DNA from: a virus | Reading direction: 5' to 3' (one strand) | Virus record (IMG/VR): IMGVR_UViG_3300045988_183636 | Length of the DNA stretch: 64,000 bases | In this document: piece after piece, positions 1 through 64,000 of the stretch | Layout of the letters: every line of letters starts with the position of its first letter | How positions within the stretch are numbered: the stretch's first letter is position 1 | Translations under genes and position numbers: made by a program | The notes under the pieces: generated by a model | What the model was told of the DNA's origin: nothing | What the model saw: the letters and a program-made list of their open reading frames with translations, nothing else | Database searches by the model: none

Positions 1-1564
1 CAAAGAGTTTGAACGGCTCAATAATTCGCGTCCGGAAGGGGTGGAGGAGTACGCAAATCCGCGTAACCTCGCGAATTCAACAGTATCCATGAAGGACGCG
101 GAGGATATGAGAAAACGTAAGATCCAGTTCTTTGCGTTTAAGCTTGTCCATATGGATGACCCGTTACCGGAGGATCAGGATACCTTTATGGGCCGCCTGA
201 ATTACCTGGATTCCCTTGGTTTTGATACGGTGTACCGCCTTTACGGGGACAGCCAGAGTGATCTCATTGATGTCATGAACGGATTTTCTGACGCAGTCGA
301 GCAGTTTGAGTATCCGGTGGATGGACTTGTTGTTGCATCTGATGATGTCAGGTATGCGGAGACTCTGCCGGGAACCGGGCACAATCCAGACCCGCTCGTT
401 GGTTATGCCTTAAAGTGGGAAGATGAGATTGCCAAAACCGTACTCCGGAAGATTGAATGGAGTCTTGGACGCACCGGTGCGATTACTCCGGTAGCAATTT
501 TTGATCCGGTGGAACTTGAAGGCACTACGGTCAGCCGTGCGAGCGCACACAACGTCAGTATCATGAAGAAATACCGGCTGCGTGTGGGAGATACAATCGG
601 TGTATACAAGGCAAACAAGATTATTCCGCAGGTTGCAGTGAACTATACCGCGGATGAGAATCATACGCCGGCTCTTAAATACGAGGAAAGCCATAGCGTG
701 CATTGCCCGTGCTGTGGAATGGAAACAGAACCGCATATTTCCGATGACGGCACAACGGAAATCGAAGTATGTGTTAATCCGAAATGTCCAGCAAAAGATG
801 TAAAGAAGTTCGCGCATTTCGTTGAGCGCGACTGTATGAACATCAAAGGACTGTCGGAGGCAACACTGCAGAAATTCCTTGATTCCGGTTTCCTGCATGA
901 GTTCGCAGATCTGTACCATTTGGACAGATACAAGGATCAGATCGTTCCGATGGAAGGCTTTGGACAAAAATCATACGACAACCTGATTGCCTCCGTTGAG
1001 AAAAGCCGCAGGTCTTCCTTTGTTCCATTTATCCATTCCCTCGGTATCCCTAATATCGGAAAAGGACAGGCAAAACTGTTTGACAAGGAATATAATGGAG
1101 ATGTTGAGAAGTTTTTCGTTGATGTGTACCAGAGACATGACTTTACCCACATCGAAGGTATTGGAGATGTCTTAAACGATAACCTCTGGAAATGGGGGAA
1201 TGAATACTTAAGATATATTCCATTTGAGGATAGTTTGAATAAGGTGTCACCGCCTCTTAATCTGGAAGTTTACAACCTGCTCAAAGAAGTGGATATCCAG
1301 ATCCCGGAGAAAGCATCAACGGGTGCATCTTCCCTTGCCGGGAAAACATTTGTAATTACCGGCAAGTTAAAGCATTTTACAAACCGGGATGCACTGGTGG
1401 CAAAGATTGAAGAACTTGGAGGAAAAGCTTCCGGTTCGGTATCAAAGAATACCTCATATCTGATCAACAACGATGTTGAGAGCACATCCGGAAAGAACAA
1501 GAAGGCAAAGGAACTCGGAGTGCCGGTTATTTCGGAAGACGGGTTTCTGGAGATGATTAAATAA
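1..1564 (+). CDS. ligA: NAD-dependent DNA ligase LigA, 3' portion (5' end lies outside the window; frame is open from nt 2)
   Basis: OB-fold region, Cys4 zinc finger (CPCCG...CVNPKC), HhH region and C-terminal BRCT (GKTFVITGKL...) in the ORF 41..1564 translation; frame continues open to the window edge (..EFERLNNSRPEG..). Confidence 0.85.
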   Translation, partial: KEFERLNNSRPEGVEEYANPRNLANSTVSMKDAEDMRKRKIQFFAFKLVHMDDPLPEDQDTFMGRLNYLDSLGFDTVYRLYGDSQSDLIDVMNGFSDAVEQFEYPVDGLVVASDDVRYAETLPGTGHNPDPLVGYALKWEDEIAKTVLRKIEWSLGRTGAITPVAIFDPVELEGTTVSRASAHNVSIMKKYRLRVGDTIGVYKANKIIPQVAVNYTADENHTPALKYEESHSVHCPCCGMETEPHISDDGTTEIEVCVNPKCPAKDVKKFAHFVERDCMNIKGLSEATLQKFLDSGFLHEFADLYHLDRYKDQIVPMEGFGQKSYDNLIASVEKSRRSSFVPFIHSLGIPNIGKGQAKLFDKEYNGDVEKFFVDVYQRHDFTHIEGIGDVLNDNLWKWGNEYLRYIPFEDSLNKVSPPLNLEVYNLLKEVDIQIPEKASTGASSLAGKTFVITGKLKHFTNRDALVAKIEELGGKASGSVSKNTSYLINNDVESTSGKNKKAKELGVPVISEDGFLEMIK

Positions 1565-1573
1565 GGAGGACAT

Positions 1574-2212
1574 ATGTCACATATGAAAGGAATCCATGTT
1601 TCCTTCGATATTGTGGACGAGTTTATTCCACGGGTGCCGCGTCAGCGGTGTCCGGGAGAAGATGAGACAGTTCCGCGGATCTGTGTTGCGGAAGACATCC
1701 TGAATGCTGTTAATGCAGTCCCACAGGCAGGACTTGTTATGGAGAATATGAAAAGTCTCGGTCTTCCTGTCGTAATTCATGCTTATTACCTTACAGGAGA
1801 GGGCATGGGAAAAGAGGAAGTGCAGAACTACGTTCCGGATGCAAAGCTGACAGGGGAGTTCTGGCTGACAGAAAAACCCCGGGAAGTACGGCGTGTGGAC
1901 TACGAGATTGTGGATTTTACAACGGAAACGGTTAAGGATCCGTTTGGACACGACCTTACGGCTGTTGTGATTATTTCTTTCAATAAATGTGAATATCAGG
2001 ACAATGTGGAAAATTTCCTGCATTCCATGAACGGATGTGGGGACGTATCCAAAGAGCGCATGGAAAGAGCACGGAAAATTTTCAAGGAATATTCGTTCCG
2101 TACCGTAATATCGAATATCGGAGATTTAATTACGAAAAACGGAGATGCAATTACGAAAAAAATAAGAGAAAAGAGGAACCTGCGGGTTCTTCTTTTTTTC
2201 TTTCCATCTTAA
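1574..2212 (+). CDS. hypothetical protein
   Basis: 212-aa ORF with RBS AAGGAGG 6 nt upstream of the ATG; no recognisable motif. Confidence 0.5.
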   Translation: MSHMKGIHVSFDIVDEFIPRVPRQRCPGEDETVPRICVAEDILNAVNAVPQAGLVMENMKSLGLPVVIHAYYLTGEGMGKEEVQNYVPDAKLTGEFWLTEKPREVRRVDYEIVDFTTETVKDPFGHDLTAVVIISFNKCEYQDNVENFLHSMNGCGDVSKERMERARKIFKEYSFRTVISNIGDLITKNGDAITKKIREKRNLRVLLFFFPS

Positions 2213-2232
2213 GCGGTTAGTGCGGAAATTTT

Positions 2233-2254
2233 GTTTCATATTGGTAGTGTAAAC
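2233..2254 (+). promoter_or_regulatory. class-2 promoter-like motif TTCATATT-N5/6-TGTAAAC
   Basis: gtttcatattggtagtgtaaac, followed ~20 nt later by CGAAAGGAG; one of >=13 copies of this motif in the window. Confidence 0.5.
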
Positions 2255-2393
2255 GAAACTATTTCAACAACGAAAGGAGAAAAAAGACTATGCGAAAAAA
2301 GAAAATAAAAATCATCGAAAAACCTCCTCGGTCTTGAAATTTTTGTATAAGTAAGAAAACAAGAGTTTCAATAGAAAATTGGAGGAAAATATT

Positions 2394-2711
2394 ATGGTAC
2401 AAACAATTAAAATACCAAGCAAAGAAATGGAATTAATTAATGATTTGCTAAACCTCACAGGAGATGAGATTTATCAGAAATATGGATATAAGCGAGACGA
2501 AACAATTACACATACTGCCAAATTCCCAAATGGAATTGAAGCAGATATTAAGTTAGTAATTTGTGAAGAAGAAGCTCCATATACAGAAGGTATATTATTC
2601 CATAATGGATTTGAACTAACATGCACAGAACCAGATTGTACATATGACGGTGAATGGAACTTCGAACATAATGGAATTGAATACACTGTTCTCGTGGAAG
2701 TGGAAAATTGA
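2394..2711 (+). CDS. hypothetical small protein
   Basis: RBS TGGAGGAAAA before ATG 2394 (MVQTIKIP..); the ORF-track start at 2379 is probably too early. Confidence 0.5.
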   Translation: MVQTIKIPSKEMELINDLLNLTGDEIYQKYGYKRDETITHTAKFPNGIEADIKLVICEEEAPYTEGILFHNGFELTCTEPDCTYDGEWNFEHNGIEYTVLVEVEN

Positions 2712-2755
2712 AGAAACGATGGCTTAACAGATTAAGATTTAAAAGAGGGGAACAA

Positions 2756-3004
2756 ATGCAAATAAATGTTAAATATAATGTTGGAGAAAAAATAAAAAGA
2801 CCACGTAATTGTTTTGCCACTACATCTCATTCTGGTTCAAGCGCAGAACAAATTCTCAGAGTTGAAAGAATAATTATTGAAAGAGGAAATTCTTTCAACG
2901 GTTGGAAAACAAAATTCTACTATGAGTGCCAAGATGAGCAGAATGGTAATTTTGTCACATTGGATGATGAAGAAATAGATAAATGTAGTAGTATGAAACG
3001 ATGA
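2756..3004 (+). CDS. hypothetical small protein
   Basis: RBS AAGAGGGG before ATG 2756 (MQINVKYN..). Confidence 0.45.
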   Translation: MQINVKYNVGEKIKRPRNCFATTSHSGSSAEQILRVERIIIERGNSFNGWKTKFYYECQDEQNGNFVTLDDEEIDKCSSMKR

Positions 3005-3061
3005 TTTTATTAAGAAAATAAACAGGATAAAGGCACGGCTCCGGCTGTGTCTTTTTTTGTA

Positions 3062-3082
3062 TTTCATATTAAAAATGTAGAG
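3062..3082 (+). promoter_or_regulatory. class-2 promoter-like motif upstream of cca
   Basis: tttcatattaaaaatgtagag, preceded by a terminator hairpin with T-run and followed by GCGAAAGGAG. Confidence 0.5.
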
Positions 3083-3113
3083 ATTTTTTTTTGCGAAAGG
3101 AGAAAGAGAAAAT

Positions 3114-4496
3114 ATGAAAAAAGAAGAATTAATACCGGATGTCCGCTCACGGGAAGATATTAACCGGCTATATCAGGTGTTTACCGCATCAGGATATCAG
3201 CTGTATCCCGTTGGGGGCTGTGTGAGGGATGCTGTAGCCGGAACAGCGCCACACGACTACGATATGTGTACAAATGCTGTTCCGGCGCGGGTCATTCAGA
3301 TTTTGCAGGACGGGCAGATTCCGTTCCATGCACCGGGGATCGACTTTGGTACGGTCATTGCAGATGTAAGAGGGAATTCCTACGAAATTACGAGCTTCCG
3401 GTCAGAAAGAGAATATACCGATGGCCGGCATCCGGGTAAGATCGTATTTGAGAAGGAGATAAATAAGGATCTTTCCAGAAGAGACTTTACGATCAATGCG
3501 ATGGCTTACGATCTGCAGTCCGAAACGGTCATTGACCCATTCAACGGCATCAGCGACCTACAGAACGGCATCATTAAATGTGTTGGAGACCCTTTCGAGC
3601 GCTTTCAGGAGGACGGGCTTCGGATTGTCCGGGCACTTCGATTTGCAATCCGCTATGGGGCAGATTTTGATGGGAAAACGGCGGGAGCAATCCATGAGAA
3701 CCTTGGAATGCTGCAGAACGTTTCAAAAGAACGTATCCTTATGGAATTTAGGAAAATCCTGAGTATGGATAAACCGGTTTCCAGAGTTTTTGTGGAATAT
3801 GCAGATGTAATTACCTGCCTTATTCCGGAATTAAAGTCGTGCGTACATTTCAATCAGAACAACAGATACCATAAGCATGATGTGTACGAGCATCTGCTCG
3901 CTGTAACAGATTTGTGCCAGACCACAAAATTTGAGATTAAGATGGCAGCACTGCTTCACGATATTGGAAAGCCGGACAGCTACATGGAAGATGAGAACGG
4001 ACATGGTCATTTTTACGGGCATCCGGCAGTATCCGCGGAGATTGCAAAGGGAGTTCTGAAAACGGATTTTAAGGGGTTGAAGACGGAAGAATATGACCGT
4101 ATCGTTGCGCTTGTGAAAACGCACGACAAATCAATTTCGTCGTCAAGAAAATCCGTAAAAAGATTCATCGCTGCTCATGGAGCGGATTTCCTCGATGACT
4201 GGGCTGTTTTAAAGAAAGCAGATTTCGATGACCACATTTTCCCGTCAGAACCGCCAAAAAACTGGTTTACGGATATTCCAGATGTCCTGAAAATCCGTGA
4301 TGAACTTGTGGCAGAGGAAGAGTGCTTTTCCCTGAAAGATCTGGCAGTTAATGGGAAAGATCTGATGAAAGAACTTGGCCTAAAACCGGGAAAGAAGATT
4401 GGTGCTATCCTGCAGCAGATGCTTGAAGCGGTCATTAACGAAACGGTAACAAACAATCGGGATGAACTTCTTTCCCTCGCACAGAAACTTATTTAA
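3114..4496 (+). CDS. cca: CCA-adding tRNA nucleotidyltransferase (class II, with C-terminal HD domain)
   Basis: Pol-beta head motif GGCVRD..DYD, RxxRxxRF, HD motif (HKHDVYEH...LLHDIGK). Confidence 0.85.
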   Translation: MKKEELIPDVRSREDINRLYQVFTASGYQLYPVGGCVRDAVAGTAPHDYDMCTNAVPARVIQILQDGQIPFHAPGIDFGTVIADVRGNSYEITSFRSEREYTDGRHPGKIVFEKEINKDLSRRDFTINAMAYDLQSETVIDPFNGISDLQNGIIKCVGDPFERFQEDGLRIVRALRFAIRYGADFDGKTAGAIHENLGMLQNVSKERILMEFRKILSMDKPVSRVFVEYADVITCLIPELKSCVHFNQNNRYHKHDVYEHLLAVTDLCQTTKFEIKMAALLHDIGKPDSYMEDENGHGHFYGHPAVSAEIAKGVLKTDFKGLKTEEYDRIVALVKTHDKSISSSRKSVKRFIAAHGADFLDDWAVLKKADFDDHIFPSEPPKNWFTDIPDVLKIRDELVAEEECFSLKDLAVNGKDLMKELGLKPGKKIGAILQQMLEAVINETVTNNRDELLSLAQKLI

Positions 4497-4499
4497 CAC

Positions 4500-4535
4500 A
4501 AAAAAAGAAAGCCTGTATCCCAGACTTTCTTTTTC
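4500..4535. terminator. bidirectional rho-independent terminator
   Basis: aaaaaagaaagcctgtatcccagactttctttttc hairpin with A/T runs on both sides, between convergent genes. Confidence 0.6.
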
Positions 4536-4540
4536 TTTCC

Positions 4541-4753
4541 TTACTTCGCCTCGATAATGAGTACGTTGTCTGATATCGTAATGTATCCGACATGCATGTC
4601 GAGGATTTCGTCGACCGGCTTTCCGTAGCCGTCTTTTAAAGTGCTGAATAGCACGGGTGCTTCGCGCCACTGTTTCCCATCGCGGCAGTTGTAAATTGCG
4701 TAATTGCAATTTGCATCGAAACTATCCGAATAAATAAGATCTCCAACCAACAT
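4541..4753 (-). CDS. hypothetical small protein
   Basis: RBS AAGGAGG before the minus-strand ATG; third gene of a minus-strand triplet. Confidence 0.5.
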   Translation of the reverse strand: MLVGDLIYSDSFDANCNYAIYNCRDGKQWREAPVLFSTLKDGYGKPVDEILDMHVGYITISDNVLIIEAK

Positions 4754-4771
4754 ATGTTTTCCTCCTTGTGT

Positions 4772-4984
4772 TCAATCGCATGACGCCCATGCGACAGCTT
4801 CTTCGGCGGTATCGAACCAATCCGGCGTTTCAACTCCATCTTTTTCCAGATGGAATCCATACAGAATTTCTGTATTTGGATGTTCGCGGAGACATTCCTC
4901 AACTTCTGTATAAATATCTCCATATATTCCGTCGCCACTATCGTTTGCGCAGACTACTGACAATTTGTATCCATTGATTAACAT
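4772..4984 (-). CDS. hypothetical small protein
   Basis: RBS TAGGAGG before ATG (MLINGYKL). Confidence 0.5.
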   Translation of the reverse strand: MLINGYKLSVVCANDSGDGIYGDIYTEVEECLREHPNTEILYGFHLEKDGVETPDWFDTAEEAVAWASCD

Positions 4985-4996
4985 ACGTTTTTCCTC

Positions 4997-5500
4997 CTAC
5001 CCGTAGTATTCCTGTTTGAGAAAATCTGGTTCTCCTTCAATTCCAAGCGAGTCCATGCATTCTTTACAAATGGATTTAAGTTTTTCTTGCGTTAAACTTT
5101 TTTCCTCTTCGTTGTAGTTCCATGGGTAATCTTCTTGGAAAATGACAGCTGGATAAGTGTCACAATCTGGATCAGCTCCGTAATAGGAAAAACGGATGCC
5201 TGTTACACGAGTCATTACATTGCTGATGACAGCGCCTGCGCCCTGTGATCCGGAAGTTTGGCAGCTGTAGGAATCGAAAGTTTTTTCAATGATGTCTTCT
5301 AGTTCAGATTCATCCATTTTTTTTGGTTTCCCATTTTCATCTTTTACATTGAGACGTTCTGAAAACAGGTTGAAAAGTTCAACCTCTTCATTACTCATGC
5401 AAAAATGAAAAAGGTTATTTTCGAGAAATTCTTTGAATTTTTTTGGCTTACAATCGCAGTTAAATCCAATGCCGCAGTAAATGATTGAGTTCATATTCAT
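4997..5500 (-). CDS. hypothetical protein
   Basis: 167-aa ORF; RBS CGAAAGGAG before ATG; minus-strand class-2 motif upstream. Confidence 0.55.
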   Translation of the reverse strand: MNMNSIIYCGIGFNCDCKPKKFKEFLENNLFHFCMSNEEVELFNLFSERLNVKDENGKPKKMDESELEDIIEKTFDSYSCQTSGSQGAGAVISNVMTRVTGIRFSYYGADPDCDTYPAVIFQEDYPWNYNEEEKSLTQEKLKSICKECMDSLGIEGEPDFLKQEYYG

Positions 5501-5532
5501 ATTTTGTATCTCCTTTCGATAGTAAAAAAATT

Positions 5533-5555
5533 GTTTTACAACTTTAATATGAAAT
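5533..5555 (-). promoter_or_regulatory. class-2 promoter-like motif (minus strand)
   Basis: the reverse complement reads atttcatattaaagttgtaaaac, followed by CGAAAGGAG. Confidence 0.45.
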
Positions 5556-5588
5556 AAAAAAGTTTTCTTCTGTGGTTGGATTTTTTCA

Positions 5589-5609
5589 TTTCATATTGTT
5601 GGCGTAAAC
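5589..5609 (+). promoter_or_regulatory. class-2 promoter-like motif
   Basis: tttcatattgttggcgtaaac then GCGAAAGGAG. Confidence 0.5.
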
Positions 5610-5638
5610 AAAAAACCTGTGCGAAAGGAGAAAATGAG

Positions 5639-5947
5639 ATGGAAAAGAAAGAGATTGGAACGATGAGAGAGAAAGAATTCAAAGATGCCCTGCAGGAATC
5701 CAGAGAATATCTCTCAGACTATATTTGCGTTAGCAAAGATGTAATCAGGGCAATCCAGCGGCATGCAAAGCGCTATGGCATCATGCCTGGAATCTGTGCA
5801 TGGTATCTCGACTGGGAAGATTTTTGTTCTGACTGGTGTGATCAGTGTGGATATACGCGAACGCAGGCAAGAAAACTGTTGCATGGAGGAATCGGGGAAT
5901 TTCAGGTTTTGCCAAATGGAAACGGAATCATCCGGTATACATTGTAA
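5639..5947 (+). CDS. hypothetical protein
   Basis: start corrected to the ATG 8 nt after GGAG (MEKKEIGT..); the upstream in-frame ATG would give only a 10-aa peptide. Confidence 0.5.
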   Translation: MEKKEIGTMREKEFKDALQESREYLSDYICVSKDVIRAIQRHAKRYGIMPGICAWYLDWEDFCSDWCDQCGYTRTQARKLLHGGIGEFQVLPNGNGIIRYTL

Positions 5948-5959
5948 GAGGAGAAAACT

Positions 5960-6172
5960 ATGAATAAGACTTATTATAATTTTCGACACCGTGTTGGCGT
6001 ACCAAGGCATCTGGATGTCTGCCTTGCGGATGAGAAGAATGGAAGTAATTTCATTTTCCAGACGAAAGATGCCGCTCAGAGATGTCTTGAGAAAGAATTC
6101 CGTAAAGGGAGAGCGTTTCATGACCAAAAATATGGATATGTAAAGCATTACATTCGGTATTTTTACAGTTAA
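5960..6172 (+). CDS. hypothetical small protein
   Basis: RBS AAGAGGAG before ATG. Confidence 0.45.
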   Translation: MNKTYYNFRHRVGVPRHLDVCLADEKNGSNFIFQTKDAAQRCLEKEFRKGRAFHDQKYGYVKHYIRYFYS

Positions 6173-6227
6173 GCGTATGCGAAAGAGTTCCTTTTTTAGA
6201 GGGGGACTCTTTTTTTTGTTTCATATT

Positions 6228-6249
6228 ACTGGTGTAAACTTTTTAAGAC
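6228..6249 (+). promoter_or_regulatory. class-2 promoter-like motif
   Basis: gtttcatattactggtgtaaac then CGAAAGGAG. Confidence 0.5.
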
Positions 6250-6270
6250 TATTCGAAAGGAGAAAATAAG

Positions 6271-7074
6271 ATGAAAGTAAAGAAATTAGCGGATGGAACA
6301 ATACAGTTCCAAAAAGATGAGCGCGATTATGAGGACGTTGTTTACACCGTTTTCTTTGAAACAAATTTACTGCTTCTTGGTTTGAAGAAAGAAGATACTT
6401 CTGAAACTGTGCAATTCTTTTACAGCATGGATACCGACAAGAAATACGGCACGGTTCATTTGCCAGAAGATCAGAAACGGTTTGATGCTGGCGAGGTATT
6501 AACTCTGTATCCGATGGATATGACGATGGATGACTATGAAGTTCTTTGCAATGAAAAACTTATGTTTGAGATGTCTGGAGGACAGGTAATGGATGCGTTC
6601 TCGATTAATGAGAAATCTTTTGTTTTGTGCCCGTACGTCGTTGTTCCACATAAGGAGAAACCTTCCTTCAAATGCCTTGTATTCGACTATGAAATGAACC
6701 CAGTGGATGGATATGCGGATGTTTGTGGAGACAATCCTTTCACAGTTATGAAAAGGGTAATGGAAAAACTTGGGTTGGATGAGGAGAGTTCTGTATCGCG
6801 CATTGAAACAACGTCTGCTTTAATGCGTGCTAGATATCGTAAATGGTTTTACACATACGGAAGCAGTAACCAGTTTCCTTTCCAGAGTGGCTGGACAGAG
6901 GTGCTTGCTACTGATGCAAAACGAGCAAATCAAACTTTTCGTGGTGTTCACCCAGATGTAACTCCTGGTTATTTGAATTGTGCGTACATGTACAGTCAGG
7001 ATGAGTTCCCAATGAGTATGGCTTCCGCAGGAAATTATGGAAGCTGGACGCAGGAAACCCTGATTGCCAGATAG
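6271..7074 (+). CDS. hypothetical protein
   Basis: 267-aa ORF with motif-RBS context. Confidence 0.55.
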   Translation: MKVKKLADGTIQFQKDERDYEDVVYTVFFETNLLLLGLKKEDTSETVQFFYSMDTDKKYGTVHLPEDQKRFDAGEVLTLYPMDMTMDDYEVLCNEKLMFEMSGGQVMDAFSINEKSFVLCPYVVVPHKEKPSFKCLVFDYEMNPVDGYADVCGDNPFTVMKRVMEKLGLDEESSVSRIETTSALMRARYRKWFYTYGSSNQFPFQSGWTEVLATDAKRANQTFRGVHPDVTPGYLNCAYMYSQDEFPMSMASAGNYGSWTQETLIAR

Positions 7075-7152
7075 TTGAAAAAGAAGAAAAAGCTGTGCAT
7101 ATTTGCATGGCTTTTTTTGTGTGTGGGTGTGAGAAATGGAGAAAAAGTTTCA

Positions 7153-7173
7153 TTTCATATTCCTTATGTGAAC
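7153..7173 (+). promoter_or_regulatory. class-2 promoter-like motif
   Basis: tttcatattccttatgtgaac then TGAAAGGAG. Confidence 0.5.
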
Positions 7174-7204
7174 ATTTTTACAAAGTTGAAAGGAGAAAGA
7201 ATCT

Positions 7205-8065
7205 ATGAAAACAACAATTAAACTGTGGTATGAGGAAAAATATCTGCCAAATAAAAGATGCCGTAAATTAAGAGAGCGTGCTGTCAGCAAAGATGTTGAT
7301 ATTGAGGCTTGCGAGGTTACCAAGGAAGAATTTCCGGTTGCGTTTGTCATACATGACTATGAGAGTGTGTATGAAGGTGCAAAGTCATATAGTGATTTTG
7401 AAGGAAACGGAGATTATAGGATGTTTTCAGAAGAGATCAGGACATATAATGGGAAACTGTACAAGCCTCTCCGTGTTACGTACGGCACAGCAATCAGCAC
7501 AAACTTTGAGTCATTGGATACTTTAAAATATAAGCTGCAGGAACAGGCTCCAGTCTGGAAAGGTGGAGAGGATTATTCAGAAGGATCCATTATTAAGGAA
7601 AGCAATTTTAATGAGAAAATGAATTCCGCGAATAAAAGGGCCGAGGTTTATATTGTGTGTGACGGTGTCATCTGGGAAACTTGTGGAGAACCGATGTATG
7701 TCATAAATACTTTTGGCCTTGGACACAACCATGGCGGAACTGGATTTTTTATTGAGTACTTTTATAATGATAACATTCCAGCTCAAAACTACTTCAACGC
7801 CTTGCAGCGTGAGGAAGCGATTACCTATGGCAAAAAAGTAGCTCTTGGACGTGGGGATGACAAAAGCGTGGATGGCATGGGAGACCACGACATCATTGAG
7901 GTCAAGATGCCGGAAATGGTTAAGAGATGCCCACAGAAAGATCATGGGGATGGAGATCCATTTTTAAACGAGCTTGAAGGTATCATTTCCCATAGCGACA
8001 GCATTGGCGAAGCGGGGCTTCTCACAGTTCTTACGACAATGGCAGAGTGCAACGCAGAAAAATAA
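7205..8065 (+). CDS. hypothetical protein
   Basis: 286-aa ORF with RBS. Confidence 0.55.
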   Translation: MKTTIKLWYEEKYLPNKRCRKLRERAVSKDVDIEACEVTKEEFPVAFVIHDYESVYEGAKSYSDFEGNGDYRMFSEEIRTYNGKLYKPLRVTYGTAISTNFESLDTLKYKLQEQAPVWKGGEDYSEGSIIKESNFNEKMNSANKRAEVYIVCDGVIWETCGEPMYVINTFGLGHNHGGTGFFIEYFYNDNIPAQNYFNALQREEAITYGKKVALGRGDDKSVDGMGDHDIIEVKMPEMVKRCPQKDHGDGDPFLNELEGIISHSDSIGEAGLLTVLTTMAECNAEK

Positions 8066-8070
8066 GATTA

Positions 8071-8103
8071 AAAGGGTTCGTCTGATGGCGGACTCTTTTT
8101 TTT
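8071..8103 (+). terminator. rho-independent terminator (identical copy at 10602..10634)
   Basis: aaagggttcgtctgatggcggactcttttttttt. Confidence 0.65.
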
Positions 8104-8104
8104 A

Positions 8105-8125
8105 TTCCATATTAAAAGTGTAAAC
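8105..8125 (+). promoter_or_regulatory. class-2 promoter-like motif now abutting the IS insertion
   Basis: ttccatattaaaagtgtaaac; the IS left-end hairpin starts about 30 nt downstream, so the gene it once served appears to be disrupted. Confidence 0.4.
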
Positions 8126-8195
8126 CGATTTTTTAATGAAATATCTAAGCAGAAGTCCCCTGACAGCGTCAGGGGATGAATGCGCCATTCGTACT

Positions 8196-8621
8196 CTATT
8201 TTGTATACTGATTCTGTATATACTGGCGCACAGTTTCTTTGCTCATGTTCCCAACGGTACCCATGTAATAGCTGTGTGACCACAGGTGCCCTCCCCACAT
8301 CTTTGCTTCTTTGATCTCCGGGTGGTTTATGAAAAAGATCTTTGCACTATGGCCCTTGAGATTTTTTACTACATCTGTTGCAGAATACTTTGGCTTAAAA
8401 CTTAGCATCATATGGACATGATCTTCCATAACTTCGATCTCTTCGATGCTGATGTCACTTTTCCCGGCGATATCCAGAAGGATGGATTTCATTTCTTCCA
8501 CAAGCTGTGGAGTCATAAAAATCTTATTCCTGTACTTCGTGACCCACACCAGACGATAGTGGAAGTTGTAAACATAATTCCGTTCATAAACGGCACCTTC
8601 AATGCGTGGTTTTCTTTTCAT
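8196..8621 (-). CDS. tnpA: IS200/IS605 TnpA (HUH Y1 transposase)
   Basis: HVHMMLSFKP HuH motif and YR..W.TKYR N-terminus; start taken at MKRKP with a GGAG RBS. Confidence 0.75.
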   Translation of the reverse strand: MKRKPRIEGAVYERNYVYNFHYRLVWVTKYRNKIFMTPQLVEEMKSILLDIAGKSDISIEEIEVMEDHVHMMLSFKPKYSATDVVKNLKGHSAKIFFINHPEIKEAKMWGGHLWSHSYYMGTVGNMSKETVRQYIQNQYTK

Positions 8622-8731
8622 ATGCATCACTCCTTTTATTTTAAAATAGCATATGTGTCTGTTGAATTCAATGTTCATATGTGCTATAATTAACCCAAAC
8701 ATAAGTTTGCTTTTGAAGGAGGTGAAAATCC

Positions 8732-9994
8732 ATGCGGAACATGAAACACATGACATATGTGATCGGTATAAAAGTACGTATATTTCCGTCTACTGTCCAG
8801 AAACGGATCATTGCAAAGAATGACGGAGTGACACGCTTTATTTACAACCGTCTGGTTGCACGCGATCGTGAACTGCACAGCCTGCAGAAAGTGCAGATAT
8901 ACTGCGAGCCTGTTGCCAGCCGCATAGACTACCTCAAGTCACTCGGCACGGATCTGTCTGACTTTAAAGCTGCATATCCATTCCTTGAAGATCCGGAGAT
9001 TGATTCCCTTGCCATTGCCAATGCAAAACAGAATTACCTTGCGGCATGGAAGAACTTCCGGAAGGTTCCAGGCACATCCATGCCTGTATTCCATAAGAAA
9101 TGGTATGGCAAAAGCTACCAGACAAACTGCCAGTATGCATCAGGGGTCACCCGCATGGATAAAGGCAGCGTACGCCTTCTGGATGACAGACATCTCAAGA
9201 TCCCGAAACTCGGGTCTGTAAAGTTTGCTGGGTCTGGTATGCTGCAGAAGATTTTCAAACGCACCTGCGAAACAAGAATCGGGACGGTTACGGTATCCAT
9301 GGATAACTGCGGGGATTACTATGTCTCCCTGCAGGCAGGTTCTGTATGTCCGTTCCACAAAGCACTCCCGGACACCGGGGATGGTGTCGGCATTGATGTA
9401 AACATCAAGAACCTTTACACCGATTCCAACGGTCAGGAGGCAGATAATCCTAAGTTTTACACAAAAGGACAGAAGAAACTCGCCAAGGCACAAAAGAAAC
9501 TTGCCCGGAGGAAAGAACGTGCCATAAAGGAAGGACGCTCCATCTATGAGTCGAAAAACTACCAAAAGCAGCGCCTGAAAGTGGCAAGGCTCTGTCGCAC
9601 AATTGCAAGACGCAGGGAAGATTACCTTGATGTCCAGAGCAAACACTTAGTCGAAAGCCAAGACTATATATTTGCAGAGGATATCAAGACAAAGAACCTG
9701 CTGAAGAACCATAAGCTTGCAAAAGCGATCGCTGACGTCGCGTGGAGGATGTTCCTTTCCAAAGTCTCCTACAAGTGTGACTTCTATGGCAGGCTTTTTG
9801 GAAAGGTGCCGTCAAAGAACACGACACAGACATGCAGCAGCTGCGGCCATGTGATGAAAGACAGTGAACATCTCGATCTGAATATCCGTGAATGGACTTG
9901 TCCGGAATGCGGCATGCATCATAACAGGGATGAGAACTCTGCAGTCAACATAAAAAATCTCGGGAAGATGATCTACCTTCCCGAGACTGTGTAA
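8732..9994 (+). CDS. tnpB: IS605 TnpB (OrfB, RuvC-like RNA-guided nuclease family)
   Basis: C-terminal zinc finger CSSCGH...CPECG..RDENSAVNI and overall OrfB architecture. Confidence 0.75.
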   Translation: MRNMKHMTYVIGIKVRIFPSTVQKRIIAKNDGVTRFIYNRLVARDRELHSLQKVQIYCEPVASRIDYLKSLGTDLSDFKAAYPFLEDPEIDSLAIANAKQNYLAAWKNFRKVPGTSMPVFHKKWYGKSYQTNCQYASGVTRMDKGSVRLLDDRHLKIPKLGSVKFAGSGMLQKIFKRTCETRIGTVTVSMDNCGDYYVSLQAGSVCPFHKALPDTGDGVGIDVNIKNLYTDSNGQEADNPKFYTKGQKKLAKAQKKLARRKERAIKEGRSIYESKNYQKQRLKVARLCRTIARRREDYLDVQSKHLVESQDYIFAEDIKTKNLLKNHKLAKAIADVAWRMFLSKVSYKCDFYGRLFGKVPSKNTTQTCSSCGHVMKDSEHLDLNIREWTCPECGMHHNRDENSAVNIKNLGKMIYLPETV

Positions 9995-10185
9995 AAAATA
10001 TAAGAACCCATAGTTTGACAACTCACTATGGTAACCGTCCTCTAACTGGCGGGCCTCCACCTGCTTTCCTGTGGGAAAACAGGCGAGCCTGCTGTATCTG
10101 GGTAAGCTTTCCTATAGGTGCATTTCATGTTTCTTTATAAGGGATTCCACCTTACGGAGAGGCTCCTGACATCGTCAGGAGTAGT
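9995..10185 (+). ncRNA. putative omegaRNA (reRNA) / right-end region of the IS605 element
   Basis: structured GC-rich region between the tnpB stop and the RE hairpin, which is where TnpB guide RNAs are encoded in this family. Confidence 0.35.
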
Positions 10186-10586
10186 TGACCTGGGACGATG
10201 TGACTCTCCCAAGAGAGTCCACCCGGTTGACAATGAGCTACGTTCCGCAGGGAGGTAACTGGAAGGATGTTCCTCCGGAAATCCATAAATTTGGACCGGC
10301 AACGCACTCTGATATTTACCAACGCCTTGCATGGGATCAGCCATCGCCTACCCTGGTAAACTGGAGGAAAATCAATCTCACACATCCAGAGGAAAACCGT
10401 ATTCTTAATGTATCCGAAGCGGCAGCGCTTATGGGACTCCCAAAGGAATTCAAAGTTTTCGGATCAACCTTAAACGCGAAACAGCAGCAGATTGGAAACG
10501 GTGTAACTCAGGCAATTGGAAGATTTGTTAAAAAGTATGTGCTACAAGCCTTGAACATGGATGGGAAAATAGTCAAATTTGCATAA
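10185..10586 (+). pseudogene. 3' fragment of a C5-cytosine DNA methyltransferase (motifs IX-X only), truncated at the IS right end
   Basis: RILNVSEAAALMGLP..F...GS....QQIGNGV (ENV-less, GN(G/A)V motif X); no N-terminal catalytic motifs upstream; TTG start only. Confidence 0.6.
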
Positions 10587-10601
10587 TGGAATAAAATAGA
10601 A

Positions 10602-10634
10602 AGGGTTCGTCTGATGGCGGACTCTTTTTTTTAT
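10602..10634 (+). terminator. rho-independent terminator (duplicate of 8071..8103)
   Basis: aaagggttcgtctgatggcggactctttttttt. Confidence 0.65.
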
Positions 10635-10718
10635 GGCAACCTTCGGTGGCAATTTTCCCTATATTTTCTCTTTTCCCAAGATTTTTTCAAAACTTTGTAA
10701 AAAAAAATTCAAAATCCT

Positions 10719-10747
10719 TTGACGATTTTTCAAATGGCGCAATATGT
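10719..10747 (+). promoter_or_regulatory. class-1 promoter TTGACG-N17-GCGCAATATGT
   Basis: ttgacgatttttcaaatggcgcaatatgt; followed by a ~220 nt structured leader before the 10974 CDS. Confidence 0.6.
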
Positions 10748-10973
10748 GTATTGAAAAGGCATAAAAGGATTCATGGTCCTGCCTTTTCCTGTGGAGATTC
10801 GTCTCTCCACAGACCTCCGAATTTTAAATGTATATCTATGACTGCGCTGTCCTCCTGTTACGGGGCAGTACAGGAGGGGTTCACAGAGCTTTGCCAGCAT
10901 TGGACACAAAGTGGCTGTTCATCCGGTTCGAGTTCGGAGGATTCCTTTCGTATAAGAAAAAAGGGGGGAAAGA

Positions 10974-11198
10974 ATGAGCAAAGAAGCATTAACTTTGGAA
11001 GAATTGAAAAACATGCAAGGACAGCCCGTGTGGTGCCCGGACCTCAACTCTTACGGCATCATCAAGTGTGACACGTCCGGGAAATGGAAGGGAATTCCCT
11101 ATATCCACGGTTCCCAGTATTTCCCGGAATTTGGAACCTCGACGGATTTTGAATACAACATCTTAGAGCGCGGACTTGTCTGCCAGCATATTCTCTGA
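10974..11198 (+). CDS. hypothetical small protein
   Basis: RBS AAGGGGGGAAAG before ATG. Confidence 0.5.
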   Translation: MSKEALTLEELKNMQGQPVWCPDLNSYGIIKCDTSGKWKGIPYIHGSQYFPEFGTSTDFEYNILERGLVCQHIL

Positions 11199-11321
11199 AC
11201 CGTGGAAAAGCTGGAAACCCGCAGAAAGGAAGAGGCGGTATGAGAAATGTGTGGCCAGTCCATGCTTTTGTTTTTACAGCATAATTGTAAATTGTTTGTG
11301 ATTTAAGGAGGAAAAAAGAAG

Positions 11322-12059
11322 ATGTTAAACAAGTATCTTGATTTGTTGCAGCATGCGACGGAGGCGATGACGAGTGTCGGAAAGACCGGGGCTGGAGCAG
11401 CTGAATATTTTCAGGCAGTTGGATATGAGTTTCTTGTTATTGGGCTTGGATTTTTGTATCTTGTAGGAATTGTTCTGTTGGTTGCAGGACCTGTACTGGT
11501 ATTTTACCATGGTGTCTTCAAAGCCGGGTTTGCTTCAAAGAAATTAAAGGAAATGTATATGATTGCGGAAGAGTATGTCAATGCAAGTAATCAATGTAAC
11601 GAATTACAGTATGATTTCGCTAACGATGGGAAGAAATGCCGTGTTGAAAATTTTGAGAAGCTGTGTGAATGTATCGGACAGTATTACAAAGCTTTCAGTA
11701 AGGATGTTGGATACGGAATGGTTCCAGGTGATACAATGGAAGAAAAGAAATGTTTTCTGAGAGAAACAAAACATCCTCACGATTTTTCATGCGGTCTTCC
11801 ACGCTTGTTTGGCATATATGGGTGGTCATTTGAGAGTAGTGAATATTCAAGAATTACTAAATGGAATTTATTCGCTGATATTGCCGCACCTGGAGAGGAA
11901 TCGTCAATATTTACGGGCCAGGTTAAGAAGCTGTACCCATCATCAGGCGCATTCCTTCATGACGTTAAAATTTTCAAGGCAAAATGTATATCGATCATGG
12001 CTGCGACGGTGGTCCTATATGCAATCTTTGTGCTTCCACTGTGCCTTATGTTCTTCTAG
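11322..12059 (+). CDS. hypothetical membrane protein
   Basis: RBS TAAGGAGG; hydrophobic segments. Confidence 0.55.
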   Translation: MLNKYLDLLQHATEAMTSVGKTGAGAAEYFQAVGYEFLVIGLGFLYLVGIVLLVAGPVLVFYHGVFKAGFASKKLKEMYMIAEEYVNASNQCNELQYDFANDGKKCRVENFEKLCECIGQYYKAFSKDVGYGMVPGDTMEEKKCFLRETKHPHDFSCGLPRLFGIYGWSFESSEYSRITKWNLFADIAAPGEESSIFTGQVKKLYPSSGAFLHDVKIFKAKCISIMAATVVLYAIFVLPLCLMFF

Positions 12060-12133
12060 GCTATCCAAATTTCGCATGAGAGAGGGGGAAATTTTTTCCC
12101 TCTCTTTTTTTTATAAATTTCTCCCGAATTCCT

Positions 12134-12162
12134 TTGACGATTCCCCAAATGGCGCAATATTT
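12134..12162 (+). promoter_or_regulatory. class-1 promoter
   Basis: ttgacgattccccaaatggcgcaatatttgt. Confidence 0.55.
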
Positions 12163-12208
12163 GTATTAGAAAAACATAAATAAGCATTCGTTCGAAAGGA
12201 AAATTCGT

Positions 12209-12454
12209 ATGTGTAAAAAGAGGGTGAGAGGGAAAGGGAGGAAAACAAAGAAACAGCGGGAAAATCTTTACCGGTGTGGAAACGGAGAGAAAGTCCTGTT
12301 TTCGTATTCCAAGAAGCGTAAGATGGACAGAAAATCTCATGTTTCAAGCATTGCATGTGCAAGGAAAGCGGGAAAAAATTACTGGGATATGTGGGGCAGG
12401 GGTTACCCGAACCGTTCAAGAATCAGAGCGTATTTTACGTATCTGCGAATATAG
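12209..12454 (+). CDS. possible small highly basic protein
   Basis: AAAGGA RBS 8 nt before ATG; ~350 nt promoter-to-terminator unit; a degenerate copy of the first ~65 nt recurs at 53031 with an immediate stop. Confidence 0.3.
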   Translation: MCKKRVRGKGRKTKKQRENLYRCGNGEKVLFSYSKKRKMDRKSHVSSIACARKAGKNYWDMWGRGYPNRSRIRAYFTYLRI

Positions 12455-12479
12455 CATTTTAAGGAAAACTCACTAATTC

Positions 12480-12503
12480 CCACAGGAAAACCTGTGGTTT
12501 TTC
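12480..12503 (+). terminator. rho-independent terminator
   Basis: cccacaggaaaacctgtggttttt. Confidence 0.6.
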
Positions 12504-12593
12504 GCCACAATTTTATAACTCAAAACAAAAAATTTGTGAATGATTGGATTATCTGGATATTTTTTGCTAAAGGATCATTTGGAGGTATTGTAT

Positions 12594-13058
12594 ATGAGAA
12601 TTCCATTACCGTGTAAGTTTGGAGAAACATTTGGGTATAAGGGGAAAAGCCTGAAATTATTGAGTGTATCATGGTTTAAATGGTCGTATAAGGGTTTGGA
12701 ATTTACGTATACCACGGATAAGGAATTTGTCACTAGCACCGATATGAATCAGCCGGAGTATATGGAAATTCCAGATGAAATGATTAAATCGTGTCAAATT
12801 AAAGGTCTTGGCTATCCTTTGAAGGGGATTGGCTATGTAGCAGGAATTCAATTTCGGGAAGGTCGTTTGTTCGCCGATATCATCGTTGAGAGTAGATATT
12901 TAATACATATTCTTTGCGAGTGTGATGGAGATGGGAAATATAAGAAGAATGGTGAAATTCAATTTCCACCGGTTCCAAGTTTTGAAACGGATGAGAAACG
13001 AAAGGCAGCGGTCTTAAAGCAGTTTTATAATGTACCTTTTGGAACTATCAAATTGTAA
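12594..13058 (+). CDS. hypothetical protein
   Basis: start moved to MRIPLP with RBS TGGAGG. Confidence 0.5.
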   Translation: MRIPLPCKFGETFGYKGKSLKLLSVSWFKWSYKGLEFTYTTDKEFVTSTDMNQPEYMEIPDEMIKSCQIKGLGYPLKGIGYVAGIQFREGRLFADIIVESRYLIHILCECDGDGKYKKNGEIQFPPVPSFETDEKRKAAVLKQFYNVPFGTIKL

Positions 13059-13084
13059 GGTATGCATGAGAAAGAGGGAATGTA

Positions 13085-13414
13085 ATGAGATTAATTAACA
13101 AAAACAAAGGAACTCCGTTTGCAGATGTAGGTGCATACGTTTGCGAGCTTACCGACGAATTGGATGCTCTTGCGAAGACTGTGTCAGACGCAAGTGTCAA
13201 CCGGCACTATATTTTGGCGGATGAATTCTGTAAAAGGAATAAATGCCTTGCAATCCGTATACCAGGCTGCACTTTGGGCGGAATACATTACAACCACGGC
13301 AATATTGTTACAGGAATCGAAATTAATACAGACTGCGTCAATAAGATATATTTATTGAACGCAAAAGAACTGGTTAATAAATACATCGGAGATAAAATTG
13401 AGTTTGAAAAATAA
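13085..13414 (+). CDS. hypothetical protein
   Basis: 109-aa ORF with RBS GAGGGAATG. Confidence 0.5.
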   Translation: MRLINKNKGTPFADVGAYVCELTDELDALAKTVSDASVNRHYILADEFCKRNKCLAIRIPGCTLGGIHYNHGNIVTGIEINTDCVNKIYLLNAKELVNKYIGDKIEFEK

Positions 13415-13831
13415 GTTTCTCTGGTAAGTTTCGGAGGAAGAAAAAAGGAGAATCATGGAAATGGAAGTATGGCCAGTTCTAACTGATAAAAGCCGAGCAA
13501 TTACTTTCTGCCTGCTGGCATTTCTATATCAATCAGGTATTTCATATTAAAGTTAAATAAAGGGAGCATCTTTAAAATTTTCCCTTTAAAATATACAAAG
13601 GACTGGTACAACATATGAGAACAGAAACAACTAGCATTTCGGCAAGAAGAAAGAAAAAGACGAATACAGAACTTAATAAGGTTAATCATGAGGCGCGTGC
13701 GCGGGGCATGTCGTATGGACAGTATTCATCCAAGGCGTATGCCCCGGTGGTTGAAAAAAGAGGAAGAATTGTGTAAGGATGTACTTTGATTGATCAAAGC
13801 TAGTTAACACAAAAATAGCAAGCAGTTTCTC

Positions 13832-13868
13832 GTTTCCAGAAATTCTGGGAAAGAAACTGCTTTTTGTA
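13832..13868. terminator. bidirectional terminator
   Basis: aagcagtttctcgtttccagaaattctgggaaagaaactgcttttt. Confidence 0.6.
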
Positions 13869-13890
13869 TACATTGAATGCCTTGGCTGCA

Positions 13891-16527
13891 TCAGAGGTAT
13901 TCGTCGATGTCGTCGTAGTCCTCACGGGTATCTGCCATATCCTCGCATCTTCCCGTTACTTCCGGGGCGGTCGCCTCATGCTCATCTTCGAGGTCTTTCA
14001 GACGGCTGCCGCTTACCATTACATAGGCATCCTTCGTGGAAAGATTTTCGCGGGAGAAAGCGAGAAGGTCTTCTTCGGATGGTTCGGAGAAGAAACTGCC
14101 GATCTCCGGGAGTTCGCCGTGTTCCTTCACATAATTGTCGTAGGCTTCTTGAAAGTACAACTCCACGGAGTTGTTGTATTTCAGGACGGAACAGGACTCG
14201 TCCGCATCAGTATAGGGGGCAATTTCCTCCAACAAATCTTCTTTGGCATTAACTTCTCCAGCTGCGATCGCTTCATACAAATCACACAGATTTGGATATT
14301 TTTCTTCATATTCGCTGTTGAGAAAACCTACAATATTGTCGTTATCCAATATAACCAGTAAATCTCCGGTAAGAGGCGGCGTCATTCCTGCAAATTGACG
14401 GATGTTGTCATTTACCATCTCGTTGTAACCATTTCCCATAAGTACATCCGGGTACGGGGCCTCTTCGCACCACTTTGCAAGCACCGGGGCAAACTGGTCA
14501 ATCTGTCGGTCATCCGCAAACTCGATGTTGTCAAAGACGAGCTTCCCGCCATCTGCAGTCTGCCATGCTTCCGCCTGCGCAAGAATCTTCCCAGATGTTT
14601 TGTCTTCGATCACAAAGAATCCGGCATCCGGGTTTGCCAGTCCATATATCATGGCTGTTTCTCCTGCGCCCCTAAGATGCTGGCAGCAATTAGTGTCATA
14701 ACCGATCATGACCTGCCGCGGGTCTTTGGCGTCCATGATGTAGGCTCTGTAATCGCCAAGTTCCACCTCCGTTGTTGGAAGGGTGCATTTACAGTCGGCA
14801 AACTTAAAATCCGGATATGACTTTTCGATTTCCTGAATTTCAAGCAGTGCCCTCCCTCTTGAAATCTGTGCTCTTACAGCATCTACATTGTCTGATGCAT
14901 CAATGGTGATACTGTTCTTGTATTTAACGATATCCTTTACCAGATTCTGGCTGACATCTGGATGAAAAGCTACCCATTTGGCAAGATCTTTTAAATGTTC
15001 GTCGTTCTTTTGGCAGCTTTCACATAACAGGACGGAAGCATAATCTTTATGTGGATTTTCAAGGATGACATTCTTTACGGTGTTTACATCGAAGTTCATT
15101 GCAAACAGTGTCGCTTCCACATCACAGAACCGGTTCCCTTTATTACAGGAACGCATCGCCATGACTGCATCACGGAACTTCTTTTCCTCGAAGGATTTTA
15201 CGATATCCTCTGGCGCAATGTCTAACTCTGTGGAAGCGATGGTAAGGGCATCGATGATCTTTGGCACCACACCGCAGCTTCTTTTGTCTAAACGGAACAA
15301 CGCCGTCAGCTGTTCTTTCGCTTTTGCATCCACGCTGTTTTTGATGTTGTAAAACCCGATGGCCTGGAAATCCTTTTTGAACTGCACTGCTGTTTGTTCC
15401 AGCTTCCCACTATGTTCCGCATTACAGAGCTTGGATACCAGAACCGGGGAATATACATCTTTTCCAAGGATATCGGCAGCTTCTTTTGCGATATCCAGAC
15501 ACTTCTGGTCCTCAAGTCCGTCTGACTGTTCCTGCGTTAGAGTAAAAGCTTTGTATGTAATATCTGATCCCCTGTAATTGATCACAAGGTCATCGGAACA
15601 GCCATTAAGGGCATCGCAAAATGTCAGGTCATCCGGCAAATGAAGTTCCTTTAAACCGGAACAATTTTCTAATGCACCCAAACCAAGATTTTTAACACCA
15701 TCTGGAATAGCAATGGATGTTAAATTGACGCAATCCTTAAATGCATAGGCTTGAATCTCTGTCGTCTGATCTGGAACTTTAATTTTTTCCAGAGAGCTAC
15801 ATCCTGCGAATGCGGCTCTCTCAATACGCGTCACACTGTCTGGAATCTTAACGGAATGCAGCTTCCTGCAATCTTGAAATGTGCTCGCCTCAATATCGGT
15901 TATCCCATCCGGAATGGCAACAGAACTTAATTTGTTACAGCCCGAAAACGCATTTTTCTCAATACGTGTCACACTGTCCGGAATTTCAATTTTTTCTAAC
16001 GAGTTGCAGCCAGCAAATGCACTATAGTTGATAGCGGTTACGCTATCTGGAATTTTAACAGAGGATAGACTGCTACAATCTTCAAATAGACTGTTCTCAA
16101 TATTTGTTACTCTATTCGGTATTTCAATATGAGTTAACCCGGTGCATCCGTAAAATGCACCTTCTTCAACGCTTGTCACGCTATCCGGAATATCGATTTC
16201 TGTTAAAGAGACACATTCACCTAATGCGCCTGCACCGATCCTTGCCACGCTTTCTGGAATTTTCACACTTTTTAATGCATCGCAGCCGTAGAATGTACTT
16301 TCTCCAATGGATACAACGCCATCTGGAATAACAACAGATGTTAATTCTTTGCACCAGGAAAATGCTCCATTTTTAATCCCTGTTAATTTACATTCTTCTC
16401 CTTTATAAATCACTTTCTCTGGAAGTACCACATCGCCTTTTTTGGGAATTGGCTTTCCTGTTGCGGCATCCACACAGCCAGCGAAATTTTCCTCCGTAAG
16501 TTCAAATTCTTTCAATTTTTTTGTCAC
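13891..16527 (-). CDS. large BspA-type leucine-rich-repeat protein (N-terminal LRR_5 repeats, large C-terminal domain of unknown function)
   Basis: about ten tandem IPD(S/G)VT.I...AF..C..L repeats in the N-terminal 300 aa; 878 aa in total. Confidence 0.7.
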   Translation of the reverse strand: MTKKLKEFELTEENFAGCVDAATGKPIPKKGDVVLPEKVIYKGEECKLTGIKNGAFSWCKELTSVVIPDGVVSIGESTFYGCDALKSVKIPESVARIGAGALGECVSLTEIDIPDSVTSVEEGAFYGCTGLTHIEIPNRVTNIENSLFEDCSSLSSVKIPDSVTAINYSAFAGCNSLEKIEIPDSVTRIEKNAFSGCNKLSSVAIPDGITDIEASTFQDCRKLHSVKIPDSVTRIERAAFAGCSSLEKIKVPDQTTEIQAYAFKDCVNLTSIAIPDGVKNLGLGALENCSGLKELHLPDDLTFCDALNGCSDDLVINYRGSDITYKAFTLTQEQSDGLEDQKCLDIAKEAADILGKDVYSPVLVSKLCNAEHSGKLEQTAVQFKKDFQAIGFYNIKNSVDAKAKEQLTALFRLDKRSCGVVPKIIDALTIASTELDIAPEDIVKSFEEKKFRDAVMAMRSCNKGNRFCDVEATLFAMNFDVNTVKNVILENPHKDYASVLLCESCQKNDEHLKDLAKWVAFHPDVSQNLVKDIVKYKNSITIDASDNVDAVRAQISRGRALLEIQEIEKSYPDFKFADCKCTLPTTEVELGDYRAYIMDAKDPRQVMIGYDTNCCQHLRGAGETAMIYGLANPDAGFFVIEDKTSGKILAQAEAWQTADGGKLVFDNIEFADDRQIDQFAPVLAKWCEEAPYPDVLMGNGYNEMVNDNIRQFAGMTPPLTGDLLVILDNDNIVGFLNSEYEEKYPNLCDLYEAIAAGEVNAKEDLLEEIAPYTDADESCSVLKYNNSVELYFQEAYDNYVKEHGELPEIGSFFSEPSEEDLLAFSRENLSTKDAYVMVSGSRLKDLEDEHEATAPEVTGRCEDMADTREDYDDIDEYL

Positions 16528-16539
16528 CTCTATTTTCTT

Positions 16540-16566
16540 CGTAGTCCTGTATATCTTTAATATGCA
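16540..16566 (-). promoter_or_regulatory. variant class-2-like motif upstream of the LRR gene
   Basis: the reverse complement reads ttgcatattaaagatatacagg; RBS AGAGGTG. Confidence 0.3.
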
Positions 16567-16592
16567 ACAAGAAAAGTTTGCGGCGCTTTTTT

Positions 16593-16615
16593 CATCTCAT
16601 ATTCCTGATGTAAAC
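16593..16615 (+). promoter_or_regulatory. class-2 promoter-like motif
   Basis: catctcatattcctgatgtaaac then CGAAAGGAG. Confidence 0.5.
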
Positions 16616-16647
16616 AAATTTTGAAAATCGAAAGGAGATAATTTATT

Positions 16648-18564
16648 ATGGAAGGACAGATGAGTTTATTCAATACACCGGAGGTATCCGGAACATCGGC
16701 ACTTAAGGTTTCCAGAGATTTTGGAGAACATATCGGAGGCGCGAGAAAGGAACTCTGGTCAGCTGGAGGCATCAATCTTGAGGATCTTTTGGATATGAAT
16801 GATGCTGAGAAAGCAAAATTCGTAAAGAAAGACAATATCTGGAAGAAACCGGATTATGAGCAGATGGTCGAAGCTGGCGTTCCGAAGGTAGTCGCTTACG
16901 CGATCAAAGAGGTGCGCAATGCAATTCCAGCAAAGCCATATGTTTCGTATTTCGAGCAGGACGATCCAGAGAAGGTGAAATACCGGATGGAGTGTTACGT
17001 CAAATTCGTGACCATGATCAGGGATACCATGTCGGGTGTTTCTTCTGAAGAAGAGTTTATGGAGAAACAGCAGGTTGTTTACAATCAGATTGTTGATCCG
17101 GAGCGCAGTACGCGTTACAGTATCTCTTCCAAACCGGAGTATACCGGATTGTTCCAGACGAAGCTTTTGCGTGCGATCCGCTGTGGTCATCAGACTTTCT
17201 CTGGCTACGCATACTGTGCAGAAGAAGAACAGTTTGCTGTGAAGAAAGAAGATAAGATACCTGCCGGATGGAAGATTGAAAAATATTCCCCGGATGGTTT
17301 TTACAGCCGTAGCCGTGTCGGATGCATCAGGGATACTTACATTGTTTCCAAAGGGTATTCTGTCATTGAGAAGAATATCCCAACGTACGAGGAAGCACTT
17401 TGTAAGTGCCAGGAATACGCAAAGCAGCTGAGAGCCAAGAAGCCACGCAAGGCTTCCGCTACTCCAAAGCAGCTGAAACGGGTTGAGCGTACCGGCCTTC
17501 CTGATGTCCGGAATGGACGGGATATCGTAGGAGAAGATTTCCTTAAAGATTTCAATATCCGTGGCGGAGAGTTCGGAAACTGGATGACGGAAAATGATGC
17601 TCAGTCAAGCCTGAACATGGCATATGAAGCATTCTGTGACTTTGCAGATATTCTTGGCATTCCGTTATCTTCTGTGTCTTTTGGAGGCCGTCTTGCGATC
17701 GCTTTCGGTGCAAGAGGACAGGGTTCCGCAGTTGCACATTACGAGCCGCTTCGTGAGGTAATTAATATTACGAAGATGAAAGGGGCCGGGTCACTCGGTC
17801 ATGAAATGTTTCATGCGCTTGATGACATTGTAGCGAAAAAACTGGGATTAACTAAGATGATGACAGAATCATTTGAGAAAGATAAAATTCCAGAGAGTGT
17901 ACTGAATGTGATTAGTGCAATGAAGTACCGCAAAGCTACAAAAGAGGAGATTGAATCAGAAAGAACGAAGAGGGTCAAGGGTACAGAAAACCGTCTTCGG
18001 AGATATATTGATTCTGTTTTCCCAGCAAATGATCTTTCTGAGGAACAGATAGAAAAGAGAGCAGAACTGGTAAGAGATATTTTCGAAGACAGATCGGAAA
18101 CTCTCATTTCTATTGATGGAACAGCGACAGCTGCAATCGAAGCACTTTCTTCATACAAAAAAAAGGTTACCGGACGTGTGATCAATAAAGAATCCAGAAA
18201 GAATGTGTTCTGGTCCTGGTATGCATACAAAGAAGCGGTTACTGCTTCCTATGGAAATATGCAGATGACATCGGAATATTACAAGGAGTCAAAAAAGATG
18301 GATGATTGCACTTCCAAAGATAAGTTTGGATACTGGTCGTCCACCGTTGAGATGTTTGCCCGTGCCGGTGCATGCTACCTTACCGATATGCTGAGAGCCA
18401 GGGGAGCCAAGAGTGATTACTTATCTGGACACTCAGAAAGCTGTGTAGGCATGGATAAAAACCTTAATCCTGTTTATGCGATGCCGCGTGGAGAAGAGCG
18501 CAAAGCGATCAATGCAGCAATCCATGACATGATCGAAGATCTCAAGGCAAAAGAACTTATTTAA
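16648..18564 (+). CDS. hypothetical protein with an HExxH zinc-metallopeptidase-like motif (possibly ArdC/LPD-like)
   Basis: GSLGHEMFHALDD motif; 638 aa. Confidence 0.5.
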   Translation: MEGQMSLFNTPEVSGTSALKVSRDFGEHIGGARKELWSAGGINLEDLLDMNDAEKAKFVKKDNIWKKPDYEQMVEAGVPKVVAYAIKEVRNAIPAKPYVSYFEQDDPEKVKYRMECYVKFVTMIRDTMSGVSSEEEFMEKQQVVYNQIVDPERSTRYSISSKPEYTGLFQTKLLRAIRCGHQTFSGYAYCAEEEQFAVKKEDKIPAGWKIEKYSPDGFYSRSRVGCIRDTYIVSKGYSVIEKNIPTYEEALCKCQEYAKQLRAKKPRKASATPKQLKRVERTGLPDVRNGRDIVGEDFLKDFNIRGGEFGNWMTENDAQSSLNMAYEAFCDFADILGIPLSSVSFGGRLAIAFGARGQGSAVAHYEPLREVINITKMKGAGSLGHEMFHALDDIVAKKLGLTKMMTESFEKDKIPESVLNVISAMKYRKATKEEIESERTKRVKGTENRLRRYIDSVFPANDLSEEQIEKRAELVRDIFEDRSETLISIDGTATAAIEALSSYKKKVTGRVINKESRKNVFWSWYAYKEAVTASYGNMQMTSEYYKESKKMDDCTSKDKFGYWSSTVEMFARAGACYLTDMLRARGAKSDYLSGHSESCVGMDKNLNPVYAMPRGEERKAINAAIHDMIEDLKAKELI

Positions 18565-18605
18565 CAACAACGAAGAAGGGCTTGCAGCGATGCATGCCTT
18601 TTTTT

Positions 18606-18628
18606 GTTTCATATTAAAGAATGTAAAC
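18606..18628 (+). promoter_or_regulatory. class-2 promoter-like motif
   Basis: gtttcatattaaagaatgtaaac then CGAAAGGAG. Confidence 0.5.
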
Positions 18629-18658
18629 AATTTGATCATCGAAAGGAGAAAAAATACT

Positions 18659-19543
18659 ATGAAAAAATCAAACGAAGAAAAAACTTATGCAACTCTTAAA
18701 CTTGGTAAGACTTATAAGTTTGCCGGATACAATTGGATGGCCTGTGAAGTGGATAATGACCGTCATGTTGTTGTAATCCAGTCGCATGGGGTAACCCATG
18801 GTGCATGGCCGGGATATACAATGCCACAGTTTGGAAACGGCAATTATTATTCCAATTCCATTGATGGAAAGGACATCAGCGACTACGATGACAAGATGCG
18901 GGCACTTTACGATGACATCAAAGATGCAGAGGATAAAGCTGCTCCTTATGGGGAAGGACTGTATTTGATATCAGTGGAAAAAGCCGAGTTTAAGGAATGG
19001 GATAACACAGGTTCCGGAAATTACTGGCAGGCATTGAAGGCAACGGCAGAAAACGCCCATTCGTTCCGGGATGCCAATTACTTTGCGTGGCTCGGTGCTG
19101 ACAATGGCAGCAAAGGCGCGTGGTGTGTTGACTCGGATGGCTGCTTCTACAACTACTTCAATAAACGCAACGACTTTGTTATTGCCCCATGCTTCAACTT
19201 AGATTTATCGAAGGTTAAAGTTGTAGATAACGAAATCGTCATTATAGACAATAAATTTGGTATATCCTTAATTGAGAAACCAGATGTTTATGGCCTGGTA
19301 AAATCAGAAATCATTAAAATGTATGACATGCTGGACACGGATGAAGTATACCCGTTAGAAATCAGCGGTTCCCAGAGTTCTGCAATGGGCTTTATTACCC
19401 AAAAGGCAGCGGAAGTCATTGATTATGACTACGAGAATTCGGGGCTGAATGAATTTATATCATCTATTCTGGATGATATGGATAAGGAATCAGAAGACAG
19501 TATCTATGATTTCCATGGTGTTAAAATTCATCTTGAACGTTGA
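18659..19543 (+). CDS. hypothetical protein, paralog family member 1 (GKTYKFAGY.W..CEVD...VIQSHGVT.G.WPG..MPQFGN; APxFNLDLSKV)
   Basis: paralogs at 61873..62802 and a scrambled pseudogene at 60641..61084. Confidence 0.6.
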   Translation: MKKSNEEKTYATLKLGKTYKFAGYNWMACEVDNDRHVVVIQSHGVTHGAWPGYTMPQFGNGNYYSNSIDGKDISDYDDKMRALYDDIKDAEDKAAPYGEGLYLISVEKAEFKEWDNTGSGNYWQALKATAENAHSFRDANYFAWLGADNGSKGAWCVDSDGCFYNYFNKRNDFVIAPCFNLDLSKVKVVDNEIVIIDNKFGISLIEKPDVYGLVKSEIIKMYDMLDTDEVYPLEISGSQSSAMGFITQKAAEVIDYDYENSGLNEFISSILDDMDKESEDSIYDFHGVKIHLER

Positions 19544-19647
19544 TCAGTCATACATAACCCGATGCACCGGGAACTAAAAATTGAGGTTCCCGTGTAAAGG
19601 GGGAACCTCTTTGTTTAACAGCATTGTGCTGAGAAAGAGAGGAAATT

Positions 19648-20493
19648 ATGAGCTATTACAAAGTAAGAAGTGTTGCATTTAAGCGGTCTATTGGAGAAAT
19701 CTATGTTACCTGTGCCGATTCGTCTCTGCGCCCACTCAAGTATTACAGGAGCGAATACGCAGAGAATATTGAGGATTTCGCAGAAAAATGCAAGCTGTTC
19801 TGGGTGGATGTCCTGTCTGGAAATTTCCAGTTTACGAAGAGTAATCAATGGCATTATTATGTTAAGAATGCTTATGCAGAAATGCACCTGATTGCACACA
19901 ACATCGACATTTTCAGCAAGGATTTGGATTACAGAACTAATTTTTATAATGAATTGCAAGAGTATGTTGCAAAAACTTACCTTGTACCTCTTGTAACAAA
20001 GGAAGCAAAACGTATCGATATTGATTTCGAAGCAGATTTTGCCGAGAGATGTCAGAAAAGATGGGATGAGATTGATAAGGAACGTGCCGAAAAGAAGCAG
20101 ATCAGCATCCGTGCAGCTTTGATATCAGATGTATTTCCTGGATGGGATACGCTTTTGAGTAAAAAAGAGAATCGTATCATTGTTGCAAAGAGTCAGAATT
20201 ACGATAATCATGGTTTGCTGGATAATTCAGATAAAACAGCTGTTCTACTACCAGAAGGCAGTGGAAATGATTGGCGCTGGATTGCGTACGCAAATATGGA
20301 AGATCTTCCGGAGATTCTGGAAAAATATCCGCAACTTGTAAGTGCTATCACTGTCGAAGCATCATATCAGTCCGGAGAGCGTGCTGTAATGGATGGCTAT
20401 ACAAAAATCTGCCAGAAACCAGATGGGAAGGCTCTGTATGTAGAAAATAGTAATGGAAAAGTATCCTGGGCAGAGGAAACTGGATATTGCTAG
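19648..20493 (+). CDS. hypothetical protein
   Basis: 281-aa ORF with RBS GAGAGGAAATT. Confidence 0.55.
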   Translation: MSYYKVRSVAFKRSIGEIYVTCADSSLRPLKYYRSEYAENIEDFAEKCKLFWVDVLSGNFQFTKSNQWHYYVKNAYAEMHLIAHNIDIFSKDLDYRTNFYNELQEYVAKTYLVPLVTKEAKRIDIDFEADFAERCQKRWDEIDKERAEKKQISIRAALISDVFPGWDTLLSKKENRIIVAKSQNYDNHGLLDNSDKTAVLLPEGSGNDWRWIAYANMEDLPEILEKYPQLVSAITVEASYQSGERAVMDGYTKICQKPDGKALYVENSNGKVSWAEETGYC

Positions 20494-20507
20494 GAGGTGT
20501 AAGAATC

Positions 20508-20804
20508 ATGCAACAAATTACATCATATAACCAGCTGTTCACTAATATTTCAGAGCATCCAGAATATCCATACATAATCATTGATTTTCTTGTTGTAAAT
20601 GATGAGAAAGTAGATCTTTGGTGTTCGCAGCGTACTTCATCATTATTGAAGATTGGAGAACCAAAGCATCGGCTATTGAGAGGAAAAGTAGCTTATGATA
20701 CCCCGGAAATGAAAAGAATAGGCAGAGAGATAAAGAGAAAACTGCAGAAAGATTTGCGTGGTACTGGTTTTGAAGTGCATAGCAATCTGCGTTTTAGGTT
20801 CTGA
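20508..20804 (+). CDS. hypothetical protein
   Basis: RBS TAGGAGG before MQQITSY. Confidence 0.45.
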   Translation: MQQITSYNQLFTNISEHPEYPYIIIDFLVVNDEKVDLWCSQRTSSLLKIGEPKHRLLRGKVAYDTPEMKRIGREIKRKLQKDLRGTGFEVHSNLRFRF

Positions 20805-20851
20805 CATTTACAGATGGAATTAAGAAGAGTCTTCTGGCTCTTCTTTTTTTT

Positions 20852-20873
20852 ATTGCATATTAAGGGTGTAAAC
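20852..20873 (+). promoter_or_regulatory. class-2 promoter-like motif
   Basis: attgcatattaagggtgtaaac then TGAAAGGAG. Confidence 0.5.
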
Positions 20874-20902
20874 AAAACATATTTGAAAGGAGAATTGAAA
20901 CT

Positions 20903-21397
20903 ATGAAAGAGTACAAAGAATTTAAAGATCAGGATGAAATGTATAAAGTAATTACTTTCTGGAGTAATTGCTGCGGTGACCTGCATCACAACGGGGAATA
21001 CGATGTCAGCGAGGAACAGCTTCCGGAAGAATTGCAAAGGGCATACCGCGAACTGTGGGAAGAAGGCAACGGATGCCTGGAATATCTTCTTGAGTATGGC
21101 GGCAGATATTACGTTGCGTTGTCTGCGGAATTTGATGGCGATTACGCAGATATGCTTGGTCTTTCCATGGACGAACTGTATGCGGTTGGTAAATGCAATG
21201 CACTTAAACTGTATTGCACGGATCTGTTTAAGGATACACTGCTTCTTATGGCAAAAAAGCCGCTAGATGGAGATTGCCACGAATTCATATTCCTGGTTCC
21301 GGCAATGGAGTCGAAGGAAGTTTACGATGAAATCGAGAAGGAAATCAGCGAAAAAATCTGGGATGTCCCGAAGGAAGTTGTGGATAAGAGAAGATAG
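20903..21397 (+). CDS. hypothetical protein
   Basis: 164-aa ORF with RBS. Confidence 0.5.
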   Translation: MKEYKEFKDQDEMYKVITFWSNCCGDLHHNGEYDVSEEQLPEELQRAYRELWEEGNGCLEYLLEYGGRYYVALSAEFDGDYADMLGLSMDELYAVGKCNALKLYCTDLFKDTLLLMAKKPLDGDCHEFIFLVPAMESKEVYDEIEKEISEKIWDVPKEVVDKRR

Positions 21398-21546
21398 CAA
21401 CAAATCACTTAAGGGGGAATGGGAAACCGTTCCTTCTTTTTCTGCCTGCAAGCAGACGATGTATACAGTTTATTTCAAAAATTAAAATATGAGGTTTTTC
21501 AGTATACGGTTGTAAAAATATTTTTAAAAAAACTTTCTAAATTCCT

Positions 21547-21576
21547 TTGACAATTTTCCAGATGGCGCAATATGTG
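21547..21576 (+). promoter_or_regulatory. class-1 promoter (TTGACA variant)
   Basis: ttgacaattttccagatggcgcaatatgtg. Confidence 0.55.
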
Positions 21577-21580
21577 TATT

Positions 21581-21720
21581 GTAAAGGTCATAAACCGGGC
21601 TGCCAGGGTTACCGGCTGGCAGAAATCCTTTCGATATTTGTTTACGCTTCCGGGGAAACCCGGAAAGGAGCAGGAGGACAGCAGCACATGCTGCTTCCGG
21701 GTCCGATTCCCGGATGCTTC
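21581..21720 (+). ncRNA. conserved structured 5' leader, copy A (shared ~95 nt core, then a tRNA-like T-arm minihelix)
   Basis: gtaaaggtcataaaccgggctgccagggttaccggctggcag...tccggggaaacccgga...ccgggtccgattcccgg; near-identical cores at 33143 and 38169. Confidence 0.5.
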
Positions 21721-21787
21721 TTTTACAAGACCGCACGAAGCGGCGCAAAAACCACATAAACATGACAAAATACAGGGAGATTAAAAA

Positions 21788-24091
21788 ATGAATCAGAATA
21801 AGAAGATAGCAGAGAAAAAATCAAGACCATACCAGCAGGAATGCATTGATAAGGTAGACAGCTTAAAAGAAGGAAGATTCCTGATTGCTCTTGCAACAGG
21901 GCTTGGGAAGACATGGATCTTCTCCCACTTTAAGAGATACGGAAGGGTACTTATTCTTTCACACAGGGATGAACTGGTCAACCAGCCGAGACGGTATTTC
22001 GACTGTAGTTTTGGCGTAGAAAAGGCAGAAAACCATTCCAATGGGGAAGAGGTAGTATCTGCGAGTGTTCAGACACTCAGCCATGACTCCCGTCTTAAGC
22101 AGTATAAGCCGGACGATTTCCACACGATCATCATTGATGAGGCGCACCACGCTGCCGCACCATCCTATAAGAAGATCTTAAATTATTTTTCCGGCGCTAA
22201 GCGTGTAATCGGTGTCACGGCAACTCCGAAGCGTGGCGACAACGTCCGGTTAGATGACGTTTTTAACGAGATTATTTATGCAAAGGATCTTCGTTGGGGG
22301 ATTAAAAATAAATATTTAAGTCCGGTGCACTGCCGGGAGGTCCGTGCAAAATATTCCCTGAAAGGCGTAAAAAAATCTATGGGGGATTTTAATGTATCCG
22401 ATTTGGACGGTTGTATTACGGAAGAAGCTGTAATAAGTGTTGCAAAAGTTCTTACAGACTGTCTCCAGGAGAATCGGCATATTCTTATTTATTGTACTAC
22501 TGTCAGAACCTGTAATTTCCTGAAGGCAGTAGTTGACAAACTGCTCCCGGAAAAAGAACGTGGCAGTGTTGCTGTTTTATCAGGGAAAACACAGGAAGAA
22601 GATAGAAAAAATATGCTTGATGGTTTTATGAACGGGAGTGTCCGCGCCATTATTAACTGCATGGTTTTAACAGAAGGTACAGATCTTCCTATTGCGGATA
22701 CCATTATCAACTTCCGGCCGACGTGCAACGCGTCTTTGTATCAGCAGATCATCGGAAGAGGAACCCGGCTCTATGAAGGTAAGGAAAACTGTTTATGCAT
22801 TGATATTCTTCCAGATGATGGCAGCGGGACAAGAAATCTGTGTACAGCTCTTACTCTTTTTGGTATAGATGCAAAACTTCTTGGAAAGAAACAGTCTCGA
22901 ATGCTTGAAGGTGAGATTGATCCGCTTGAGATTAGCGATGAAATTGCAGGACGATTTGCAGAACTTACAAAGGCGTATGAATATCGGTTGGAGCAGGTTA
23001 ATCGCTTTGTGCAGGAGCAGGAAGAAATTATATCTTCTGCGCGGAAGAAACCACATGCAGATTTAAGCGACCTTGCGCATGCAGTAGATAAATATAATTC
23101 AAAGAAAATGGATGAATTCCAAAATGATTATGATTTTCTTGGAATGGATTACTCACTTATGCCGGATACGGAACATCGTTATTGTATCAAACCTACATGG
23201 AATGACCATATTTACCTTGCTGATCCAGATGTTATGGGTAATACAACAGTTACGTTTGATCTTACTGCCAGTGTCGGGAAATATTATATCGGTGAAATGA
23301 AAATGCAGGATGCAATTTCATTTGTTCATGATTTTTGTATGGTATCTCCAGATTATATGAAATATTCCTGGAACGTGGCATTACAAGATGAATGGGGGAA
23401 AATAAAAGCAACTGAAAATCAAATTGGACGTCTTATGAATGAGTATGACGGGTTTCACAAAGGAAATATTAACAAACTTCAAGCATCCAGACTGATTGAT
23501 CTTGCCTCTCGTATTTCGAAGATGAAGGCAGAGGGGAAAATGATGCTTATTACACCAAGAATGCAGGAAAAAACAATTGATAAAAAAAAGAAAATGTTTA
23601 AGGAAATACTCGAAAAGGAACTGAGGGCAAAAGAGCAGGGGCGTAGTGAGTTTGGAGAATTCCAGTCGAAAATCTTTGCTTTGGCAGAAAAAAAGAAAAA
23701 AGACGAAGAGAAATTAAAGAACCAAAAGCCTTTGGAAGAAGAAATGCTCGAAAATGGGGCGATTACAGTTAATATTGCTGTTTTTAGTTCAAAAAAAACA
23801 GCAAGCGATGCGCAGATAAAATTTCTTGGTAATTTAAAAGATAAATTAAAAAACAGAGGAGTGGCTGTCGATAAAAAAATTCCTTATATAGGAATGGGAG
23901 CAGAAGAGGCAAGTGTATATATTACTATATTAAAAACGCTTGTAGATCGTAACGTAGACCTTATAAAATATGGTAAAAAAATTTATTTTAATCCAAATAC
24001 AATCATGAGTGTTGTATTAAAACTAAAGGACACTTCATCCAGAGAAATTAAATGTTGTATCCCGTTCGAAAAAATAGAAGAATTGAGATAA
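21788..24091 (+). CDS. SF2 DEAH-box helicase (ResIII-like) with a long Lys-rich C-terminal extension
   Basis: motif I ALATGLGKT, motif II DEAHH, motif III VTATP, motif VI QIIGRGTR; no HD nuclease domain. Confidence 0.75.
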   Translation: MNQNKKIAEKKSRPYQQECIDKVDSLKEGRFLIALATGLGKTWIFSHFKRYGRVLILSHRDELVNQPRRYFDCSFGVEKAENHSNGEEVVSASVQTLSHDSRLKQYKPDDFHTIIIDEAHHAAAPSYKKILNYFSGAKRVIGVTATPKRGDNVRLDDVFNEIIYAKDLRWGIKNKYLSPVHCREVRAKYSLKGVKKSMGDFNVSDLDGCITEEAVISVAKVLTDCLQENRHILIYCTTVRTCNFLKAVVDKLLPEKERGSVAVLSGKTQEEDRKNMLDGFMNGSVRAIINCMVLTEGTDLPIADTIINFRPTCNASLYQQIIGRGTRLYEGKENCLCIDILPDDGSGTRNLCTALTLFGIDAKLLGKKQSRMLEGEIDPLEISDEIAGRFAELTKAYEYRLEQVNRFVQEQEEIISSARKKPHADLSDLAHAVDKYNSKKMDEFQNDYDFLGMDYSLMPDTEHRYCIKPTWNDHIYLADPDVMGNTTVTFDLTASVGKYYIGEMKMQDAISFVHDFCMVSPDYMKYSWNVALQDEWGKIKATENQIGRLMNEYDGFHKGNINKLQASRLIDLASRISKMKAEGKMMLITPRMQEKTIDKKKKMFKEILEKELRAKEQGRSEFGEFQSKIFALAEKKKKDEEKLKNQKPLEEEMLENGAITVNIAVFSSKKTASDAQIKFLGNLKDKLKNRGVAVDKKIPYIGMGAEEASVYITILKTLVDRNVDLIKYGKKIYFNPNTIMSVVLKLKDTSSREIKCCIPFEKIEELR

Positions 24092-24160
24092 TAATATTAT
24101 ATTAAAATAAAAGTTTGTTACTATGTATAAAAATAAATACAATATTCTTTTAAAATTTTT

Positions 24161-24190
24161 TTGACGTTTGTTTAAATGGCGCAATATTCA
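24161..24190 (+). promoter_or_regulatory. class-1 promoter serving as leader promoter of CRISPR mini-array 1
   Basis: ttgacgtttgtttaaatggcgcaatattca, ~75 nt before the first repeat. Confidence 0.5.
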
Positions 24191-24265
24191 TAACGAAGGA
24201 AGTAAACAGTTAAAAATAATCCCACGGGGATAGAGGTTAGTGAATAGCTTTAAGCCACTGTTATA

Positions 24266-24499
24266 GTTGCACCACGCAAGGGTGCAGGGGTGAAATATTA
24301 TACTGAATCGTCGCTGCCTGCATAGATATAGTTGCATCCCTTATGGGATGTATGGGTTGAAATTCAATAGAAACAGATGCATTCGGAGGTGTTACAAGTT
24401 GCACCCCCGCAAGGGGTGCATGGGTTGAAAATAAGAAATGGTAGGAAGGAATTCAGATATGAACATTAGTTGCATCCCGCAAGGGTGCAGGGGTGAAGT
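24266..24499 (+). CRISPR. CRISPR mini-array 1 (type I-C-like repeats, 4 divergent repeats, 3 spacers)
   Basis: GTTGCACCACGCAAGGGTGCAGGGGTGAAAT / GTTGCATCCCTTATGGGATGTATGGGTTGAAAT / GTTGCACCCCCGCAAGGGGTGCATGGGTTGAAAAT / GTTGCATCCCGCAAGGGTGCAGGGGTGAAGT; spacer 2 is shared with array 4. Confidence 0.7.
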
Positions 24500-24658
24500 A
24501 AAAGGATGTTGCCAGATATGTCAACCAAACTCGACTATTGAATAAATAACCGAGCATGATTCCTTCGGAACTGCTGAATCATGTAGTCTGACTGGTGAAG
24601 CGATGGTATACATATTTGAACAAATTAAACAAAAATACAGAATCAGAGGGAAAATAAT

Positions 24659-25306
24659 ATGTCAAAAACAAAAGGACTATCAAAGAAGAAAAAATTACTA
24701 AAAACGCTCATACATAAATACCTTCCATTGCAGGTACTACTTACTGTCTTTTTGTATGCAGTAATTGTATTTATTAACATTCCAATTAATAAATGGCTTA
24801 CTCTCAACTGTCAGAAATGGTCAAGTGGGGAATATCATTTTTATGATGCATTTTTTATTCTTCCATTTGCTGAACTGTTAATTTTTGCCATTATGTCTGC
24901 CGTTATTTGCGCTGTTTATTATTTTGTCAGTGGAATAATCGCATATAGGAATTACTGTTACATTCCACTTACAGAAGATGAAATCAAGAAAAAAGGATTT
25001 AAAAATGCAGATGAGTATTTTGCTTATGTGTGCAACATGTGTTCTTATGGTTTTAAAAATAATAAAGACTACATTCTTGTTGGTGATGAAGACCTCCAAA
25101 AAATGTTAACTACCTGTCTGCAGGTATTTCCTGATAATGGGACAATTTTTGGAATAAACCGCCATATGGTACGAAATATCATATGGGATCCTGATTTTCT
25201 TTCCGCACTTGCACTAGCCAGTGACCAAAGGGCGGAAATCATCAATGGACGTGTTGTATTGTCTGGCACCACAAAAGATGGTGACAGAAAAGAATATAAG
25301 ATATAA
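24659..25306 (+). CDS. 2-TM membrane protein, array-adjacent paralog family member 1
   Basis: MSKTKG.SKKK..LK...; shares ~45% identity along its full length with the 46072 gene and its N-terminal domain with the 25581 gene. Confidence 0.65.
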   Translation: MSKTKGLSKKKKLLKTLIHKYLPLQVLLTVFLYAVIVFINIPINKWLTLNCQKWSSGEYHFYDAFFILPFAELLIFAIMSAVICAVYYFVSGIIAYRNYCYIPLTEDEIKKKGFKNADEYFAYVCNMCSYGFKNNKDYILVGDEDLQKMLTTCLQVFPDNGTIFGINRHMVRNIIWDPDFLSALALASDQRAEIINGRVVLSGTTKDGDRKEYKI

Positions 25307-25322
25307 AGCAAGGAGATATAAT

Positions 25323-25541
25323 ATGTCAAAGAAAGCATCAGAAACACCGGAGGTGCCATCATATATCCCTCCGGCAAGTGAAAAGGAAAAGATTATAGAA
25401 AAGATCCGAAAAAAAGGAATTGAATGCAAACCGGATGGTACCGGGATTCCAATATTCTACACAAATGACCCGAAAGTAATGGATATGATCCGAAAAGAGA
25501 TCAATGAACGATTTTCGTTCGGGTTTCATATTCGTCCATAG
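25323..25541 (+). CDS. hypothetical small protein
   Basis: RBS AAGGAGAT before ATG 25323. Confidence 0.45.
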   Translation: MSKKASETPEVPSYIPPASEKEKIIEKIRKKGIECKPDGTGIPIFYTNDPKVMDMIRKEINERFSFGFHIRP

Positions 25542-25580
25542 GGAAAATAATAGAAAATAAGATTATAGGAGAAATAGTAC

Positions 25581-25913
25581 ATGTCAAAGAAAAAAATATC
25601 AAAAAAGAAAAATGTATTAAAGGTGTTATGGAATGAGTGTATAACATTCAAGGTGTTAATTTTTATCATAGCATATGTAGTGCTTGCGTTTATTAATATG
25701 CCATTTGAAAAATGGCTCTCACTTTATTTCGAATGGGAAAAATTAAAGGATTATCAAGAAGTATTCATGGAGGAGATAACATTATTAGTAATTCTCCCTC
25801 TCATGGAGATAGCTGCTGTTGCATTAATTTGTTTTATTATCTATGAGTTTTTTTGCTCTGTCAGTAAGATGATTGCATCTGATGAAGTAATTTCGATTGA
25901 AAAGGAAGAATGA
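25581..25913 (+). CDS. membrane protein, N-terminal-domain-only paralog of 24659/46072
   Basis: MSKKKISKKKNVLKVLWNEC.. aligns with the 46072 N-terminus. Confidence 0.55.
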   Translation: MSKKKISKKKNVLKVLWNECITFKVLIFIIAYVVLAFINMPFEKWLSLYFEWEKLKDYQEVFMEEITLLVILPLMEIAAVALICFIIYEFFCSVSKMIASDEVISIEKEE

Positions 25914-25980
25914 TACGAAAAGAACACCGCTATTAGGTCAGAAATAAATAGCAGAGGTTTGCAGATATAAGGAGGATCGG

Positions 25981-26151
25981 AATGTGTACTTTAAAGGATA
26001 AGTTAGTGGAATGTGGAGCATGTGTAGCAGCTGTAATTCTTGTGTTGGCAGTTTGTTATGGACTAAGTTGGATTGTAACATGTGGAGTTATTAAGCTGAT
26101 TACGATGTGTTTTGGATTAACATTTAAGTGGTCCATTGCAACCGGTAAATG
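25981..26151 (+). CDS. possible small membrane protein (56 aa)
   Basis: RBS TAAGGAGGA 6 nt before ATG; two hydrophobic segments; below the ORF-track cutoff. Confidence 0.35.
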
Positions 26152-26408
26152 AGCTATGACAATATTAAATTTTATCATTGAGTGTTGGAAGAATTCTTGC
26201 GACGAAAAAATCAAAAGGAATTATGTTGAATCCCTTGCTAAAGTGGCGGTTTCAGTGGCCATCATTATTATATCTGTTTTATTATATTTGCACATATGAA
26301 ATGTATAACGGAAATGTATATTTTGGGGGAGGAGGGGTAAGTACAAACATAATTTTTAAAAAAGTAGCGCAAAGAAAGAATTCACTAATGCAGAAGGGGC
26401 GTAACAAT

Positions 26409-28231
26409 ATGATCAACGGAGAATTAGTTGTAGATAATTTTGCGGGCGGAGGAGGAGCTTCCACAGGAATTGAACTTGCTACCGGATACAGCGTAGACAT
26501 AGCTATTAACCATGATCCGGAGGCCATTAAGATGCATAAAGTAAATCATCCCAATACAAAACACTATTGTGAAAACGTATGGGAGGTTGATCCAGTAAAA
26601 GCCTGCAAGGGGCACCCTGTCGGTCTTGCATGGTTTTCTCCGGACTGTAAGCATTTTTCCAAGGCCAAGGGGGGAAACCGGTAGAAAAGAATATTCGCGG
26701 TCTTGCGTGGGTTGTGCTTAAATGGGCGGCACTTGTCAGACCAAGAGTTATCATGCTTGAAAATGTGGAAGAATTTCAGACATGGGGACCATGTATTCCT
26801 ATCAGGGATAAAGATACAGGACGCGTTATTGTCAGCATGGTAGGAAGGCATGACAGAGAGAAGAACGAGCCGCGTACGAGGGTTGCAGATCCAGGAGAAG
26901 TTGTTCCTGTGGATCGCCAGATATTCCAACCAGATCCTAAAAGGAGCGGCCAGACATACAAAAAATGGAGAAAGCAGCTAGAAGCACTTGGATATGAGAT
27001 AGATACAAAGGAACTTGTAGCAGCTGATTATGGCGCACCTACTATGAGAAAGAGATTCTTTATGATTGCACGGTGTGATGGCAAGCCGATTGTCTGGCCG
27101 GAACCAACACATGGACCGGCAGATAGTGAAGAGGTAAAGGCAGGACTGTTAAAACCATACGTTGGAGCGTATACGCAATTGGATTTTTCTCTTCCTTGCC
27201 CGAGCATATTTGATACGGCAGAGGAAATCAAAAGGAAATATGGAATACGCGCTGTACGTCCATTGGCGCAGAAAACAATGGATCGAATCGCAAGAGGATT
27301 GAAAAAGTTCGTATTAGACAATCCGGAGCCGTTTATTATCCAATGCAATCATGGTGGAGAGCGTAGACAAAACGACATCAAAGAGCCTTTACCTACTATT
27401 ACTGGAAAACACGGATATGGAATTGTGGAACCTAAGATTGTTCCATATATGGGAACCAATACAACAAATCATCCAGGTGGAAATTGTAAAAATCCTATAC
27501 ATACAATTACAACAGGAAATCAACAGTGCCTTATCAGCCCAACGCTGATTCAGTATCATTCCGAAACATCGAAGGATGAAGTCAGAGGCCAATCGATTGA
27601 AGATCCGATAATGACCGTGGATGGTTCGAACCGATACGGATTGGTCACGTCGTTTCTACATAAATATTATGACGGAGGATACACTGGAGCTGGTGATACT
27701 GTCGAAAATCCGTTACCGACAGTAACATCCTGGGATCATAACAGTCTGTGTGCAGTTAATCTGATCCAAATGAATAATCATTGCGATGGAAGGGACGTGA
27801 AGGAGCCAATTCCAACAATCACAGCAGGCGATGGTCATTTCGGAGAGGTTAGAGCATTTCTGATCAAGTATTATGGTCAGGGAACTGGACAGGATGTTAA
27901 GGAACCTTTGGATACGGTTACATCAAGAGATCGATTTGGTTTAGTTACAATTAATGGTACCGACTATAAGATCGTGGATATCGGATTGAGGATGCTTGAA
28001 CCGAAAGAACTGTATGGATGCCAGGGATTTCCAGATGATTACATCATAGACCGCGATTACACAGGGAAAAAATACCCAAGAAGCGAGCAGGTACGCAGGT
28101 GTGGAAATGCTGTATGTCCTCCGATTCCGGCTGCTCTTGTAAAAGCAAATCTTCCGGAATTATGCGTAGCGAAACGCACTGGGAATATGAAAATTCGTGA
28201 GGAACAGACCGGGCAGCTTAGATTTGCATAA
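26409..28231 (+). pseudogene. multispecific C5-cytosine DNA methyltransferase with tandem target-recognition domains, interrupted by a frameshift at a G6 homopolymer (26670..26675)
   Basis: motif I DNFAGGGGAS and motif IV SPDCKHFS in ORF 26178..26684; RGLAW..RP..IMLENVEEF (motif VI) plus repeated P.PT.T TRD-like modules and motif X GNAV in ORF 26714..28231; the two frames join if the run is G7. Confidence 0.75.
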
Positions 28232-28371
28232 ATTGCATAAATTGCTATACTGTAAAAAGAAAATGTAAATATTGCTATCATTTGTATTTTTATAGACGTT
28301 CATATGCGCAATACATAATTCTTTTTGAAAAAGTAATGAGATGGTAACAAAGAAAAAAGGAGAGTGAAAGA

Positions 28372-28830
28372 GTGGTTCAAAATTTTGAGGCGTATGGAGT
28401 TGAAATTACGGTAGAGAAACCAATTGCTGTATGCGTAGCGTGCTCATTTTGTGTAAACATAGATATGGCGGTGGATAAAAATGTTACTCATTTTTGTGAA
28501 ATTCTTGGGAAAGAAATGACTAATCAAGAAGCTGATAATAAACCTTGTTCAGAATGTCCAATTACATATAGAAATAAAGAGTCTTTAAATGAAAAGAAGG
28601 AGAAAGGAAAAATGTTGATAATAAGTATTGTAATTTTATTTATGGGACTTGTATACATGGGGGCTATTGGAGTTGAAACTTTTTCACGCTCATTAATTTT
28701 TATTATGATTTCCATCGTTGAGCTTTTTCTTATCGTGTATGCGGACCGAAAAGATTTTGAAGAAAAAAGAAAACGTGATCATTCCATAACTCAATATGAT
28801 CCGGATGAAGAAACAATAGAAGAGGATTAA
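28372..28830 (+). CDS. hypothetical membrane protein with a Cys-rich N-terminus
   Basis: 152-aa ORF with RBS AAGGAGAG. Confidence 0.5.
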   Translation: MVQNFEAYGVEITVEKPIAVCVACSFCVNIDMAVDKNVTHFCEILGKEMTNQEADNKPCSECPITYRNKESLNEKKEKGKMLIISIVILFMGLVYMGAIGVETFSRSLIFIMISIVELFLIVYADRKDFEEKRKRDHSITQYDPDEETIEED

Positions 28831-29018
28831 AAAATGGGGGATGAAATTTGCTATTTGCATGCTTCAGAATAGGAAATTAAAAGGATAATGGAGAATAGAA
28901 ATGGGAGTTTTTCAAACAAAAGTATACAAGGAATGTTATCCATTTTCGAGAGAGGTTTTGTACAATACAGAAAAACGGAAATTAATAATTCATTTACTAG
29001 AAAGGTGGTGATATAATT

Positions 29019-29288
29019 ATGCATGAAATAGAAAACAAAATTTTAGAAGAATTGCTTGTTGCACCTTTGTGCATTGTTCAAGACCGGTATGGTGGATGTT
29101 ATTCTGGAGCAGAATATCTGGCATTTAATATGGAACCGTATTTAGTAACAGAATTGGACGTAGATGCAGGTGATATGAGCTGTCGCGATTTTTGGGAATA
29201 CGAAGCGAAAGAGTATATTATTGGAAAAGGAAATACTCCGTTAGAAGCACTATGCGATTTACAAATTAAATTAACTTCAAAGAAGTGA
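29019..29288 (+). CDS. hypothetical small protein
   Basis: RBS AAAGGTGGTG. Confidence 0.45.
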   Translation: MHEIENKILEELLVAPLCIVQDRYGGCYSGAEYLAFNMEPYLVTELDVDAGDMSCRDFWEYEAKEYIIGKGNTPLEALCDLQIKLTSKK

Positions 29289-29482
29289 TTGTGGCAGAAA
29301 GAACGGGTATAAAATGAAAAAGATTCCATGGCTTGTCTTATCTATCAATAACAGCAGAGTACCACTTCCATATGATGCTCCGCATGGGAGTGGTAGTTCA
29401 TAAAAAAGCTTCCATCAATGCTTTTGAAAAGCTATAATTATAACGTGTTATGGTCAAGCTTATAATAAGGAGATGAATAAAT

Positions 29483-29698
29483 ATGTACGGTATATCAAGG
29501 AAAATCCATGAGAGATTCATAAATAGAAAGTCAAAGAAACACGATGAAAAATATACAGTCCCATTTCCTACGGACATTCCAAACCCAAATATCGTGGTTT
29601 TCGGTACTCATGGGAGTGGTAAATGTCGGATGCCTCTTCGCGTTAATGCTCAAATAAAAGAACTGACTACATATGATGGACTGACAGAAAGGAGATAA
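29483..29698 (+). CDS. hypothetical small protein
   Basis: RBS TAAGGAGATG. Confidence 0.45.
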   Translation: MYGISRKIHERFINRKSKKHDEKYTVPFPTDIPNPNIVVFGTHGSGKCRMPLRVNAQIKELTTYDGLTERR

Positions 29699-29700
29699 AT

Positions 29701-30045
29701 ATGGGAACTATTAGAAACAGATTAACGATTGTGAATGATTACAATTTTGATAGAATTACCAACACAAGACAAAATGCGGTTGAATATTTTGGAAAAATCA
29801 TGCGAGATGAATTTGACTTTCCGGATTATGATGTGAACACACAGATGATAAGTCCTATTTTGCCAAGTGTAGTAAACGGCATATACACCTTTGTTATTAT
29901 GGGAGACTGCTCAAAAGACGGATGGGAATTATCTAACGATTTTAAAAAGTACAGAGACGAGTGGATTCGGAAAAATAAGGGTCTAAATATATTGGTTGCA
30001 GACTTTGGAGAGGGAGATGCAGAAGCATATATAAAAGAGTATTAA
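29701..30045 (+). CDS. hypothetical protein
   Basis: start codon abuts the preceding stop; RBS AGGAGAT. Confidence 0.45.
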   Translation: MGTIRNRLTIVNDYNFDRITNTRQNAVEYFGKIMRDEFDFPDYDVNTQMISPILPSVVNGIYTFVIMGDCSKDGWELSNDFKKYRDEWIRKNKGLNILVADFGEGDAEAYIKEY

Positions 30046-30258
30046 TGCCCGTTTACAGTCTATAAAAGACATATTGTATCCAGAATTAAGCAAACAAGCC
30101 GTTTCTTCTCGCCTGTAGAAGGAAGGTTGAACTGGATGAAGATGTGACAGTAGACAACTGGAAGGCTCGTATAGATATTGATGAATTAGAAGCTACATAT
30201 CGGGTCGCAGATTTATATACCGGTTCAATCGAAGCGTGATAGTTAATGTGTAAAGAAA

Positions 30259-30287
30259 GAGTCTTGGAATAAGGCTCTTTTTTTTAT
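30259..30287 (+). terminator. rho-independent terminator
   Basis: agagtcttggaataaggctctttttttt. Confidence 0.6.
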
Positions 30288-30321
30288 TTCAGAAAAATTT
30301 TCAAGAAATTTCTGATTTACT

Positions 30322-30350
30322 TTGACGATTTTTCAAAAGGCGCAATATGT
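30322..30350 (+). promoter_or_regulatory. class-1 promoter
   Basis: ttgacgatttttcaaaaggcgcaatatgt. Confidence 0.6.
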
Positions 30351-30391
30351 GTAATGAAGACGAAAATAAGACGATTTTGGAGGGAGAAAAA

Positions 30392-30721
30392 ATGAAAATT
30401 TACTTTGAGGATGGAAAACTTGTCAATATTAAGCAATTACCGATTGCGCCGGATTATGTGATTGATGCTTCTGATGGAGTAACTGCCTGCATGGATATGC
30501 TGGATCGAATTTACTCGACTAATCGAGATGCAGTTGTATATACAAATTCAATTATTGCATTCAGTAACCGGTATGCATGGAATGAAGAGAAGAAAATTTC
30601 GGATGTTTATATCAGAGATGGAGAGGGTATGGAATTTACCAATATTGCGCTTCTGACAAATAGACAACTTCGGGAGGGGCATAATCTCGCGAAGTTGTAT
30701 CTTGGCGGTGAGTTCCGGTAG
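30392..30721 (+). CDS. hypothetical protein
   Basis: start moved to MKIYFEDG after RBS GGAGGGAG. Confidence 0.5.
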   Translation: MKIYFEDGKLVNIKQLPIAPDYVIDASDGVTACMDMLDRIYSTNRDAVVYTNSIIAFSNRYAWNEEKKISDVYIRDGEGMEFTNIALLTNRQLREGHNLAKLYLGGEFR

Positions 30722-31115
30722 GAAAGAAAGGGAAAAATCATGGACAAAAGTGGAGTAATTAACGGATAGACTTACGAGGAAACAAACCAGACTGCGAAAA
30801 CTGCATGATTGTGGGAAAAAATATGTACAGATAGGATGTCCTACGACAGCTTATGGGATTTGTGTAGGCATACAAAAAGGAAATTGATGAATACTATGCG
30901 GTCGGAGTCCCAGAAGAGCGCCTGGAAAATGCAGAAAAGCAGAGAAAGGAAGAAAAACTTGAGCAAGAATCTAATTTGCATATGAGGGTATAGCAGATTC
31001 AAGATCGGTTGTATGTATTATTTTTGAAAGGGGTGATGCCTATTGAGAGTTAATTTTAAAGAGAGTACATAAATAGCAGTTTAAAAAATCATAAAGAATG
31101 TGAGGGAAAAAATAT

Positions 31116-32900
31116 ATGAGTGGTTTACCATTTGATCCTATTATTATTGCGGTTGTCGCGGTCGTTGTGATCCTTATCGGCATACTTGCCAGCGGGTATG
31201 TCAAAGCGCCGGCAGACAAGGCATACATCATTTCCGGACTTAAGAAAGTTCCGAAGGTGTTAATTGGCCGGGCAGGAATTAAGATTCCTTTTCTGGAAAG
31301 AAAAGACGAACTTCTGTTAAAGCAGATCGGTATTGATATTAAAACCGGAGGCTATGTTCCAACGAAAGATTTCATCGGTGTTGATATTGATGCGATTGCA
31401 AAAATCCGTCTGATTTCCATGCAGGATGTAGGCAAAGAGAAAACCTATACCAGAACAATCGTTGATGAGATTGTTGACGGCAGCAATACAAAAGATGGAG
31501 ATAAAGAATATTCAACTCATACAGAAACTGTTACAATCAAGATTACAGAAGATATGGCGCGTGCGGCAATGCGGAATTTCCTTAATATGAAAGAATCCAA
31601 CATTGTTGAAGCTTTACAGGATTCTTTACAGGGAAATATGAGAGAAATCGTTGGTACGCAGACATTGCGTGCTTTGTGCCAGGATCGTAAATCTTTTGGT
31701 GATGAGGTTCAGAGCAAAGCGCAGCCGGATATGAATGCCCTCGGTGTATGGATCGAGTCCTGCAATATTCAGCGTATTGAGGACGAACAGGATCTGATCA
31801 ATGCTCTTGGTATGGATAACATGGCTGCTATCCAGAAGAGTGCAAGCATTGCAAAGGCAGAGGCTGACAAAGACGTTGCGATTGCACAGGCGAAGGCAGC
31901 AAGAGAAGCAAATGATGCAAAAGTCGCCGCTGATACGGAAATTGCTGAGAAGCAGAACGAGCTTGCAATCAAAAAGGCAGAATTACAGCAGCTCTCTGAC
32001 ACAAAGAAGGCGATTGCGGATGCTGCTTATAAGATTCAGGAACAGGAACAGCGTAAAGCGATTGAGACAGCAAAAGTTAATGCAGATATTGCAGAGCAGG
32101 AAAGAACTGTTGAACTTCGCGAGAAGGAAGCACAGGTTGCAGAACAGACACTTAATGCGACGGTAAAGAAGCAGGCGGATGCAGATAAGTACAGCAGACA
32201 GCAGGCTGCAGAAGCAAATCTGATTGAAAAATCCCGTCAGGCTGATGCAGAAAAATATCAGCAGGAGAAGGAAGCAGAAATCCAAAAGATTAAGGCAGAG
32301 GCCGATAAGGAAGCGAAGAAAAAAGAAGCAGAAGGTATTCTTGCAATCAAGAGATCAGAAGCAGAAGGTATCGCCGCTGTAGGTAAAGCAGAAGCTCAGG
32401 CAATCGAAGCAAAAGGTATTGCAGAAGCTCAAGCAATGGAGAAAAAAGCAGAAGCTTATTCAAAGTATAACAAGGCTGCTGTTGCAGAAATGACGATCAA
32501 AATGCTTCCAGAGCTTGCAGCCAAAGTTGCTGAGCCGCTTGGACAGATTGACAAAATCACAATCATCGGAGGCGGCGATGGCAGCAATGGTATCGAACAG
32601 GTTGCCGGGAATGTTCCTGTTGTTATGGCGAAGGTCTTTGAGAGTGTCAAAGAAGCTACAGGGATAGATCTGACAAGTATTGTTAATGCTGAGTCTTACG
32701 ATGCGAAGGTTAACCGCAATGTTAATTTAACCGGTATCAAAGATACGGTGGCAATTTCCGGCGGATCAAAGAGTGATACTGACGCAGATAAAACCGAGAA
32801 TTCCGGCATCGATTCTGATTTATCAGGAGAAAATGCAGAGGTCATCCGTTCTTTGGCAGAAAATGCTAATCAGGAATCAGCTGACAGTAATCTGGACTAA
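31116..32900 (+). CDS. flotillin-like SPFH/band-7 protein with a long coiled-coil
   Basis: N-terminal TM segment, SPFH core, then ~250 aa of A/E/K/Q-rich heptads. Confidence 0.7.
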   Translation: MSGLPFDPIIIAVVAVVVILIGILASGYVKAPADKAYIISGLKKVPKVLIGRAGIKIPFLERKDELLLKQIGIDIKTGGYVPTKDFIGVDIDAIAKIRLISMQDVGKEKTYTRTIVDEIVDGSNTKDGDKEYSTHTETVTIKITEDMARAAMRNFLNMKESNIVEALQDSLQGNMREIVGTQTLRALCQDRKSFGDEVQSKAQPDMNALGVWIESCNIQRIEDEQDLINALGMDNMAAIQKSASIAKAEADKDVAIAQAKAAREANDAKVAADTEIAEKQNELAIKKAELQQLSDTKKAIADAAYKIQEQEQRKAIETAKVNADIAEQERTVELREKEAQVAEQTLNATVKKQADADKYSRQQAAEANLIEKSRQADAEKYQQEKEAEIQKIKAEADKEAKKKEAEGILAIKRSEAEGIAAVGKAEAQAIEAKGIAEAQAMEKKAEAYSKYNKAAVAEMTIKMLPELAAKVAEPLGQIDKITIIGGGDGSNGIEQVAGNVPVVMAKVFESVKEATGIDLTSIVNAESYDAKVNRNVNLTGIKDTVAISGGSKSDTDADKTENSGIDSDLSGENAEVIRSLAENANQESADSNLD

Positions 32901-32916
32901 CAGAATATGTAATTTA

Positions 32917-32961
32917 AGACATATACCGGGGTACTTGCGTATTCTGGTATATGTCTTTTTA
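32917..32961 (+). terminator. rho-independent terminator
   Basis: agacatataccggggtacttgcgtattctggtatatgtcttttt. Confidence 0.6.
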
Positions 32962-33108
32962 TGCTTTTATGGTGAGAGTTTTATTTTTGATCATGGCGAA
33001 ACGATACCAAAGAAAGTCCGGTTTGCAGTGTACGAAAAATGCAACCACCGGTGCAATTTTTACTTCGAAAAGATCGGACTGGATATGGCGTAAGTTTTCA
33101 AAAAATCT

Positions 33109-33139
33109 TTGACGATTTTTCAAAAGGCGCAATATGTAT
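33109..33139 (+). promoter_or_regulatory. class-1 promoter
   Basis: ttgacgatttttcaaaaggcgcaatatgtat. Confidence 0.6.
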
Positions 33140-33142
33140 AGT

Positions 33143-33283
33143 GTAAAGGTCATAAACCGAGCTGCCAGGGTTACCGGCTGGCAGAAAATCCTTTCGAAAA
33201 ATGTTTACGTTCCGGGAAATCCCCGGAAAGGATAGTGGGTACGCAGCGCAAGTTATTCCGGGTTCGACTCCCGGATATCCTTT
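33143..33283 (+). ncRNA. conserved structured 5' leader, copy B (tRNA-like acceptor/T-arm minihelix at its 3' end)
   Basis: same ~95 nt core as A and C; AAGGATA-(hairpin)-CCGGGTTCGACTCCCGG-ATATCCTT forms an acceptor-stem + T-arm (TTCGACT loop) module. Confidence 0.5.
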
Positions 33284-33318
33284 TTCAAAATTGCAGGAAA
33301 AATGTGGAGGAAAAGAGA

Positions 33319-33624
33319 ATGGATGAACTGATCAAGAAACTTCGGATGTATGCAGACACATACAAAAAAGAACCAGCCGGACGGGAAGTTGAAGGTACCG
33401 TGGAATTGCTCGAAAATTCTGCAGATGCTTTGCAGGAAGCAGGGGAGGCTGTTCAAAAATTAAAGCAGAGATTTGTGGATGGAATAGATGTCCATTACCA
33501 GGGACATGATGCCGACGATTACATTGAGTGTCCTTTCTGCGGATACGAGGTTGCAGCGATCGACGATTACTGTGAGCTGCGCCCAAATCATTGTCCGAAA
33601 TGTGGAACAAAGCTGATATACTAG
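33319..33624 (+). CDS. zinc-ribbon protein
   Basis: CPFCG...CPKCG; start moved to MDELIKK. Confidence 0.5.
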   Translation: MDELIKKLRMYADTYKKEPAGREVEGTVELLENSADALQEAGEAVQKLKQRFVDGIDVHYQGHDADDYIECPFCGYEVAAIDDYCELRPNHCPKCGTKLIY

Positions 33625-33639
33625 ATATAGGAGGCTGGC

Positions 33640-33867
33640 ATGAAAGAATTGAGGAAGTTGTGCATGCACCCATTGTGCGATGCAGAGCCAAAAATGCATA
33701 CGATTTACGAATATATCGGAAAAGCCGGGACGAAAGGTACGACAGTTTTGTGGTTCCTTGAGATCCCAAAAAAGGAGCCAAAGTGTATGGGATCAGTGAG
33801 GAAGACCATGTTTCTCCGTATATGGAAGGCATGGCATTCCGGTATGCAGAATTCAAACCATACATGA
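33640..33867 (+). CDS. hypothetical small protein
   Basis: RBS TAGGAGG. Confidence 0.45.
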   Translation: MKELRKLCMHPLCDAEPKMHTIYEYIGKAGTKGTTVLWFLEIPKKEPKCMGSVRKTMFLRIWKAWHSGMQNSNHT

Positions 33868-33976
33868 TTGATGAGATTTACAGCAATGGATTCGTTGTCT
33901 GCCACGAGTGTTAGGATAAGACAAAAATGCGTGTCCAATTAACAAGAAGGAATATGCGGTAAGTAATGGAGATATT

Positions 33977-34456
33977 GTGGATATAAATGCAGAATACCAC
34001 AAAAGGGCATCAAATCTTGGCATGGAGAAGCAGAGGACTTACCTTCAGTATGAGATCTCCAAGCCAGATGTCATCAGAAAAGATCTTGAGACCGCAAAAA
34101 AGAGGCTGGAAAAGGCAAAAGAAAGAAATTTTAAAACGTTGGATGAGTGGGAAGAAAAAATTGAAGCTTATACGAAAGTGTTGGAAGACAGCAAAGTATC
34201 TTCCTTGTTTTACAATGATATTTCTAACGCCATTTCGGACGGAACAGCACAGTGCCGTATCTGTACCTTCGTTTGGCAGGGTAAATGGAAATATACGGAA
34301 AATATTTCCCTTGGAGTGTGCGTCGTGATCAAGCACATGGGGTACACCTACATTTTTGGCACAAGTCCAGACAGCCAGTATTCTCCATGTTTTGCAGTAT
34401 GGGAAAGCGAAGGAGAACCAGAGCTGGAAGAAGAAAACTACCTTATAGTCAAGTAA
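33977..34456 (+). CDS. hypothetical protein (GTG start)
   Basis: GGAG 5 nt before the GTG; 159 aa. Confidence 0.4.
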   Translation: MDINAEYHKRASNLGMEKQRTYLQYEISKPDVIRKDLETAKKRLEKAKERNFKTLDEWEEKIEAYTKVLEDSKVSSLFYNDISNAISDGTAQCRICTFVWQGKWKYTENISLGVCVVIKHMGYTYIFGTSPDSQYSPCFAVWESEGEPELEEENYLIVK

Positions 34457-34518
34457 GAAAGAAGCCGGGGAATCCCGACTTTTCTGCTGCATTGTGTGTA
34501 TATTTTAACGCCGCCTGC

Positions 34519-34591
34519 GGGATTCGAACCCGCGGATAAAGAGTTCAAAGCTCCCTGCGTTAACCTTTTCGCCAAGGCGGAGCACACCCGG
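34519..34591 (-). tRNA. tRNA-Gln (anticodon UUG), no encoded CCA
   Basis: manual fold: 3-bp D-stem, anticodon loop CUUUGAA, T-arm GCGGG-TTCGAAT-CCCGC; 1:72 mismatch. Confidence 0.6.
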
Positions 34592-34592
34592 A

Positions 34593-34660
34593 AGGACTCG
34601 AACCCTCGTTACCGGTTTTGGAGACCAGTTTCTGTCCATCAGACAGGTGCATAACAGGCG
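34593..34660 (-). tRNA. tRNA-Trp (CCA), compact 68-nt form with a reduced D-arm
   Basis: anticodon arm CUGGU-CUCCAAA-ACCGG matches Trp; T-arm GAGGG-TTCGAGT-CCTTC; D region is only a 4-bp stem with a 5-nt loop; acceptor stem has two G.U pairs. Confidence 0.45.
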
Positions 34661-34664
34661 ATAA

Positions 34665-34735
34665 TGGAATCGAACCATTGTTTTCTGAGTCAGAATCAGA
34701 TGTCTTACCATTGAACGAATCGCCCAGTATCCCCA
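34665..34735 (-). tRNA. tRNA-Gln (CUG)
   Basis: anticodon loop UUCUGAC; 3-bp D-stem; T-arm AATGG-TTCGATT-CCATT. Confidence 0.6.
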
Positions 34736-34737
34736 AA

Positions 34738-34812
34738 GGGACTCGAACCCTTAACCGACAGATTAGAAATCTGTTGCTCTTTCCAATTGAGCTATGGGGA
34801 TATATAGCGCAG
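34738..34812 (-). tRNA. tRNA-Arg (UCU)
   Basis: D-arm GCTC..GAGC; anticodon loop UUUCUAA in stem ACAGA/UCUGU; T-arm AAGGG-TTCGAGT-CCCTT. Confidence 0.65.
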
Positions 34813-34818
34813 ACACCG

Positions 34819-34907
34819 GGGATCGAACCCGGACAGCGGGTGTGCCGCATGCCACATTAGCAGTGTGGAGGGGTACCATTTACCTTTATATGTCTGCATA
34901 AGAGGCA
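34819..34907 (-). tRNA. tRNA-Ser (GCU), long variable arm
   Basis: 89 nt; anticodon loop CUGCUAA in stem CCACA/UGUGG; T-arm CCGGG-TTCGATC-CCCGG. Confidence 0.55.
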
Positions 34908-34912
34908 TCGGA

Positions 34913-34984
34913 GGGGATCGAACCCTCGCCTTCCGGGTTGCAGCCGGACGCCTTCGCCGTTTGGCTACGATGCCATATAATTCT
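34913..34984 (-). tRNA. tRNA-Cys (GCA)
   Basis: anticodon loop CUGCAAC in stem UCCGG/CCGGA; T-arm GAGGG-TTCGATC-CCCTC. Confidence 0.6.
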
Positions 34985-35014
34985 TCCCGATAAGAGAAGA
35001 TGAGCGCTGGGGCA

Positions 35015-35098
35015 GGGAGTCGAACCCTGATATCCTTTCGGAATGACGGTTTTCAGGACCGTTGCTTTACCAGTTGAGCCACCACAGCAAAAATAAAA
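35015..35098 (-). tRNA. tRNA-Ser (UGA)-like, long variable arm, unusual C33
   Basis: 84 nt; anticodon loop CCUGAAA; variable stem UCC-gaaa-GGA; T-arm CAGGG-TTCGACT-CCCTG. Confidence 0.5.
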
Positions 35099-35333
35099 GC
35101 ATACACCTCTCAATCGAAAGATGTATGCTTTGCAATTCCAGGTATTTCCAATATTCTCCCGGAAATTTCCCTACAATGACCACATTTCTTTCAATTTGAG
35201 ACAATATTTATTTGCACGACAACTACGCCAGATACATGACTGCGACTGACTCATACTTGCCTGTGAATATTGTCTCATTACTGCTGTAATCATTGATTTT
35301 CCCTTCCTTTCCTTGGTTTTCTTGAATATTTAG

Positions 35334-35407
35334 TGTGTCTGGTGGGACTTGAACCCGACGACCCCACGATTAAAAGTCGCGTGCTCTGCCAACTGAGCTA
35401 CAGACAC
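35334..35407 (-). tRNA. tRNA-Lys (UUU)
   Basis: canonical fold: acceptor GTGTCTG/CAGACAC, D-arm AGCTCAGTTGGCAGAGC, anticodon loop CUUUUAA. Confidence 0.7.
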
Positions 35408-35412
35408 ATAAG

Positions 35413-35484
35413 CGGATCAGGAGGGAATCGAACCCTCATCTTCCGGTAGACAGCCGGATGTACTAGCCGCTATACTACAGATCC
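35413..35484 (-). tRNA. tRNA-Asp (GUC)
   Basis: anticodon loop CUGUCUA in stem UCCGG/CCGGA; T-arm GAGGG-TTCGATT-CCCTC. Confidence 0.6.
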
Positions 35485-35488
35485 ATAA

Positions 35489-35561
35489 AGCTCCCGTCCG
35501 GCTTCGAACCGGAAACCTTCTGATTACAAGTCAGATGCACTACCAGTTGTGCTACAGGAGC
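35489..35561 (-). tRNA. tRNA-Thr (UGU)
   Basis: D-arm GCACAACTGGTAGTGC; anticodon loop CUUGUAA; T-arm TCCGG-TTCGAAG-CCGGA. Confidence 0.65.
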
Positions 35562-35567
35562 AGGAAC

Positions 35568-35638
35568 ACTTCCGACGGGTGCTGCCCCGCTATCTCCGCC
35601 GTGACAGGGCGGTGACTCTGTTGTTTGTCCTCGGAAGT
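35568..35638 (-). ncRNA. non-canonical tRNA-like element (8-bp acceptor-like stem, anticodon-like arm CCGCC-CUGUCAC-GGCGG, 4-bp T-like hairpin, no D-arm)
   Basis: ACTTCCGA...TCGGAAGT closing stem; sits inside the tRNA array at tRNA spacing. Confidence 0.35.
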
Positions 35639-35645
35639 AAATAAG

Positions 35646-35727
35646 TGCGCCGGGGAGGACTCGAACCTCCGGTGTTTCTTTGTGGCTGATTTACAGTCAG
35701 CTGCTGTCGCCTCTGAGCCACCGACGC
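35646..35727 (-). tRNA. tRNA-Tyr (GUA), long variable arm
   Basis: 82 nt; anticodon loop CUGUAAA in stem GCUGA/UCAGC; T-arm GGAGG-TTCGAGT-CCTCC. Confidence 0.6.
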
Positions 35728-35732
35728 ATAAG

Positions 35733-35804
35733 CTGGTCCGGAGGGTCTCGAACCCTCAACGCCCCGGTTAACAGCCGGGTGCTCTACCATTGAGCTACGG
35801 ATCA
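35733..35804 (-). tRNA. tRNA-Asn (GUU)
   Basis: D-arm AGCTCAATGGTAGAGC; anticodon loop CUGUUAA; T-arm GAGGG-TTCGAGA-CCCTC. Confidence 0.65.
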
Positions 35805-35805
35805 G

Positions 35806-35877
35806 AGCATGTGACGGGTCTCGAACCCGCCCGTCCTGCTTGGAAGGCAGGTGTGCCGCCAACAACACTTCACATGC
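35806..35877 (-). tRNA. tRNA-Gly (UCC)
   Basis: anticodon loop CUUCCAA in stem CCUGC/GCAGG; T-arm with TTCGAGA loop. Confidence 0.6.
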
Positions 35878-35942
35878 ATGCGGATAAAAGAAGTGCCTGT
35901 TTTCTCTTATCCATTCAGTTTTTTTACCGCATCGCTGCGGAG

Positions 35943-36014
35943 TGGACAGGAGTGGTAACGATCCACCCTGTAAGGATTTTCAGTCCTTCGCTAATCCATC
36001 TCAGCTACCTGTCC
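35943..36014 (-). tRNA. putative tRNA-Phe (GAA) with a non-canonical T-loop (ATCGTTA)
   Basis: perfect 7-bp acceptor GGACAGG/CCTGTCC, U8, anticodon stem AAGGA/UCCUU with loop CUGAAAA; lacks the TTCGA T-loop signature. Confidence 0.4.
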
Positions 36015-36460
36015 ATGGCTTTTTCTGCAATAAAAAAGCCGCATCAAGAAATTTCCTCTTCTCTCTGCGGTCATCTGCGTTTTGCAATATTTCGGTTTTA
36101 AGTGCCTGGTTTAAAATCGAAATCGACCGCGGGAAGGTGTATCATAATAGTTCTGTCCCCATGTTTTCCCGGATTTTGAGCATGAGAAACTAAACATATT
36201 GCTGAAATCGCCGTATGTTCTACAATCATTATTAAAATTTTTACTACTCATCATCTTTAACATGGTTTTCTTTTCCTTTCATTTTAATTAATGCTGGATA
36301 AACAAAAAGCCCGTCACTTAACTCAAAGCTACACATCCAAATAGCTCTGAGTTAAAAGACAGGCACTTCTTTTATCTCATGCACCTATCATATCATACTG
36401 ATCGTGAAGTGTCAACAGGAAATTTAAAAAAGGTTATTTTTGGTTATTTTGGTTATTTTT

Positions 36461-36500
36461 CAAAATAAAACAAAATAAAACAAAATAAAACAAATAAAAA
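36461..36500. repeat. short tandem repeat (AAAACAAAAT)n x4
   Basis: caaaataaaacaaaataaaacaaaataaaacaaataaaaa. Confidence 0.6.
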
Positions 36501-36530
36501 TCTCCGCCAAAATAGACGGAGATTTGAAAA
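36500..36530. terminator. terminator hairpin downstream of the minus-strand gene
   Basis: aatctccgccaaaatagacggagattt. Confidence 0.5.
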
Positions 36531-37151
36531 TTAACAGGTTAATTCGTAGTCGTACAGATCGAGCGGCGTTTTGTTTCCGCTGGACCACTCAAACTCTTCG
36601 TTGTCCCAAATGCTGCGGGCGTTGTTCAGATTGATCTCATCCGTCAATACCTTTTCTTCGATATTAATGAACCGTTCCAAAGATTCTTTGAAGCGGTTGA
36701 TGACTTCCTCGGGATTCTTTGAATGCCAGCTGTATTCGTCGAAAAACCTTCCACTGGCGGTAATTGTTAATTTCTCGCCGTTATCCGACAATCCAGATAG
36801 TTCAAGTGTAACCATTCCCTCGGAAATATCGCTATAATATTCGCCTGGTTTGTTGGTATCGTTGATTTTGTTCCCTAGTTCTTCCGCTTTTTCCATCATG
36901 CCCCAAATTTCCCCTGGAAGCGTAAGGTAGTCTTCTGGATAGTATTCCACGGTTGGGTTGATTTCCTCTTGCAGGAGATCTTCAACAAAATTGTCTCCTT
37001 TAAAAATAGCAAAAGAGTCGACACCTCTTGCGGAAACCTCAACTTTCCCGCATTTGCATGGGAATATTTTAAAAAGTCTTCTATCTCGAGTGTCATAAGC
37101 TACTGAAAAAATGCCGCATTCTTTGCATTTAAAATTTCTTTGTGTTTTCAT
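36531..37151 (-). CDS. hypothetical protein with an N-terminal zinc-ribbon
   Basis: start moved to MKTQRNFKCKECG (RBS GAAGGGAG); minus-strand class-2 motif at 37180..37200. Confidence 0.55.
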   Translation of the reverse strand: MKTQRNFKCKECGIFSVAYDTRDRRLFKIFPCKCGKVEVSARGVDSFAIFKGDNFVEDLLQEEINPTVEYYPEDYLTLPGEIWGMMEKAEELGNKINDTNKPGEYYSDISEGMVTLELSGLSDNGEKLTITASGRFFDEYSWHSKNPEEVINRFKESLERFINIEEKVLTDEINLNNARSIWDNEEFEWSSGNKTPLDLYDYELTC

Positions 37152-37179
37152 GATTTTTCTCCCTTCATCAATGGTTTTA

Positions 37180-37200
37180 TTTACACTTTTAATATGAAAT
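37180..37200 (-). promoter_or_regulatory. class-2 promoter-like motif (minus strand)
   Basis: the reverse complement reads atttcatattaaaagtgtaaa. Confidence 0.45.
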
Positions 37201-37234
37201 ATTAAAAATATTTCAAAAAATTTCCCGGAAATTT

Positions 37235-37266
37235 TTGACGAAATTTCAAAAGGCGCAATATATGTA
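37235..37266 (+). promoter_or_regulatory. class-1 promoter
   Basis: ttgacgaaatttcaaaaggcgcaatatatgta. Confidence 0.6.
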
Positions 37267-37289
37267 ATGAAAGGAGGAGGAAATACAAA

Positions 37290-37622
37290 TTGAAATGTTT
37301 GACATGCAAGAAACACTGGTCGCAGGGAGGCCGCTGTTCAGAGAACGTGAGAAACTGCCTGCATTATGAGGAAGAACCAAGAGGAAAAATGGTCCGCACA
37401 GAACTGTCTTTTCGTATGGATGCAGAGGCGGAAACTCCGGTGGTCAGATTTGGAGAGAAAATACTGGTTTCCGATGGTTCAAAAGCGGTCGAGATGACTG
37501 TGGTCAAGATCAACTGGGTTAATCTTCGGGATATGCTCTGCAATGTATCCGCGGATTATCATGAGAATGAGATGCCGCGATTTGAGAAAGAAAAGAAGTT
37601 CAAAGCATTACATGGAAAATAG
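37290..37622 (+). CDS. hypothetical protein
   Basis: RBS AAAGGAGGAGG; 110 aa; stop abuts CRISPR mini-array 2. Confidence 0.5.
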   Translation: MKCLTCKKHWSQGGRCSENVRNCLHYEEEPRGKMVRTELSFRMDAEAETPVVRFGEKILVSDGSKAVEMTVVKINWVNLRDMLCNVSADYHENEMPRFEKEKKFKALHGK

Positions 37623-37728
37623 TTGCATTCCAGTGGAATGCATGGGGTGAAAGAAATAGGCAAATCGCATGACAATTTCTGAAATTAAATTGTTGCGCTC
37701 CCGTGGAGGGGGGCGTATGGATTGAAAT
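37622..37728 (+). CRISPR. CRISPR mini-array 2 (2 divergent I-C-like repeats, 1 spacer)
   Basis: GTTGCATTCCAGTGGAATGCATGGGGTGAAAG ... GTTGCGCTCCCGTGGAGGGGGGCGTATGGATTGAAAT. Confidence 0.55.
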
Positions 37729-37781
37729 GTGGAATCCTGTGATTGGCACATACTTGGGTGTAGTGCAGAAAAAGTGACCCA

Positions 37782-38057
37782 TTACAGATCACTTTCGATG
37801 AAAATTTGCTTTGCGATTTTTCCGATCACCCAATTTGGAATGTCGCTGCGGCATCCAGAATGGATTTCTCCGTTTTCAACAAAAAAGAATGCGGATTCTT
37901 CCGTTTTCATGCGGTCTAAAGCTTGCGCAGAAAAATATAAGGAATGGTGGAAGTCGCATCTTTGTGCCTCCTCATATGTATGGACTTCCTCTATTTTCCC
38001 ATCGATCAGGCTGACACAGCCGGACCAGAACTCTTTTCCTTCGAATATTGCTGCCAT
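37782..38057 (-). CDS. hypothetical small protein
   Basis: RBS GAAAGGAG; minus-strand class-2 motif at 38083..38105. Confidence 0.5.
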   Translation of the reverse strand: MAAIFEGKEFWSGCVSLIDGKIEEVHTYEEAQRCDFHHSLYFSAQALDRMKTEESAFFFVENGEIHSGCRSDIPNWVIGKIAKQIFIESDL

Positions 38058-38082
38058 GTTTTGCTCCTTTCAAAATACTTTC

Positions 38083-38105
38083 GTTTACACTTTCAATATG
38101 AAATG
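38083..38105 (-). promoter_or_regulatory. class-2 promoter-like motif (minus strand)
   Basis: the reverse complement reads catttcatattgaaagtgtaaac. Confidence 0.45.
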
Positions 38106-38134
38106 AAAATATTTCAAAACATTTCCAAAAACTT

Positions 38135-38167
38135 TTGACGATTTTTTAAATGGCGCAATATGTATCA
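38135..38167 (+). promoter_or_regulatory. class-1 promoter
   Basis: ttgacgattttttaaatggcgcaatatgtatca. Confidence 0.6.
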
Positions 38168-38168
38168 T

Positions 38169-38316
38169 GTAAAGGTCATAAACCGAGCTGCCAGGGTTAT
38201 CGGCTGGCAGAAATCTTTTCGATATTTGTTTACACTCCGGGGAAACCCGGAAGGGGTAGTGAGGACGCAGCGTGTGCTGTTTCCGGGTTCGATTCCCGGG
38301 TATCCCTTTTGACTGC
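38169..38316 (+). ncRNA. conserved structured 5' leader, copy C (tRNA-like minihelix GGGTA..CCGGGTTCGATTCCCGG..TATCCC), part of a ~420 nt 5' UTR
   Basis: near-identical to copies A and B over ~95 nt, then a hairpin plus acceptor/T-arm module. Confidence 0.5.
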
Positions 38317-38585
38317 CACATACGGTCTTCTCAAAATTCAGCCGTCTGCGGCCTGTGGAACTTTCCACTGGACCAAAATAACGATAACCGCCAGAATAAC
38401 AGCAGCGTGCGTTGGCGTGAGAACTATCGGCGCACAGGGATTACTCCTTTCATATTTATCTATCAAACCTTTCCGTACATCGTATGGAAAGGTTATGGGA
38501 CAGCAGGTGCATAGACATGAACTATTCCGGGATCGTTTCCCGGATGTTCCATTTTTAAAACATTAAAACAAATCATAGGAGGGAA

Positions 38586-39314
38586 TTGATGATGGAGAAA
38601 GAAGTAGTATATGTTGCAGAACTGGATTCCGATGTTGATGATGTCGTTGCGGCACATTACTTATTTAACGAGGGTGTGTTAAAGTGTGTAGTATGCGATC
38701 CATATCCAAGAACACCGGAGGGGTTGGCACGAAAGGGAAAGCTGGAAGCGCTTGGCATCGATGTGGTTAAGAAAATGCCACCGGTTGCAAAATATGTGTT
38801 TGTTGGCGGCGCTCTTACGGCTGTTGCTGGCTATATCCGGATGCACCATGTCGACTGGCTGGTAATGAACGGAGGCTTTGTTGGAGCAAATATTGCGACC
38901 TTTGAACTGGATAAGTTCAAGGGGAAGAACACTGTCCGTACCTTCAATTTCAACTGCGATGTTGTGGCTGCAGATACGGTTTTGAAAACTGATGAGAAGC
39001 ATATTTCTCATATTGTTCTTGTCGGAAAAAACGTCTGCCATGACGTCCGAAATACGAAAAATGGTCTCTGGAGTGGCGAGAAATACAAGAAATTGTTCGA
39101 TGAGTACCGGGTTAAGGATGAGAAGCGTCAACACGACTTGCTTGCCTGCCATGAGGGGCTTGCATTTCTGCGGGGAACCAATGCGATCTGTGAGTATGAG
39201 ATGGTAAGACCATACAACACAGGCTTGAATGGCAAGCTGACGCAGTGGGGTAGCACAAAAACCATGGAAACACCATATCGCGAAGTGCTTGCTGCTGTTG
39301 GCTACCAGAATTAA
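38586..39314 (+). CDS. hypothetical protein (possible Rossmann-like fold)
   Basis: RBS TAGGAGGGAATTG; 242 aa; stop abuts CRISPR mini-array 3. Confidence 0.55.
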   Translation: MMMEKEVVYVAELDSDVDDVVAAHYLFNEGVLKCVVCDPYPRTPEGLARKGKLEALGIDVVKKMPPVAKYVFVGGALTAVAGYIRMHHVDWLVMNGGFVGANIATFELDKFKGKNTVRTFNFNCDVVAADTVLKTDEKHISHIVLVGKNVCHDVRNTKNGLWSGEKYKKLFDEYRVKDEKRQHDLLACHEGLAFLRGTNAICEYEMVRPYNTGLNGKLTQWGSTKTMETPYREVLAAVGYQN

Positions 39315-39316
39315 AA

Positions 39317-39420
39317 GCTGCATCATGTGCGGGGGTGTATGGATTGAAATGTCGGAGTATGGGTAAGAATCATATATATTCCTACGTTGTGCTCCTCCCG
39401 GTTGGTGCACGGGTTGAAAT
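39317..39420 (+). CRISPR. CRISPR mini-array 3 (2 divergent repeats, 1 spacer)
   Basis: GCTGCATCATGTGCGGGGGTGTATGGATTGAAAT ... GTTGTGCTCCTCCCGGTTGGTGCACGGGTTGAAAT. Confidence 0.5.
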
Positions 39421-39651
39421 ATAGTTCTAAAAATGGTTGGAAGACCTGTTTTTTGGTTACACCCATTGTCAGCTGTAAACCACAGTTAAGGCTTTCGGAT
39501 GCGGTTAAAGTTTAAAAAGGCAACACCGCCAGATGGCTGTTCCTTTCGCGCCCTGAGATCAAGAAATCATTATGGGGCGGGCACTTACCAAATGAACTTG
39601 AAAGAAAGATCTACGTGGAATCCATGATCCACAGGACAAAGGATAATCCCA

Positions 39652-40008
39652 TTGTCCTTTATGACTTTGATGACAGGTTTTACCAGTGCATGTACATGCT
39701 CCACTATGCGTGAAGATGGCACAGTCGCTGAAAGACGGTTCTTAAAACTCCCGGCAGAATACGACTCTCTGCAACATAAGATCGATCATATCAAACGTGC
39801 ACGGCACCATGGTTCCAGACGTGTTTCAAACCTCTGGGCATATGCAGACGACGTCAATAAAGACATTGTTGTAAAAACAGCCCAGTTTGTTACGGATACT
39901 GCCGTGCTGCATGTTAACAGCATGCAGTTGCGGTGTTATCACTGTGTCCTCAGTCAGCGAGTCCATACGGGAAAACAGGTATGGAAGCACGCGAATTTAG
40001 TCATGTGA
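39652..40008 (+). CDS. hypothetical protein
   Basis: 118-aa ORF without a clear RBS; low-complexity N-terminus. Confidence 0.25.
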   Translation: MSFMTLMTGFTSACTCSTMREDGTVAERRFLKLPAEYDSLQHKIDHIKRARHHGSRRVSNLWAYADDVNKDIVVKTAQFVTDTAVLHVNSMQLRCYHCVLSQRVHTGKQVWKHANLVM

Positions 40009-40118
40009 GACTTCACGGCCGGCCGCCGAAAGGACGTACACTACAAAAGCCTTTTGCACCTGACTTTTCTGTGGTATACTGAAAATATAAAAGATATTTC
40101 AAGGAGAAGGCAGAGAAA

Positions 40119-40991
40119 ATGAGAAAAAGTGTGAAAGATTTTGGAAATTTTGTAAGAAAAGACAATTACCCGGAGCTTCCAGAAGAATTGAAAGAATTTA
40201 ACTATTTTTTGAGTGATGGCGAGACGGGACATGTGATCATGGCTGTGCCTGAGCACACTTTGAATAAAGCAGAAGAAAATGTGGATGAACTGGATGATTA
40301 CGAATGTCCAGTTCCAGTGGCATATGTTCTTAAGAATGGCTATCGGCTGTATAAGAACCATGTAATATGCCAGGTTCCGTACGATGAGAAACTGGGGGTG
40401 CGTATTCCGGAAGAATATTACGAACCGTCGATTATTTCTACAGATGCCGGGGAAGCAGAGAATCCGGTGTCCGGAGAGTTCCCTTATGAGAAAAGGAAAT
40501 GCTATCCAGAATTTGCAAACCATGCAGAAGCTGTAGTTGCGGATATCGTTAAGGATTACGTGCAGATCCGCGTATTTTTTAAAAATCCTACAGAAAACGA
40601 GATTGCACAGTTTTCTCCGGATGCCAGACTGAAAATTCGTTTTACGGAGATGGATGGAACCTGTCTGTTTACCGTTAAAGCTGGTGATTTGTCATGGATG
40701 GATGCACCATACCATGCAAAACTTGCAAAAGATTTGTCTGGATTCGACTTTACAGGTGAAAGTGAGATTCCGTTATATCTCCTCCTGATCGACTCATCGA
40801 ATGGTGAGGTCAAAGCGGTTCGAAATGTCCAGTTGTCAGAAGAGTTTTCCAGCAAATTGAGAAATCTGGTGGATCGTCAGGTCAACTCTGATTTTGATAA
40901 AAAGAAATATGCGGATATATTGTCCAACATTTATCTCCTTTTTTCATCGGATGAGCTGGCGGATGCCAGCACCATTAAGTGTCAGTGGTAG
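40119..40991 (+). CDS. hypothetical protein
   Basis: RBS CAAGGAGAAGG; 290 aa; stop abuts CRISPR mini-array 4. Confidence 0.55.
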   Translation: MRKSVKDFGNFVRKDNYPELPEELKEFNYFLSDGETGHVIMAVPEHTLNKAEENVDELDDYECPVPVAYVLKNGYRLYKNHVICQVPYDEKLGVRIPEEYYEPSIISTDAGEAENPVSGEFPYEKRKCYPEFANHAEAVVADIVKDYVQIRVFFKNPTENEIAQFSPDARLKIRFTEMDGTCLFTVKAGDLSWMDAPYHAKLAKDLSGFDFTGESEIPLYLLLIDSSNGEVKAVRNVQLSEEFSSKLRNLVDRQVNSDFDKKKYADILSNIYLLFSSDELADASTIKCQW

Positions 40992-41011
40992 GTAAGAAGA
41001 TATACTTTACT

Positions 41012-41230
41012 GTTGCGCCCCATTGGGTGCATGGGTTGAAATCTTTATGACCTTCTGAAAAGTGAGGGCATCTTAGTTGCACCCCCGCAAGGGATGTATG
41101 GGTTGAAATTCAATAGAAACAGATGCATTCGAAGGCGTTACAAGTTGCACCCCGCGAGGGGTGTATGGGTTGAAATTGCAGAAAGCTCAGGATTGGAAGG
41201 TTGCATCCTATGGGATGCATGGATTGAAAC
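41012..41230 (+). CRISPR. CRISPR mini-array 4 (4 divergent repeats, 3 spacers; spacer 2 is almost identical to array-1 spacer 2)
   Basis: GTTGCGCCCCATTGGGTGCATGGGTTGAAAT / GTTGCACCCCCGCAAGGGATGTATGGGTTGAAAT / GTTGCACCCCGCGAGGGGTGTATGGGTTGAAAT / GTTGCATCCTATGGGATGCATGGATTGAAAC. Confidence 0.65.
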
Positions 41231-41261
41231 GAACATATTTGTTATTATTTATTATTGAGAT

Positions 41262-41304
41262 CAGAAAGGTCTGCAGTCAGTTAATCTGGCTGCAGATTTT
41301 TTTT
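41262..41304 (+). terminator. rho-independent terminator
   Basis: tctgcagtcagttaatctggctgcagatttttttt. Confidence 0.6.
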
Positions 41305-41333
41305 GCAATTTTTTAAAAATTTTCCAAAATCTT

Positions 41334-41365
41334 TTGACGATTTTTTAAAAGGCGCAATATACATA
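41334..41365 (+). promoter_or_regulatory. class-1 promoter driving an ORF-less transcript
   Basis: ttgacgattttttaaaaggcgcaatatacata. Confidence 0.55.
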
Positions 41366-41369
41366 TTGA

Positions 41370-41570
41370 AGGGATAAACAGGGGCTTACCGTTTGTTTCT
41401 TCAATAAGAGTTTTTCTCTTATATGCCTCCTTAAGTTTCCTGCGCTGCATTTACAGCATTTTGGCAGCGCAGGGGGAATCCACAGGACTGCATTTGACGT
41501 TGTGTGGCGGCCTGCTCATCCGGTTCAACCCCGGAGGATTCCCTTACCGCTTATTTTTGCGGAGACAAAA
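41370..41570 (+). ncRNA. putative small non-coding RNA with a tRNA-like module (7-bp acceptor-like stem GGAATCC/GGATTCC, T-arm TCCGG-TTCAACC-CCGGA) and a terminal hairpin
   Basis: promoter to terminator-like hairpin with no ORF; the T-arm region ctgctcatccggttcaaccccggaggattccc is homologous to ctgttcatccggttcgagttcggaggattcc in the leader at 10925. Confidence 0.4.
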
Positions 41571-41595
41571 ATTTTAAAAAATATTCAAAAATTCT

Positions 41596-41626
41596 TTGAC
41601 GATTTTTTAAAAGGCGCAATATGTGT
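41596..41626 (+). promoter_or_regulatory. class-1 promoter of the cas operon
   Basis: ttgacgattttttaaaaggcgcaatatgtgt; its first ~40 transcribed nt duplicate those downstream of the 41334 promoter. Confidence 0.6.
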
Positions 41627-41668
41627 ATTGAAGGAATAAACAGGGGCTTGCCGCTGTTGATTACCAGA

Positions 41669-41700
41669 GTTAAAAGTTGTGCCCCTATGGGGTGCATGGG
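41669..41700 (+). promoter_or_regulatory. degenerate CRISPR-repeat-like sequence in the cas5 5' UTR
   Basis: GTTGTGCCCCTATGGGGTGCATGGGTAATAAG has the repeat hairpin but a mutated 3' handle; sits 16 nt before cas5. Confidence 0.5.
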
Positions 41701-41715
41701 TAATAAGAGAAAGGA

Positions 41716-42390
41716 ATGGAAAAAGAAAAAATGGGAGTGAAACTAAAAGTCTGGGGAGATTACGCATTGTTCACCAGACCAGAACTGAAAACTGAACGGT
41801 ATACATACGATGTGATGACACCGTCGGCGGCTAGAGGAATTCTGGAATCTATCTACTGGCATCCGGGACTTCGGTGGTATGTAGACAAGATTCATGTATT
41901 AAATCCGATTGCCACTACGAGCGTGAGAAGAAATGAACTTCTCAGTAAGATACCAAAGTCAAATATGCTGCAGGCATACAACGGCGGGGATGTGAAACTG
42001 TATAACTCGTCAAGAGACGATATTATCCAGAGGGCATCTGTTATTCTCCGGGATGTCTGCTATGTGATTGAGGCGCATTTTGAAATGACAGGGAAAGCGA
42101 GCCCAACAGACAGCCCGGCAAAGTTTATAAGTATCTTTAACAACAGGGCAAGAAAAGGGGCATGTTATTCGATGCCGTATTTTGGTGTAAGGGAATTCCC
42201 GGCACACTTTGAACTCTGCGAAGGAGATGAAAAGATCCCATCCTACTATGAAGGACTTCCGGATAAAGATCTCGGGCTGATGCTTTATGATCTGGATTAC
42301 TCCTGCGGTAGAGATATCCAGCCAATGTATTATCATGCGATTATGAAAAACGGCGTTATTGACGTTGGGAACAGTGAGGTGCTTCGATGA
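41716..42390 (+). CDS. cas5: Cas5c (Cas5d) of type I-C CRISPR-Cas
   Basis: KLKVWGDYALFTRPELKTERYTYDVMTPSAARGILESIYWHP matches the Cas5d N-terminal signature; start may be the second ATG at 41731. Confidence 0.8.
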   Translation: MEKEKMGVKLKVWGDYALFTRPELKTERYTYDVMTPSAARGILESIYWHPGLRWYVDKIHVLNPIATTSVRRNELLSKIPKSNMLQAYNGGDVKLYNSSRDDIIQRASVILRDVCYVIEAHFEMTGKASPTDSPAKFISIFNNRARKGACYSMPYFGVREFPAHFELCEGDEKIPSYYEGLPDKDLGLMLYDLDYSCGRDIQPMYYHAIMKNGVIDVGNSEVLR

Positions 42391-44126
42391 TCCTTCAGTC
42401 ACTTGTGAAATTATATGAAACACTTGCGGATCAGGGAAAAGTGTCCCGTCCTGGCTGGTGTAATGCAAAGGTATCCTATGCGGTGGTTTTAAACCATGAT
42501 GGGACGATTAAAGATATTGTTTCCGTGAAACAGAAAGTGAAGAGAGGAAAGAAGACTGTTGAAATTCCAATAATTATGCAGGTTCCAGAGATGGTCACCC
42601 GCGCTAACAACATTGCCTCCAGCTTTCTCTGCGAAAATGCAAAGTATCTCTTTGGGATTGACGAAAAGATGAGTTTGCGTACACTGGAATGTTTTAAGGC
42701 GGCAAAGAAAAAACATCTTGATATTCTTGATGTTGTGGATTCACCTGTAGCACAGACGGTATGTAACTTTTTCCGTTCATGGGATCCGGAACAGGCGTTG
42801 GATCAACCGGCTGTTGCAAAACTTGCAGAAGAGTTTTATAAAGGCGGAAACCTCGTTTTTGAAGTAGATGGGGAATATGTGCATGATAATGAAGAAGTCC
42901 GCAGGGCATGGATGGATTACAGCAGTGTACCATATGAAATGGTAACTGGAAGATGCCTTATTACTGGAGAGGAAGCGGAGATTGCCCGCACGCACGGGAA
43001 AATCAAAGGAGTTCCGGGAGCACAGTCATCTGGCGCGTCGCTTGTATCATTTAACGGAGCATCCCTTGAGTCTTATGAAAAAACACAGAGCTACAACGCG
43101 CCGATTAGCACCTATGCGGCGTATGCATATGTGACCGCGCTGAATTACTTGCTTTCTACGGACGGGTATCACAGCAAGGTAGGAGGTTCCATGGTGGTTT
43201 TCTGGACAGATTCCGGGGATGTGGATGATGTGAGCAGACTGCGGAAGATGATGGGAAGCATCAATGAAAAGGATCACACCCCTACAGATACGGATGAAAA
43301 ACTGTACGTCCTCTGCCTTGCACCAAATGCCGGGCGAATTGCAGTCCGGTTCTTCTATGAGGATGCGATCGGGGTAATCTGGGAAAACCTGTCCGAACAT
43401 GCCAGTCGGATGAAGATTGTAAAACCAGTATTTGAGGATCAAGAATTTATCAATATCTGGCAGATGCTCATGGAGACAGTCAACCAGAATCTTACAGATA
43501 AAACACCTGTCCCGCATATGTCAGCAATGACGTTACAGTCAGTCATTTCGGATACACCGTATCCGCAGAGTCTGTATGCAGGTGTGTTATCTCGTATCCG
43601 CGCGGAGCACAAAGGTGTTACTTACAGAAAAGCATCGATTATTAAAGCTTTTTTAATAAAGAACTACAAATGGGAGGAAGGAAAAAATATGGAAGCATTA
43701 AATGAAGGCTGTAAGGATCGGGCATATATCCTTGGAAGACTGTTTGCGGTTATGGAAAAGGCACAGAAAGAAGCAGTTGGCAATATCAACCAGACAATTT
43801 GTGATAAGTTTTACAATTCCGCGTGCACAACACCAAGATCGATCTTTCCAGTACTGATCAGGCTATCTAACAGTCATTTAAGTAAGTTGAAACGGACAAA
43901 ACCGGGGAGAGGATATTATTTTACAGCTAAAATGCAGGATTTAATGGATAAAATTCCGGTAACAGATGATGATCCGGGATTCCCGCGGCGTTTCTCATAT
44001 GAGGATCAGGGTAAGTTTGCACTTGGTTATTATCATCAGATGCGGGCGGAATATACAAGCAGTAAGTTAAAAGATAATGATTCAGAAGGTGATCAGACAA
44101 ATGCAGAGAATATGGAGGAAAACTAA
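42387..44126 (+). CDS. cas8c: Cas8c (Csd1) large subunit, type I-C
   Basis: MILQSLVKLYETLADQGKV... N-terminus; 579 aa; 4-nt overlap with cas5; position between cas5 and cas7. Confidence 0.75.
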   Translation: MILQSLVKLYETLADQGKVSRPGWCNAKVSYAVVLNHDGTIKDIVSVKQKVKRGKKTVEIPIIMQVPEMVTRANNIASSFLCENAKYLFGIDEKMSLRTLECFKAAKKKHLDILDVVDSPVAQTVCNFFRSWDPEQALDQPAVAKLAEEFYKGGNLVFEVDGEYVHDNEEVRRAWMDYSSVPYEMVTGRCLITGEEAEIARTHGKIKGVPGAQSSGASLVSFNGASLESYEKTQSYNAPISTYAAYAYVTALNYLLSTDGYHSKVGGSMVVFWTDSGDVDDVSRLRKMMGSINEKDHTPTDTDEKLYVLCLAPNAGRIAVRFFYEDAIGVIWENLSEHASRMKIVKPVFEDQEFINIWQMLMETVNQNLTDKTPVPHMSAMTLQSVISDTPYPQSLYAGVLSRIRAEHKGVTYRKASIIKAFLIKNYKWEEGKNMEALNEGCKDRAYILGRLFAVMEKAQKEAVGNINQTICDKFYNSACTTPRSIFPVLIRLSNSHLSKLKRTKPGRGYYFTAKMQDLMDKIPVTDDDPGFPRRFSYEDQGKFALGYYHQMRAEYTSSKLKDNDSEGDQTNAENMEEN

Positions 44127-45039
44127 GATGAGCACACCAATTAAGAACAGATATGATTTCGTAGTATTATTCGACGTAGAGAATGGAAATCCGAACGGTG
44201 ATCCGGATGCCGGAAATATGCCGAGAGTTGATCCAGAGACTGGCATCGGGCTTGTGACAGATGCCTGCATAAAGCGCAAGATCCGTAATTATGTGGAAAC
44301 TGTAAAAGAAGATGCAGCCGGGTTCAAGATCTATATTAAAGAGGGGGTCCCGCTGAACCGGAGTGACCTTAAGGCAGTCGAAAGTCTTGGTATTGACGTC
44401 GGTGACGACAAAAATGCACTTGAAGATGTAAAGAAGCTGAAAAAGACAGATGAAGATGTGGATCTTAAGCTCCGTGACTATATGTGTAGTAATTTCTATG
44501 ATATCCGTACATTTGGTGCTGTCTTGACTACCTTTACAAAGGCGGCATTAAACTGTGGGCAGGTACGTGGCCCGGTACAGATTGGTTTTGCAAAAAGTAT
44601 TGATCCTGTTTTCAGCCAGGATATTACTGTAACCAGAGTTGCAATCACAACGGAAAAGGATGCGGAAAAGAAAAATACAGAAATGGGAAGAAAGAGTATT
44701 ATTCCTTATGGACTTTACCGTGTGGAGGGATATATTTCTGCTAATCTTGCCCGTAAGACCACCGGCTTTTCTGAAGACGATCTGGAACTGCTTTGGGAAG
44801 CAATCATTAACATGTTTGAGAATGACCATTCCGCAGCACGCGGGAAGATGGCAGTGCGTGAGCTCATCGTATTCAAGCATAACAGCGAGCTTGGCAATTG
44901 TCCATCGTACAAACTGTTTGAAACTGTTGATGTTAAGAAGAATGATGGTGTTGAGTTTCCTCGTAAATATTCCGATTATGCAGTGACTATTCATGAGGAT
45001 GCGATTCCGGATGGCGTGACAATGACTCGCAAAATCTAA
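44127..45039 (+). CDS. cas7: Cas7c (Csd2) backbone subunit, type I-C
   Basis: RYDFVVLFDVENGNPNGDPDAGNMPR signature; RBS GGAGGAAAAC before ATG 44127 (the ORF-track start at 44077 is inside cas8). Confidence 0.8.
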
Positions 45040-45289
45040 AAAGATTTCCAGAGATTACAAGGCAACCCGCGTTTTGCGGGCTGCATCTGCTTGGGTTATG
45101 CCGAAATGTAGAATTCCGGTGCGAACTGAAAGCTTACATAGCTTCTCTGGGAGACTCGCACCGGAAATGGAGGTATTAGTGTACAAAAAGAACACAAAAC
45201 CCAACTGTATAAGGCCGTTTGAGAACAATTAATTAGAGGAATTGTTTATATTTTGGCGATCGGGAGAGTTGTTTCTGTTCACTTTTACA

Positions 45290-46001
45290 GCTACGCCCCA
45301 TGGAGGGGCGTATGGATTGAAAATACCGCAACAATTAAAGGCAATGAAAATCTTGTACGCTACGCCCCATGGAGGGGCGTATGGATTGAAAATGATTGTT
45401 ATTGTTTTTTATTCATGGAGAGGAAAGCTACGCCCCATGGAGGGGCGTATGGATTGAAAAGTAAGGTTTCGTCTCGAAGCCTTTATTCTGTTTTGCTGCG
45501 CCCCATGGAGGGGCGTATGGATTGAAATACCAAAATCTTTTGACATTCTTATAAATGGTAACAGCTACGTCTTATGGGGTACGTATGGATTGAAATCATA
45601 ATAATTGTAGAGATCTCAATACAAAATAAAGCTGCGTCTCATGGAATACGTATGGATTGAAATGAAAAGGCGAGTTTGCGAAAGCAGATATTGGAATGTT
45701 GCGTCTCGTGGAGTACGTATGGATTGAAATTCCAACTTTAACTACATAACTATCCTGATAAACTTGCTGCACCCCATGGAGAGTGTATGGATTGAAATTT
45801 AAAAAATCATGGATAACATCTGCGATAAGACGTTGCACCTCGCTAGGGGTGTATGGGTTGAAATTTCCATAATCGGTAGCCAATTATTATCATTAGGTGT
45901 TGCACCCCATAGAGGGTGTATGGATTGAAATTATATAAAAATGATGAATATGTAAAAAAAATAAAAGAGTTACGCTCCATGGAGTGCGTATGGCTTGAAA
46001 C
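45290..46001 (+). CRISPR. main type I-C CRISPR array (11 repeats, 10 spacers), leader-proximal repeats conserved and distal repeats degenerate
   Basis: consensus GCTACGCCCCATGGAGGGGCGTATGGATTGAAAAT; spacers 33-36 nt; the last repeat GTTACGCTCCATGGAGTGCGTATGGCTTGAAAC lies 70 nt before the 46072 CDS. Confidence 0.85.
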
Positions 46002-46071
46002 CTCTTATTTTTTTAAAGATATCACAATTACGCCCAAAGTGGGCTTACGTAAATTTAAAGGAGAAAAGTAC

Positions 46072-46719
46072 ATGTCAAAAACAAAAGGAATATCAAAAAA
46101 GAAAGATATATTAAAGGTATTTTGGAATGAGTGTGCAGTATTTAAGGTAGTTGTTTGTATTCTTGCGTATGTGATACTCGGCTTTATCAATATACCAATT
46201 AACAGGTGGCTTACATTTCATGTACCTAAATGGTCAGATGGGAAACTACATGATATAACAGGATCATTTTTTGTTCTTCCTATCCTTGAAGTATTAGCGG
46301 TCACTTTAATTTATCTTATCGCTAATGGATGCTTTTATTTCATCAGCAAGATGATCGCGTACAGGAATTACTGTTACATTCCGCTTACGGAAGATGAAAT
46401 TAAAGGAAAGAAATTTAAGAATGCAAATGAGTATTTTTCCTATGTCCTCAATGTCCTTTCCTATGGTTTTAAGAATGAAAAAGAAAATCTCCAGGTTAGT
46501 GATGATGATCTTCGAGAAATGCTTATAACTTGTCTGATTGTATTCCCTGATAATGGGACAATATTTCAGATAAAACCAGAAACTGCGTGGAATGTTTCAG
46601 ACGACATCCTTTTCTCCGAAGCCGTTGAATTGAATTGCGGAAAAGCAGAAATAATTGATAAGCATGTTGTATTGTCTGGTGATAATAGAAACGGCAAAAG
46701 AGAAGAATATACAGTGTGA
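46072..46719 (+). CDS. 2-TM membrane protein, array-adjacent paralog family member 2
   Basis: MSKTKGISKKKDILKVFWNEC...; paralog of 24659..25306; RBS AAAGGAGAAAAG. Confidence 0.65.
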   Translation: MSKTKGISKKKDILKVFWNECAVFKVVVCILAYVILGFINIPINRWLTFHVPKWSDGKLHDITGSFFVLPILEVLAVTLIYLIANGCFYFISKMIAYRNYCYIPLTEDEIKGKKFKNANEYFSYVLNVLSYGFKNEKENLQVSDDDLREMLITCLIVFPDNGTIFQIKPETAWNVSDDILFSEAVELNCGKAEIIDKHVVLSGDNRNGKREEYTV

Positions 46720-46770
46720 AAGTTGATAGGTCCTCATTCGAATTTTTTATCAAATTATGGAGGAATGGCA

Positions 46771-47295
46771 ATGGAAACAATAAGAGATTACGAAGCAATG
46801 GTATACGTACTTGAACATAACCGGAAAAGTGCCGGAACAGGTGAAAATATCAGTTGGAAGAAAATATCATATGAAAAGTTAAGTAAAGAGATGAAAAGCT
46901 ATACCGGACGGATTAAGCGTATGCTTGGAGAACTTATATTAAACGGACGGATAGAGATTAAAACAGAACGTCCTTTTGTTTACCGTGTTCTTATTAAATC
47001 CGTGTTTACAGAAGAAGAATTTAAGGAATACCAGGATACCCGTCTTCTTGGAAAATTCCATGACTCATTATCAAAATTAACTGATACTGTGGAAACTGCT
47101 TCCGAAACAGTACAAGCTGTTTGGCGTCCAAGTGAAGCTATGCAGAAACGCCAGACGGGTGCGGGGAATACGTTTGTGTATAGCAAAGGGAATTCTTTAA
47201 GCGTGCATGAGAGTTTTGAACGGTCAAAACAGAACCGGGAATACCGGCCGGCAGGAGAAAAGGCAGGAAAGAGAAAAGCTGTAACGATATGGTAA
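46771..47295 (+). CDS. hypothetical protein
   Basis: RBS GGAGGAATGG; start moved to METIRDY. Confidence 0.5.
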   Translation: METIRDYEAMVYVLEHNRKSAGTGENISWKKISYEKLSKEMKSYTGRIKRMLGELILNGRIEIKTERPFVYRVLIKSVFTEEEFKEYQDTRLLGKFHDSLSKLTDTVETASETVQAVWRPSEAMQKRQTGAGNTFVYSKGNSLSVHESFERSKQNREYRPAGEKAGKRKAVTIW

Positions 47296-47323
47296 TTAAA
47301 AAGTAGGAAGGAAGTGAAGCGGA

Positions 47324-47788
47324 ATGTATGGTCTTATTATTAAGAAAAAATGGTTGGATTTAATCATGAGCGGGCAGAAGACTCTGGAGATCCGCGGAAG
47401 CAGGACTTCCCATGCAGGAGAAGAGATTGCGCTTCTCGAAAGCGGATCACAGAAGATCCGTGGTTTTTGTACGATTAAAGAAGTAACGGCCTTGGATAAA
47501 GGAAAATGGGAAGCACACAGGGATCGCCATTGGGTGGATGTGCCGTGGGAAAATCTTATTAAACGATATAAGACGCCATATGCGTGGCACTTATCTTCAA
47601 TCACACCAACGGAGGAACTTACATATGAGCATCCAAAGGGTGCCGTGATCTGGGTTAACCTGGATCATGTTCCTGTATTTAAAAAAATGAACAATAAAGG
47701 AAGAAATTGTCATGAACAAATCAAGGGAACCAGCTTGCACAAATATTTCATCTCGGGAGGGTTCTATGGAAAATATCATAACTTATAA
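47324..47788 (+). CDS. ASCH-domain (PUA-like) protein
   Basis: KKKWLDLIMSGQKTLEIRG beta-barrel signature. Confidence 0.55.
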   Translation: MYGLIIKKKWLDLIMSGQKTLEIRGSRTSHAGEEIALLESGSQKIRGFCTIKEVTALDKGKWEAHRDRHWVDVPWENLIKRYKTPYAWHLSSITPTEELTYEHPKGAVIWVNLDHVPVFKKMNNKGRNCHEQIKGTSLHKYFISGGFYGKYHNL

Positions 47789-48170
47789 AACGACAAACTT
47801 ATTTTCAACACCAGATCTGGTTTCTCTTTTCACATCTGTTGGATGGGTTAATGAAAGTGCAGAATATCCTAATCGATTGGAAAATGCAATGTATCATTCA
47901 GATATTGTTTTTAGCGCATGGGACGGAGATAAGCTTGTTGGTTTATTAAGTACCATAAGTGATACAATGCATGTTTATATAACATATCTTCTAGTCGATC
48001 CATCTTATCAAAATAGAAAGATAGGTACTAAATTGTTAAATATGTTTGAAAAACATTATGTTAATTACAAAAAAGAACTTAAAACGGAGAAAGCATCAGA
48101 TTATTATAAACGCTTTGGGTGGCATTCGGATTCTGTGGGGATGGTTAAGAATGATCTTCCCCCTTTATGA
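47766..48170 (+). CDS. GNAT-family N-acetyltransferase
   Basis: LLVDPSYQNRKIGTKLL acetyl-CoA-binding motif A; overlaps the 3' end of the ASCH gene in another frame. Confidence 0.55.
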   Translation: MENIITYKTTNLFSTPDLVSLFTSVGWVNESAEYPNRLENAMYHSDIVFSAWDGDKLVGLLSTISDTMHVYITYLLVDPSYQNRKIGTKLLNMFEKHYVNYKKELKTEKASDYYKRFGWHSDSVGMVKNDLPPL

Positions 48171-48325
48171 TTATTGATTCTTAACAAATGCACCAATTGC
48201 GAAGTAGAAGGAGACGCAAATGTCATATATGAGTGAGTGGATTTATTCCGAAGAAGATGCATATTTTATTATTTTAGCAGTTGCTGATATTGTAACAGGG
48301 ATTTCAACACTTGGAGGTTTTAACC

Positions 48326-48751
48326 ATGAATAACGTTGTATTGATAATTATAGCTATTGCCACAACATTTGTAATTGATAAAGTATTTGATGATGTTCTA
48401 AGTCCTGCTGCAAAGTTTATTGTGACATTGTTGACGATATTGTTTTTCGTTTTTATTTATGTTTTTGGACAGTATGCAGCGGGTTCTGCCACTGCTGAAC
48501 TACACAAATTTGTAGAACAACTTGATACGGAACAGCAGAATCAGGTAGTTGAGACAGAAAAACAAGCTAATCCAAAAAAGCAAACAAGAAAAGAGCAGGA
48601 AGAGAAATTACATAAACTTGCCGCATCTGGTAAAGCGAAGATTGTAATAGATGGTGAACCGACAAGTGATGAGTTTGATATTGATGGCATTAAATTAAAA
48701 GATTATGATATCAAATTTAAGAATGGAAAAGTCTATTTGATATCAAAATAG
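48326..48751 (+). CDS. hypothetical membrane protein (C-terminus paralogous to 57936..58271)
   Basis: shared C-terminal IDGIKLKDYDIKFKNGKVYLISK / INGINLDKYNIKIKEGKIYLIDK. Confidence 0.5.
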   Translation: MNNVVLIIIAIATTFVIDKVFDDVLSPAAKFIVTLLTILFFVFIYVFGQYAAGSATAELHKFVEQLDTEQQNQVVETEKQANPKKQTRKEQEEKLHKLAASGKAKIVIDGEPTSDEFDIDGIKLKDYDIKFKNGKVYLISK

Positions 48752-48988
48752 GAAGCTATTACTATGTATTTCATTACTCTTATCTAAGTTTTGTTAGAAT
48801 TAAAGAGGTTTGTCATGCTTATTGTTTTGAGCGTCATTATAGTATTTATGGGTAATTCAGAATGGGTATCCTGCAAGAATTGTAATAGAAAAATCTGAGG
48901 CTATTAATTCATTATTCTTTCCTAAAAATACAGAAGCCAAAGATTAGATTATTCTTGCAAAAATGCATTTAAGGAGGAACAAATTTTA

Positions 48989-49477
48989 ATGAATACGTTG
49001 GAAAATTTAGAAATGGTATTGTTTGACTTTGATGATACGCTGTGTATACATAGTCATCGCTCAGATTCTTATGAGGAACTGATGGAATATTTGTCATATA
49101 TTCATTCAGGTGAAACATTTCCAAAATCATGGAATAAATCAAAACCGAATTTGCAGTTAAAGAAATTCATGGATTATCTTGCTTATAAGAATATCCCTAT
49201 GGGTTTAATTAGCGGAGTGCGTGATTGTAAGACTGCGGAAAGAAAGATCAAATGGGTTAAAGAAAATTACGGTTACTTACTGGAAAATTACTGTGTATCC
49301 AGTCAGGAACAGAAGATTATTGAACTTAAGGTCCTTGCAAAGGTTAACAGGCTTCATGAAAACCAGATTGCTATTATCGACGATTTATATCCCAATCTTG
49401 AAAAAGCAGAAAGTGAAGGTTTCGTTGCTCTTTCCCCAATGCAGGTTGTCAATTTATTTAATGAAATATCTAAATAG
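48989..49477 (+). CDS. HAD-superfamily hydrolase (putative 5'-nucleotidase)
   Basis: FDFDDTL DxDxT motif I; IDD motif near the C-terminus. Confidence 0.6.
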   Translation: MNTLENLEMVLFDFDDTLCIHSHRSDSYEELMEYLSYIHSGETFPKSWNKSKPNLQLKKFMDYLAYKNIPMGLISGVRDCKTAERKIKWVKENYGYLLENYCVSSQEQKIIELKVLAKVNRLHENQIAIIDDLYPNLEKAESEGFVALSPMQVVNLFNEISK

Positions 49478-49666
49478 AGACCTACTGATACTGCCGAGAT
49501 TGCACAAGATTACGATTTTCCATTGCAGGATATGTGAGAGATAATTTGTTGAATTAGAGGTGATTATATTGGATTTATTTGGAAGAGATTTATGGACCCA
49601 AGCAGATGAAGATTTTTTAGGTAGAAAGTGTTATTTGTTGCAAAGTACGGTTGGAAGGGGATTTTA

Positions 49667-50662
49667 ATGAATAAGTTGGAAAATTTAAAAATGGTGCTGT
49701 TTGACTTTGATGATACATTGGCTGTGCATAGTCAAGGACATCGCATAAGCGATCATCTGATGAAATATATGATAAACGTGCATTCTGGAAGTAAAGAATT
49801 ATGGAATACCTCGAAACCGAATTTACAATTAAAGAAATTCATGGATTATCTCGCCTGTAAGAACATTTCTATGGGATTGATTAGTGGAGTACATGATTGT
49901 AAAGCCGCGGAAAGAAAAATCGAATGGGTCAAAGAAAACTATGGGTATTCATTAGAGAATTATTGTGTATCCAGTCAAGAACAGAAGATGATTGAATTAT
50001 CAACCATTGCAGAGGTTAATGGATTTCATGAAAGCCAGATTGCTCTTGTTGATGACTACTATGAAAATCTCGGAAATGCTGAAAAAATGGGATTTACAAC
50101 ATTTTCTCCTATGGAAATTGTTAATTTGGTTAATTGCTTTCAAAATACAGATTTGGAAAAAATGTTGATCAGCCCTGATCCTGGGTGGGGGATAAATTTA
50201 CGAAATAAATACATATTCTGGGATATAGACGGCACTTTAGCGGAATACCGGTTTAACGGGCATGTTTCAGATCCGGAAGGTACTGATAACGGTATGAGTT
50301 TAAAAGAAATTGAGGATGGGGTTTTTCTCAAGAGAAAACCATCTTATCATATGCAGATGGTATTGTCTACATGTGGCGCGAAGCAGAACATTGTAATGGG
50401 GCACTGCCAGGTACAGAAAGAAATGGATGATAAACAGCTCTGGCTGGACAAGTATTATCCAAGTATCACAGAACGTTTACTTGTGTCGGAAGATAAATCG
50501 AAAGCAGATACCATTTTGCAATACTGTAAGGATCATGATATTAGCTTGCAAGATGTGGTATTTGTTGATGACACGATTCCATTTCTCCGCGAAGCAGAGC
50601 GAAAAGGGATTAAATCATTTCATATCAGCAGTTTTTTGGATTGGGATTTCGAAAGGAGGTAA
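49667..50662 (+). CDS. tandem HAD-domain hydrolase (paralog of 48989 plus a second HAD domain)
   Basis: FDFDDTL in the first domain, IFWDIDGTL and VFVDDT in the second. Confidence 0.6.
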   Translation: MNKLENLKMVLFDFDDTLAVHSQGHRISDHLMKYMINVHSGSKELWNTSKPNLQLKKFMDYLACKNISMGLISGVHDCKAAERKIEWVKENYGYSLENYCVSSQEQKMIELSTIAEVNGFHESQIALVDDYYENLGNAEKMGFTTFSPMEIVNLVNCFQNTDLEKMLISPDPGWGINLRNKYIFWDIDGTLAEYRFNGHVSDPEGTDNGMSLKEIEDGVFLKRKPSYHMQMVLSTCGAKQNIVMGHCQVQKEMDDKQLWLDKYYPSITERLLVSEDKSKADTILQYCKDHDISLQDVVFVDDTIPFLREAERKGIKSFHISSFLDWDFERR

Positions 50663-50666
50663 CATA

Positions 50667-51734
50667 ATGGATTTATGTATTGACTACAACTTGTTGTTTG
50701 CAGAATTAAAGAAACATGGTTTCTGCCTTGGTTTTTCAACAATTGAGAATGTTGCGCTTTCAAAGGATCAGGTGGATTACTGGCATCGTGGCAATTTCAT
50801 TTGTTGTGTAAAATCAAAGGGATTAATTGCAACTTATGTATGCTTTATTACTGGTGATGAATTGAAAGATGAATTCTCTACTTATAAGAGTGTTCATGAG
50901 TATTTGAATTTCACAGATACTATAGAAGCTCAGCGGAGACCATCAATCATTAAAGCATTTGAAAACGTTTTATTTGCCAGTTATTCTGATGCAGTTGCTA
51001 AATATAATCAGATGCTTGCTGTTTTTCCAAAATTTACACCAGCATTTAAAGAATTGTTTGCAGAAGAAATGGATGCTCTTGCAGTATCTAATACGTCAAT
51101 TCAGGTTAAACCTGATTTGTCTAAAATTTATATAAATAAAGAGCATGAATATTGTTACATCTCAGCTGTTACACCGGATAGTGTTTGTGTTAACCGGCTC
51201 ACCGCTGTATCTTTTGAAAAAGAGCTGGATTATCGTGAATTGCAGCAATACACTGCCGTTCCAGAAGTTTTTGACGAATTACGTTCACTTCTGTTAACAG
51301 TATTACACGGTCTTTCTTCTGTTATCAAGATAAATAATCTGCCTGAAGATAACAGTGTTTCTTTGAAATATTATAATGAAACCGATGAATTCCGTGATAC
51401 AAGATATACTGCAGTTGGTCAAAATTTCGAATTGATACTTATCAATATGCTTGGTGCTTCCTGTTATTTGAGTGATAAGTCTCGTACACATGATTCAGAT
51501 AATAAGTGTCACGCATACGATATTGCTGATGTTTTTTCAGCAAATGCTAAAGCCAAACGTATTCATGATTTTCTTGTAAAACTCATGAAAGAGTTTTCGC
51601 CTATTTTAGCAGGTGACCTGGCATTGCGGAAGCAGCTTTTCGATTATTTGTATACACTTGAGGATGGTGATAATTCCGTTAATGCGCAGCAACCAGGGTT
51701 GCCAGATAATACGGATTCTTTGCCTCATAAATAG
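50667..51734 (+). CDS. hypothetical protein
   Basis: RBS GGAGGTAACATA; start moved to MDLCIDY. Confidence 0.5.
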   Translation: MDLCIDYNLLFAELKKHGFCLGFSTIENVALSKDQVDYWHRGNFICCVKSKGLIATYVCFITGDELKDEFSTYKSVHEYLNFTDTIEAQRRPSIIKAFENVLFASYSDAVAKYNQMLAVFPKFTPAFKELFAEEMDALAVSNTSIQVKPDLSKIYINKEHEYCYISAVTPDSVCVNRLTAVSFEKELDYRELQQYTAVPEVFDELRSLLLTVLHGLSSVIKINNLPEDNSVSLKYYNETDEFRDTRYTAVGQNFELILINMLGASCYLSDKSRTHDSDNKCHAYDIADVFSANAKAKRIHDFLVKLMKEFSPILAGDLALRKQLFDYLYTLEDGDNSVNAQQPGLPDNTDSLPHK

Positions 51735-51762
51735 GAAGAAAAAGGAGGAAAATAATTGCGAT

Positions 51763-52545
51763 ATGTATACTAAAATATATGCTATTTTTACGACAGTGGT
51801 TAAATATTTTATTCTGGCGTGTGGTATATCCTTATTACTATTTTTCTTTTATGATAATGAATTAGAACCAACAAAAGACAATATTAAATGTGTAGTTAGC
51901 ATAATATATATGAATTTATTAACTGCAGTAGTAATTACATATTTATTTAAAAAATTAATTGGTAGTATTAAGGAAGACGTTGTAAATGCAAAGCCGTATG
52001 GAAAAGCGCAAATAGGAAATAAAGAAAAAACGTATGAGAATATAAGAGAAATGATTACTGTTCACGAAGCAGGTCATGCAGTAATGTCTTATTTAAAAAA
52101 TGCAGATACAATTATTGTGAATGCTTCTCTTTGCGAACCCAATGTAGTATCGGGATATGATAGCGTAGTAAATGCAGAAGTTGTGAAAAGCATGATACTT
52201 ATTAAATACGCAGGAGCAATAGCAGAAGAATTAATATTTGGACATTATGATGCAGGTTCTTTTCTCGGATCTAATTCAGATTTTAAAAGTGCGACGGAAT
52301 TAATTAAGGGCTACATTACTATGATTGATCCAGAACGGAGCAAAACACTATTAGATGACGAACTGAAAGATCAACTTATAGATATATCAAAAACTTTTTA
52401 TCAAGAATGCAAAGAATTACTTAGCTGTAATATAAAATTAGTTGAACATTTATCTAATGTATTGACATACAAAGAAAGATTAACCACAGAAGAAGTACTT
52501 GAGATAATAAATGCTTTCAAGGAGAGCAAAGAAATAAATACTTAA
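51763..52545 (+). CDS. membrane-anchored M41 (FtsH-type) zinc-metallopeptidase domain protein without an AAA module
   Basis: two N-terminal TM segments, then ITVHEAGHAVMSY (HEAGH zinc site) and a downstream Glu. Confidence 0.6.
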   Translation: MYTKIYAIFTTVVKYFILACGISLLLFFFYDNELEPTKDNIKCVVSIIYMNLLTAVVITYLFKKLIGSIKEDVVNAKPYGKAQIGNKEKTYENIREMITVHEAGHAVMSYLKNADTIIVNASLCEPNVVSGYDSVVNAEVVKSMILIKYAGAIAEELIFGHYDAGSFLGSNSDFKSATELIKGYITMIDPERSKTLLDDELKDQLIDISKTFYQECKELLSCNIKLVEHLSNVLTYKERLTTEEVLEIINAFKESKEINT

Positions 52546-52723
52546 ATTTTTATCATTTCCGGATGTCACGATTATCTGCAATGATTGCCACGGCAGAGGC
52601 TTTGCGGTTGTTGCAGAGAGTATTCGTGAACTGTCCGACAATATAAAGCAGCTGATTGAACAGAACAATAAGGATTGAAGATGATATCCTGTATTTAATG
52701 TCAAAGTGAAAGGAGAATTGTAT

Positions 52724-52906
52724 ATGGTTGTTATTATTGGAGCAATAATTGTTTTTTGCCTTTTCATGGGAGTTATTCTTATAATTTCCGGATGTCACGA
52801 TTATAACGAAGCAAACAGAGGAATGGAGATTGGCATTGGTATTTCTCTTATCCTCGCCCCAATTGTTGTTACGTTGACATATCTGGCTTTTGGAGGTGTG
52901 TTGTAA
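52724..52906 (+). CDS. small membrane protein
   Basis: RBS GAAAGGAGAATTG; two hydrophobic helices. Confidence 0.4.
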   Translation: MVVIIGAIIVFCLFMGVILIISGCHDYNEANRGMEIGIGISLILAPIVVTLTYLAFGGVL

Positions 52907-53098
52907 TTTCTTGCGGAGCAGAGCAGAGGAAGGCTCACCGGGCTCATGACCTGGGTGTCGGATGTTCGATTCCTTTCTCCGCAATTAATTTTAAAAAAGG
53001 GAGGTTATAACATGTTCTAACTGATTAAAAAACATAAACAAGCATTCGTTCAAAAGAAAGATTCGTATGTGAAAAAAGGATGGGAGGAAAAGAAAATC

Positions 53099-54064
53099 AT
53101 GGGAATGGATGTAAACATGCTTGCCTGCGTGCGGGCACTTGCAGAAAACAGAATACAGGATGCGAAGAAATACGCGGTCTGCTGTTGTGCCAATGACAAT
53201 ACGAAGAAAAATGAGAGCCAAGTCAGAAGATGTAAAAATCTTCTGCTCAACGGTCCAAATATGATCGAGCTGCCAGCAAATCTTAACGGGCTCCTACGTA
53301 TGGAAGATGTGTCCAGCTTTCATGCCGAGCGGTACTACCTTGGGAAAACCCAGTGGGATCTTTTTGAAAAGATTAAACGTGGTGTGGCGGTCACGCTTAA
53401 ATTAATGGAGTATGGGATTCCCTACAAAAACAGCACCCTCATATACGGCGTGCCCGGCACTGGGAAAACGGAGTTTGCCAGATATGTGGCGTATTCCCTG
53501 GGTATTCCTTATGCATATATTAATTTTTCCTTCCTGATCGACTCATTCATGGGGAATACATCGAAGAATATCCAGCGTGTGTTCGATTTCTGCAAAGGGC
53601 AGAAATGTGTCCTGATGCTTGATGAGATCGACTGTATCGGATTAAAGCGCGGCATAGGAGGAAATGGGGGACCAGATGGGGAAATATCAAGAACGACCAT
53701 TTCTCTTATGCAGGCATTGGACGATCTGACAGACGGGCAGATCATCATTGCTGCCACGAACCGGTACGACCTGCTTGATCCCGCTTTGTCCAGACGGTTC
53801 CAGAACCATGTGGAATTCCGTCCATTCAATTTTGAAGAAAACAGGGAGATGATGGAAAAATTCCTGGCGGCAGTGGACGAGTCTTTGCTGAGTGTTATGG
53901 AAATTGTAACGTATGCAAGAGAAAACCATACGCAGGCAGAGGTAACCGGGCATCTCATTGAAGTACTGACGCGCAAGGTATCGCAGGAAGTGGATGTGGA
54001 AGCGGCGCTGGAAGCACTAAAAAGTGGGAATGGAAGAACAGATGACTGGGAAAAGCTTTTCTAA
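53099..54064 (+). CDS. AAA+ ATPase of the FtsH/CDC48 clade (stand-alone)
   Basis: Walker A GVPGTGKT, Walker B VLMLDEID, sensor-1 ATNR, Arg finger region; RBS GGGAGGAAAAG. Confidence 0.7.
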   Translation: MGMDVNMLACVRALAENRIQDAKKYAVCCCANDNTKKNESQVRRCKNLLLNGPNMIELPANLNGLLRMEDVSSFHAERYYLGKTQWDLFEKIKRGVAVTLKLMEYGIPYKNSTLIYGVPGTGKTEFARYVAYSLGIPYAYINFSFLIDSFMGNTSKNIQRVFDFCKGQKCVLMLDEIDCIGLKRGIGGNGGPDGEISRTTISLMQALDDLTDGQIIIAATNRYDLLDPALSRRFQNHVEFRPFNFEENREMMEKFLAAVDESLLSVMEIVTYARENHTQAEVTGHLIEVLTRKVSQEVDVEAALEALKSGNGRTDDWEKLF

Positions 54065-54094
54065 CCGGTATTAATGGCAATAAGGAGGAAAATC

Positions 54095-55018
54095 ATGGAC
54101 AATCAGATTAACATTAAATATATGTTCACTGTGATCGGTGGAGGCTGGGAGCGTGTATCGAGGGCGTATTTTATTGCTGATGATAGGGTTTATTTTTTAA
54201 ATAAGTTTTCACCAGATGATTTAAAAATGTTGGAGAATCATTTTGATGATATCACAGCTACACTTGCTTCCGTGAATTTTGATACAACCGGGCTGGATTT
54301 TGTGAATCATGGCACGAATGTAGGGTTTGATATGCCGACAATTACCATGTACCGGTATGAGGATGGGAAATACAAAAAATTGTGGTCAGAAGGGGATTAT
54401 CGAAATTCAGAAGCTGTCGATACAATCCAGAGCATTTTTCAGGATTCCGGCTACCTGGCAAAAGGGGGAAACCCGGTCTGCAAATACCGCTACTTCATGA
54501 GTGGGATGTTTTACCCGACTGACGGAAACGAATACGAGATCAATATTCCATCTCCAGTGATACATGACTCTGAAGAAGAAGCTATGGCTGATGGAAACTT
54601 TGGTTACCGCTTTATACAGATAGATAGATCGGTTGGACCGGTAATCGTTATATTTGAAAATGAAAATTTCAAAGTCACAACTGATGAAAAAGGTCAGTCC
54701 TGTTTAGAACAATGGGTTGAAGGGAAAATCGTCGGTACTTATACGTTTGAACAATTCAAAAAATCGGGCGGATACATTCGAATGCTTAAACCGGAATGCA
54801 AAGGGAGAGGTTTCATTGATGGAAATACCGATTTTGTTCCAACGGAGAAAACGTTTGCGGACATATTCCCGGATATTCAGCCGCAAAAGCTTTATTACAT
54901 TGATAACGAAGCATATTGGATTGGTGAATTAAAGAGAAATAAGGAAGAAACTCCGGATGGAAAGCCGAAGCTGTATACCGGGGATATTAACGAGCTGATC
55001 AAGAAGTTCCAAAAGTAA
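54095..55018 (+). CDS. hypothetical protein
   Basis: RBS TAAGGAGGAAAA; 307 aa. Confidence 0.5.
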   Translation: MDNQINIKYMFTVIGGGWERVSRAYFIADDRVYFLNKFSPDDLKMLENHFDDITATLASVNFDTTGLDFVNHGTNVGFDMPTITMYRYEDGKYKKLWSEGDYRNSEAVDTIQSIFQDSGYLAKGGNPVCKYRYFMSGMFYPTDGNEYEINIPSPVIHDSEEEAMADGNFGYRFIQIDRSVGPVIVIFENENFKVTTDEKGQSCLEQWVEGKIVGTYTFEQFKKSGGYIRMLKPECKGRGFIDGNTDFVPTEKTFADIFPDIQPQKLYYIDNEAYWIGELKRNKEETPDGKPKLYTGDINELIKKFQK

Positions 55019-55089
55019 TCAGATCCGCAAAGTTGCCTCATGCCGGGGCAGTTTCTTATCGTCAAATACGGATACACAGAGGTTTAAAT

Positions 55090-55830
55090 ATGTTGGAAAA
55101 ATACAGTTATGAATTGTGGAATGGAAATTGTCTGGAATTAATGAAATCTATTCCTGATAAATCAATAGATATGATTTTATGTGATCTGCCATATGGGACA
55201 ACTAAGTGCAAATGGGATATCGTAATACCATTTAAACCAATGTGGGATCAATATAGTCGTATTGCAAAAGATAATGCTGCAATCGTATTGTTTGGACAGG
55301 AGCCATTTTCTTCTTTATTAAGGGTAAGCAATATCAGCGATTACAAGTATGATATTTACTGGGAAAAAGAGCGGTTAACAAATATTAATCAGGTTAAACG
55401 GAGAGTTGGGAAAACTGTAGAGACAATATCTGTATTTTATAAAAAACAATGTACATATAATCCTCAAATGATTAAGTATGAAGGAAAACTAAGGAAAAAC
55501 AGGGTAAAAAATGGTAAACTCGGAAAACTTACAGATGAAAATGAAAAAAAAGTAATTGAATATAATGATACTGGGTGGCGTTACCCTACGCAAGTTTGGA
55601 AATTTCAGAGGGATTGCCTAACTTCAAATTTGCATCCAACTCAAAAACCATTGCTTTTATGTGAAACGCTTGTCAAAACATTCTCTAATGAAGGTGATAT
55701 TGTCCTGGATAATTGTATGGGGTCTGGAACAGTTGGTGTAGCATGCAAACTTCTAAATCGTAAATTTATTGGTATAGAACTTGAAGAGAACTATTTCAAA
55801 ATTGCAAAGGAAAGGATTAGCCAAAATTGA
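55090..55830 (+). CDS. DNA methyltransferase, beta-class (N6-adenine or N4-cytosine)
   Basis: motif IV DLPY precedes motif I (LDNCMGSGT); HPTQKP motif. Confidence 0.7.
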   Translation: MLEKYSYELWNGNCLELMKSIPDKSIDMILCDLPYGTTKCKWDIVIPFKPMWDQYSRIAKDNAAIVLFGQEPFSSLLRVSNISDYKYDIYWEKERLTNINQVKRRVGKTVETISVFYKKQCTYNPQMIKYEGKLRKNRVKNGKLGKLTDENEKKVIEYNDTGWRYPTQVWKFQRDCLTSNLHPTQKPLLLCETLVKTFSNEGDIVLDNCMGSGTVGVACKLLNRKFIGIELEENYFKIAKERISQN

Positions 55831-57647
55831 GAAAAGGACAGATTAAATTACTGGAAAAAGCAGAAAAAGAAGGATTTACAGAAGAACAGCTGGCTGTATT
55901 ACGTGGTAATCAGATGTTATACACTTTAGATTATTATTACTTTTTGCTGAAGCGTGGTGTTTCTGCTTCTGTAATTAATGCAATCATCAAAGCTGGTGAA
56001 GGATGGGGAATGCATTCGTTTGGATTCCAGTTGATGGAATGTGGTTATTCATTGGAGGATATCCTTACATATATTGAGAAAAGCAAAAAGCTGTTACTTA
56101 ATCATAATTATTTTTACGAAGAGATCATGACAGGGAAAAGTAAAAATGAAACTGATGTGTCTTTGCGTAAAAGCTATGCAGAAACACTTATACAGATTCC
56201 CGAATTATTGAGTTGCCATGATCAATATATTACAAGGGCTGTCGAATTTGCAATCAATTCACGAATTTCAGTGAAAGATTTTATTGAGGAATTTTTCCCA
56301 AAGGAAGAGGATAGCTGGAAGGTCTTTAGAAACGGAAATTATAAAGATAGCCAGTATACCGCTTTACTTTCGTTTTGGCGTAACCATATTCCACATTTAT
56401 CAGACTTGTTATTGCCCAATGACAACAGTTTGTTTTACGAGCAGAAAGAAGTAGCTTTGGAAGATCAGATGAAACTTTTTATGGAAGCATGGAAAGCCCT
56501 TAACCATGTAACAGGGAAAGAACATTTCATTAAAATAAAAGACTGCCCCATGTACTACAGGAGTATTGACATTAATAAGTCAGCAGTTAATATTTATCTG
56601 GCTTCGTCTTCTTATACAAATATTAACAAAGGCGAATTCCATTTTGATGTACCGGAAGTATCTATGAAACTGGTCATTTTCCATTCCGGTGGATATTACT
56701 ATAAGGGTTTCAAAGACCGGCTGTTCCCGCTTTCCTTAAAGAAATTAAGTTCCATTTGGAATGATTATGGAAATCTTGGAAAACAGGTGGTTACATTCAT
56801 CCTTGGACATGCAATGGAAAAATTAAATGCCCTGGTCATGAAGGATATCCTGCGGACATTTGAAAAAGATAATTTTATGCTGCTTCCAATCAGACTTATC
56901 GACTGCCGGGATTCGTATAATTACAATCATCTGCTTCAGAAGAGGTGGGTTGCTGCGGATAAGATCAACTGGAGCAGGACAGACGTCAACCTTGCTTACC
57001 TCGTAATTAAAAGTCTTCCGTACCTGGGACGTGAAATCGATAAAAAACGATTATTACAGACAAAAGATGCATCCCTGCTTGATGTGGTGGATTCTTCCTT
57101 CTGGAAGAGGAGATGGAACAACGAATGTATTTCCACTTTCCTCGGATGCTTTATTGCAGGCGGTATCAGTGATGTGCCTGAAGACGGCGATCTGGATAAT
57201 GTCAGAATCACAGCGAATGATTACATAAAAATGGCACACGAGATGCACCAAAAGGTTAAGCTTGGGTTCCGTAGCTGGAAGAAACTTAAGGATGCGCATG
57301 ACAAAATATCAAAGAAATACAAAAATCGACTTCACCGGGTGCATGTTCCAAAGAACAGCAAGTTCAACCATCTGAGGGAACTGCTCCCGGAATCCTATGA
57401 ATGGATCCGTACAGGCAGCCGTCTCCGCATGGAAGGTATTGAGATGGGGCACTGTGTGAATTCTTACTGGCAATACATAAACCAGGATACCTGTGCCATA
57501 TATTCCTTTACAGCAGGAGAAAAACGCTACACTGCAGAATTCCGTGTTGGCAGTAACGGGAAATATACGGTCCGGCAGATCCAGTCAAAGTATGACAGGG
57601 GATGTCCGGCTTCTGTCCGGAAACAGGTGGGTAAGTTGATTTCCTAA
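55827..57647 (+). CDS. hypothetical large protein, possibly PcfJ-like
   Basis: C-terminal E..MGHCV..Y motif reminiscent of the PcfJ family; 606 aa. Confidence 0.35.
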   Translation: MRKGQIKLLEKAEKEGFTEEQLAVLRGNQMLYTLDYYYFLLKRGVSASVINAIIKAGEGWGMHSFGFQLMECGYSLEDILTYIEKSKKLLLNHNYFYEEIMTGKSKNETDVSLRKSYAETLIQIPELLSCHDQYITRAVEFAINSRISVKDFIEEFFPKEEDSWKVFRNGNYKDSQYTALLSFWRNHIPHLSDLLLPNDNSLFYEQKEVALEDQMKLFMEAWKALNHVTGKEHFIKIKDCPMYYRSIDINKSAVNIYLASSSYTNINKGEFHFDVPEVSMKLVIFHSGGYYYKGFKDRLFPLSLKKLSSIWNDYGNLGKQVVTFILGHAMEKLNALVMKDILRTFEKDNFMLLPIRLIDCRDSYNYNHLLQKRWVAADKINWSRTDVNLAYLVIKSLPYLGREIDKKRLLQTKDASLLDVVDSSFWKRRWNNECISTFLGCFIAGGISDVPEDGDLDNVRITANDYIKMAHEMHQKVKLGFRSWKKLKDAHDKISKKYKNRLHRVHVPKNSKFNHLRELLPESYEWIRTGSRLRMEGIEMGHCVNSYWQYINQDTCAIYSFTAGEKRYTAEFRVGSNGKYTVRQIQSKYDRGCPASVRKQVGKLIS

Positions 57648-57746
57648 TCGGTACCGGAAACAAAACTGCCGTAAGGAAAACATGACATGCGGATTTTTAT
57701 GTCATCCTTTAAATACGGAATAAGATCGGAGATTCGATAATAAATC

Positions 57747-57932
57747 ATGGGTTTTAAATTTGAAGAAAAAAACGTCAGCTTAAAATGCACTGAGTGCGGT
57801 CAGGATTACGAAGATACGCAGATAATTGTGAATGGTGTTCCGAGCTGCAAATTCCACATATGTCCGGAATGTAAAAGAAAGTTTGAGAAAGTTTTTTTGG
57901 AAAGATCAACGAAGTTGATAAGAAAGGAGTAG
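57747..57932 (+). CDS. small zinc-ribbon protein
   Basis: CTECG...CPECK. Confidence 0.4.
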   Translation: MGFKFEEKNVSLKCTECGQDYEDTQIIVNGVPSCKFHICPECKRKFEKVFLERSTKLIRKE

Positions 57933-57935
57933 GGA

Positions 57936-58271
57936 ATGAGTATATTTCTTTTGATTTTTGGAATTATTTGTGCGGTTGTTGGAGTAATTATTGCAATATT
58001 CGGCTGCGTTACCCGTGATAAGGATGTTGTTGCAATTATTGGAGGTATTATAATTGTATTACTAGACATTGATACGATCATAGGACGGAATGAAAAATCG
58101 CCTTATGAAATACAGGCAGAACTTGAATCAGAAGCTATTGAAAACTATGATAATGGTTCGGAAGTTTATATCAATGGCAAGAAAAACAATGATATAGATA
58201 TTAACGGTATTAATCTTGATAAATACAATATTAAAATCAAGGAAGGAAAAATTTACCTGATTGATAAATAA
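57936..58271 (+). CDS. hypothetical membrane protein (paralog of 48326 C-terminus)
   Basis: N-terminal TM helices plus the shared C-terminal motif. Confidence 0.5.
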   Translation: MSIFLLIFGIICAVVGVIIAIFGCVTRDKDVVAIIGGIIIVLLDIDTIIGRNEKSPYEIQAELESEAIENYDNGSEVYINGKKNNDIDINGINLDKYNIKIKEGKIYLIDK

Positions 58272-58351
58272 GCAGCCAAAACACAGTTCCATATTCATGA
58301 TATAGGACTGTGTTTTTTTTGTAAGAAAATAAATAAAATTTTAAATTTCCT

Positions 58352-58382
58352 TTGACGAATTTTGAGATGGATAAATATATAT
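58352..58382 (+). promoter_or_regulatory. class-1 promoter variant
   Basis: ttgacgaattttgagatggataaatatatat (has -35 and spacing, lacks the GCGCAATAT box). Confidence 0.4.
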
Positions 58383-58473
58383 ACTGAAGATAAAAATTGC
58401 CATACAGGAGACAGAACACATAGAATTTTCTGTCATCCTTTAAATATCAGAAAATTAAAGGAGAACAATTTCC

Positions 58474-59910
58474 ATGAAAGAAAAATTTTTCCACCAGCTT
58501 CTTTCCATGTTTGGGGTAACACCGGAATATCCGGAAACACTTATCCCGTCCGTAGAGGATACCGCGAGAATTTTAAAAATAAACCCGGAAATATATAAGA
58601 GATTTGAGAATGCCTATCAGACTTCAGATGCTATAGGTATTCCCGGCTATTCCGTAAATGCAAAACAGGCTGCCAGAGAAAAAGAGGGAGTGGATACATC
58701 TGCTCCGGATCTTTCCTCTCTTATGAACAGAATCGTTAGAGAGTTGGAAAACGATACTTTTATCTGGCAGTACACGGATGGAACTGTTTCCCCATTCAGT
58801 ATCAACATGCCGGAAATACCGGAACCTGTAACAGTGGAAGAGTTAAACATGGTTCCACGGGAATACCGCCCACAGCTTGCCGGGAATGTCGTCTGCAGGG
58901 GCTGGAATGACCATGCTGGACGGCAGGCTGCATACTGGTATAACCTTGCAGTCACTGAAAAATCAGAAAAGAAAAGGGAAGAAGCTTATTCCATGTTCCG
59001 GAAAAGTCTGGATATCCTTAACCCTGATCTTGTTACATACAAAATGATGGGGATGAATGTCAATTCCATGGGTTACTGGCTTCCAAAGATGGTGAATGCC
59101 ATAAAGGAAGACGGCTTCTTTAAAATCCCAGACACAACAATCATTAAAATCCCGCTTCCTCTGTTACAGCTCACATTTCTGGAATACAGCGACATTAACC
59201 GTACAACCCTTGATATCGTTGATGATTACTGCAGGAAGGTTTTTTCGTTGGACGAGACAAAGGAATACTTCATTAAAACCGGAGTTTTTTCATCCAAATA
59301 TGATTTCAGAAATGCCCGTGTAAGTGGGGCAAAGGAAGTTCGTGAACTTGGCGAATACCTGCTGTATATCCATGGATTTTCAAGGGTTGTTGGTGGCCCA
59401 ACATCCTATGGTGCTGCCACAACTAACGAGTGGGTGGTTCGTGACTTTATTCCGGACACAGAGAATAACCCAACGATCTACCATGGTCTGCCGCTCCATA
59501 CGGAATACCGGGTATTTGTGGATTTTAATGCTACGGATTCCTTTGAGCAGGTGCTTGGTATCAGTCCATATTGGGAACCAAAAACCATGAAAAATCATTT
59601 CAAGCCTCTTGCAGAAGGCCGCAGGGGAATGGATCCGGATGCATACCATGACTACTGCACGTATTCCGTTGCCGAGGAAAAACTGATGAAGAGGTACGAA
59701 GAAAACAAGGAGAGGGTTCTGGATCATGTTTTGAATATCGTCCGCTGCAATGAACGGATGCACGGGCAGTGGTCCATGGATATTATGCAGAATGGAAATG
59801 ATTTCTGGTTTATCGACATGGCAACAGCAAGTGCATCTGCATTAAATGAATGTATTCCTAAAGGAAAATTAAAAAAGATGAAAGAAAACTGGATTCCAGA
59901 GATCAGATAG
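58474..59910 (+). CDS. hypothetical protein, possibly ATP-grasp-like
   Basis: C-terminal ..RCNERMHGQWSMDIMQNGNDFWFIDMATA resembles an ATP-grasp C-terminus; a copy of its 3' end is at 63395. Confidence 0.35.
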   Translation: MKEKFFHQLLSMFGVTPEYPETLIPSVEDTARILKINPEIYKRFENAYQTSDAIGIPGYSVNAKQAAREKEGVDTSAPDLSSLMNRIVRELENDTFIWQYTDGTVSPFSINMPEIPEPVTVEELNMVPREYRPQLAGNVVCRGWNDHAGRQAAYWYNLAVTEKSEKKREEAYSMFRKSLDILNPDLVTYKMMGMNVNSMGYWLPKMVNAIKEDGFFKIPDTTIIKIPLPLLQLTFLEYSDINRTTLDIVDDYCRKVFSLDETKEYFIKTGVFSSKYDFRNARVSGAKEVRELGEYLLYIHGFSRVVGGPTSYGAATTNEWVVRDFIPDTENNPTIYHGLPLHTEYRVFVDFNATDSFEQVLGISPYWEPKTMKNHFKPLAEGRRGMDPDAYHDYCTYSVAEEKLMKRYEENKERVLDHVLNIVRCNERMHGQWSMDIMQNGNDFWFIDMATASASALNECIPKGKLKKMKENWIPEIR

Positions 59911-59920
59911 GAGGAGAATT

Positions 59921-60631
59921 GTGAAACTTACCAAAATAAAAAATCCTGAATTGGCGTTTCAATATTGTAAGAAAATTGCTAAGGAAATCAATGAATTTAT
60001 ATTGCAATCTGTGGCCTTGCAGGTGTTGGAAGATAATAAACAAAAATTCTTGACGATAAAAGGATCTGATTGGCAGCACCATAATTACGCTGGTGGTTTA
60101 ATCGTGCATACCTGTAATGTAACATTAAATGCTATTTCCTTGGCCGAATTTTATAAAGAAAAAGTTAATATTGATCTTGTCAAGTTTTGTGCACTTATGC
60201 ATGATGTCGGAAAACTGTTTGATTATGAAGCGCAGCAAGAATATGTAAGGGCAAATACAGTTTCCATGAATCAGGCTTTATTAGGGCATAGTTTTGAAGG
60301 CGCCAGCTATATTTCAAAAATGTTGGAGAATGCATATTCAAAAAAAGATATTAACGTATCGAAGGATTACATATGTCATGTAGTTACACAGGTTTCTCAC
60401 TGTATAGGAGCGCATATGGATGGATTTGGGGCCTGTTCTAAACAGCAAATGTATGAAGTTCTTATTATAGGTTGTGCCGATAAAGTTGATTCCTATTTAG
60501 AACAAACTGTTGTCGATGATAATGAATATTCATTTACTATTGGAACGGGAGAAACTTTTTACAAAGCATCTGTTGATCCGAATGAAGTATTACCGATATG
60601 GGATAATCCGTTACAGGAAGATTTACAATAG
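59921..60631 (+). CDS. HD-domain phosphohydrolase (GTG start)
   Basis: H..GGLIVHT ... ALMHDVGK HD motif; RBS TAGGAGGAGAATT. Confidence 0.6.
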   Translation: MKLTKIKNPELAFQYCKKIAKEINEFILQSVALQVLEDNKQKFLTIKGSDWQHHNYAGGLIVHTCNVTLNAISLAEFYKEKVNIDLVKFCALMHDVGKLFDYEAQQEYVRANTVSMNQALLGHSFEGASYISKMLENAYSKKDINVSKDYICHVVTQVSHCIGAHMDGFGACSKQQMYEVLIIGCADKVDSYLEQTVVDDNEYSFTIGTGETFYKASVDPNEVLPIWDNPLQEDLQ

Positions 60632-60640
60632 GAGTAAAAA

Positions 60641-61239
60641 TGAAAATCATTTATTCTAAATATACATTTGAAGAAGTCCACAATACAAGAAGATCCGGCT
60701 ATTACTGGCAGGCTTCAAAAGAAGCGGCAGCTAATTACAGTTCATTCGGGTCTTCCAACCACAGCACGTAGCTCGGTGCTGTCTACGGTAGCAGCGACGC
60801 GTTGTATGTTTCCTCGAACGGCAACGTCTATGGTGACAGTCAGTATTTGGATCTCGTTGCTGCTCCTGCATTTAACCTCGACTTGTAATAACAATGTTTT
60901 AGAACTTGGGAAAACATACAGATTTTCCGGTTATGACTGGACGGCCTGTGAGCTGATCAACAATGGTAAAACCCTTGTAATCCAGTCCCATGGTGTGACA
61001 AGTGGTGCATGGCCGGGATATGTAATGCCGCAGTTCGGCAACGGGAATTTTTATAAAGCAATGTCTGACCCCTTGGAAATATAATACTTTTTGAAAACCC
61101 AGATGCCACTTCTGTGCAAATACCGTCCGGCAGGAGAAAAGACAGGAAAGAGAAAGCAACGGCACAATATAAACCAGAAATTGATGAAGGGAAAATTAAA
61201 AATCATAAAAATTTATCAAATGAAAATGGAGGATATTTT
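60641..61239 (+). pseudogene. mosaic of degenerate, permuted fragments of the 18659/61873 paralog family plus short fragments copied from 62498 and 47248
   Basis: MKIIYSKYTFEEVHNTRR..stop; frameshifted C-terminal-like then N-terminal-like segments (APAFNLDL..; GKTYRFSGYDWTACE..QSHGVT). Confidence 0.55.
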
Positions 61240-61815
61240 ATGCATGGAGATTTATTAAAAAACGAAATACAGCTTGCAAAGGATGAATGTTGTGTTATTT
61301 TTGACTTTGGTTGTTATTTCCCTTATAAAAATACGGAAGATCTGACGTTTGATTTTTCGTTAGGAGGGAAGCAACTTCATGATAAAAAATTAAATCATAG
61401 GTATCCTAATACCGGATATCAGACAATTTCACGAAAATATGGAAGAAAAGTGAGTAAACTAGGATATCCATACGTTATGAAATTGGACGAGCAGGATATT
61501 ATGCTTTTAAAAATCAAGGTTGGATTATGTGAAAACACAAATACTTTAATTTTCCCCATTCAGACATATATGACGCAAGATCGTCCGGCATGCGTATTAT
61601 CGATGAATTACATATTCGATGAAATGAAAGTTCGTTTTATGTCCCATGATTCAAAAGACGGAGGATGGCATCAGCATAATTGGTATAATTATATGCCGGC
61701 TGAATTGATTGGGGAAAATGAAAGTGTGATAACTGGAAAAATGGAAGGAAAACGTATCATTTACCATGATGTGATCAAGCCATTTCCGTCTTCAAAAGAC
61801 AATCTTCTAATCTAA
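61240..61815 (+). CDS. hypothetical protein
   Basis: RBS AATGGAGGATATTTT before MHGDLLKN. Confidence 0.5.
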   Translation: MHGDLLKNEIQLAKDECCVIFDFGCYFPYKNTEDLTFDFSLGGKQLHDKKLNHRYPNTGYQTISRKYGRKVSKLGYPYVMKLDEQDIMLLKIKVGLCENTNTLIFPIQTYMTQDRPACVLSMNYIFDEMKVRFMSHDSKDGGWHQHNWYNYMPAELIGENESVITGKMEGKRIIYHDVIKPFPSSKDNLLI

Positions 61816-61872
61816 CAATAAACATGAAATTACTTAAAAATAAATAATAAATTTAATTCAGAAGGAAACAAA

Positions 61873-62802
61873 ATGAATAATGAAATTATGCTTAATGAAA
61901 ACAAATCAATATCAAAAAATGCTCCTGAACCTGGCAAAACCTACAAGTTTGCAGGGTACAAGTGGACGGTCTGTGAGGTGGACAGCAAGCGTCATACCGC
62001 TGTGATCCAGTCCCATGGTGTAACCCATGGAAAATGGCCGGGCTTTGTAATGCCGCAGTTTGGAAATAGCAATTACTATTTTAAATCCATTGATGGCGAA
62101 GATATCAGTGCCTATGACAACAAGATGAAAGAACTGTACGATACCATCAAGGATGCAGAAAATACATCTGCTTCTTATGGCAAGGGTCTGTACCTTATCT
62201 CCGAAGAAAAAGCTGGTTTTACGGAATGGGGTCATCCTGGCTCTGGCAACTACTGGCAGGCATTGGAGGCAGCAGCGGAAAACGCCTGTTCGTTCGGGTC
62301 TCCCGACAACTATGCGTGGCTTGGTACCGTCTACGGTAGCGGCGGCGCGTGGTATGTCAACTCGAATGGCGGCGTCTCCTACAACGATCAGAGCGACGAC
62401 TATGTGGTCGCGCCCGCTTTTAATCTCGATTTATCGAAGGTTGAGGTCGTTGGGGATGAGATCATGATTAAAACAATGTCTGCACTCCTTGGAAATACAA
62501 TACTTTTTGAAAACCCAGATGCCACTTCCGTGCAGAAACAAATGTTTTTGCATTATGGACTGTACCTTGAAGAAAAAAACGAAGAGATTGAAAAATATGT
62601 TGTTGTACATACCGGAACAAAACATTTTCCAGAAAGGTTTTATATTTCGTCAAACGATATCGAGGCGGATTGTAATATCAAATTTTATAAAGATTCAGAA
62701 ACATTTGAAATAAACAAGATTTGTGGTGATTTGGAACTTTTGCAACTGTTAACAGACCGGATGAAAGAAGTTTGTCAAACAGCAGAAGATAGTAGTAAGT
62801 AA
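61873..62802 (+). CDS. hypothetical protein, paralog family member 2 (see 18659)
   Basis: GKTYKFAGYKWTVCEVD..IQSHGVTHGKWPGFVMPQFGN..APAFNLDLSKV. Confidence 0.6.
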   Translation: MNNEIMLNENKSISKNAPEPGKTYKFAGYKWTVCEVDSKRHTAVIQSHGVTHGKWPGFVMPQFGNSNYYFKSIDGEDISAYDNKMKELYDTIKDAENTSASYGKGLYLISEEKAGFTEWGHPGSGNYWQALEAAAENACSFGSPDNYAWLGTVYGSGGAWYVNSNGGVSYNDQSDDYVVAPAFNLDLSKVEVVGDEIMIKTMSALLGNTILFENPDATSVQKQMFLHYGLYLEEKNEEIEKYVVVHTGTKHFPERFYISSNDIEADCNIKFYKDSETFEINKICGDLELLQLLTDRMKEVCQTAEDSSK

Positions 62803-62851
62803 CAAAGATAACATGATTATTTTGGCAATATTTTAACAGGAGGAAAAATAA

Positions 62852-63067
62852 ATGGTACAGAAAGAAGTTTTAGAGCTTAAATTATCATCACGGATGAGAT
62901 CTATGTACTGCTTTACATGTTATGAATTGTATGATCAATTGGGATATATGCTTGGAGAAAATATGGATACAAAGGCTATTACTTGCCCAAATAATTTTAA
63001 TACAGAGCGATGTAAAAATGGTAATACTGTTTTAATAGGAACGTCTGGTTCGGGAAAGGCATATTAA
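62852..63067 (+). CDS. hypothetical protein, possibly 3'-truncated by the IS fragment
   Basis: RBS ACAGGAGGAAAA; ends ..LIGTSGSGKAY exactly where the IS-derived sequence begins. Confidence 0.35.
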   Translation: MVQKEVLELKLSSRMRSMYCFTCYELYDQLGYMLGENMDTKAITCPNNFNTERCKNGNTVLIGTSGSGKAY

Positions 63068-63395
63068 CCCAAACATAAGTTTACTTTAAAGAGGTGAACG
63101 TCCATGCGGAACATGAAACAGTACGTATATTTCCGTCTGTTGTCCAGAAACGGATCATTGCAAAGAATGACGGAGTGACACGCTTTATTTACAACCGTCT
63201 GGTTGCACGCGATCGTGAACTGCACAGCCTGCAGAAAGTGCAGATATACTGCGAGCCTGTTGCCAGCCGCATAGACTACCTCAAGTCACTCGGCACGGAT
63301 CTGTCTGACTTTAAAGCTGCATATCCATTCCTTGAAGATCCGGAGATTGATTCCCTTGCTATTGCTAATAACAGATGTACGAGCAGTGGTCCATG
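63062..63395 (+). mobile_element. partial copy of the IS200/IS605 element (tnpB 5' region only, with a ~30 nt internal deletion)
   Basis: near-identical to 8690..9030 (acccaaacataagttt...ccggagattgattcccttgc). Confidence 0.7.
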
Positions 63396-63545
63396 GATAT
63401 CATGCAGAATGGAAATTATTTCTGGTTTATCGACATGGCAACAGCAAGTGAATCTGCATTAAAAGAATGTATTCCGAAAGGAAAATTAAAAAAATGAAAG
63501 AAAACTGGATTCCGGAGATCAGATAGGGGGAAACTATGAAAATTA

Positions 63546-64000
63546 TTTATTCTAAATATACATTTGAAGAAGTCCACAATACAAGAAGAAAATGGTTATC
63601 TGATGAACCTGGTACATCGCATGAAAAAATAAAAATTGTATTACGATCCTTTCCATTTTTAGTTTATTTTTTATTTTGTGAGTATATCCTTCTCATTAAC
63701 ATATTTGATTATTCACAGCCGCTGGCTTATAGAAATGTTATGAGGAAAATAATGAACCTAGATATTTATAAAAGCGCAGGGGTTTATACGAAGTTTTCAA
63801 TCGATATACTATCGTACATATGCTATATGAGCGCTATTGGCATTGCATTATGTCTAATAGCGATACTAATTCGCAAAATATATAAAAATATTGTATGCAG
63901 GATTATACCAATCAGTACGCCATGTATAGATAGAAACAAGAAAAATCGATACGGGTATGATAAAACAATTGATATTGAAAAATTACTTGAAAGACAGAAA
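63546..64000 (+). CDS. hypothetical membrane protein, 3' end outside the window
   Basis: MKIIYSKYTFEEVHNTRRKWLS.. with the same N-terminus as the 60641 fragment; open to the window end. Confidence 0.4.

Follow-up and report, generated by a model that had tools for sequence, protein, structure and literature searches.

What can a type I-C Cascade do on a mobile element when the locus that encodes it has neither Cas3 nor the adaptation genes? The question is raised by a locus in the 64,000-nt stretch of DNA analysed here (the window), in which genes for Cas5c, Cas8c and Cas7c are followed by a CRISPR array. We propose, with moderate confidence, that it is an effector-only I-C module that needs no nuclease and, in the manner of CRISPRi, silences a host toxin and the replication of a competitor. 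Nuclease-less class 1 systems on mobile elements are already known, and the present locus is a new form of these.

Effector genes, arrays and promoters

The effector genes are the following.

41716..42390, + strand: cas5c, pre-crRNA endonuclease and Cascade subunit (NCBIfam TIGR01876, 8.6e-52)
42387..44126, + strand: cas8c, large subunit (NCBIfam TIGR01863, 8.1e-119, residues 3-558 of 579 aa)
43690..44126, + strand: putative internally translated cas11c, small subunit (in-frame ATG inside cas8c, with GGGAGGAAGG before the ATG)
44128..45039, + strand: cas7c, backbone subunit (NCBIfam TIGR02589, 1.7e-102; gene call of 303 aa)

The initial annotation had described three intact and tightly packed Cascade genes, and this description holds: the open reading frames for Cas5c, Cas8c and Cas7c (41716-45039) are all intact and full-length, their NCBIfam matches all exceed the curated cut-offs, and the last 4 nt of cas5c are shared with cas8c. 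Over its full length, Cas5c matches the D. vulgaris Cas5c structures 7KHA and 8DEX (1e-65). As for the small subunit, McBride et al. are said to have established in 2020 that Cas11c is made by internal translation in I-C systems. The nearest Cas8c homologues, at only ~50% identity, come from Roseburia and other Lachnospiraceae, where they sit in complete chromosomal I-C loci that include Cas3 together with cas4, cas1 and cas2.

Arrays and promoters of the element surround these genes.

24266..24499, + strand: mini-array, 4 repeats of which the outer two are degenerate, 105 nt downstream of promoter 24160
37622..37728, + strand: mini-array, 2 repeats, the first degenerate
39317..39420, + strand: mini-array, 2 repeats and 1 spacer
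41012..41230, + strand: mini-array, 4 repeats and 3 spacers, the last spacer only 20 nt
41333..41360, + strand: second element-type promoter, between mini-array 41012-41230 and the cas promoter
41595..41622, + strand: copy of the element-type promoter motif, TTTGACGATTTTTTAAAAGGCGCAATAT, just before the cas operon
45290..46001, + strand: main CRISPR array, 11 repeats and 10 spacers, same transcription direction as the cas genes

The main array has the 11 repeats and the pristine leader-proximal repeats originally described; its first three repeats are identical to one another, the fourth departs from them at 2 positions and repeats 5-11 do so at 6-11 positions. The repeats have the type I-C form, in which a stem-loop is followed by an 11-nt handle (...AUUGAAAU/C). 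When 26 repeats and 2 canonical chromosomal controls were folded with RNAfold, most repeats gave a hairpin of 7-9 bp with the 11-nt tail UGGAUUGAAAU, as in Roseburia repeats. At least 6 of the 7 stem pairs are kept in all 20 repeats tested, with compensatory changes from G-C to A-T, and by these features of sequence the repeats look functional. There are at least four mini-arrays, more than had been listed before. The middle spacers of mini-arrays 24266-24499 and 41012-41230 are the same except for 2 mismatches, and a strong terminator (41263-41303) follows the latter mini-array. The 28-nt promoter motif occurs in 10 copies in the window, all on the + strand, with 2.1 expected by chance. These are the promoters that had been described as phage-type; they form an element-specific family. 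We infer that the module is expressed and its crRNAs processed: the arrays would be transcribed from the element's own promoter family, and Cas5c would cleave each repeat at the base of the hairpin, leaving the canonical 11-nt handle.

Missing cas3 and adaptation genes, and the carrier element

No members of the Cas3, Cas1, Cas2 and Cas4 families were found by profile search among the window proteins scanned. The genes might have lain just outside the window, as the initial annotation recognised, but the called genes of the 10-kb flanks on both sides have no match to these four families either. The absence thus covers -51 kb to +28 kb of the operon, or 84 kb of an element with contigs up to 375 kb. 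A second concern had been that assembly had split an ordinary chromosomal locus. The arrangement of Cas effector genes and array is the same in eleven contexts, all of them without cas4, cas1 and cas2 downstream of cas7c; because it recurs in this way, it is not an assembly split. The composition is therefore as first claimed, an effector-only I-C system with its array, mini-arrays and element-specific promoters, without cas3 or adaptation genes nearby. Because the search reached 84 kb and ~300 kb of the element lie beyond it, the element may still carry, farther away, a cas3 or a new kind of nuclease that partners the module.

The sole SF2 helicase (21788-24091), which is the nearest helicase to the cas operon at 17.6 kb upstream, has RadD and type I/IV restriction helicases as its best matches and bears no resemblance to a Roseburia Cas3. 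The HD protein is HDIG/YhaM-like. No match to DinG was found among the proteins scanned, and NCBIfam places the effector genes in type I-C.

The module is carried by a near-clonal giant element (99.9% identity overall) that recurs across many human-gut metagenome assemblies in contigs reaching 264-375 kb; it is a mobile DNA element of giant size, very common among the Lachnospiraceae of the human gut. The phage-like context initially assigned to it is unproven. The element has 14 tRNAs, a CCA-adding enzyme and an NAD ligase, which are phage-like traits, but also plasmid-like content (PcfJ, LPD1, megaplasmid homologues and, in a variant, ParB), no virion genes are found in the 84 kb examined, and an exact 29-mer is absent from IMG/VR; the element may be a phage or a plasmid. 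A membrane protein had been counted as part of the CRISPR arrangement; because related elements that have neither cas genes nor arrays also carry it, it is unrelated to the system. The CRISPR module is an accessory insertion on the element, and the existence of a natural deletion variant (L021), missing cas7c, the array and the C-terminal end of cas8c, implies that it is dispensable.

Spacer targets and proposed silencing without cutting

A search with the spacers and a check for a 5'-TTC PAM, both proposed in the initial annotation, yielded two TTC-flanked protospacers.

45461..45494, + strand: spacer A3, 34/34 match with 5'-TTC PAM in an integrative mobile element (L042, 9227-9260)
45529..45562, + strand: spacer A4, 33/34 match with 5'-TTC PAM in a Lachnospiraceae chromosome

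Targets are known for only these 2 spacers out of about 17, so the targeting of regulatory regions rests on two cases. At both protospacers, 5'-TTC precedes the match on the strand that the array orientation predicts, and the chance of TTC at both is about 2e-4 under uniform base composition. The A3 protospacer lies ~100 nt upstream of the replication-initiator gene of the integrative mobile element, presumably a competitor, and overlaps, in the rep leader, a terminator-like hairpin belonging to a short antisense transcript. The A4 protospacer spans the -35 (TTGACA) of a promoter and the spacer region that follows it; this promoter is a homologue of the element's promoter family, and ~100 nt farther downstream come an RBS and a 29-aa ORF that matches Pfam Hol_Tox above the gathering score. 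A generic sigma-70 scan did not call a promoter at the A4 target, and it is designated a putative promoter from its homology and position. The locus lies in a chromosome next to pst-pho, ddl and murF, and its proteins are 87-91% identical to those of Lachnospiraceae, Agathobacter and Roseburia. The targeted module is a strain-variable islet that is absent from closely related chromosomes, and next to the Hol-Tox gene the locus also has an element-type promoter and a solitary I-C repeat unit. This bacterium is the presumed host of the element, a link made at the level of the family only.

In the model that we favor, Cascade complexes would bind TTC-flanked DNA targets and, because the locus is without Cas3, binding itself would be the effect, in the form of CRISPRi-like occlusion or a transcription roadblock. 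The A4 guide would act on the Hol-Tox promoter in the chromosome of the presumed host and the A3 guide on the replication-control leader of the competing element's rep gene. The guides lie on a toxin promoter and on a rival's replication control with the correct motif, and silencing is therefore likelier than cutting; it is also favored because cutting the host chromosome at the A4 site would kill the host, while silencing would not. We infer that target binding silences and does not cut. The original idea that the Cascade could be programmed to silence host genes or competing elements draws support from the same two protospacers. There are precedents in the nuclease-less CRISPR systems of huge phages, proposed to be transcription repressors (PMC7162821), and in viral mini-array RNAs that silence promoters (bioRxiv 10.1101/2024.10.29.618823). 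Plasmid type IV-A systems, which act in inter-plasmid conflict independently of a nuclease, likewise place a class 1 effector without nuclease or adaptation module on a large mobile element and repress transcription on competing elements and of host genes, as might the present module; however, the latter is a I-C derivative built from other protein families and has neither Csf proteins nor DinG.

An extension of this model, which we regard as unlikely, is that the element runs a self-encoded CRISPRi circuit against a host "promoter trap" that drives the Hol-Tox toxin. The trap would be the strain-variable cassette, in which the toxin gene lies beside the element-type promoter and the solitary I-C repeat; because its Hol-Tox promoter would mimic the element's promoter family, entry of the element would switch on the toxin and cause abortive infection. 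The Cas3-less Cascade with guide A4 would be the counter, telling the trap promoter (33/34, TTC) from the ten promoters of the element itself (at most 24/34, no TTC). All 10 own promoters have at least 10 mismatches to A4 and none has TTC at the PAM position. The closest, promoters 41333-41360 and 38134, are tied at 24/34; the former matches A4 contiguously at positions 2-16 and has TTT at the PAM position. This 15-nt PAM-proximal match to a promoter just upstream of the cas operon could autoregulate cas expression in a CreR-like manner.

Alternative readings and related systems

Among the alternatives, the one that survives best, a possible explanation though a rather doubtful one, is that the module works with components of a resident host I-C system: the element's Cascade would borrow the host Cas3 in trans to shred competitors, or its crRNAs would load into the host Cascade. 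Either could occur because Lachnospiraceae commonly carry complete I-C systems, with an 11-nt handle identical to that of the element, and the closest Cas8c relatives lie in such loci, Cas3 included. Both protospacers have the PAM that interference requires, the A3 target is a mobile element, and the A4 module is strain-variable and missing in close relatives, as expected if it is selected against. Use of host Cas proteins has also been proposed for such phage systems (PMC7162821). However, ~50% identity to any host Cas8c makes the fit with a host Cas3 uncertain, the element would rely on a host factor absent from many strains, and, should that bacterium be the host, cleavage at the chromosomal A4 site would be lethal to the carrier cell.

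The I-C variants of huge phages for which both modes of action, cleavage-free repression or the use of host Cas proteins, were proposed (Al-Shayeb et al. 2020, PMC7162821) share with the present locus a Cas5d-type processing enzyme, the lack of Cas1, Cas2 and Cas3, and compact arrays on a very large mobile genome. By contrast, those loci have a helicase that replaces Cas3 and a second system, Cas-phi, whereas the only helicase here is distant and restriction/RadD-like; here, the Cas proteins are canonical and full-length and at least 4 extra mini-arrays are present. The huge-phage variants sit on phage genomes >200 kb, while the contigs here (264-375 kb) mix phage-like and plasmid-like genes. 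Canonical chromosomal I-C systems (Roseburia, D. vulgaris) have in common with the module Cas5c, Cas8c (with Cas11c, putative here) and Cas7c, the repeat hairpin and 11-nt handle, the 5'-TTC PAM and an array downstream of the cas genes in the same orientation; the module differs from them in lacking cas3, cas4, cas1 and cas2 and in its heterogeneous repeats, short array that is identical in every sample read, dispersed mini-arrays and mobile-element carrier.

We think it improbable that the module is a counter-defence decoy, in which Cas proteins and the many repeat RNAs would sequester host I-C components or compete with them in a Racr/Cracr-like manner, or guides would repress host cas or toxin promoters via the host Cascade. 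The several mini-arrays and degenerate repeats in the window, the short length of some spacers (20-25 nt), the solitary repeat unit in the A4-target locus and the one guide on a toxin promoter, as in Cracr RNAs (bioRxiv 10.1101/2024.10.29.618823; PMC10651486), would fit it. Known Racr/Cracr elements do not, however, bring Cascade genes of their own, A3 aims at the replication region of a mobile element and not at a defence gene, and no spacer matches the cas promoters of three Lachnospiraceae I-C loci when full-length-like matches are scored. Cracr and CreTA/CreR (bioRxiv 10.1101/2024.10.29.618823) do share with the module mini-arrays on a mobile element, a guide to a toxin-gene promoter and silencing by Cascade binding, the last proposed here. 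They differ in that Cracr RNAs hijack host Cas proteins with partial complementarity, as opposed to an own Cascade and a near full-length match (33/34), and in that the toxin here is a Hol-Tox peptide gene and not a known CRISPR-associated toxin.

It is very unlikely that a captured I-C locus is decaying here into a remnant without function. The hairpins of repeats 5, 6 and 8 are weakened in RNAfold, spacers show no turnover across samples, the deletion variant exists, and relatives of the element lack the module. Against this, the three ORFs are intact and far above family cut-offs, stem pairing is preserved by compensatory changes, dedicated promoters are present, and two spacers still match targets (33/34 and 34/34) with a PAM; the uniform arrays reflect a near-clonal population (99.9% identity) and not decay. 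Finally, RNA-guided transposition has next to no likelihood: Cas3-less type I effectors that only recognize the target, including I-C derivatives, are known from Tn7-like transposons (PMC11656645, PMC12669027), but the TnsA, TnsB, TnsC and TniQ families were not found among genes between 32 and 72 kb in window coordinates, and the only transposases are IS200/IS605 and DDE IS types >30 kb away.

One further feature lies within the leader of the cas operon.

41676..41707, + strand: repeat-like hairpin in the cas5c 5' leader, GTTGTGCCCCTATGGGGTGCATGGGTAATAAG

Its stem is intact, its handle is degenerate and overlaps the RBS, and RNAfold gives 8 bp, -11.6 kcal/mol and an 11-nt tail; the hairpin may have an autoregulatory role.

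The type I-C effector genes, their arrays and their promoters

The three Cascade genes, initially annotated as intact type I-C genes with a 4-nt overlap, are borne out by the NCBIfam matches and the gene coordinates. In the NCBIfam search, cas5c, cas8c and cas7c gave full-length alignments with scores that far exceed the curated cut-offs; the element Cas5c also matches the D. vulgaris I-C Cas5c, for which a structure has been solved, at 1e-65, and the 4-nt overlap lies between cas5c and cas8c. The main array of 11 repeats was likewise correctly described as having pristine leader-proximal repeats: the first three repeats are identical, the fourth has two differences and repeats 5-11 have 6-11 differences. 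Scanning for the 3' half of the repeat, which is conserved, confirmed the mini-arrays near the locus and yielded more CRISPR parts than had been annotated.

Effector genes and CRISPR loci in the window
24266-24499: mini-array 24, 4 repeats
37622-37728: mini-array 37, 2 repeats
39317-39420: mini-array 39, 2 repeats
41012-41230: mini-array 41, 4 repeats
41676-41707: repeat-like hairpin in the cas5c leader
41716-42390: cas5c, type I-C NCBIfam model, 8.6e-52
42387-44126: cas8c, type I-C NCBIfam model, 8.1e-119
44128-45039: cas7c, type I-C NCBIfam model, 1.7e-102
45290-46001: main array, 11 repeats

Within cas8c, GGGAGGAAGG precedes an in-frame ATG at 43690. In I-C systems, such an internal start reportedly yields the small subunit Cas11c, and by this known arrangement the ATG is a putative internal Cas11c start. 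The annotated absence of Cas3 and of adaptation genes also stands, because HMM-type searches for the Cas3, Cas1, Cas2 and Cas4 families gave no match among the window proteins scanned, and none of these genes was present among the genes called within 10 kb past either window end. The closest Cas8c homologues, only ~50% identical, are encoded in complete chromosomal loci of Roseburia and other Lachnospiraceae with the gene order cas3-5-8-7-4-1-2 plus array. No Cas8c intermediates between the element and these chromosomal loci were found among 5.8 billion proteins, nor any Cas8c relatives in IMG/VR or the GTDB representative genomes.

Folded singly, most repeats form a hairpin of 7-9 bp with a tail of exactly 11 nt (UGGAUUGAAAU), a geometry that is common to canonical Roseburia I-C repeats. 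At least 6/7 stem positions are paired in 20 repeats aligned by register, and G-C alternates with A-T at two stem positions (7 versus 10 repeats and 12 versus 6 repeats). Thus, the repeat hairpins appear to be maintained; those of main-array repeats 5, 6 and 8 are weakened. Two mini-arrays have one spacer in common, with two mismatches (24364-24396 and 41110-41142). The arrays are the same in every copy of the element read, which we reject as a sign of selection: the whole region is 99.9-100% identical between samples and, with element copies that are near-clonal, array conservation is uninformative. In a variant region of the element (L029), there are two more mini-arrays (13088-13180 and 17513-17605) with a 25-nt spacer, GCAATCAGGCTGCGGATGCTACCGG, that differs by one mismatch between its two copies.

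What had been annotated as phage-type promoters proved to be a recurrent 28-nt promoter-like motif, TTTGACGATTTTTYAAAWGGCGCAATAT, with 10 copies in the window, all on the + strand, versus 2.1 expected.

Copies of the promoter-like motif in the window
+ strand, ~28 nt each: 10718, 12133, 21546, 24160, 30321, 33108, 37234, 38134, 41333, 41595

The motif is found ahead of the cas operon and mini-array 24, and also upstream of the transcription units with mini-arrays 37 and 39. It has a non-canonical -10 and is missed by a generic sigma-70 scan, suggesting that this promoter family serves an element-specific transcription programme. Two untranslated stretches, 38162-38580 and 41361-41568, each lie downstream of an element promoter, have stable hairpins and contain tRNA T-arm-like motifs (GGTTCGATTCC at 38282-38300 and GGTTCAACCCC at ~41517-41535). 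Neither has an Rfam or ARAGORN match, and they may be small RNAs.

Targets of spacers A3 and A4

Six of the ~17 spacers (A1, A3, A4 and A6 of the main array together with M41a and M41b) were searched in IMG/VR, and A4 was in addition searched in the metagenome collection. Spacer A3 (45461-45494) matches 34/34 positions after TTC in an IMG/VR contig (L042), while A1, A4, A6, M41a and M41b have no match in IMG/VR. This contig encodes two integrases, a PcfJ-like protein and a replication-initiation protein (rep). The A3 protospacer lies ~100 nt upstream of the rep start inside a terminator-like hairpin, and the transcript bearing this hairpin is short and antisense to the rep leader. The surrounding region (9110-9260 of the contig) has a promoter on the + strand and two terminator-like hairpins antisense to the rep leader, and looks like a countertranscript copy-control region.

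Spacer A4 (45529-45562) resembles the element's own promoters, with 24/34 positions at best, and none of the 10 element promoters has TTC at the position equivalent to the A4 PAM. This likeness suggested a homologous promoter elsewhere as the source of A4. In one scan of the metagenome collection, the A4 target TTC|ACCAAAATCTTTTGACATTCTTATAAATGGCAAC was found in nine human-gut contigs with 33/34 identity and the canonical I-C PAM; no A4 protospacer is present in the GTDB representative genomes. The protospacer lies in a promoter of the element's promoter family, where it spans the TTGACA box and the next 17 nt. It is followed ~100 nt downstream by an RBS and a 29-aa ORF, MITYSTLFEFCKLIVAIISLIFQIFNHKK, which matches the Pfam family Hol_Tox (holin-like toxin) with 25.9 bits (cut-off, 23.3). 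The Hol-Tox promoter is assigned from homology and position, as promoters of this family escape the generic sigma-70 scan. Located ~220 nt upstream of the protospacer are a promoter of the element type and a solitary I-C-like repeat. The neighbours of the target are chromosomal (pstCAB-phoU-phoPR and genes for an ABC-F protein, hpf, ddl and murF), and a neighbouring protein is 87-91% identical to Lachnospiraceae, Agathobacter and Roseburia proteins.

Both protospacers are flanked by the 5'-TTC PAM for which a check had been proposed. For TTC at 2/2 protospacers on the strand predicted from the array orientation, chance is ~2e-4 assuming uniform composition. Identical leader-proximal repeats and correct PAMs together imply that genuine I-C adaptation machinery took up the spacers; it would have acted prior to the trimming of the module or been supplied in trans by a host. 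Other searches were negative: no self-targets were found at up to 20-27% mismatch in the window and all fetched loci, 16 concatenated spacers gave only chance-level matches to cultured phages and plasmids, and the mini-array spacers had no PAM-plus-seed matches beyond chance to the element's promoters or to the cas promoters of hosts.

In a Lachnospiraceae chromosomal islet (L036), the cassette with the A4 target occupies 10200-10650 and consists of an element-type promoter (a copy of the 28-nt motif at 10202), the solitary repeat GTACCATACAAGTGGTACATGGATTGAAAT, a second promoter and the 29-aa Hol-Tox gene; the same cassette is present in L033, L038 and L041. It is strain-variable, being absent from near-identical chromosomes (L046-L049) that keep a second Hol-Tox gene, and could be a CreTA-like or abortive-infection module. 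No Hol-Tox homologue was found within the window. In some contigs, tandem units of ~1.15 kb lie upstream of the cassette (L038, 1-2500), each pairing a two-repeat I-C-like mini-array with a downstream gene for a ~273-aa secreted protein of unassigned family.

Proposed transcriptional silencing and the alternatives

The element encodes an intact effector set with processable repeats and dedicated promoters, and two of its spacers have PAM-flanked targets in regulatory DNA. We suggest a model in which Cas5c would mature the crRNAs and Cascade would bind the target DNA. Lacking Cas3, bound Cascade would then block transcription initiation at the toxin promoter and transcription into rep. The initial proposal of a programmable silencer is strengthened by the PAM-flanked targets at a toxin promoter and a rep control region, while silencing itself is what we infer from them.

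The main rival explanation is that the element's Cascade recruits Cas3 from the host. This is plausible, given how common resident I-C systems whose crRNA handles are identical are among Lachnospiraceae. However, the A4 target is chromosomal and its cleavage would kill the carrier cell, provided that the target-bearing bacterium is the host, an identification supported at the family level only; on that condition, the A4 target favors silencing. A split Cas3 encoded by the element itself is unsupported. The 767-aa SF2 helicase (21788-24091) resembles RadD or type I/IV restriction helicases and is not similar to a Roseburia Cas3 by BLASTP, and the stand-alone 236-aa HD protein (59921-60631) has weak generic matches to Cas3 HD models (1e-5 to 7e-4) and better matches to HDIG/YhaM exoribonucleases.

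Plasmid type IV-A systems are established examples of nuclease-independent silencing. Huge phages carry CRISPR systems without adaptation and interference genes, including one I-C variant with a helicase in place of Cas3 for which repression was proposed as the function (PMC7162821); by contrast, the element locus has no helicase partner and its Cas proteins are canonical. Like the module, CASTs contain Cas3-less type I effectors (PMC11656645, PMC12669027), but no Tn7-like genes were found flanking the module, which is therefore not a CAST. Mini-arrays of mobile elements (Cracr) silence cas or toxin promoters (bioRxiv 10.1101/2024.10.29.618823); Cracr hijacks Cascade, whereas the element encodes its own and has, besides a main array, several mini-arrays driven by promoters. 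The element locus may work like all four of these systems, but its membership extends no further than "type I-C effector".

The pairing of a membrane protein with the arrays, initially considered part of the CRISPR arrangement, is probably incidental. Two paralogues of this 215-aa protein (46072-46719 and 24659-25306; 51% identical) are each encoded directly 3' of a CRISPR array. The family comprises only ~91 clusters in 5.8 billion proteins, and the relatives of the element found through it carry the gene without cas genes, arrays or the promoter motif, so we reject a functional tie to the arrays. Therefore, the CRISPR module is an accessory insertion of this lineage.

Nuclease-less CRISPR effectors have been catalogued on phages and plasmids but, to our knowledge, their natural targets are rarely known and their function is, therefore, still conjecture. 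The element provides a concrete case, a compact canonical three-gene I-C Cascade with defined guides and two natural targets in an element that recurs widely in the human gut. If silencing holds, it would mean that mobile elements of the gut microbiome turn CRISPR-based gene regulation against rivals and host toxins, and the naturally Cas3-free I-C Cascade and promoter-driven mini-arrays would offer formats for multiplexed CRISPRi tools in Clostridia.

The carrier element

By exact-protein look-ups, the region was found in numerous metagenome assemblies from the human gut; 998 blocks of the metagenome collection list the M41-like protein (51763-52545), and contigs of the element reach 264, 285 and 375 kb. 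Among these contigs are JBKXCZ010000008.1 (375,736 bp) and JBKXGI010000011.1 at NCBI and HALE18-1 scaffold_41 (264,631 bp) at ENA. The phage-like context described initially is unproven, and the element may be a phage or a plasmid: no virion or conjugation genes are present in the 84 kb examined, and an exact 29-mer of the element is absent from IMG/VR. INPHARED phages and PLSDB plasmids have no megablast match to 38-50 kb of the window. Identity with the oral "Inocle" elements was rejected on GC content (24-32% versus ~40% here). The genes of the element, most without family assignment, include those for an NAD ligase, a CCA-adding enzyme (3114-4496), 14 tRNAs, TnpB/IS605, two DNA methylases, flotillin, PcfJ-like and LPD1 proteins and an IetA-like ATPase. 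For a 478-aa protein, the best full-length matches are encoded on Bifidobacterium megaplasmids.

Over long collinear stretches, all copies fetched share 99.7-100% identity with the window; they differ by IS insertions, small replacements and one deletion. The deletion variant (L021) has lost the equivalents of 43824-48317 and 49020-51309, which removes cas7c and the array together with the C-terminal part of cas8c and ~6 kb of genes further downstream; thus, the module is dispensable for maintenance of the element. An IS200/IS605 insertion with TnpA and TnpB (window 8196-9994) and a DDE-type IS insertion (13057-14469 of L011, another copy of the element) are each present or absent among otherwise identical copies, indicating recent transposition.

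Thirteen of the tRNA genes are clustered at 34508-36014 on the - strand in a region that is almost wholly plus-strand, and a separate tRNA-Met gene is at 52911-52985. At 51763-54064, the M41-peptidase-like protein is encoded near an AAA ATPase with a small ORF and a tRNA gene in between; the ATPase matches anti-phage IetA models (PADLOC, 1.2e-51; NCBIfam IteA, 4.9e-44), making the pair a candidate defence system on the element. Two genes for HAD-like hydrolases (48983-49477 and 49661-50662) are tandem paralogues with 78-86% nucleotide identity over ~290 nt.

Follow-up and report, generated by a model that had tools for sequence, protein, structure and literature searches.

Why does a single, partly degenerate CRISPR repeat stand in the leader of a cas operon, directly in front of the gene for the endoribonuclease that processes such repeats? 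The question is raised by a stretch of viral DNA of 64,000 nucleotides (hereafter the window; IMG/VR virus record IMGVR_UViG_3300045988_183636), which seems to belong to a large phage-like element: it holds 13 tRNAs, its relatives lie on contigs of up to 354 kb, and no structural gene was seen in it. The window carries a type I-C operon of cas5c, cas8c and cas7c; cas3, cas1, cas2 and cas4 were not found in the window, and an SF2 helicase encoded beside a mini-array (21788-24091), which we considered as a Cas3, is not a Cas3 homolog. Related loci fall into lineage A (the window and loci L009-L018) and lineage B (L004, L005 and L019-L031). The features of the region are as follows.

41012-41230 (+), four-repeat mini-array between an upstream gene of 290 aa and the cas promoter region; spacers conserved in lineage A
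41307-41568 (+), copy P1 of a promoter-like motif (41307-41391) and ~180 nt of unannotated noncoding DNA; lineage A only; no Rfam match
41569-41653 (+), copy P2 of the promoter-like motif, core TTGACG...GGCGCAATAT at ~41595-41622; directly upstream of the cas leader
41639-41658 (+), first leader hairpin, AACAG..CTGTT, in MFE and centroid folds
41676-41707 (+), degenerate CRISPR repeat (the leader element), recognized by a covariance-model match and by conservation in lineages A and B
41678-41696 (+), repeat hairpin of 8 bp with loop UAU, in MFE and centroid folds
41697-41707 (+), degenerate handle UGGGUAAUAAG, compared with 25 true repeats
41708-41730 (+), region of translation initiation, rich in purines and unpaired, with SD-like AAAGGA (41710-41715), an in-frame ATG (41716) that is not conserved, and a poly-A tract whose length varies
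41731-42390 (+), cas5c, 219 aa, type I-C pre-crRNA endoribonuclease (Pfam Cas_Cas5d, E 2.5e-38; PDB D. vulgaris Cas5c, E 4e-65)
42387-44126 (+), cas8c, 579 aa (Pfam Cas_Csd1, E 4e-164)
44128-45039 (+), cas7c, 303 aa (Pfam Cas_Cas7, E 1e-107); start set from the gene calls of relatives and from the SD GGAGGA with its ATG
45290-46001 (+), CRISPR array with 11 repeats; the proximal part combines identical repeats with spacers that vary between strains, the distal part divergent repeats with conserved spacers

The leader element and its setting

The initial annotation had proposed a degenerate repeat within 41669-41731, and the exact string, the 32-nt element GTTGTGCCCCTATGGGGTGCATGGGTAATAAG, is indeed present at 41676-41707 (+) as its single exact occurrence in the window. 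The distance of 16 nt that had been given from the element to the cas5 ATG was wrong: the 3' end of the element lies 23 nt from the ATG at 41731, a start that is conserved in and called for all relatives, whose cas5c genes are likewise called at 219 aa. The nearest in-frame ATG, at 41716, stands 8 nt past the end of the element and does not share the cas5 frame in L004 and L009; we considered and set aside an upstream reading frame starting there, whose frame changes with the length of the poly-A tract and whose SD spacing is unusable.

A covariance model trained on 25 bona fide repeats, with the leader element left out, was run over both strands of the whole window, where the true repeats scored 31-50 bits. 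The leader element scored 16.8 bits (E ~0.09), as the 24th and weakest repeat-like match, slightly exceeding noise and the antisense counterparts of true repeats, and taken alone this score is borderline. A chance origin is unlikely, given that the element lies on the same strand as all other repeats, is adjacent to cas5 and is conserved in relatives. Its first 26 nt closely match the neighboring repeat at 41012, and it shares with standalone repeat-like elements a repeat match of at least ~16 bp, an intergenic position in a cas locus and conservation in related loci. The covariance model found no second repeat near it in the window, the next downstream match being that at 45290; a guide-forming repeat would be followed by a spacer and, at a spacing of ~66-68 nt, by a further repeat, whereas after the element comes the ribosome-binding region of cas5. 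The leader and the neighboring noncoding stretches match no Rfam family. Descent from the repeat-spacer unit at 24398 through a 4-nt deletion is possible, but we did not adopt it, as that spacer is otherwise unlike the leader.

The further claim that the element derives from a repeat whose hairpin survives and whose 3' handle is mutated is borne out by its fold and by comparison with true repeats. The stem arms (41678-41685 and 41689-41696) form the pairs U-A, G-C, U-G and G-U followed by four C-G pairs, with a dG of -11.0 to -11.6 kcal/mol, as strong as in the best true repeats, and when the entire leader is folded the hairpin appears in the MFE as well as in the centroid structure. As in type I-C repeats, in which a stem-loop of ~7-8 bp closes directly 5' of the cut site, its 8 bp close at A41696, and the predicted Cas5c cut falls between 41696 and 41697. 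Recognition by Cas5c of B. halodurans rests on U22-G23-G24 and the base of the stem, with no contribution from loop or 5' flank, and the enzyme of S. mutans tolerates changes downstream of the cut (PMC8524198). In lineage A, U-G-G (41697-41699) comes directly after A41696, an arrangement that lineage B shares; judged by its sequence, the leader element keeps the published cleavage determinants of Cas5c, namely a perfect stem, the stem-base A and UGG. Two G-U pairs of the stem form in the sense RNA only (-11.6 kcal/mol, versus -7.1 for the antisense), and owing to such pairs the sense hairpin is the more stable by 3.6-4.5 kcal/mol in both lineages, which points to a function at the level of RNA rather than DNA.

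The handle has fared differently from the hairpin. The last 11 nt of the element, TGGGTAATAAG, stand in place of the canonical handle TGG(G/A)TTGAAAT: UGG and U5 are kept, whereas nt 6-8 have changed from UGA to AAU and nt 11 from U to G, and the conserved 11-nt 5' handle U-G-G-R-U-U-G-A-A-A-Y is absent. Positions T28, G29, A30, A31 and A32 (handle TGAAA) are invariant in the aligned true repeats (25/25), yet T28/G29/A30 are replaced in both lineages, where the sequence reads TAATAAG, TAATGAG or TGATGAG. True repeats keep a T/GTGAA(A/G) core in all 21 of the window repeats that were folded, including those with decayed hairpins (45631, dG -1.2; 45766, dG -2.7). The constraint on the leader element is thus the opposite of that on true repeats, with the hairpin kept and the invariant handle positions T28/G29/A30 lost, and the altered handle nucleotides are themselves conserved across lineages. 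Two other accounts of these nucleotides were rejected. Tandem stop codons (TAATAA, TAATGA, TGATGA) occupy frames that differ between lineages relative to cas5, and a long-range pairing of AUUACC (41660-41665) with GGUAAU of the handle, predicted in the lineage A MFE fold, is weakened in L009 and absent from lineage B.

The element had also been described as lying between the cas promoter and the cas5 start. The location holds, while the promoter is read from a motif, TTGACGATTTTT.AAA.GGCGCAATAT, that has 11 plus-strand copies in the window (an 85-nt family of about 10-11) and whose copy P2 has no match to the sigma-70 consensus. The same motif stands upstream of cas5 in all relatives, and we infer a promoter function for it from sequence. 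A strong terminator follows the four-repeat mini-array (41263-41303), and none was found between the leader element and cas5, which would place the two on the same transcript. We also rejected a crRNA-like RNA defined by its transcription start, with ATTGAAGG at the transcript start as a partial handle and the element as a 3' hairpin; ATTGAA(A/G)G is common to several motif copies.

Repeats are scattered elsewhere in the window, which holds 24 repeat-like units. They occur at or near three gene stop codons, overlapping one (37622), 2 nt after another (39314) and ~20 nt after the third (40991); two paralogous genes for membrane proteins (24659 and 46072) also carry them in their 5' regions. Repeats inside other mRNAs of the phage-like element make the processing of mRNAs by Cas5c plausible here. 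The spacers at 24364 recur at 41110, and strains differ in what their arrays contain. The array-adjacent paralogs themselves (24659-25306 and 46072-46719) share 51% identity, and no match to them was found in Pfam, PHROG or PDB.

Conservation in two lineages

The leader element is conserved in 30 related loci of the two lineages, whose cas5 genes share 88% nucleotide identity (12% differing) and differ at 30% of third codon positions. Both share one layout, consisting of the motif, the leader, the hairpin, AUGGRURAURAG, G(A/G)GAAAGGAAUGGAAAAAGA and the AUG. The hairpins differ in sequence, being UGUGCCCC/GGGGUGCA with loop UAU in one case and UGCAUC/GAUGUA with loop UUCG in the other (6 bp, lineage B), and each is fully paired. 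A different hairpin occupies the place in lineage B equivalent to 41639-41658. The leader overall is 63% identical between lineages, with indels, whereas 41708-41730 is ~87-90% identical and unpaired in the centroid folds of both; the distance from cut site to AUG ranges from 30 to 34 nt among relatives. The lineage B hairpin resembles a repeat variant at window position 24331, and lineage B has a second degenerate solo repeat (L004, 3306-3337), presumably decaying, with its hairpin intact.

Beyond these loci, the protein database held no Cas5 between 95% and 66% identity, leaving lineages A and B as the only ones there. Among viral contigs, an exact-pattern scan for the degenerate handle gave 0 matches, a scan for the conserved ribosome-binding stretch gave only 9 unrelated chance matches, and a Cas5-based scan gave two distant loci (L002 and L003) that contain no leader repeat. 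In the only relative from the phage database, MT836695 (69% identity), cas5 lies directly behind another gene, with no repeat.

Possible roles of the leader element

It had been suggested that Cas5c could bind or cleave its own leader, and this is a reasonable proposal and the reading that we prefer, because the retained features match the reported determinants of Cas5c. We would give a probability of roughly 45% to the leader element being a cis-acting site for cleavage or binding by Cas5c in the cas mRNA leader, serving feedback control. The transcript would start at the promoter-like motif near 41630, with the hairpin ~50 nt downstream. Cas5c made from the same mRNA would recognize the hairpin base and UGG as it does in pre-crRNA and cut after A41696, so that the spoiled handle UGGGUAAUAAG, bearing a 5'-OH, would become the start of the cut cas mRNA, 34 nt before the AUG. 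With nt 6-8 (UGA) of the handle lost, and with them invariant positions, the new 5' end would be neither locked into a Cascade complex nor shielded by it. If the host is a Firmicute, this end may be open to a 5'-exonuclease of the RNase J type, as is the 5'-OH product of the glmS ribozyme, whose degradation by RNase J1 (PMC3328962) is a precedent for the decay step. The outcome would be negative feedback, in which free Cas5c beyond what crRNA repeats titrate would cut more leader and lower the output of Cas5, Cas8 and Cas7. We infer four links of this chain, namely initiation at the motif, cutting by Cas5c, what becomes of the cleaved mRNA, and the direction of regulation; this direction could be the reverse if processing stabilizes or insulates the mRNA.

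Several observations weigh against the Cas5c-site reading. Evidence from covariation is thin, as the databases reached hold two independent lineages, and the lineage B hairpin, with a stem of only 6 bp, could have come by recombination rather than compensatory change. Hairpin integrity alone is weak evidence of selection, given the intact hairpin of the presumably decaying solo repeat in L004. A model of cleavage only does not explain why altered handle nucleotides are conserved across lineages. Finally, Cas5c has Y42 and K131 but Phe132 at its third catalytic position, where B. halodurans and S. mutans have His. As this His-to-Phe change is common to the aligned bacterial homologs, we do not take it as a sign that Cas5c is dead; the K-F pair also occurs in P0003, whose locus (L006) has cas3.

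Among the alternatives, it is unlikely, though less so than the others, that the element is a relic or generic structure: a terminal or solo repeat that decayed after array rearrangement, persisting through descent or gene conversion with other repeats and acting at most as an ordinary stabilizing hairpin with no link to Cas. Repeats here are scattered and recombining, as the spacers shared by 24364 and 41110 and the strain-variable arrays indicate, lineage B has its other degenerate solo repeat with hairpin intact, and the covariance-model score is borderline in a comparison of two lineages only. Yet the element keeps its place relative to the start codon across 30% synonymous-site divergence while the surrounding leader has fallen to 63% identity with indels, and its stem is perfect in both lineages despite the differing sequence, with UGG and the stem base intact, whereas distal true repeats decay in the opposite way. 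Somewhat less probable is translational autorepression, in which Cas5c would stay on the weakened handle and Cas7c would polymerize 3'-ward (6 nt per subunit) over the SD and AUG. The weak handle would then be a low-affinity operator, occupied only when Cas proteins outnumber crRNAs, for which the operators of ribosomal proteins and T4 gp32 offer a comparison. An 11-nt handle and a spacer length of 33-37 nt would span 41697 to ~41741, including the SD (41710-41715) and the AUG (41731), and the covered region is purine-rich, unpaired in both lineages and the best-conserved part of the leader. The handle changes common to both lineages suggest tuning rather than mere breakage, and solitary repeat RNAs have precedents in RacrIF1, which nucleates a long Cas7 filament without Cas5 or Cas8, and in RacrIC1, which resides on an mRNA (PMC10651486). 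Against such loading, all three changed handle positions never vary in true repeats, which argues against a stable association of Cas5 and Cas7, and the spacing of 30-34 nt from cut to AUG is not fixed.

It is improbable that the element yields a trans-acting small RNA, whether a guide like CreR or crlRNA whose pseudo-spacer would bring Cascade to a promoter that it matches in part, or a decoy of the Racr kind for the Cas proteins of a host type I-C system. Both classes are known, with type I-C examples (the CreR and Cracr preprints; RacrIC1, PMC10651486), the element follows a strong-looking promoter motif in a phage-like genome, and host-type repeats (L089) are almost identical to those of the phage. 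No second repeat lies within reach, however, the handle needed for Cascade loading is spoiled, no terminator follows the element and its RNA runs on into cas5, and a decoy on an mRNA that encodes Cas proteins makes little sense. The 34 nt past the element have no PAM-bearing partial match in the 64-kb window of a genome of >270 kb (best 22/34, seed 5, PAM CAA). More improbable still is a DNA-level operator at which crRNA-loaded Cascade, bound to leader or promoter DNA, represses transcription. Without Cas3 in the window, binding without cleavage is the expected effector activity, and the conserved spacer 45529-45562, which resembles the promoter motif family, agrees best with copy P1, at 41323 and shortly before the cas region (25/35, with an unbroken match over positions 2-16). 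What this spacer fits, however, is the promoter motif instead of the repeat-like element; it has TTT in place of a TTC PAM and matches the cas-proximal copy P2 at only 22/35; no spacer of the window matches 41660-41740, and the G-U pairs of the stem suggest a function in RNA. The suggestion in the initial annotation that Cascade might bind the leader DNA therefore did not find support, given the lack of a second repeat, the lack of a PAM-bearing match for the following 34 nt and the sense-only G-U pairs.

Known systems and wider meaning

On its sequence, we file the leader element as a putative variant among known standalone-repeat regulatory elements. Single repeat units (SRUs) and other standalone repeat-like elements occur beside effector genes in CRISPR-cas loci, and in type V-A they lie upstream of cas12a with no identifiable target, which led the authors to guess at binding to the cognate effector; type I-C is absent from the main-text discussion (Shmakov et al. 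2023, 10.1101/2023.03.03.530964). Like SRUs, the leader element is a solitary, partly degenerate repeat outside an array, which close relatives have kept and which immediately precedes an effector gene. Unlike them, it lies in the sense direction within an mRNA leader, that of a type I-C effector operon carried by a phage-like element, and its kept and lost nucleotides separate the determinants of cleavage from those of the guide handle.

CreR/CreA elements are likewise degenerate repeats in cas loci, forming degenerate mini-CRISPRs that mediate Cas autorepression, with creA-like elements also described for type I-C (10.1101/2023.03.10.532045; PMC9458426). CreR acts in trans on DNA, however, through two pseudo-repeats flanking a pseudo-spacer that pairs partially with the cas promoter beside a PAM; here we found a single unit and, in the 64-kb window searched, no PAM-adjacent partial match of the following 34 nt to a cas or toxin promoter. 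Antisense, handle-bearing elements upstream of cas5 in bacterial relatives of Cas5c fit CreR better than the leader element does. Racr RNAs (RacrIF1, RacrIC1) are solitary viral repeat mimics that bind the processing nuclease and nucleate aberrant Cas7 filaments, RacrIC1 being bicistronic with acrIC5 (PMC10651486), and they resemble the leader element as solitary repeat units behind a promoter-like motif in a phage-like genome. Whereas Racr RNAs act in trans against a host system, whose Cas proteins they sequester, and cluster with acr genes, usually in anti-defence loci, the leader element would act in cis on its own cas mRNA, its handle is degenerate, and the gene after it is cas5 of the phage-like element itself rather than an acr-like gene.

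More distant parallels concern the mode of control. In operator mimicry, as with ribosomal proteins, ThrRS and T4 gp32, a leader element resembles the main substrate of the regulator. The tracr-L of type II-A, through which Cas9 represses its own expression, is likewise a CRISPR-derived RNA giving feedback on cas expression (10.1101/2020.05.21.102756), but it is a guide for DNA-binding Cas9 at its own promoter, with neither RNA cleavage nor a cis leader element. The glmS leader shares the would-be cleavage to a 5'-OH for RNase J1 (PMC3328962) without homology, and here a Cas endoribonuclease would make the cut. Closest in design are engineered Csy4/Cas6 hairpins in untranslated regions, where a repeat hairpin lets the cognate endoribonuclease control mRNA stability or translation (PMC4604432); that design is synthetic and uses Cas6f, whereas the leader element would be natural, with Cas5c acting on its own operon.

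A broader reading, which we regard as rather doubtful, is that Cas5c and repeat hairpins serve the phage-like element for punctuating and regulating its RNAs in general, beyond the making of guides. A Cas3-less Cascade loaded from conserved "old" spacers would then be an element-encoded CRISPRi regulator, and the repeat mimic in the leader would complete a feedback circuit that controls the whole device after transcription.

Known feedback on cas genes by CRISPR-derived RNAs operates in trans and on DNA, through tracr-L with Cas9 and CreR with Cascade or Cas12a. If the Cas5c-site reading is true, the leader element would represent a natural, cis-acting feedback loop at the level of RNA, in which Cas5c acts on its own leader and is titrated between its own mRNA and its true substrates, here 24 repeat units. 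The split between cleavage determinants that are kept and guide-handle determinants that are lost lends itself to a clean set of mutants. Such a loop would show how a phage-borne, nuclease-less Cascade is dosed, and would be a natural counterpart to engineered Csy4 leader hairpins.

The leader element and its conservation

The 32-nt string that the initial annotation took for a degenerate CRISPR repeat between the cas-operon promoter and cas5 occurs once in the window, at 41676-41707 (+). As also claimed there, it keeps the repeat hairpin and has a mutated 3' handle: folding predicts an 8-bp stem (41678-41685 / 41689-41696) with a UAU loop and a dG of -11.0, followed by an 11-nt degenerate handle, TGGGTAATAAG. 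The distance to cas5, given as 16 nt, has to be corrected to 23 nt because the gene starts at ATG 41731, the equivalent of which opens the 219-aa relatives as called. An earlier ATG, 41716, is in frame with cas5 in the window and out of frame in the related loci L004 and L009, since the length of the poly-A/GAA tract varies. Length variants of the purine tract (41720-41730) among relatives include AAAAAGAAAAAA, AAAAAGAAAAA, AAAAAGA and AAAAAGAAGA; a start at 41716 would give a possible 224-aa form of Cas5c in the window, and such a database protein exists (P0133).

Features of the window
21511-21724, 33073-33285, 38099-38310 and 38525-38554: motif-led noncoding units, 130-200 nt
24266-24499, 37622-37728, 39317-39420 and 41012-41230 (+): mini-arrays
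41731-42390 (+): cas5c, downstream of the element; Pfam Cas_Cas5d, E 2.5e-38
downstream of cas5c: cas8c; Pfam Cas_Csd1, E 4e-164
downstream of cas8c: cas7c; Pfam Cas_Cas7, E 1e-107
45290-46001: main CRISPR array, 11 repeats, 3' of cas7c

Scanned with a covariance model trained on 25 true repeats, the window yields 24 repeat-like units, all on the + strand. The element is the weakest (16.8 bits, E ~0.09 for the whole window, both strands), ranking just above antisense shadows of true repeats and noise, and its score taken alone is borderline. A chance match is nevertheless unlikely because it lies on the repeat strand adjoining cas5, because its first 26 nt are close to the neighboring true repeat at 41012, and because the arrangement recurs in every relative examined.

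The 30 related loci fall into lineage A (the window and L009-L018) and lineage B (L004, L005 and L019-L031), which differ in cas5 at 12% of nucleotides and 30% of third codon positions, and in neighboring genes by 15-18%. Both share one layout: promoter motif, leader, hairpin, AUGGRURAURAG, G(A/G)GAAAGGAAUGGAAAAAGA, AUG. Their leaders are 63% identical overall, with indels and a heavily diverged 5' part, and identity reaches 87-90% between AUGG and the start codon. The hairpins, UGUGCCCC-UAU-GGGGUGCA in lineage A and UGCAUC-UUCG-GAUGUA in lineage B, differ in sequence and length, and each is fully paired. Because of G-U pairs, the sense hairpin is predicted to be more stable than its antisense counterpart by 3.6-4.5 kcal/mol in both lineages, which points to a function at the RNA level, on the mRNA strand.

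Kept and lost nucleotides and the readings they favor

Across the 25 aligned true repeats, A22, G24, G25, T28, G29, A30, A31 and A32 are invariant, and the hairpin sequence is highly variable and partly decayed in the distal array (dG -1.2 at 45631; -2.7 at 45766). The element shows the reverse pattern: its hairpin equals those of the best repeats and the stem-base A and following UGG are intact, while substitutions have removed T28, G29 and A30 in each lineage (giving TAATAAG, TAATGAG or TGATGAG). Recognition by B. halodurans Cas5c centers on U22-G23-G24 and the stem base rather than the loop or 5' flank, and S. mutans Cas5c tolerates changes downstream of the cut (PMC8524198). With the stem base and UGG intact and T28, G29 and A30 gone, what the element keeps is, judged by sequence, the part read by the nuclease, and what it has lost is what a guide RNA needs.

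We therefore tentatively favor, at a probability of about 0.45, the reading that the element is a cis-acting site for Cas5c cleavage or binding in the cas mRNA leader, serving feedback control. From the observed sequence we infer how the leader would be transcribed, cut and degraded, and in which direction expression would change. Cas5c made from the same mRNA would recognize the hairpin and cut after A41696, so that the cas mRNA would begin with a 5'-OH on the spoiled handle, for which no capture or protection in a Cascade complex would be expected. The 5'-OH leader product of the glmS ribozyme is an RNase J1 substrate in Firmicutes (PMC3328962), and the cut cas mRNA might, by analogy, be degraded by RNase J1. 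A Firmicute host is likely because the closest bacterial Cas5c homologs come from Blautia, Roseburia and other Lachnospiraceae. Negative feedback would arise from competition for Cas5c between the 24 repeat units and the one leader site. Residue 132 of Cas5c is Phe in place of the His of the published catalytic triad; this K-F is shared by all eight aligned Lachnospiraceae-type homologs, whereas D. vulgaris has K-H, and another residue may serve as general acid/base in this clade.

One rival is an evolutionary relic or generic structure. Repeats recombine freely in this genome, lineage B carries a degenerate solo repeat (L004 3306-3337) that also has an intact hairpin, and our comparison spans two lineages only; yet mere neglect would hardly account for the fixed position, the intact UGG and stems that are perfect in both lineages despite their different sequences, and we consider this rival unlikely, though a serious contender. 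It is rather improbable that the SD (41710-41715) and AUG are occluded by Cas5c together with a Cas7c filament assembled on the leader. This region does match the footprint expected for a handle and a spacer of 33-37 nt, and Racr RNAs are a precedent for Cas7 filaments nucleated by a single repeat (PMC10651486), but the loss of invariant handle bases speaks against stable loading. A trans-acting guide or decoy is quite improbable, since the covariance-model scan of the window found no second repeat near the element, no partial target with a PAM occurs in the 64 kb, and a terminator scan found none between the element and cas5, the nearest (41263-41303) closing the upstream mini-array. Least credible is a DNA operator. 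The suggestion that Cascade binds the element's DNA found no support for this element; a promoter-like array spacer (45529-45562) matches a motif copy at 41323 instead.

Promoter motif, arrays and surrounding genome

The cas-operon promoter proposed upstream is borne out to the extent that a conserved motif, TTGACGATTTTT.AAA.GGCGCAATAT, lies there (~41595-41622) and recurs in 11 + strand copies in the window; a sigma-70 consensus scan did not call it. A promoter is its natural reading, as copies recur ahead of genes and noncoding units. The spacer at 45529-45562, ACCAAAATCTTTTGACATTCTTATAAATGGTAACA, resembles this motif family and sits at the border of the variable and conserved array halves; it is also found in the arrays of L009 (10002-10036), L010, L011 and L013. 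Its best self-match, copy 41323 (25/35, positions 2-16 contiguous, PAM TTT), is just upstream of the cas region, and a Cas3-less Cascade guided to its own or related promoters could form a separate feedback route.

The segment 41307-41568 (L009 5560-5835) holds a tandem second motif copy and roughly the first 45 nt of the leader, then ~180 nt of unannotated noncoding sequence with a T-arm-like CCGGTTCAACCCCGG, found in lineage A only and without a match in Rfam. The four motif-led noncoding units listed in the table end in a tRNA-like T-arm, TTCCGGGTTCGATTCCCGG; neither ARAGORN nor Rfam at gathering thresholds calls them, and they weakly match the tRNA-like domain of Deinococcus Y RNA (19 bits, E 0.8).

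In the main array, the proximal half has identical repeats and strain-variable spacers, and the distal half divergent repeats and conserved spacers. Proximal spacers (45290-45528) differ from those of L009, L010 and L013 (~9560-10276), strains otherwise near-identical and with identical repeats; new spacers are thus being acquired although the window lacks cas1, cas2 and cas4. An almost identical repeat, GTCGCACCCCGCGAGGGGTGTGTGGGTTGAAAT, in a bacterial array (L089, Oscillospiraceae MAG) suggests that the phage repeats are compatible with host machinery. Repeats also adjoin stop codons in the window (37622-37728, 39317-39420, 41012-41230) and L004 (1274-1305, 3306-3337). At three + strand gene ends in the window they begin at the stop (37622), 2 nt after it (39314) or ~20 nt after it (40991), and are therefore predicted to be transcribed as 3' UTRs, of which Cas5c cleavage would leave the first repeat hairpin as the mRNA 3' end. 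The spacers of these mini-arrays are conserved within lineage A. Directly 3' of two arrays (24266-24499; 45290-46001) lie paralogous 215-aa proteins (24659-25306; 46072-46719), 51% identical with a hydrophobic N-terminal half, that have no match in Pfam, PHROG or PDB.

No cas3, cas1, cas2 or cas4 was found in the window, and an SF2 helicase (21788-24091) proved not to be a Cas3 homolog. Huge phages with type I-C variants lacking Cas1, Cas2 and Cas3 are on record (PMC7162821). Close relatives of the window's Cas5c are encoded by contigs from human-gut metagenomes that reach 354 kb, in keeping with a huge phage. It carries 13 clustered tRNA genes, a CCA-adding enzyme, an NAD-dependent DNA ligase, a cytosine methylase, a BspA-type LRR protein, LPD1 and PcfJ-like domains, and matches to several PHROG families; no virion genes were found within it.

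Bacterial relatives and possible regulatory meaning

Bacterial type I-C loci with Cas5c 53-68% identical have cas3 upstream where checked (L006). In ~13-15 of 79, an antisense handle, (T/C)GG(A/G)TTGAAA(T/C), perfect or with one mismatch, precedes cas5 by 100-430 nt; a few of these handles are part of a true reverse array. Degenerate antisense repeat/handle units occur between cas3 and cas5 in L006 (7800-7845), L032 (700-800; two units around a ~30-nt pseudo-spacer, then a terminator) and ~13 further loci among L043-L122. They fit candidate CreR-like regulators, mini-CRISPRs of this kind having been reported for type I-C (bioRxiv 10.1101/2023.03.10.532045), and their architecture differs from that of the leader element. 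Sense-strand handles near cas5 were seen in these loci only downstream of a true array (L107) and, in a single further case, in a Robinsoniella MAG (L073 1426-1457). There, a near-perfect GTGGATTAAAAC preceded by a weak hairpin is separated from cas5 by 44 nt, and the ~34 nt 3' of it span the SD and start codon; this unit may be an independent analogue.

Standalone repeats adjoining effector genes are a known class (Shmakov 2023). In the literature, which we covered incompletely, we found no described sense repeat mimic in a cas mRNA leader with nuclease features but without a guide handle. Known autorepression by CRISPR-derived RNAs acts in trans, on DNA; the leader element, as a putative cis-acting Cas5c site in the cas mRNA, is directly testable.

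Follow-up and report, generated by a model that had tools for sequence, protein, structure and literature searches.

The window analyzed here, a stretch of 64,000 nucleotides, carries three cas genes beside a CRISPR array (Table 1). The products of cas5c, cas8c and cas7 all scored above the NCBIfam cut-offs for type I-C. Compared with the chromosomal homologues of Lachnospiraceae, Cas7 was 78-80% identical and Cas5c 62% identical, while the identity of Cas8c was just 45%. The Cascade had been described in the original prediction as lacking Cas3, and this held within the 84 kb that were searched (the window and 10 kb on each side, out of a genome of about 300 kb). No tblastn match to Cas3, Cas4, Cas1 or Cas2 was obtained there with the Lachnospiraceae type I-C proteins as queries. 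The sole large helicase, encoded at 21788-24091, was considered as a Cas3 and rejected, since it was RadD/ResIII-like and matched no Cas3 model. Chromosomal type I-C loci of Lachnospiraceae that contain Cas3, together with a Cas7 79% identical to that of the element, do exist.

Table 1. Coordinates of the cas genes, the array and the sites related to spacer 4 in the window
Feature	Position	Strand	Remarks
Second self-match of M4 (25/35), at promoter copy 38135	38124..38158	+	ATT at the PAM position
Best self-match of M4 (25/35), at promoter copy 41334	41323..41357	+	TTT at the PAM position; position 1 mismatched
Class-1 promoter upstream of cas5c	41596..41623	+	Putative promoter of the cas genes and array
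cas5c	41731..42390	+	TIGR01876, E 8.6e-52; ORF open from 41716, gene called from 41731 in related contigs
cas8c	42387..44126	+	TIGR01863, E 8e-119
cas7 (303 aa)	44128..45039	+	TIGR02589, E 2e-102
Main CRISPR array, type I-C	45290..46001	+	11 repeats, 10 spacers
Spacer 3 (M3)	45461..45494	+	Perfect 34/34 protospacer with TTC in IMGVR_UViG_3300011989_000479
Repeat 4	45495..45528	+	Intact hairpin, fold -15.3 kcal/mol; gives the M4 crRNA its 5' handle (..GGATTGAAAT)
Spacer 4 (M4), guide ACCAAAATCTTTTGACATTCTTATAAATGGTAACA	45529..45563	+	First spacer of the strain-invariant trailer block
Repeat 5	45564..45596	+	Degenerate, 3' of M4; handle intact, hairpin weak

The repeats of the array are 33-34 nt long (GCTACGCCCCATGGAGGGGCGTATGGATTGAAAN) and have the type I-C form, in which an 11-nt ..ATTGAAA(N) handle comes after a stem-loop. 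The handle was present in all 11 repeats, with at most one change in each. Repeats 1-4 folded at -15.3 kcal/mol. Among the trailer repeats, the stem was still formed by repeats 7, 9 and 10 (weakly in repeat 7), and the folds of repeats 5, 6, 8 and 11 were no better than those of shuffled sequences (-3.9 kcal/mol for repeat 5). The idea that the trailer hairpins are kept by compensatory changes held only in part, for repeats 7, 9 and 10 and not for the other four.

Spacer 4, designated M4, is part of this array, with the element's cas7 lying 490 bp upstream. It had been placed at 45528-45563. The end of this interval was right, and the start was 1 nt too early, as 45528 is the final base of repeat 4 and M4 begins at 45529.

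The array was compared with those of 10 other strains of the element, on contigs fetched through Cas7. At the leader end, the repeats were perfect and the spacers varied by strain, one strain having 10 unique spacers there. This suggested that new spacers are still being acquired. With no cas1, cas2 or cas4 seen in the 84 kb, such gain pointed to adaptation supplied in trans by borrowed type I-C proteins of the host. At the trailer end, the repeats were degenerate and spacers M4-M10 were the same in every strain, apart from a 1-nt insertion in M4 in the most divergent one; M4 was identical in the other nine. All 10 strains contained M4, including L005, which shared no leader-proximal spacer with the other strains. 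Conserved trailer ends are normal for CRISPR arrays, and the conservation of M4 at this position is also expected from shared ancestry alone. One of the strain-specific spacers resembled a diverged copy of a gene of the element itself.

The exact Cas7 protein was listed in 3564 blocks of a public collection. The 10 contigs fetched with it were 200-355 kb long, and all came from gut-type metagenome assemblies. The element looks like a very common phage-like element of the human gut, of about 300 kb. The gene content of the window (14 tRNA genes, a CCA-adding enzyme, an NAD-dependent ligase, IS elements and mostly orphan genes) fits a huge phage. No structural genes were seen in the window or the 10 kb on either side, and the status of the element as a phage is plausible. 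Ten further ORFs of the window had no Pfam match, and no sigma factor was found among them. The cas region gave no megablast match in INPHARED. In IMG/VR there were no relatives of Cas8c and no match to the class-1 motif described below. These results suggested that the element family is absent from the two collections.

Likeness of spacer 4 to the class-1 promoters

The class-1 motif, TTGACGATTTTTnAAAnGGCGCAAT(AT), was found in the window in 10 copies with no more than three mismatches and in a weaker copy at 58352, which together make up the 11 copies counted in the original prediction. All of them lie on the + strand, upstream of genes or small repeat arrays, and none would be expected by chance. 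From this arrangement we infer that the motifs function as promoters. Their -35 element is TTGACG or TTGACA, and 18 nt on, the sequence is TATGTG or TATGTA rather than TATAAT. A simple scan for the sigma-70 consensus did not call the class-1 motifs as promoters, nor the P1 and P2 sites described below. The merR promoter of Roseburia faecis (R. faecis) near these two sites is a textbook one (TTGACT-17-TATAAT).

The related element L113 has the same arrangement as the window, with a class-1 promoter upstream of cas5c. Besides the window (11 copies) and L113, the motif was found in an islet of R. faecis (two copies, P1 and P2). It did not occur in the remainder of the R. faecis loci, nor in other loci of gut bacteria amounting to about 0.9 Mb. 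This suggested that it is specific to the element family, and not a general promoter of the host.

M4 was aligned with the 11 class-1 copies without gaps and in a single register, in which the TTGAC sequences coincide. It matched them at 18-25 of the 35 positions, and at 23 positions in the copy at 10711, on which the reported likeness had been based. The likeness was real in this sense. One of the two best-matching copies, at 41334, has an exact 15-mer in common with positions 2-16 of the spacer (CCAAAATCTTTTGAC).

Taken alone, the likeness is only modestly above chance. Three of 500 shuffled versions of M4 reached 25 matches anywhere in the window, which corresponds to about 0.1 after correction for 18 spacers. 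Other spacers likewise had 20-25 matches at random sites, and M4 did not match GGCGCAAT, where the motif is most conserved. We accepted the likeness because the 34/35 protospacer preceded by TTC, described in the next section, is itself a colinear, diverged member of class 1.

The protospacer in the R. faecis chromosome

Neither the exact 35-mer of M4 nor its 24-nt PAM-distal part was found in IMG/VR, where exact matches to spacers 1, 6 and 9 were also absent. Searching INPHARED phages by blastn with 38 spacers from 11 strains gave no match. The 33-mer made of the PAM and the first 30 nt of M4 was not found among the GTDB species representatives; the type strain differs at one base over this stretch. 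Near-perfect self-targets were found for none of the spacers, whether in the window, in the flanks or in the related loci.

Metagenome contigs were scanned with a pattern consisting of a 19-nt core of M4 and one base that excludes the copies in arrays. The scan returned 16 loci. Nine of these had a 34/35 protospacer preceded by 5'-TTC (...AAAATTC / ACCAAAATCTTTTGACATTCTTATAAATGGcAACA / TATGTAAAATGAAG), and 10 metagenome contigs with such a site were counted. In these true sites, 15 of the 16 positions outside the core matched. The other seven loci were unrelated, having only the core in common, with 4-6 of the 16 outside positions matched and 23-25/35 overall. The identical 34/35 site with TTC was present in 10 further assemblies that were reached via a neighboring gene. 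In the type strain of R. faecis, JCM 17581, the site matches at 33/35 and its -35 element is TTAACA. With the 34/35 site in 20 contigs and the 33/35 site in the type strain, 21 copies of the target were obtained.

The PAM of type I-C systems, 5'-TTC on the non-target strand, precedes the protospacers of both M4 and M3. The M3 protospacer is perfect (34/34) and provided independent confirmation of TTC as the PAM. It lies in a 37-kb contig, IMGVR_UViG_3300011989_000479, with genes for an integrase and a replication initiator. Other mobile elements are among the targets of the array, as seen from this match of M3 to an integrative element.

The contigs containing the M4 target have bacterial genes (fic, merR, pstSCAB, phoU, phoR/phoB, nadA, glmS and a signal peptidase gene), and their identity with the complete R. 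faecis JCM 17581 chromosome was 97-99%. They were considered as another part of the element and rejected as such, because only a promoter and the spacer sequence are shared and the genes are bacterial housekeeping genes. The match to M4 and the shared sequence features suggest that R. faecis is probably the host of the element.

The original prediction was that M4 would have an exact or nearly exact protospacer, with a TTC PAM, at a diverged class-1 promoter. Such a site was found, in the promoter P2. The same prediction had assigned the target to an early promoter of a related, competing phage, and in this it failed. All 21 copies are in the R. faecis chromosome among housekeeping genes, and the gene that P2 would drive encodes a predicted small toxin of the Hol-Tox type.

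Comparison with strains that lack the target showed an insertion of about 1.5 kb in the target-bearing R. faecis, with direct repeats of about 110 bp at its flanks. Two orphan ORFs are present in the insertion on the opposite strand. Neither its 170/202-aa ORF nor its 72-aa ORF gave anything convincing in PADLOC or Pfam, and the 170-aa ORF was confined to a narrow set of bacterial contigs. A marker gene of the insertion was listed in 45 blocks, compared with 3564 for the Cas7 of the element. The M4 target was found in only a subset of R. faecis strains. The strains without the insertion have a different Hol-Tox-like gene at this place (E 0.042, below the Pfam cut-off) and no M4 target; the promoter of this allele, as read from the sequence, looks ordinary. 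No cas genes were seen in the 6-10 kb read on either side of the target.

P1 is a canonical class-1 promoter that matched 31 of the 32 most conserved columns of the motif. Downstream of it is a solitary type I-C repeat, ACATGTACCATACAAGTGGTACATGGATTGAAAT, with a fold of -14.3 kcal/mol and an intact 11-nt handle. The repeat is followed by a spacer-like stretch of 34 nt (TTACACAGC..., TTACACAGCATAATCACC...) and then by a small hairpin. This layout is that of the single-repeat type I-C crRNA-like RNAs, and P1 would drive such an RNA. Its spacer is unrelated to M4. The possibility that this host RNA is the toxin's own antitoxin was rejected, as it had no seed match to P2; its best seed match in the insertion was 8/10, with an ATT PAM.

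P2 is colinear with class 1 over 75 nt. It matched the consensus at 48 of the 75 positions, compared with 47-49 for the weakest copies of the window, and has the pattern TTGAC-N-AAATGGC-N-ATATGT-N-TGAAG. The M4 protospacer takes in an A/T tract ahead of the -35 element, TTGACA itself and the 18-bp spacer, and reaches the edge of the -10 element, TATGTA. On the 3' side of P2, a 5' leader with an inverted repeat (GCCAAAAG / CTTTTTGGC) could be read from the sequence. A ribosome binding site, AAAGGAGG, follows downstream and precedes an ORF of 29 aa, MITYSTLFEFCKLIVAIISLIFQIFNHKK. The latter matched the Pfam model Hol_Tox (PF16935) at 25.9 bits, above the cut-off of 23.3 bits (E 9e-6). By this match, the hydrophobic 29-aa peptide is a member of the Hol-Tox family of small holin-like toxins, and it is predicted to be toxic. 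An upstream start would give a 50-aa version. No homologue of the toxin was found in the window.

M4 resembles the element's own promoters because P2 and those promoters are homologous. At the PAM position, the class-1 copies of the window have AAA, TCT, CTT, ATT, TTT or TAT. These promoters would be spared because none has TTC in register, all are mismatched at position 1 and the mismatches number 10-17 out of 35. The proposed protection of the element's own copies was borne out in this way.

Possible roles of spacer 4

On balance, we think it probable that M4 serves Cascade-based CRISPR interference that silences the host toxin promoter P2. The M4 crRNA would be loaded into the Cascade formed by the element's own Cas5c, Cas8c and Cas7. 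This complex would recognize TTC, pair with the protospacer across P2 as far as the border of the -10 element, and keep RNA polymerase off the promoter. While the element is in the cell, the toxin would stay silent, and M4 would act as an 'antitoxin' or as a counter-defense. Binding and repression of P2 by the Cascade are predicted from the PAM, the pairing and the position of the protospacer. As no nuclease was seen, the simplest outcome would be that the promoter is blocked and the toxin silenced. The retention of M4 in all 10 other strains and the intact repeat upstream of it agree with this reading, and viral crRNA-like RNAs that silence host toxin promoters (see below) provide a precedent.

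M4 might instead be a fossil, a spacer taken once from R. faecis, or from the donor of the insertion, by the host's adaptation machinery, which is now inert and persists by descent. We regard this as unlikely, though several observations agree with it. M4 opens the invariant trailer block, where the repeats are degenerate, and the hairpin of the repeat downstream of it is degraded. Conservation at the trailer end is usual in CRISPR arrays. M4 differs from the common target at one position and from that of the type strain at two, and many R. faecis strains lack the target altogether. On the other hand, a spacer taken at random from the host would seldom happen to cover exactly the -35/spacer region of a promoter that serves a toxin gene and is also of the class used by the element. 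The repeat on the 5' side of M4 is intact, and the 11-nt handle is kept in every trailer repeat. M4 also survived in L005, in which the younger spacers have all been replaced.

Destruction of DNA, rather than silencing, appears less likely still. The Cascade would recruit Cas3 from a type I-C system of the host, or one encoded elsewhere in the approximately 300 kb, and M4 would direct degradation of the chromosome or the insertion, as in the case of ICP1 and PLE. The array gains spacers without cas1, cas2 or cas4 in sight and must therefore borrow host type I-C proteins; the chromosomal loci of Lachnospiraceae, with Cas3 and a 79% identical Cas7, could be such a source. The nearly full-length match is also unlike the partial pairing of regulatory crRNA-like RNAs. 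Against this, the Cas3-recruiting subunit, Cas8c, has an identity of just 45% to its chromosomal homologue, compared with 79% for Cas7, and no cas3 was found in the 84 kb. Cleavage, moreover, has no need of exact placement on a promoter.

The competing phage of the original prediction could be retained if the real targets were diverged class-1 promoters of such a phage, and the R. faecis insertion a captured fragment of it. The insertion does have features of the element family, namely two class-1-type promoters and a gene for a repeat-like RNA, and is flanked by the direct repeats of about 110 bp. Other spacers of the array are aimed at relatives or other mobile elements. We nevertheless consider this improbable. 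The 21 copies of the target all have the same chromosomal context, there was no match in IMG/VR or INPHARED, the 170-aa gene of the insertion was restricted to that same narrow group of bacterial contigs, and the related element L113 has no such target.

Self-regulation, in which M4 would tune the element's own class-1 promoters (those at 38135 and 41334 especially) through partial seed pairing like the CreR and CreA RNAs, is very improbable: the copy at 41334, just upstream of the cas operon, does offer 15 contiguous matches (positions 2-16), and 9-15 PAM-proximal pairs suffice for regulatory crRNA-like RNAs, but these sites have TTT or ATT instead of TTC and are mismatched at position 1, and the nearly perfect TTC target elsewhere already explains the likeness.

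The insertion may be a phage-sensing trap, in which P2, of the promoter class of the invading element, controls a membrane toxin, P1 produces the RNA, and the fixed spacer of the invader shuts P2. We offer this only tentatively, and think it unlikely as a whole. The toxin would be made only when the transcription machinery of the invader is present. The repeat-mimic RNA, driven by a class-1 promoter, could load into the invader's Cascade or poison it. The fixed 'antitoxin' spacer would be the answer of the invader, which shuts P2 by CRISPR interference. If this were true, promoter mimicry by the host would be countered by promoter-directed CRISPR interference by the phage. The invader-type promoter at a host locus hints at a toxin triggered by infection, which, if true, could be a new principle of defense.

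Comparison with known systems

In its logic, the closest analogy is the Vibrio phage ICP1. In 2013, Seed et al. reportedly described a CRISPR-Cas system in this phage with spacers against PLE, an island that the phage switches on and that is harmful to it. The system of ICP1 is said to be a complete type I-F system with Cas3, which destroys the DNA of PLE. Both cases involve a phage-type CRISPR system aimed at an element in the host chromosome. Unlike ICP1, the element studied here has no nuclease in the 84 kb, and its one target is a promoter, located in an insertion of 1.5 kb.

In huge phages, Al-Shayeb et al. described type I-C-like systems without Cas1, Cas2 and Cas3, for which they proposed transcriptional repression and noted spacers matching intergenic regions of the host (Al-Shayeb et al. 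2020, PMC7162821). Compared with that general idea, the present case has a specific, conserved guide, a PAM, a promoter covered by the protospacer and a gene that would be silenced. The role of silencer, long suggested for the nuclease-less CRISPR systems of huge phages, would now have a concrete example. The element is very common, and its probable host is a prominent butyrate-producing bacterium of the gut.

On the host side, the relevant systems are CreTA and the CRISPR-supervised modules studied by the Li laboratory, in which solitary repeats of the host repress toxin or defense promoters via Cascade (bioRxiv 10.1101/2024.12.27.630466). The R. faecis insertion has similar parts: a lone type I-C repeat whose handle is intact, a spacer, a 3' hairpin and a small toxin gene. 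A PAM-flanked site for Cascade on the toxin promoter is also present. Unlike in CreTA, the spacer of the host RNA does not match the toxin promoter (8/10 in the seed, with an ATT PAM), and it is the invading element that encodes the guide which does match. The insertion also differs in its surroundings, having fic, merR, pstSCAB, phoU, nadA and glmS as neighbors and no cas operon in the flanks read (4-10 kb per locus).

On the viral side, the same laboratory has described Cracrs, crRNA-like RNAs of viruses that were shown experimentally to silence the promoters of host cas genes or of the CreT toxin (Liu et al., bioRxiv 10.1101/2024.10.29.618823). They lie outside cas loci, rely on Cas proteins that the host supplies and mimic the spacer of the host CreA with partial pairing, and their guides are often stacked in array-like units (bioRxiv 10.1101/2024.10.29.618823). 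M4 resembles the Cracrs as a mobile element's guide directed against a host toxin promoter, its protospacer covering the -35 element and spacer of P2 upstream of the Hol-Tox ORF. The effect would also be silencing and not cleavage. In other respects, M4 is different. It neither lies outside a CRISPR-Cas locus and depends on host Cas proteins, nor mimics CreA or CreR with limited pairing, but is located in a genuine array next to the Cascade genes of the element. It pairs at 34 of 35 nt, whereas the pairing of Cracrs is limited and PAM-proximal. The adjacent crRNA-like RNA of the host has an unrelated spacer, and no host guide has that of M4. The predicted toxin is a peptide of the Hol-Tox family, encoded at a distance from cas genes.

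The general principle has already been published recently, and what M4 adds is a specific case. If M4 acts on P2 as proposed, it would extend the viral guides that silence toxins to one that works with the element's own Cascade, pairs over its full length and is directed at a peptide toxin encoded away from cas genes.

Spacers of the main array

A leader-end spacer of the main array, beginning with TTGTATAGCCATCC, was exclusive to strains L002, L004 and L008. It matched a gene in the window at 20370-20404 (- strand) at 26 of 35 positions, including 14 contiguous PAM-proximal bases, and none of 300 shuffles scored as well. Young spacers seem to derive from diverged relatives of the element.

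A protospacer identical to spacer 3 (45461-45494) and preceded by a TTC PAM lies on L122, a 37-kb IMG/VR contig (L122:9227-9260) that has genes for an integrase and a replication initiator. The main array therefore targets another mobile element too.

The decay of the trailer repeats (45564-46001) was uneven. Repeats 5, 6, 8 and 11 folded no better than shuffled sequences, and repeat 7 folded weakly. Repeats 9 and 10 kept stable hairpins with different stem sequences. The 11-nt handle was present in all the trailer repeats, with at most one change.

The related element L113 (L113:1-5900), whose Cas7 is 92% identical to that of the window element, carries an IS91-family transposase. Its array contained three spacers, which differed from those of the window and did not include M4-M10, the trailer block. 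This fixed block is therefore specific to one lineage.

The insertion in Roseburia faecis

A solitary type I-C repeat with a 34-nt spacer was found in the host insertion, downstream of a canonical class-1 promoter, in both the type strain (L033:5366-5432) and a second R. faecis locus (L016:10246-10312). The spacer differed at two positions between the strains. No target for it was found in the sequence data at hand; the one weak lead was TTACAtAGCATg, preceded by TTC, within a response-regulator gene (L033:9588; rough p 0.01-0.02).

In the promoter targeted by M4 (spacer 4 of the main array), the -35 element of the type strain reads TTAACA (L033:5546-5580), as opposed to TTGACA. This change weakens the promoter consensus and adds one more mismatch to M4.

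Leaders downstream of class-1 promoters

Two families of conserved 5' leaders lie downstream of class-1 promoters (Table). The promoter at 41334 appears to drive a stretch of about 230 nt without any ORF of at least 60 aa. No match to an Rfam family reached the gathering score.

The leader of cas5c contains a partial repeat, consisting of the hairpin without the handle. In L113, cas5c is likewise preceded by this class-1 promoter and by a counterpart of the partial repeat (about L113:1965-1990). The partial repeat may regulate the cas mRNA as a site of Cas5c binding or processing.

Repeat-derived and leader features of the window
Feature	Position	Strand	Description
Partial repeat	41676-41701		GTTGTGCCCCTATGGGGTGCATGGGT; hairpin only, no handle; 5' leader just upstream of cas5c
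5' leader family, three copies	about 21572-21620, 33134-33180, 38160-38210		GTAAAGGTCATAAACCGRGCTGCCAGGGTTAYCGGC; 3' of class-1 promoters
5' leader family, two copies	about 41359-41400, 41621-41660		ATTGAAGGRATAAACAGGGGCTTRCCG; 3' of class-1 promoters
Mini-array A	24266-24499	+	degenerate type I-C repeats
Mini-array B	37622-37728	+	degenerate type I-C repeats
Mini-array C	39317-39420	+	degenerate type I-C repeats
Mini-array D	41012-41230	+	degenerate type I-C repeats

Thirteen tRNA genes form a block (34508-36014) on the - strand, whereas almost all protein genes are on the other strand; a lone tRNA-Met gene (52911-52985) is on the + strand. An 878-aa BspA-type leucine-rich-repeat protein (13891-16527, - strand) is encoded counter to the general direction of transcription.

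Mini-arrays of degenerate repeats

A class-1 promoter (24161) is located directly 5' of mini-array A. Mini-arrays B and C are situated at the ends of genes preceded by class-1 promoters (37235 and 38135). All four mini-arrays are kept in other strains. Spacer D3 is only 23 nt long.

No target of the mini-array spacers was found in the sequences available. Two separate mini-arrays share a near-identical spacer, with two differences (24364-24397 and 41110-41143). It matched a 355-aa gene of other strains (L001:17734-17767) at 26 of 34 positions, a level reached by none of 300 shuffles, as against only 21 of 34 for the window's own allele. This suggests that the shared spacer is aimed at a variable gene in close relatives.

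The four mini-arrays are similar to the 'Cracr arrays' of viruses, Cracr being a viral crRNA-like RNA that silences host cas or CreT toxin promoters.
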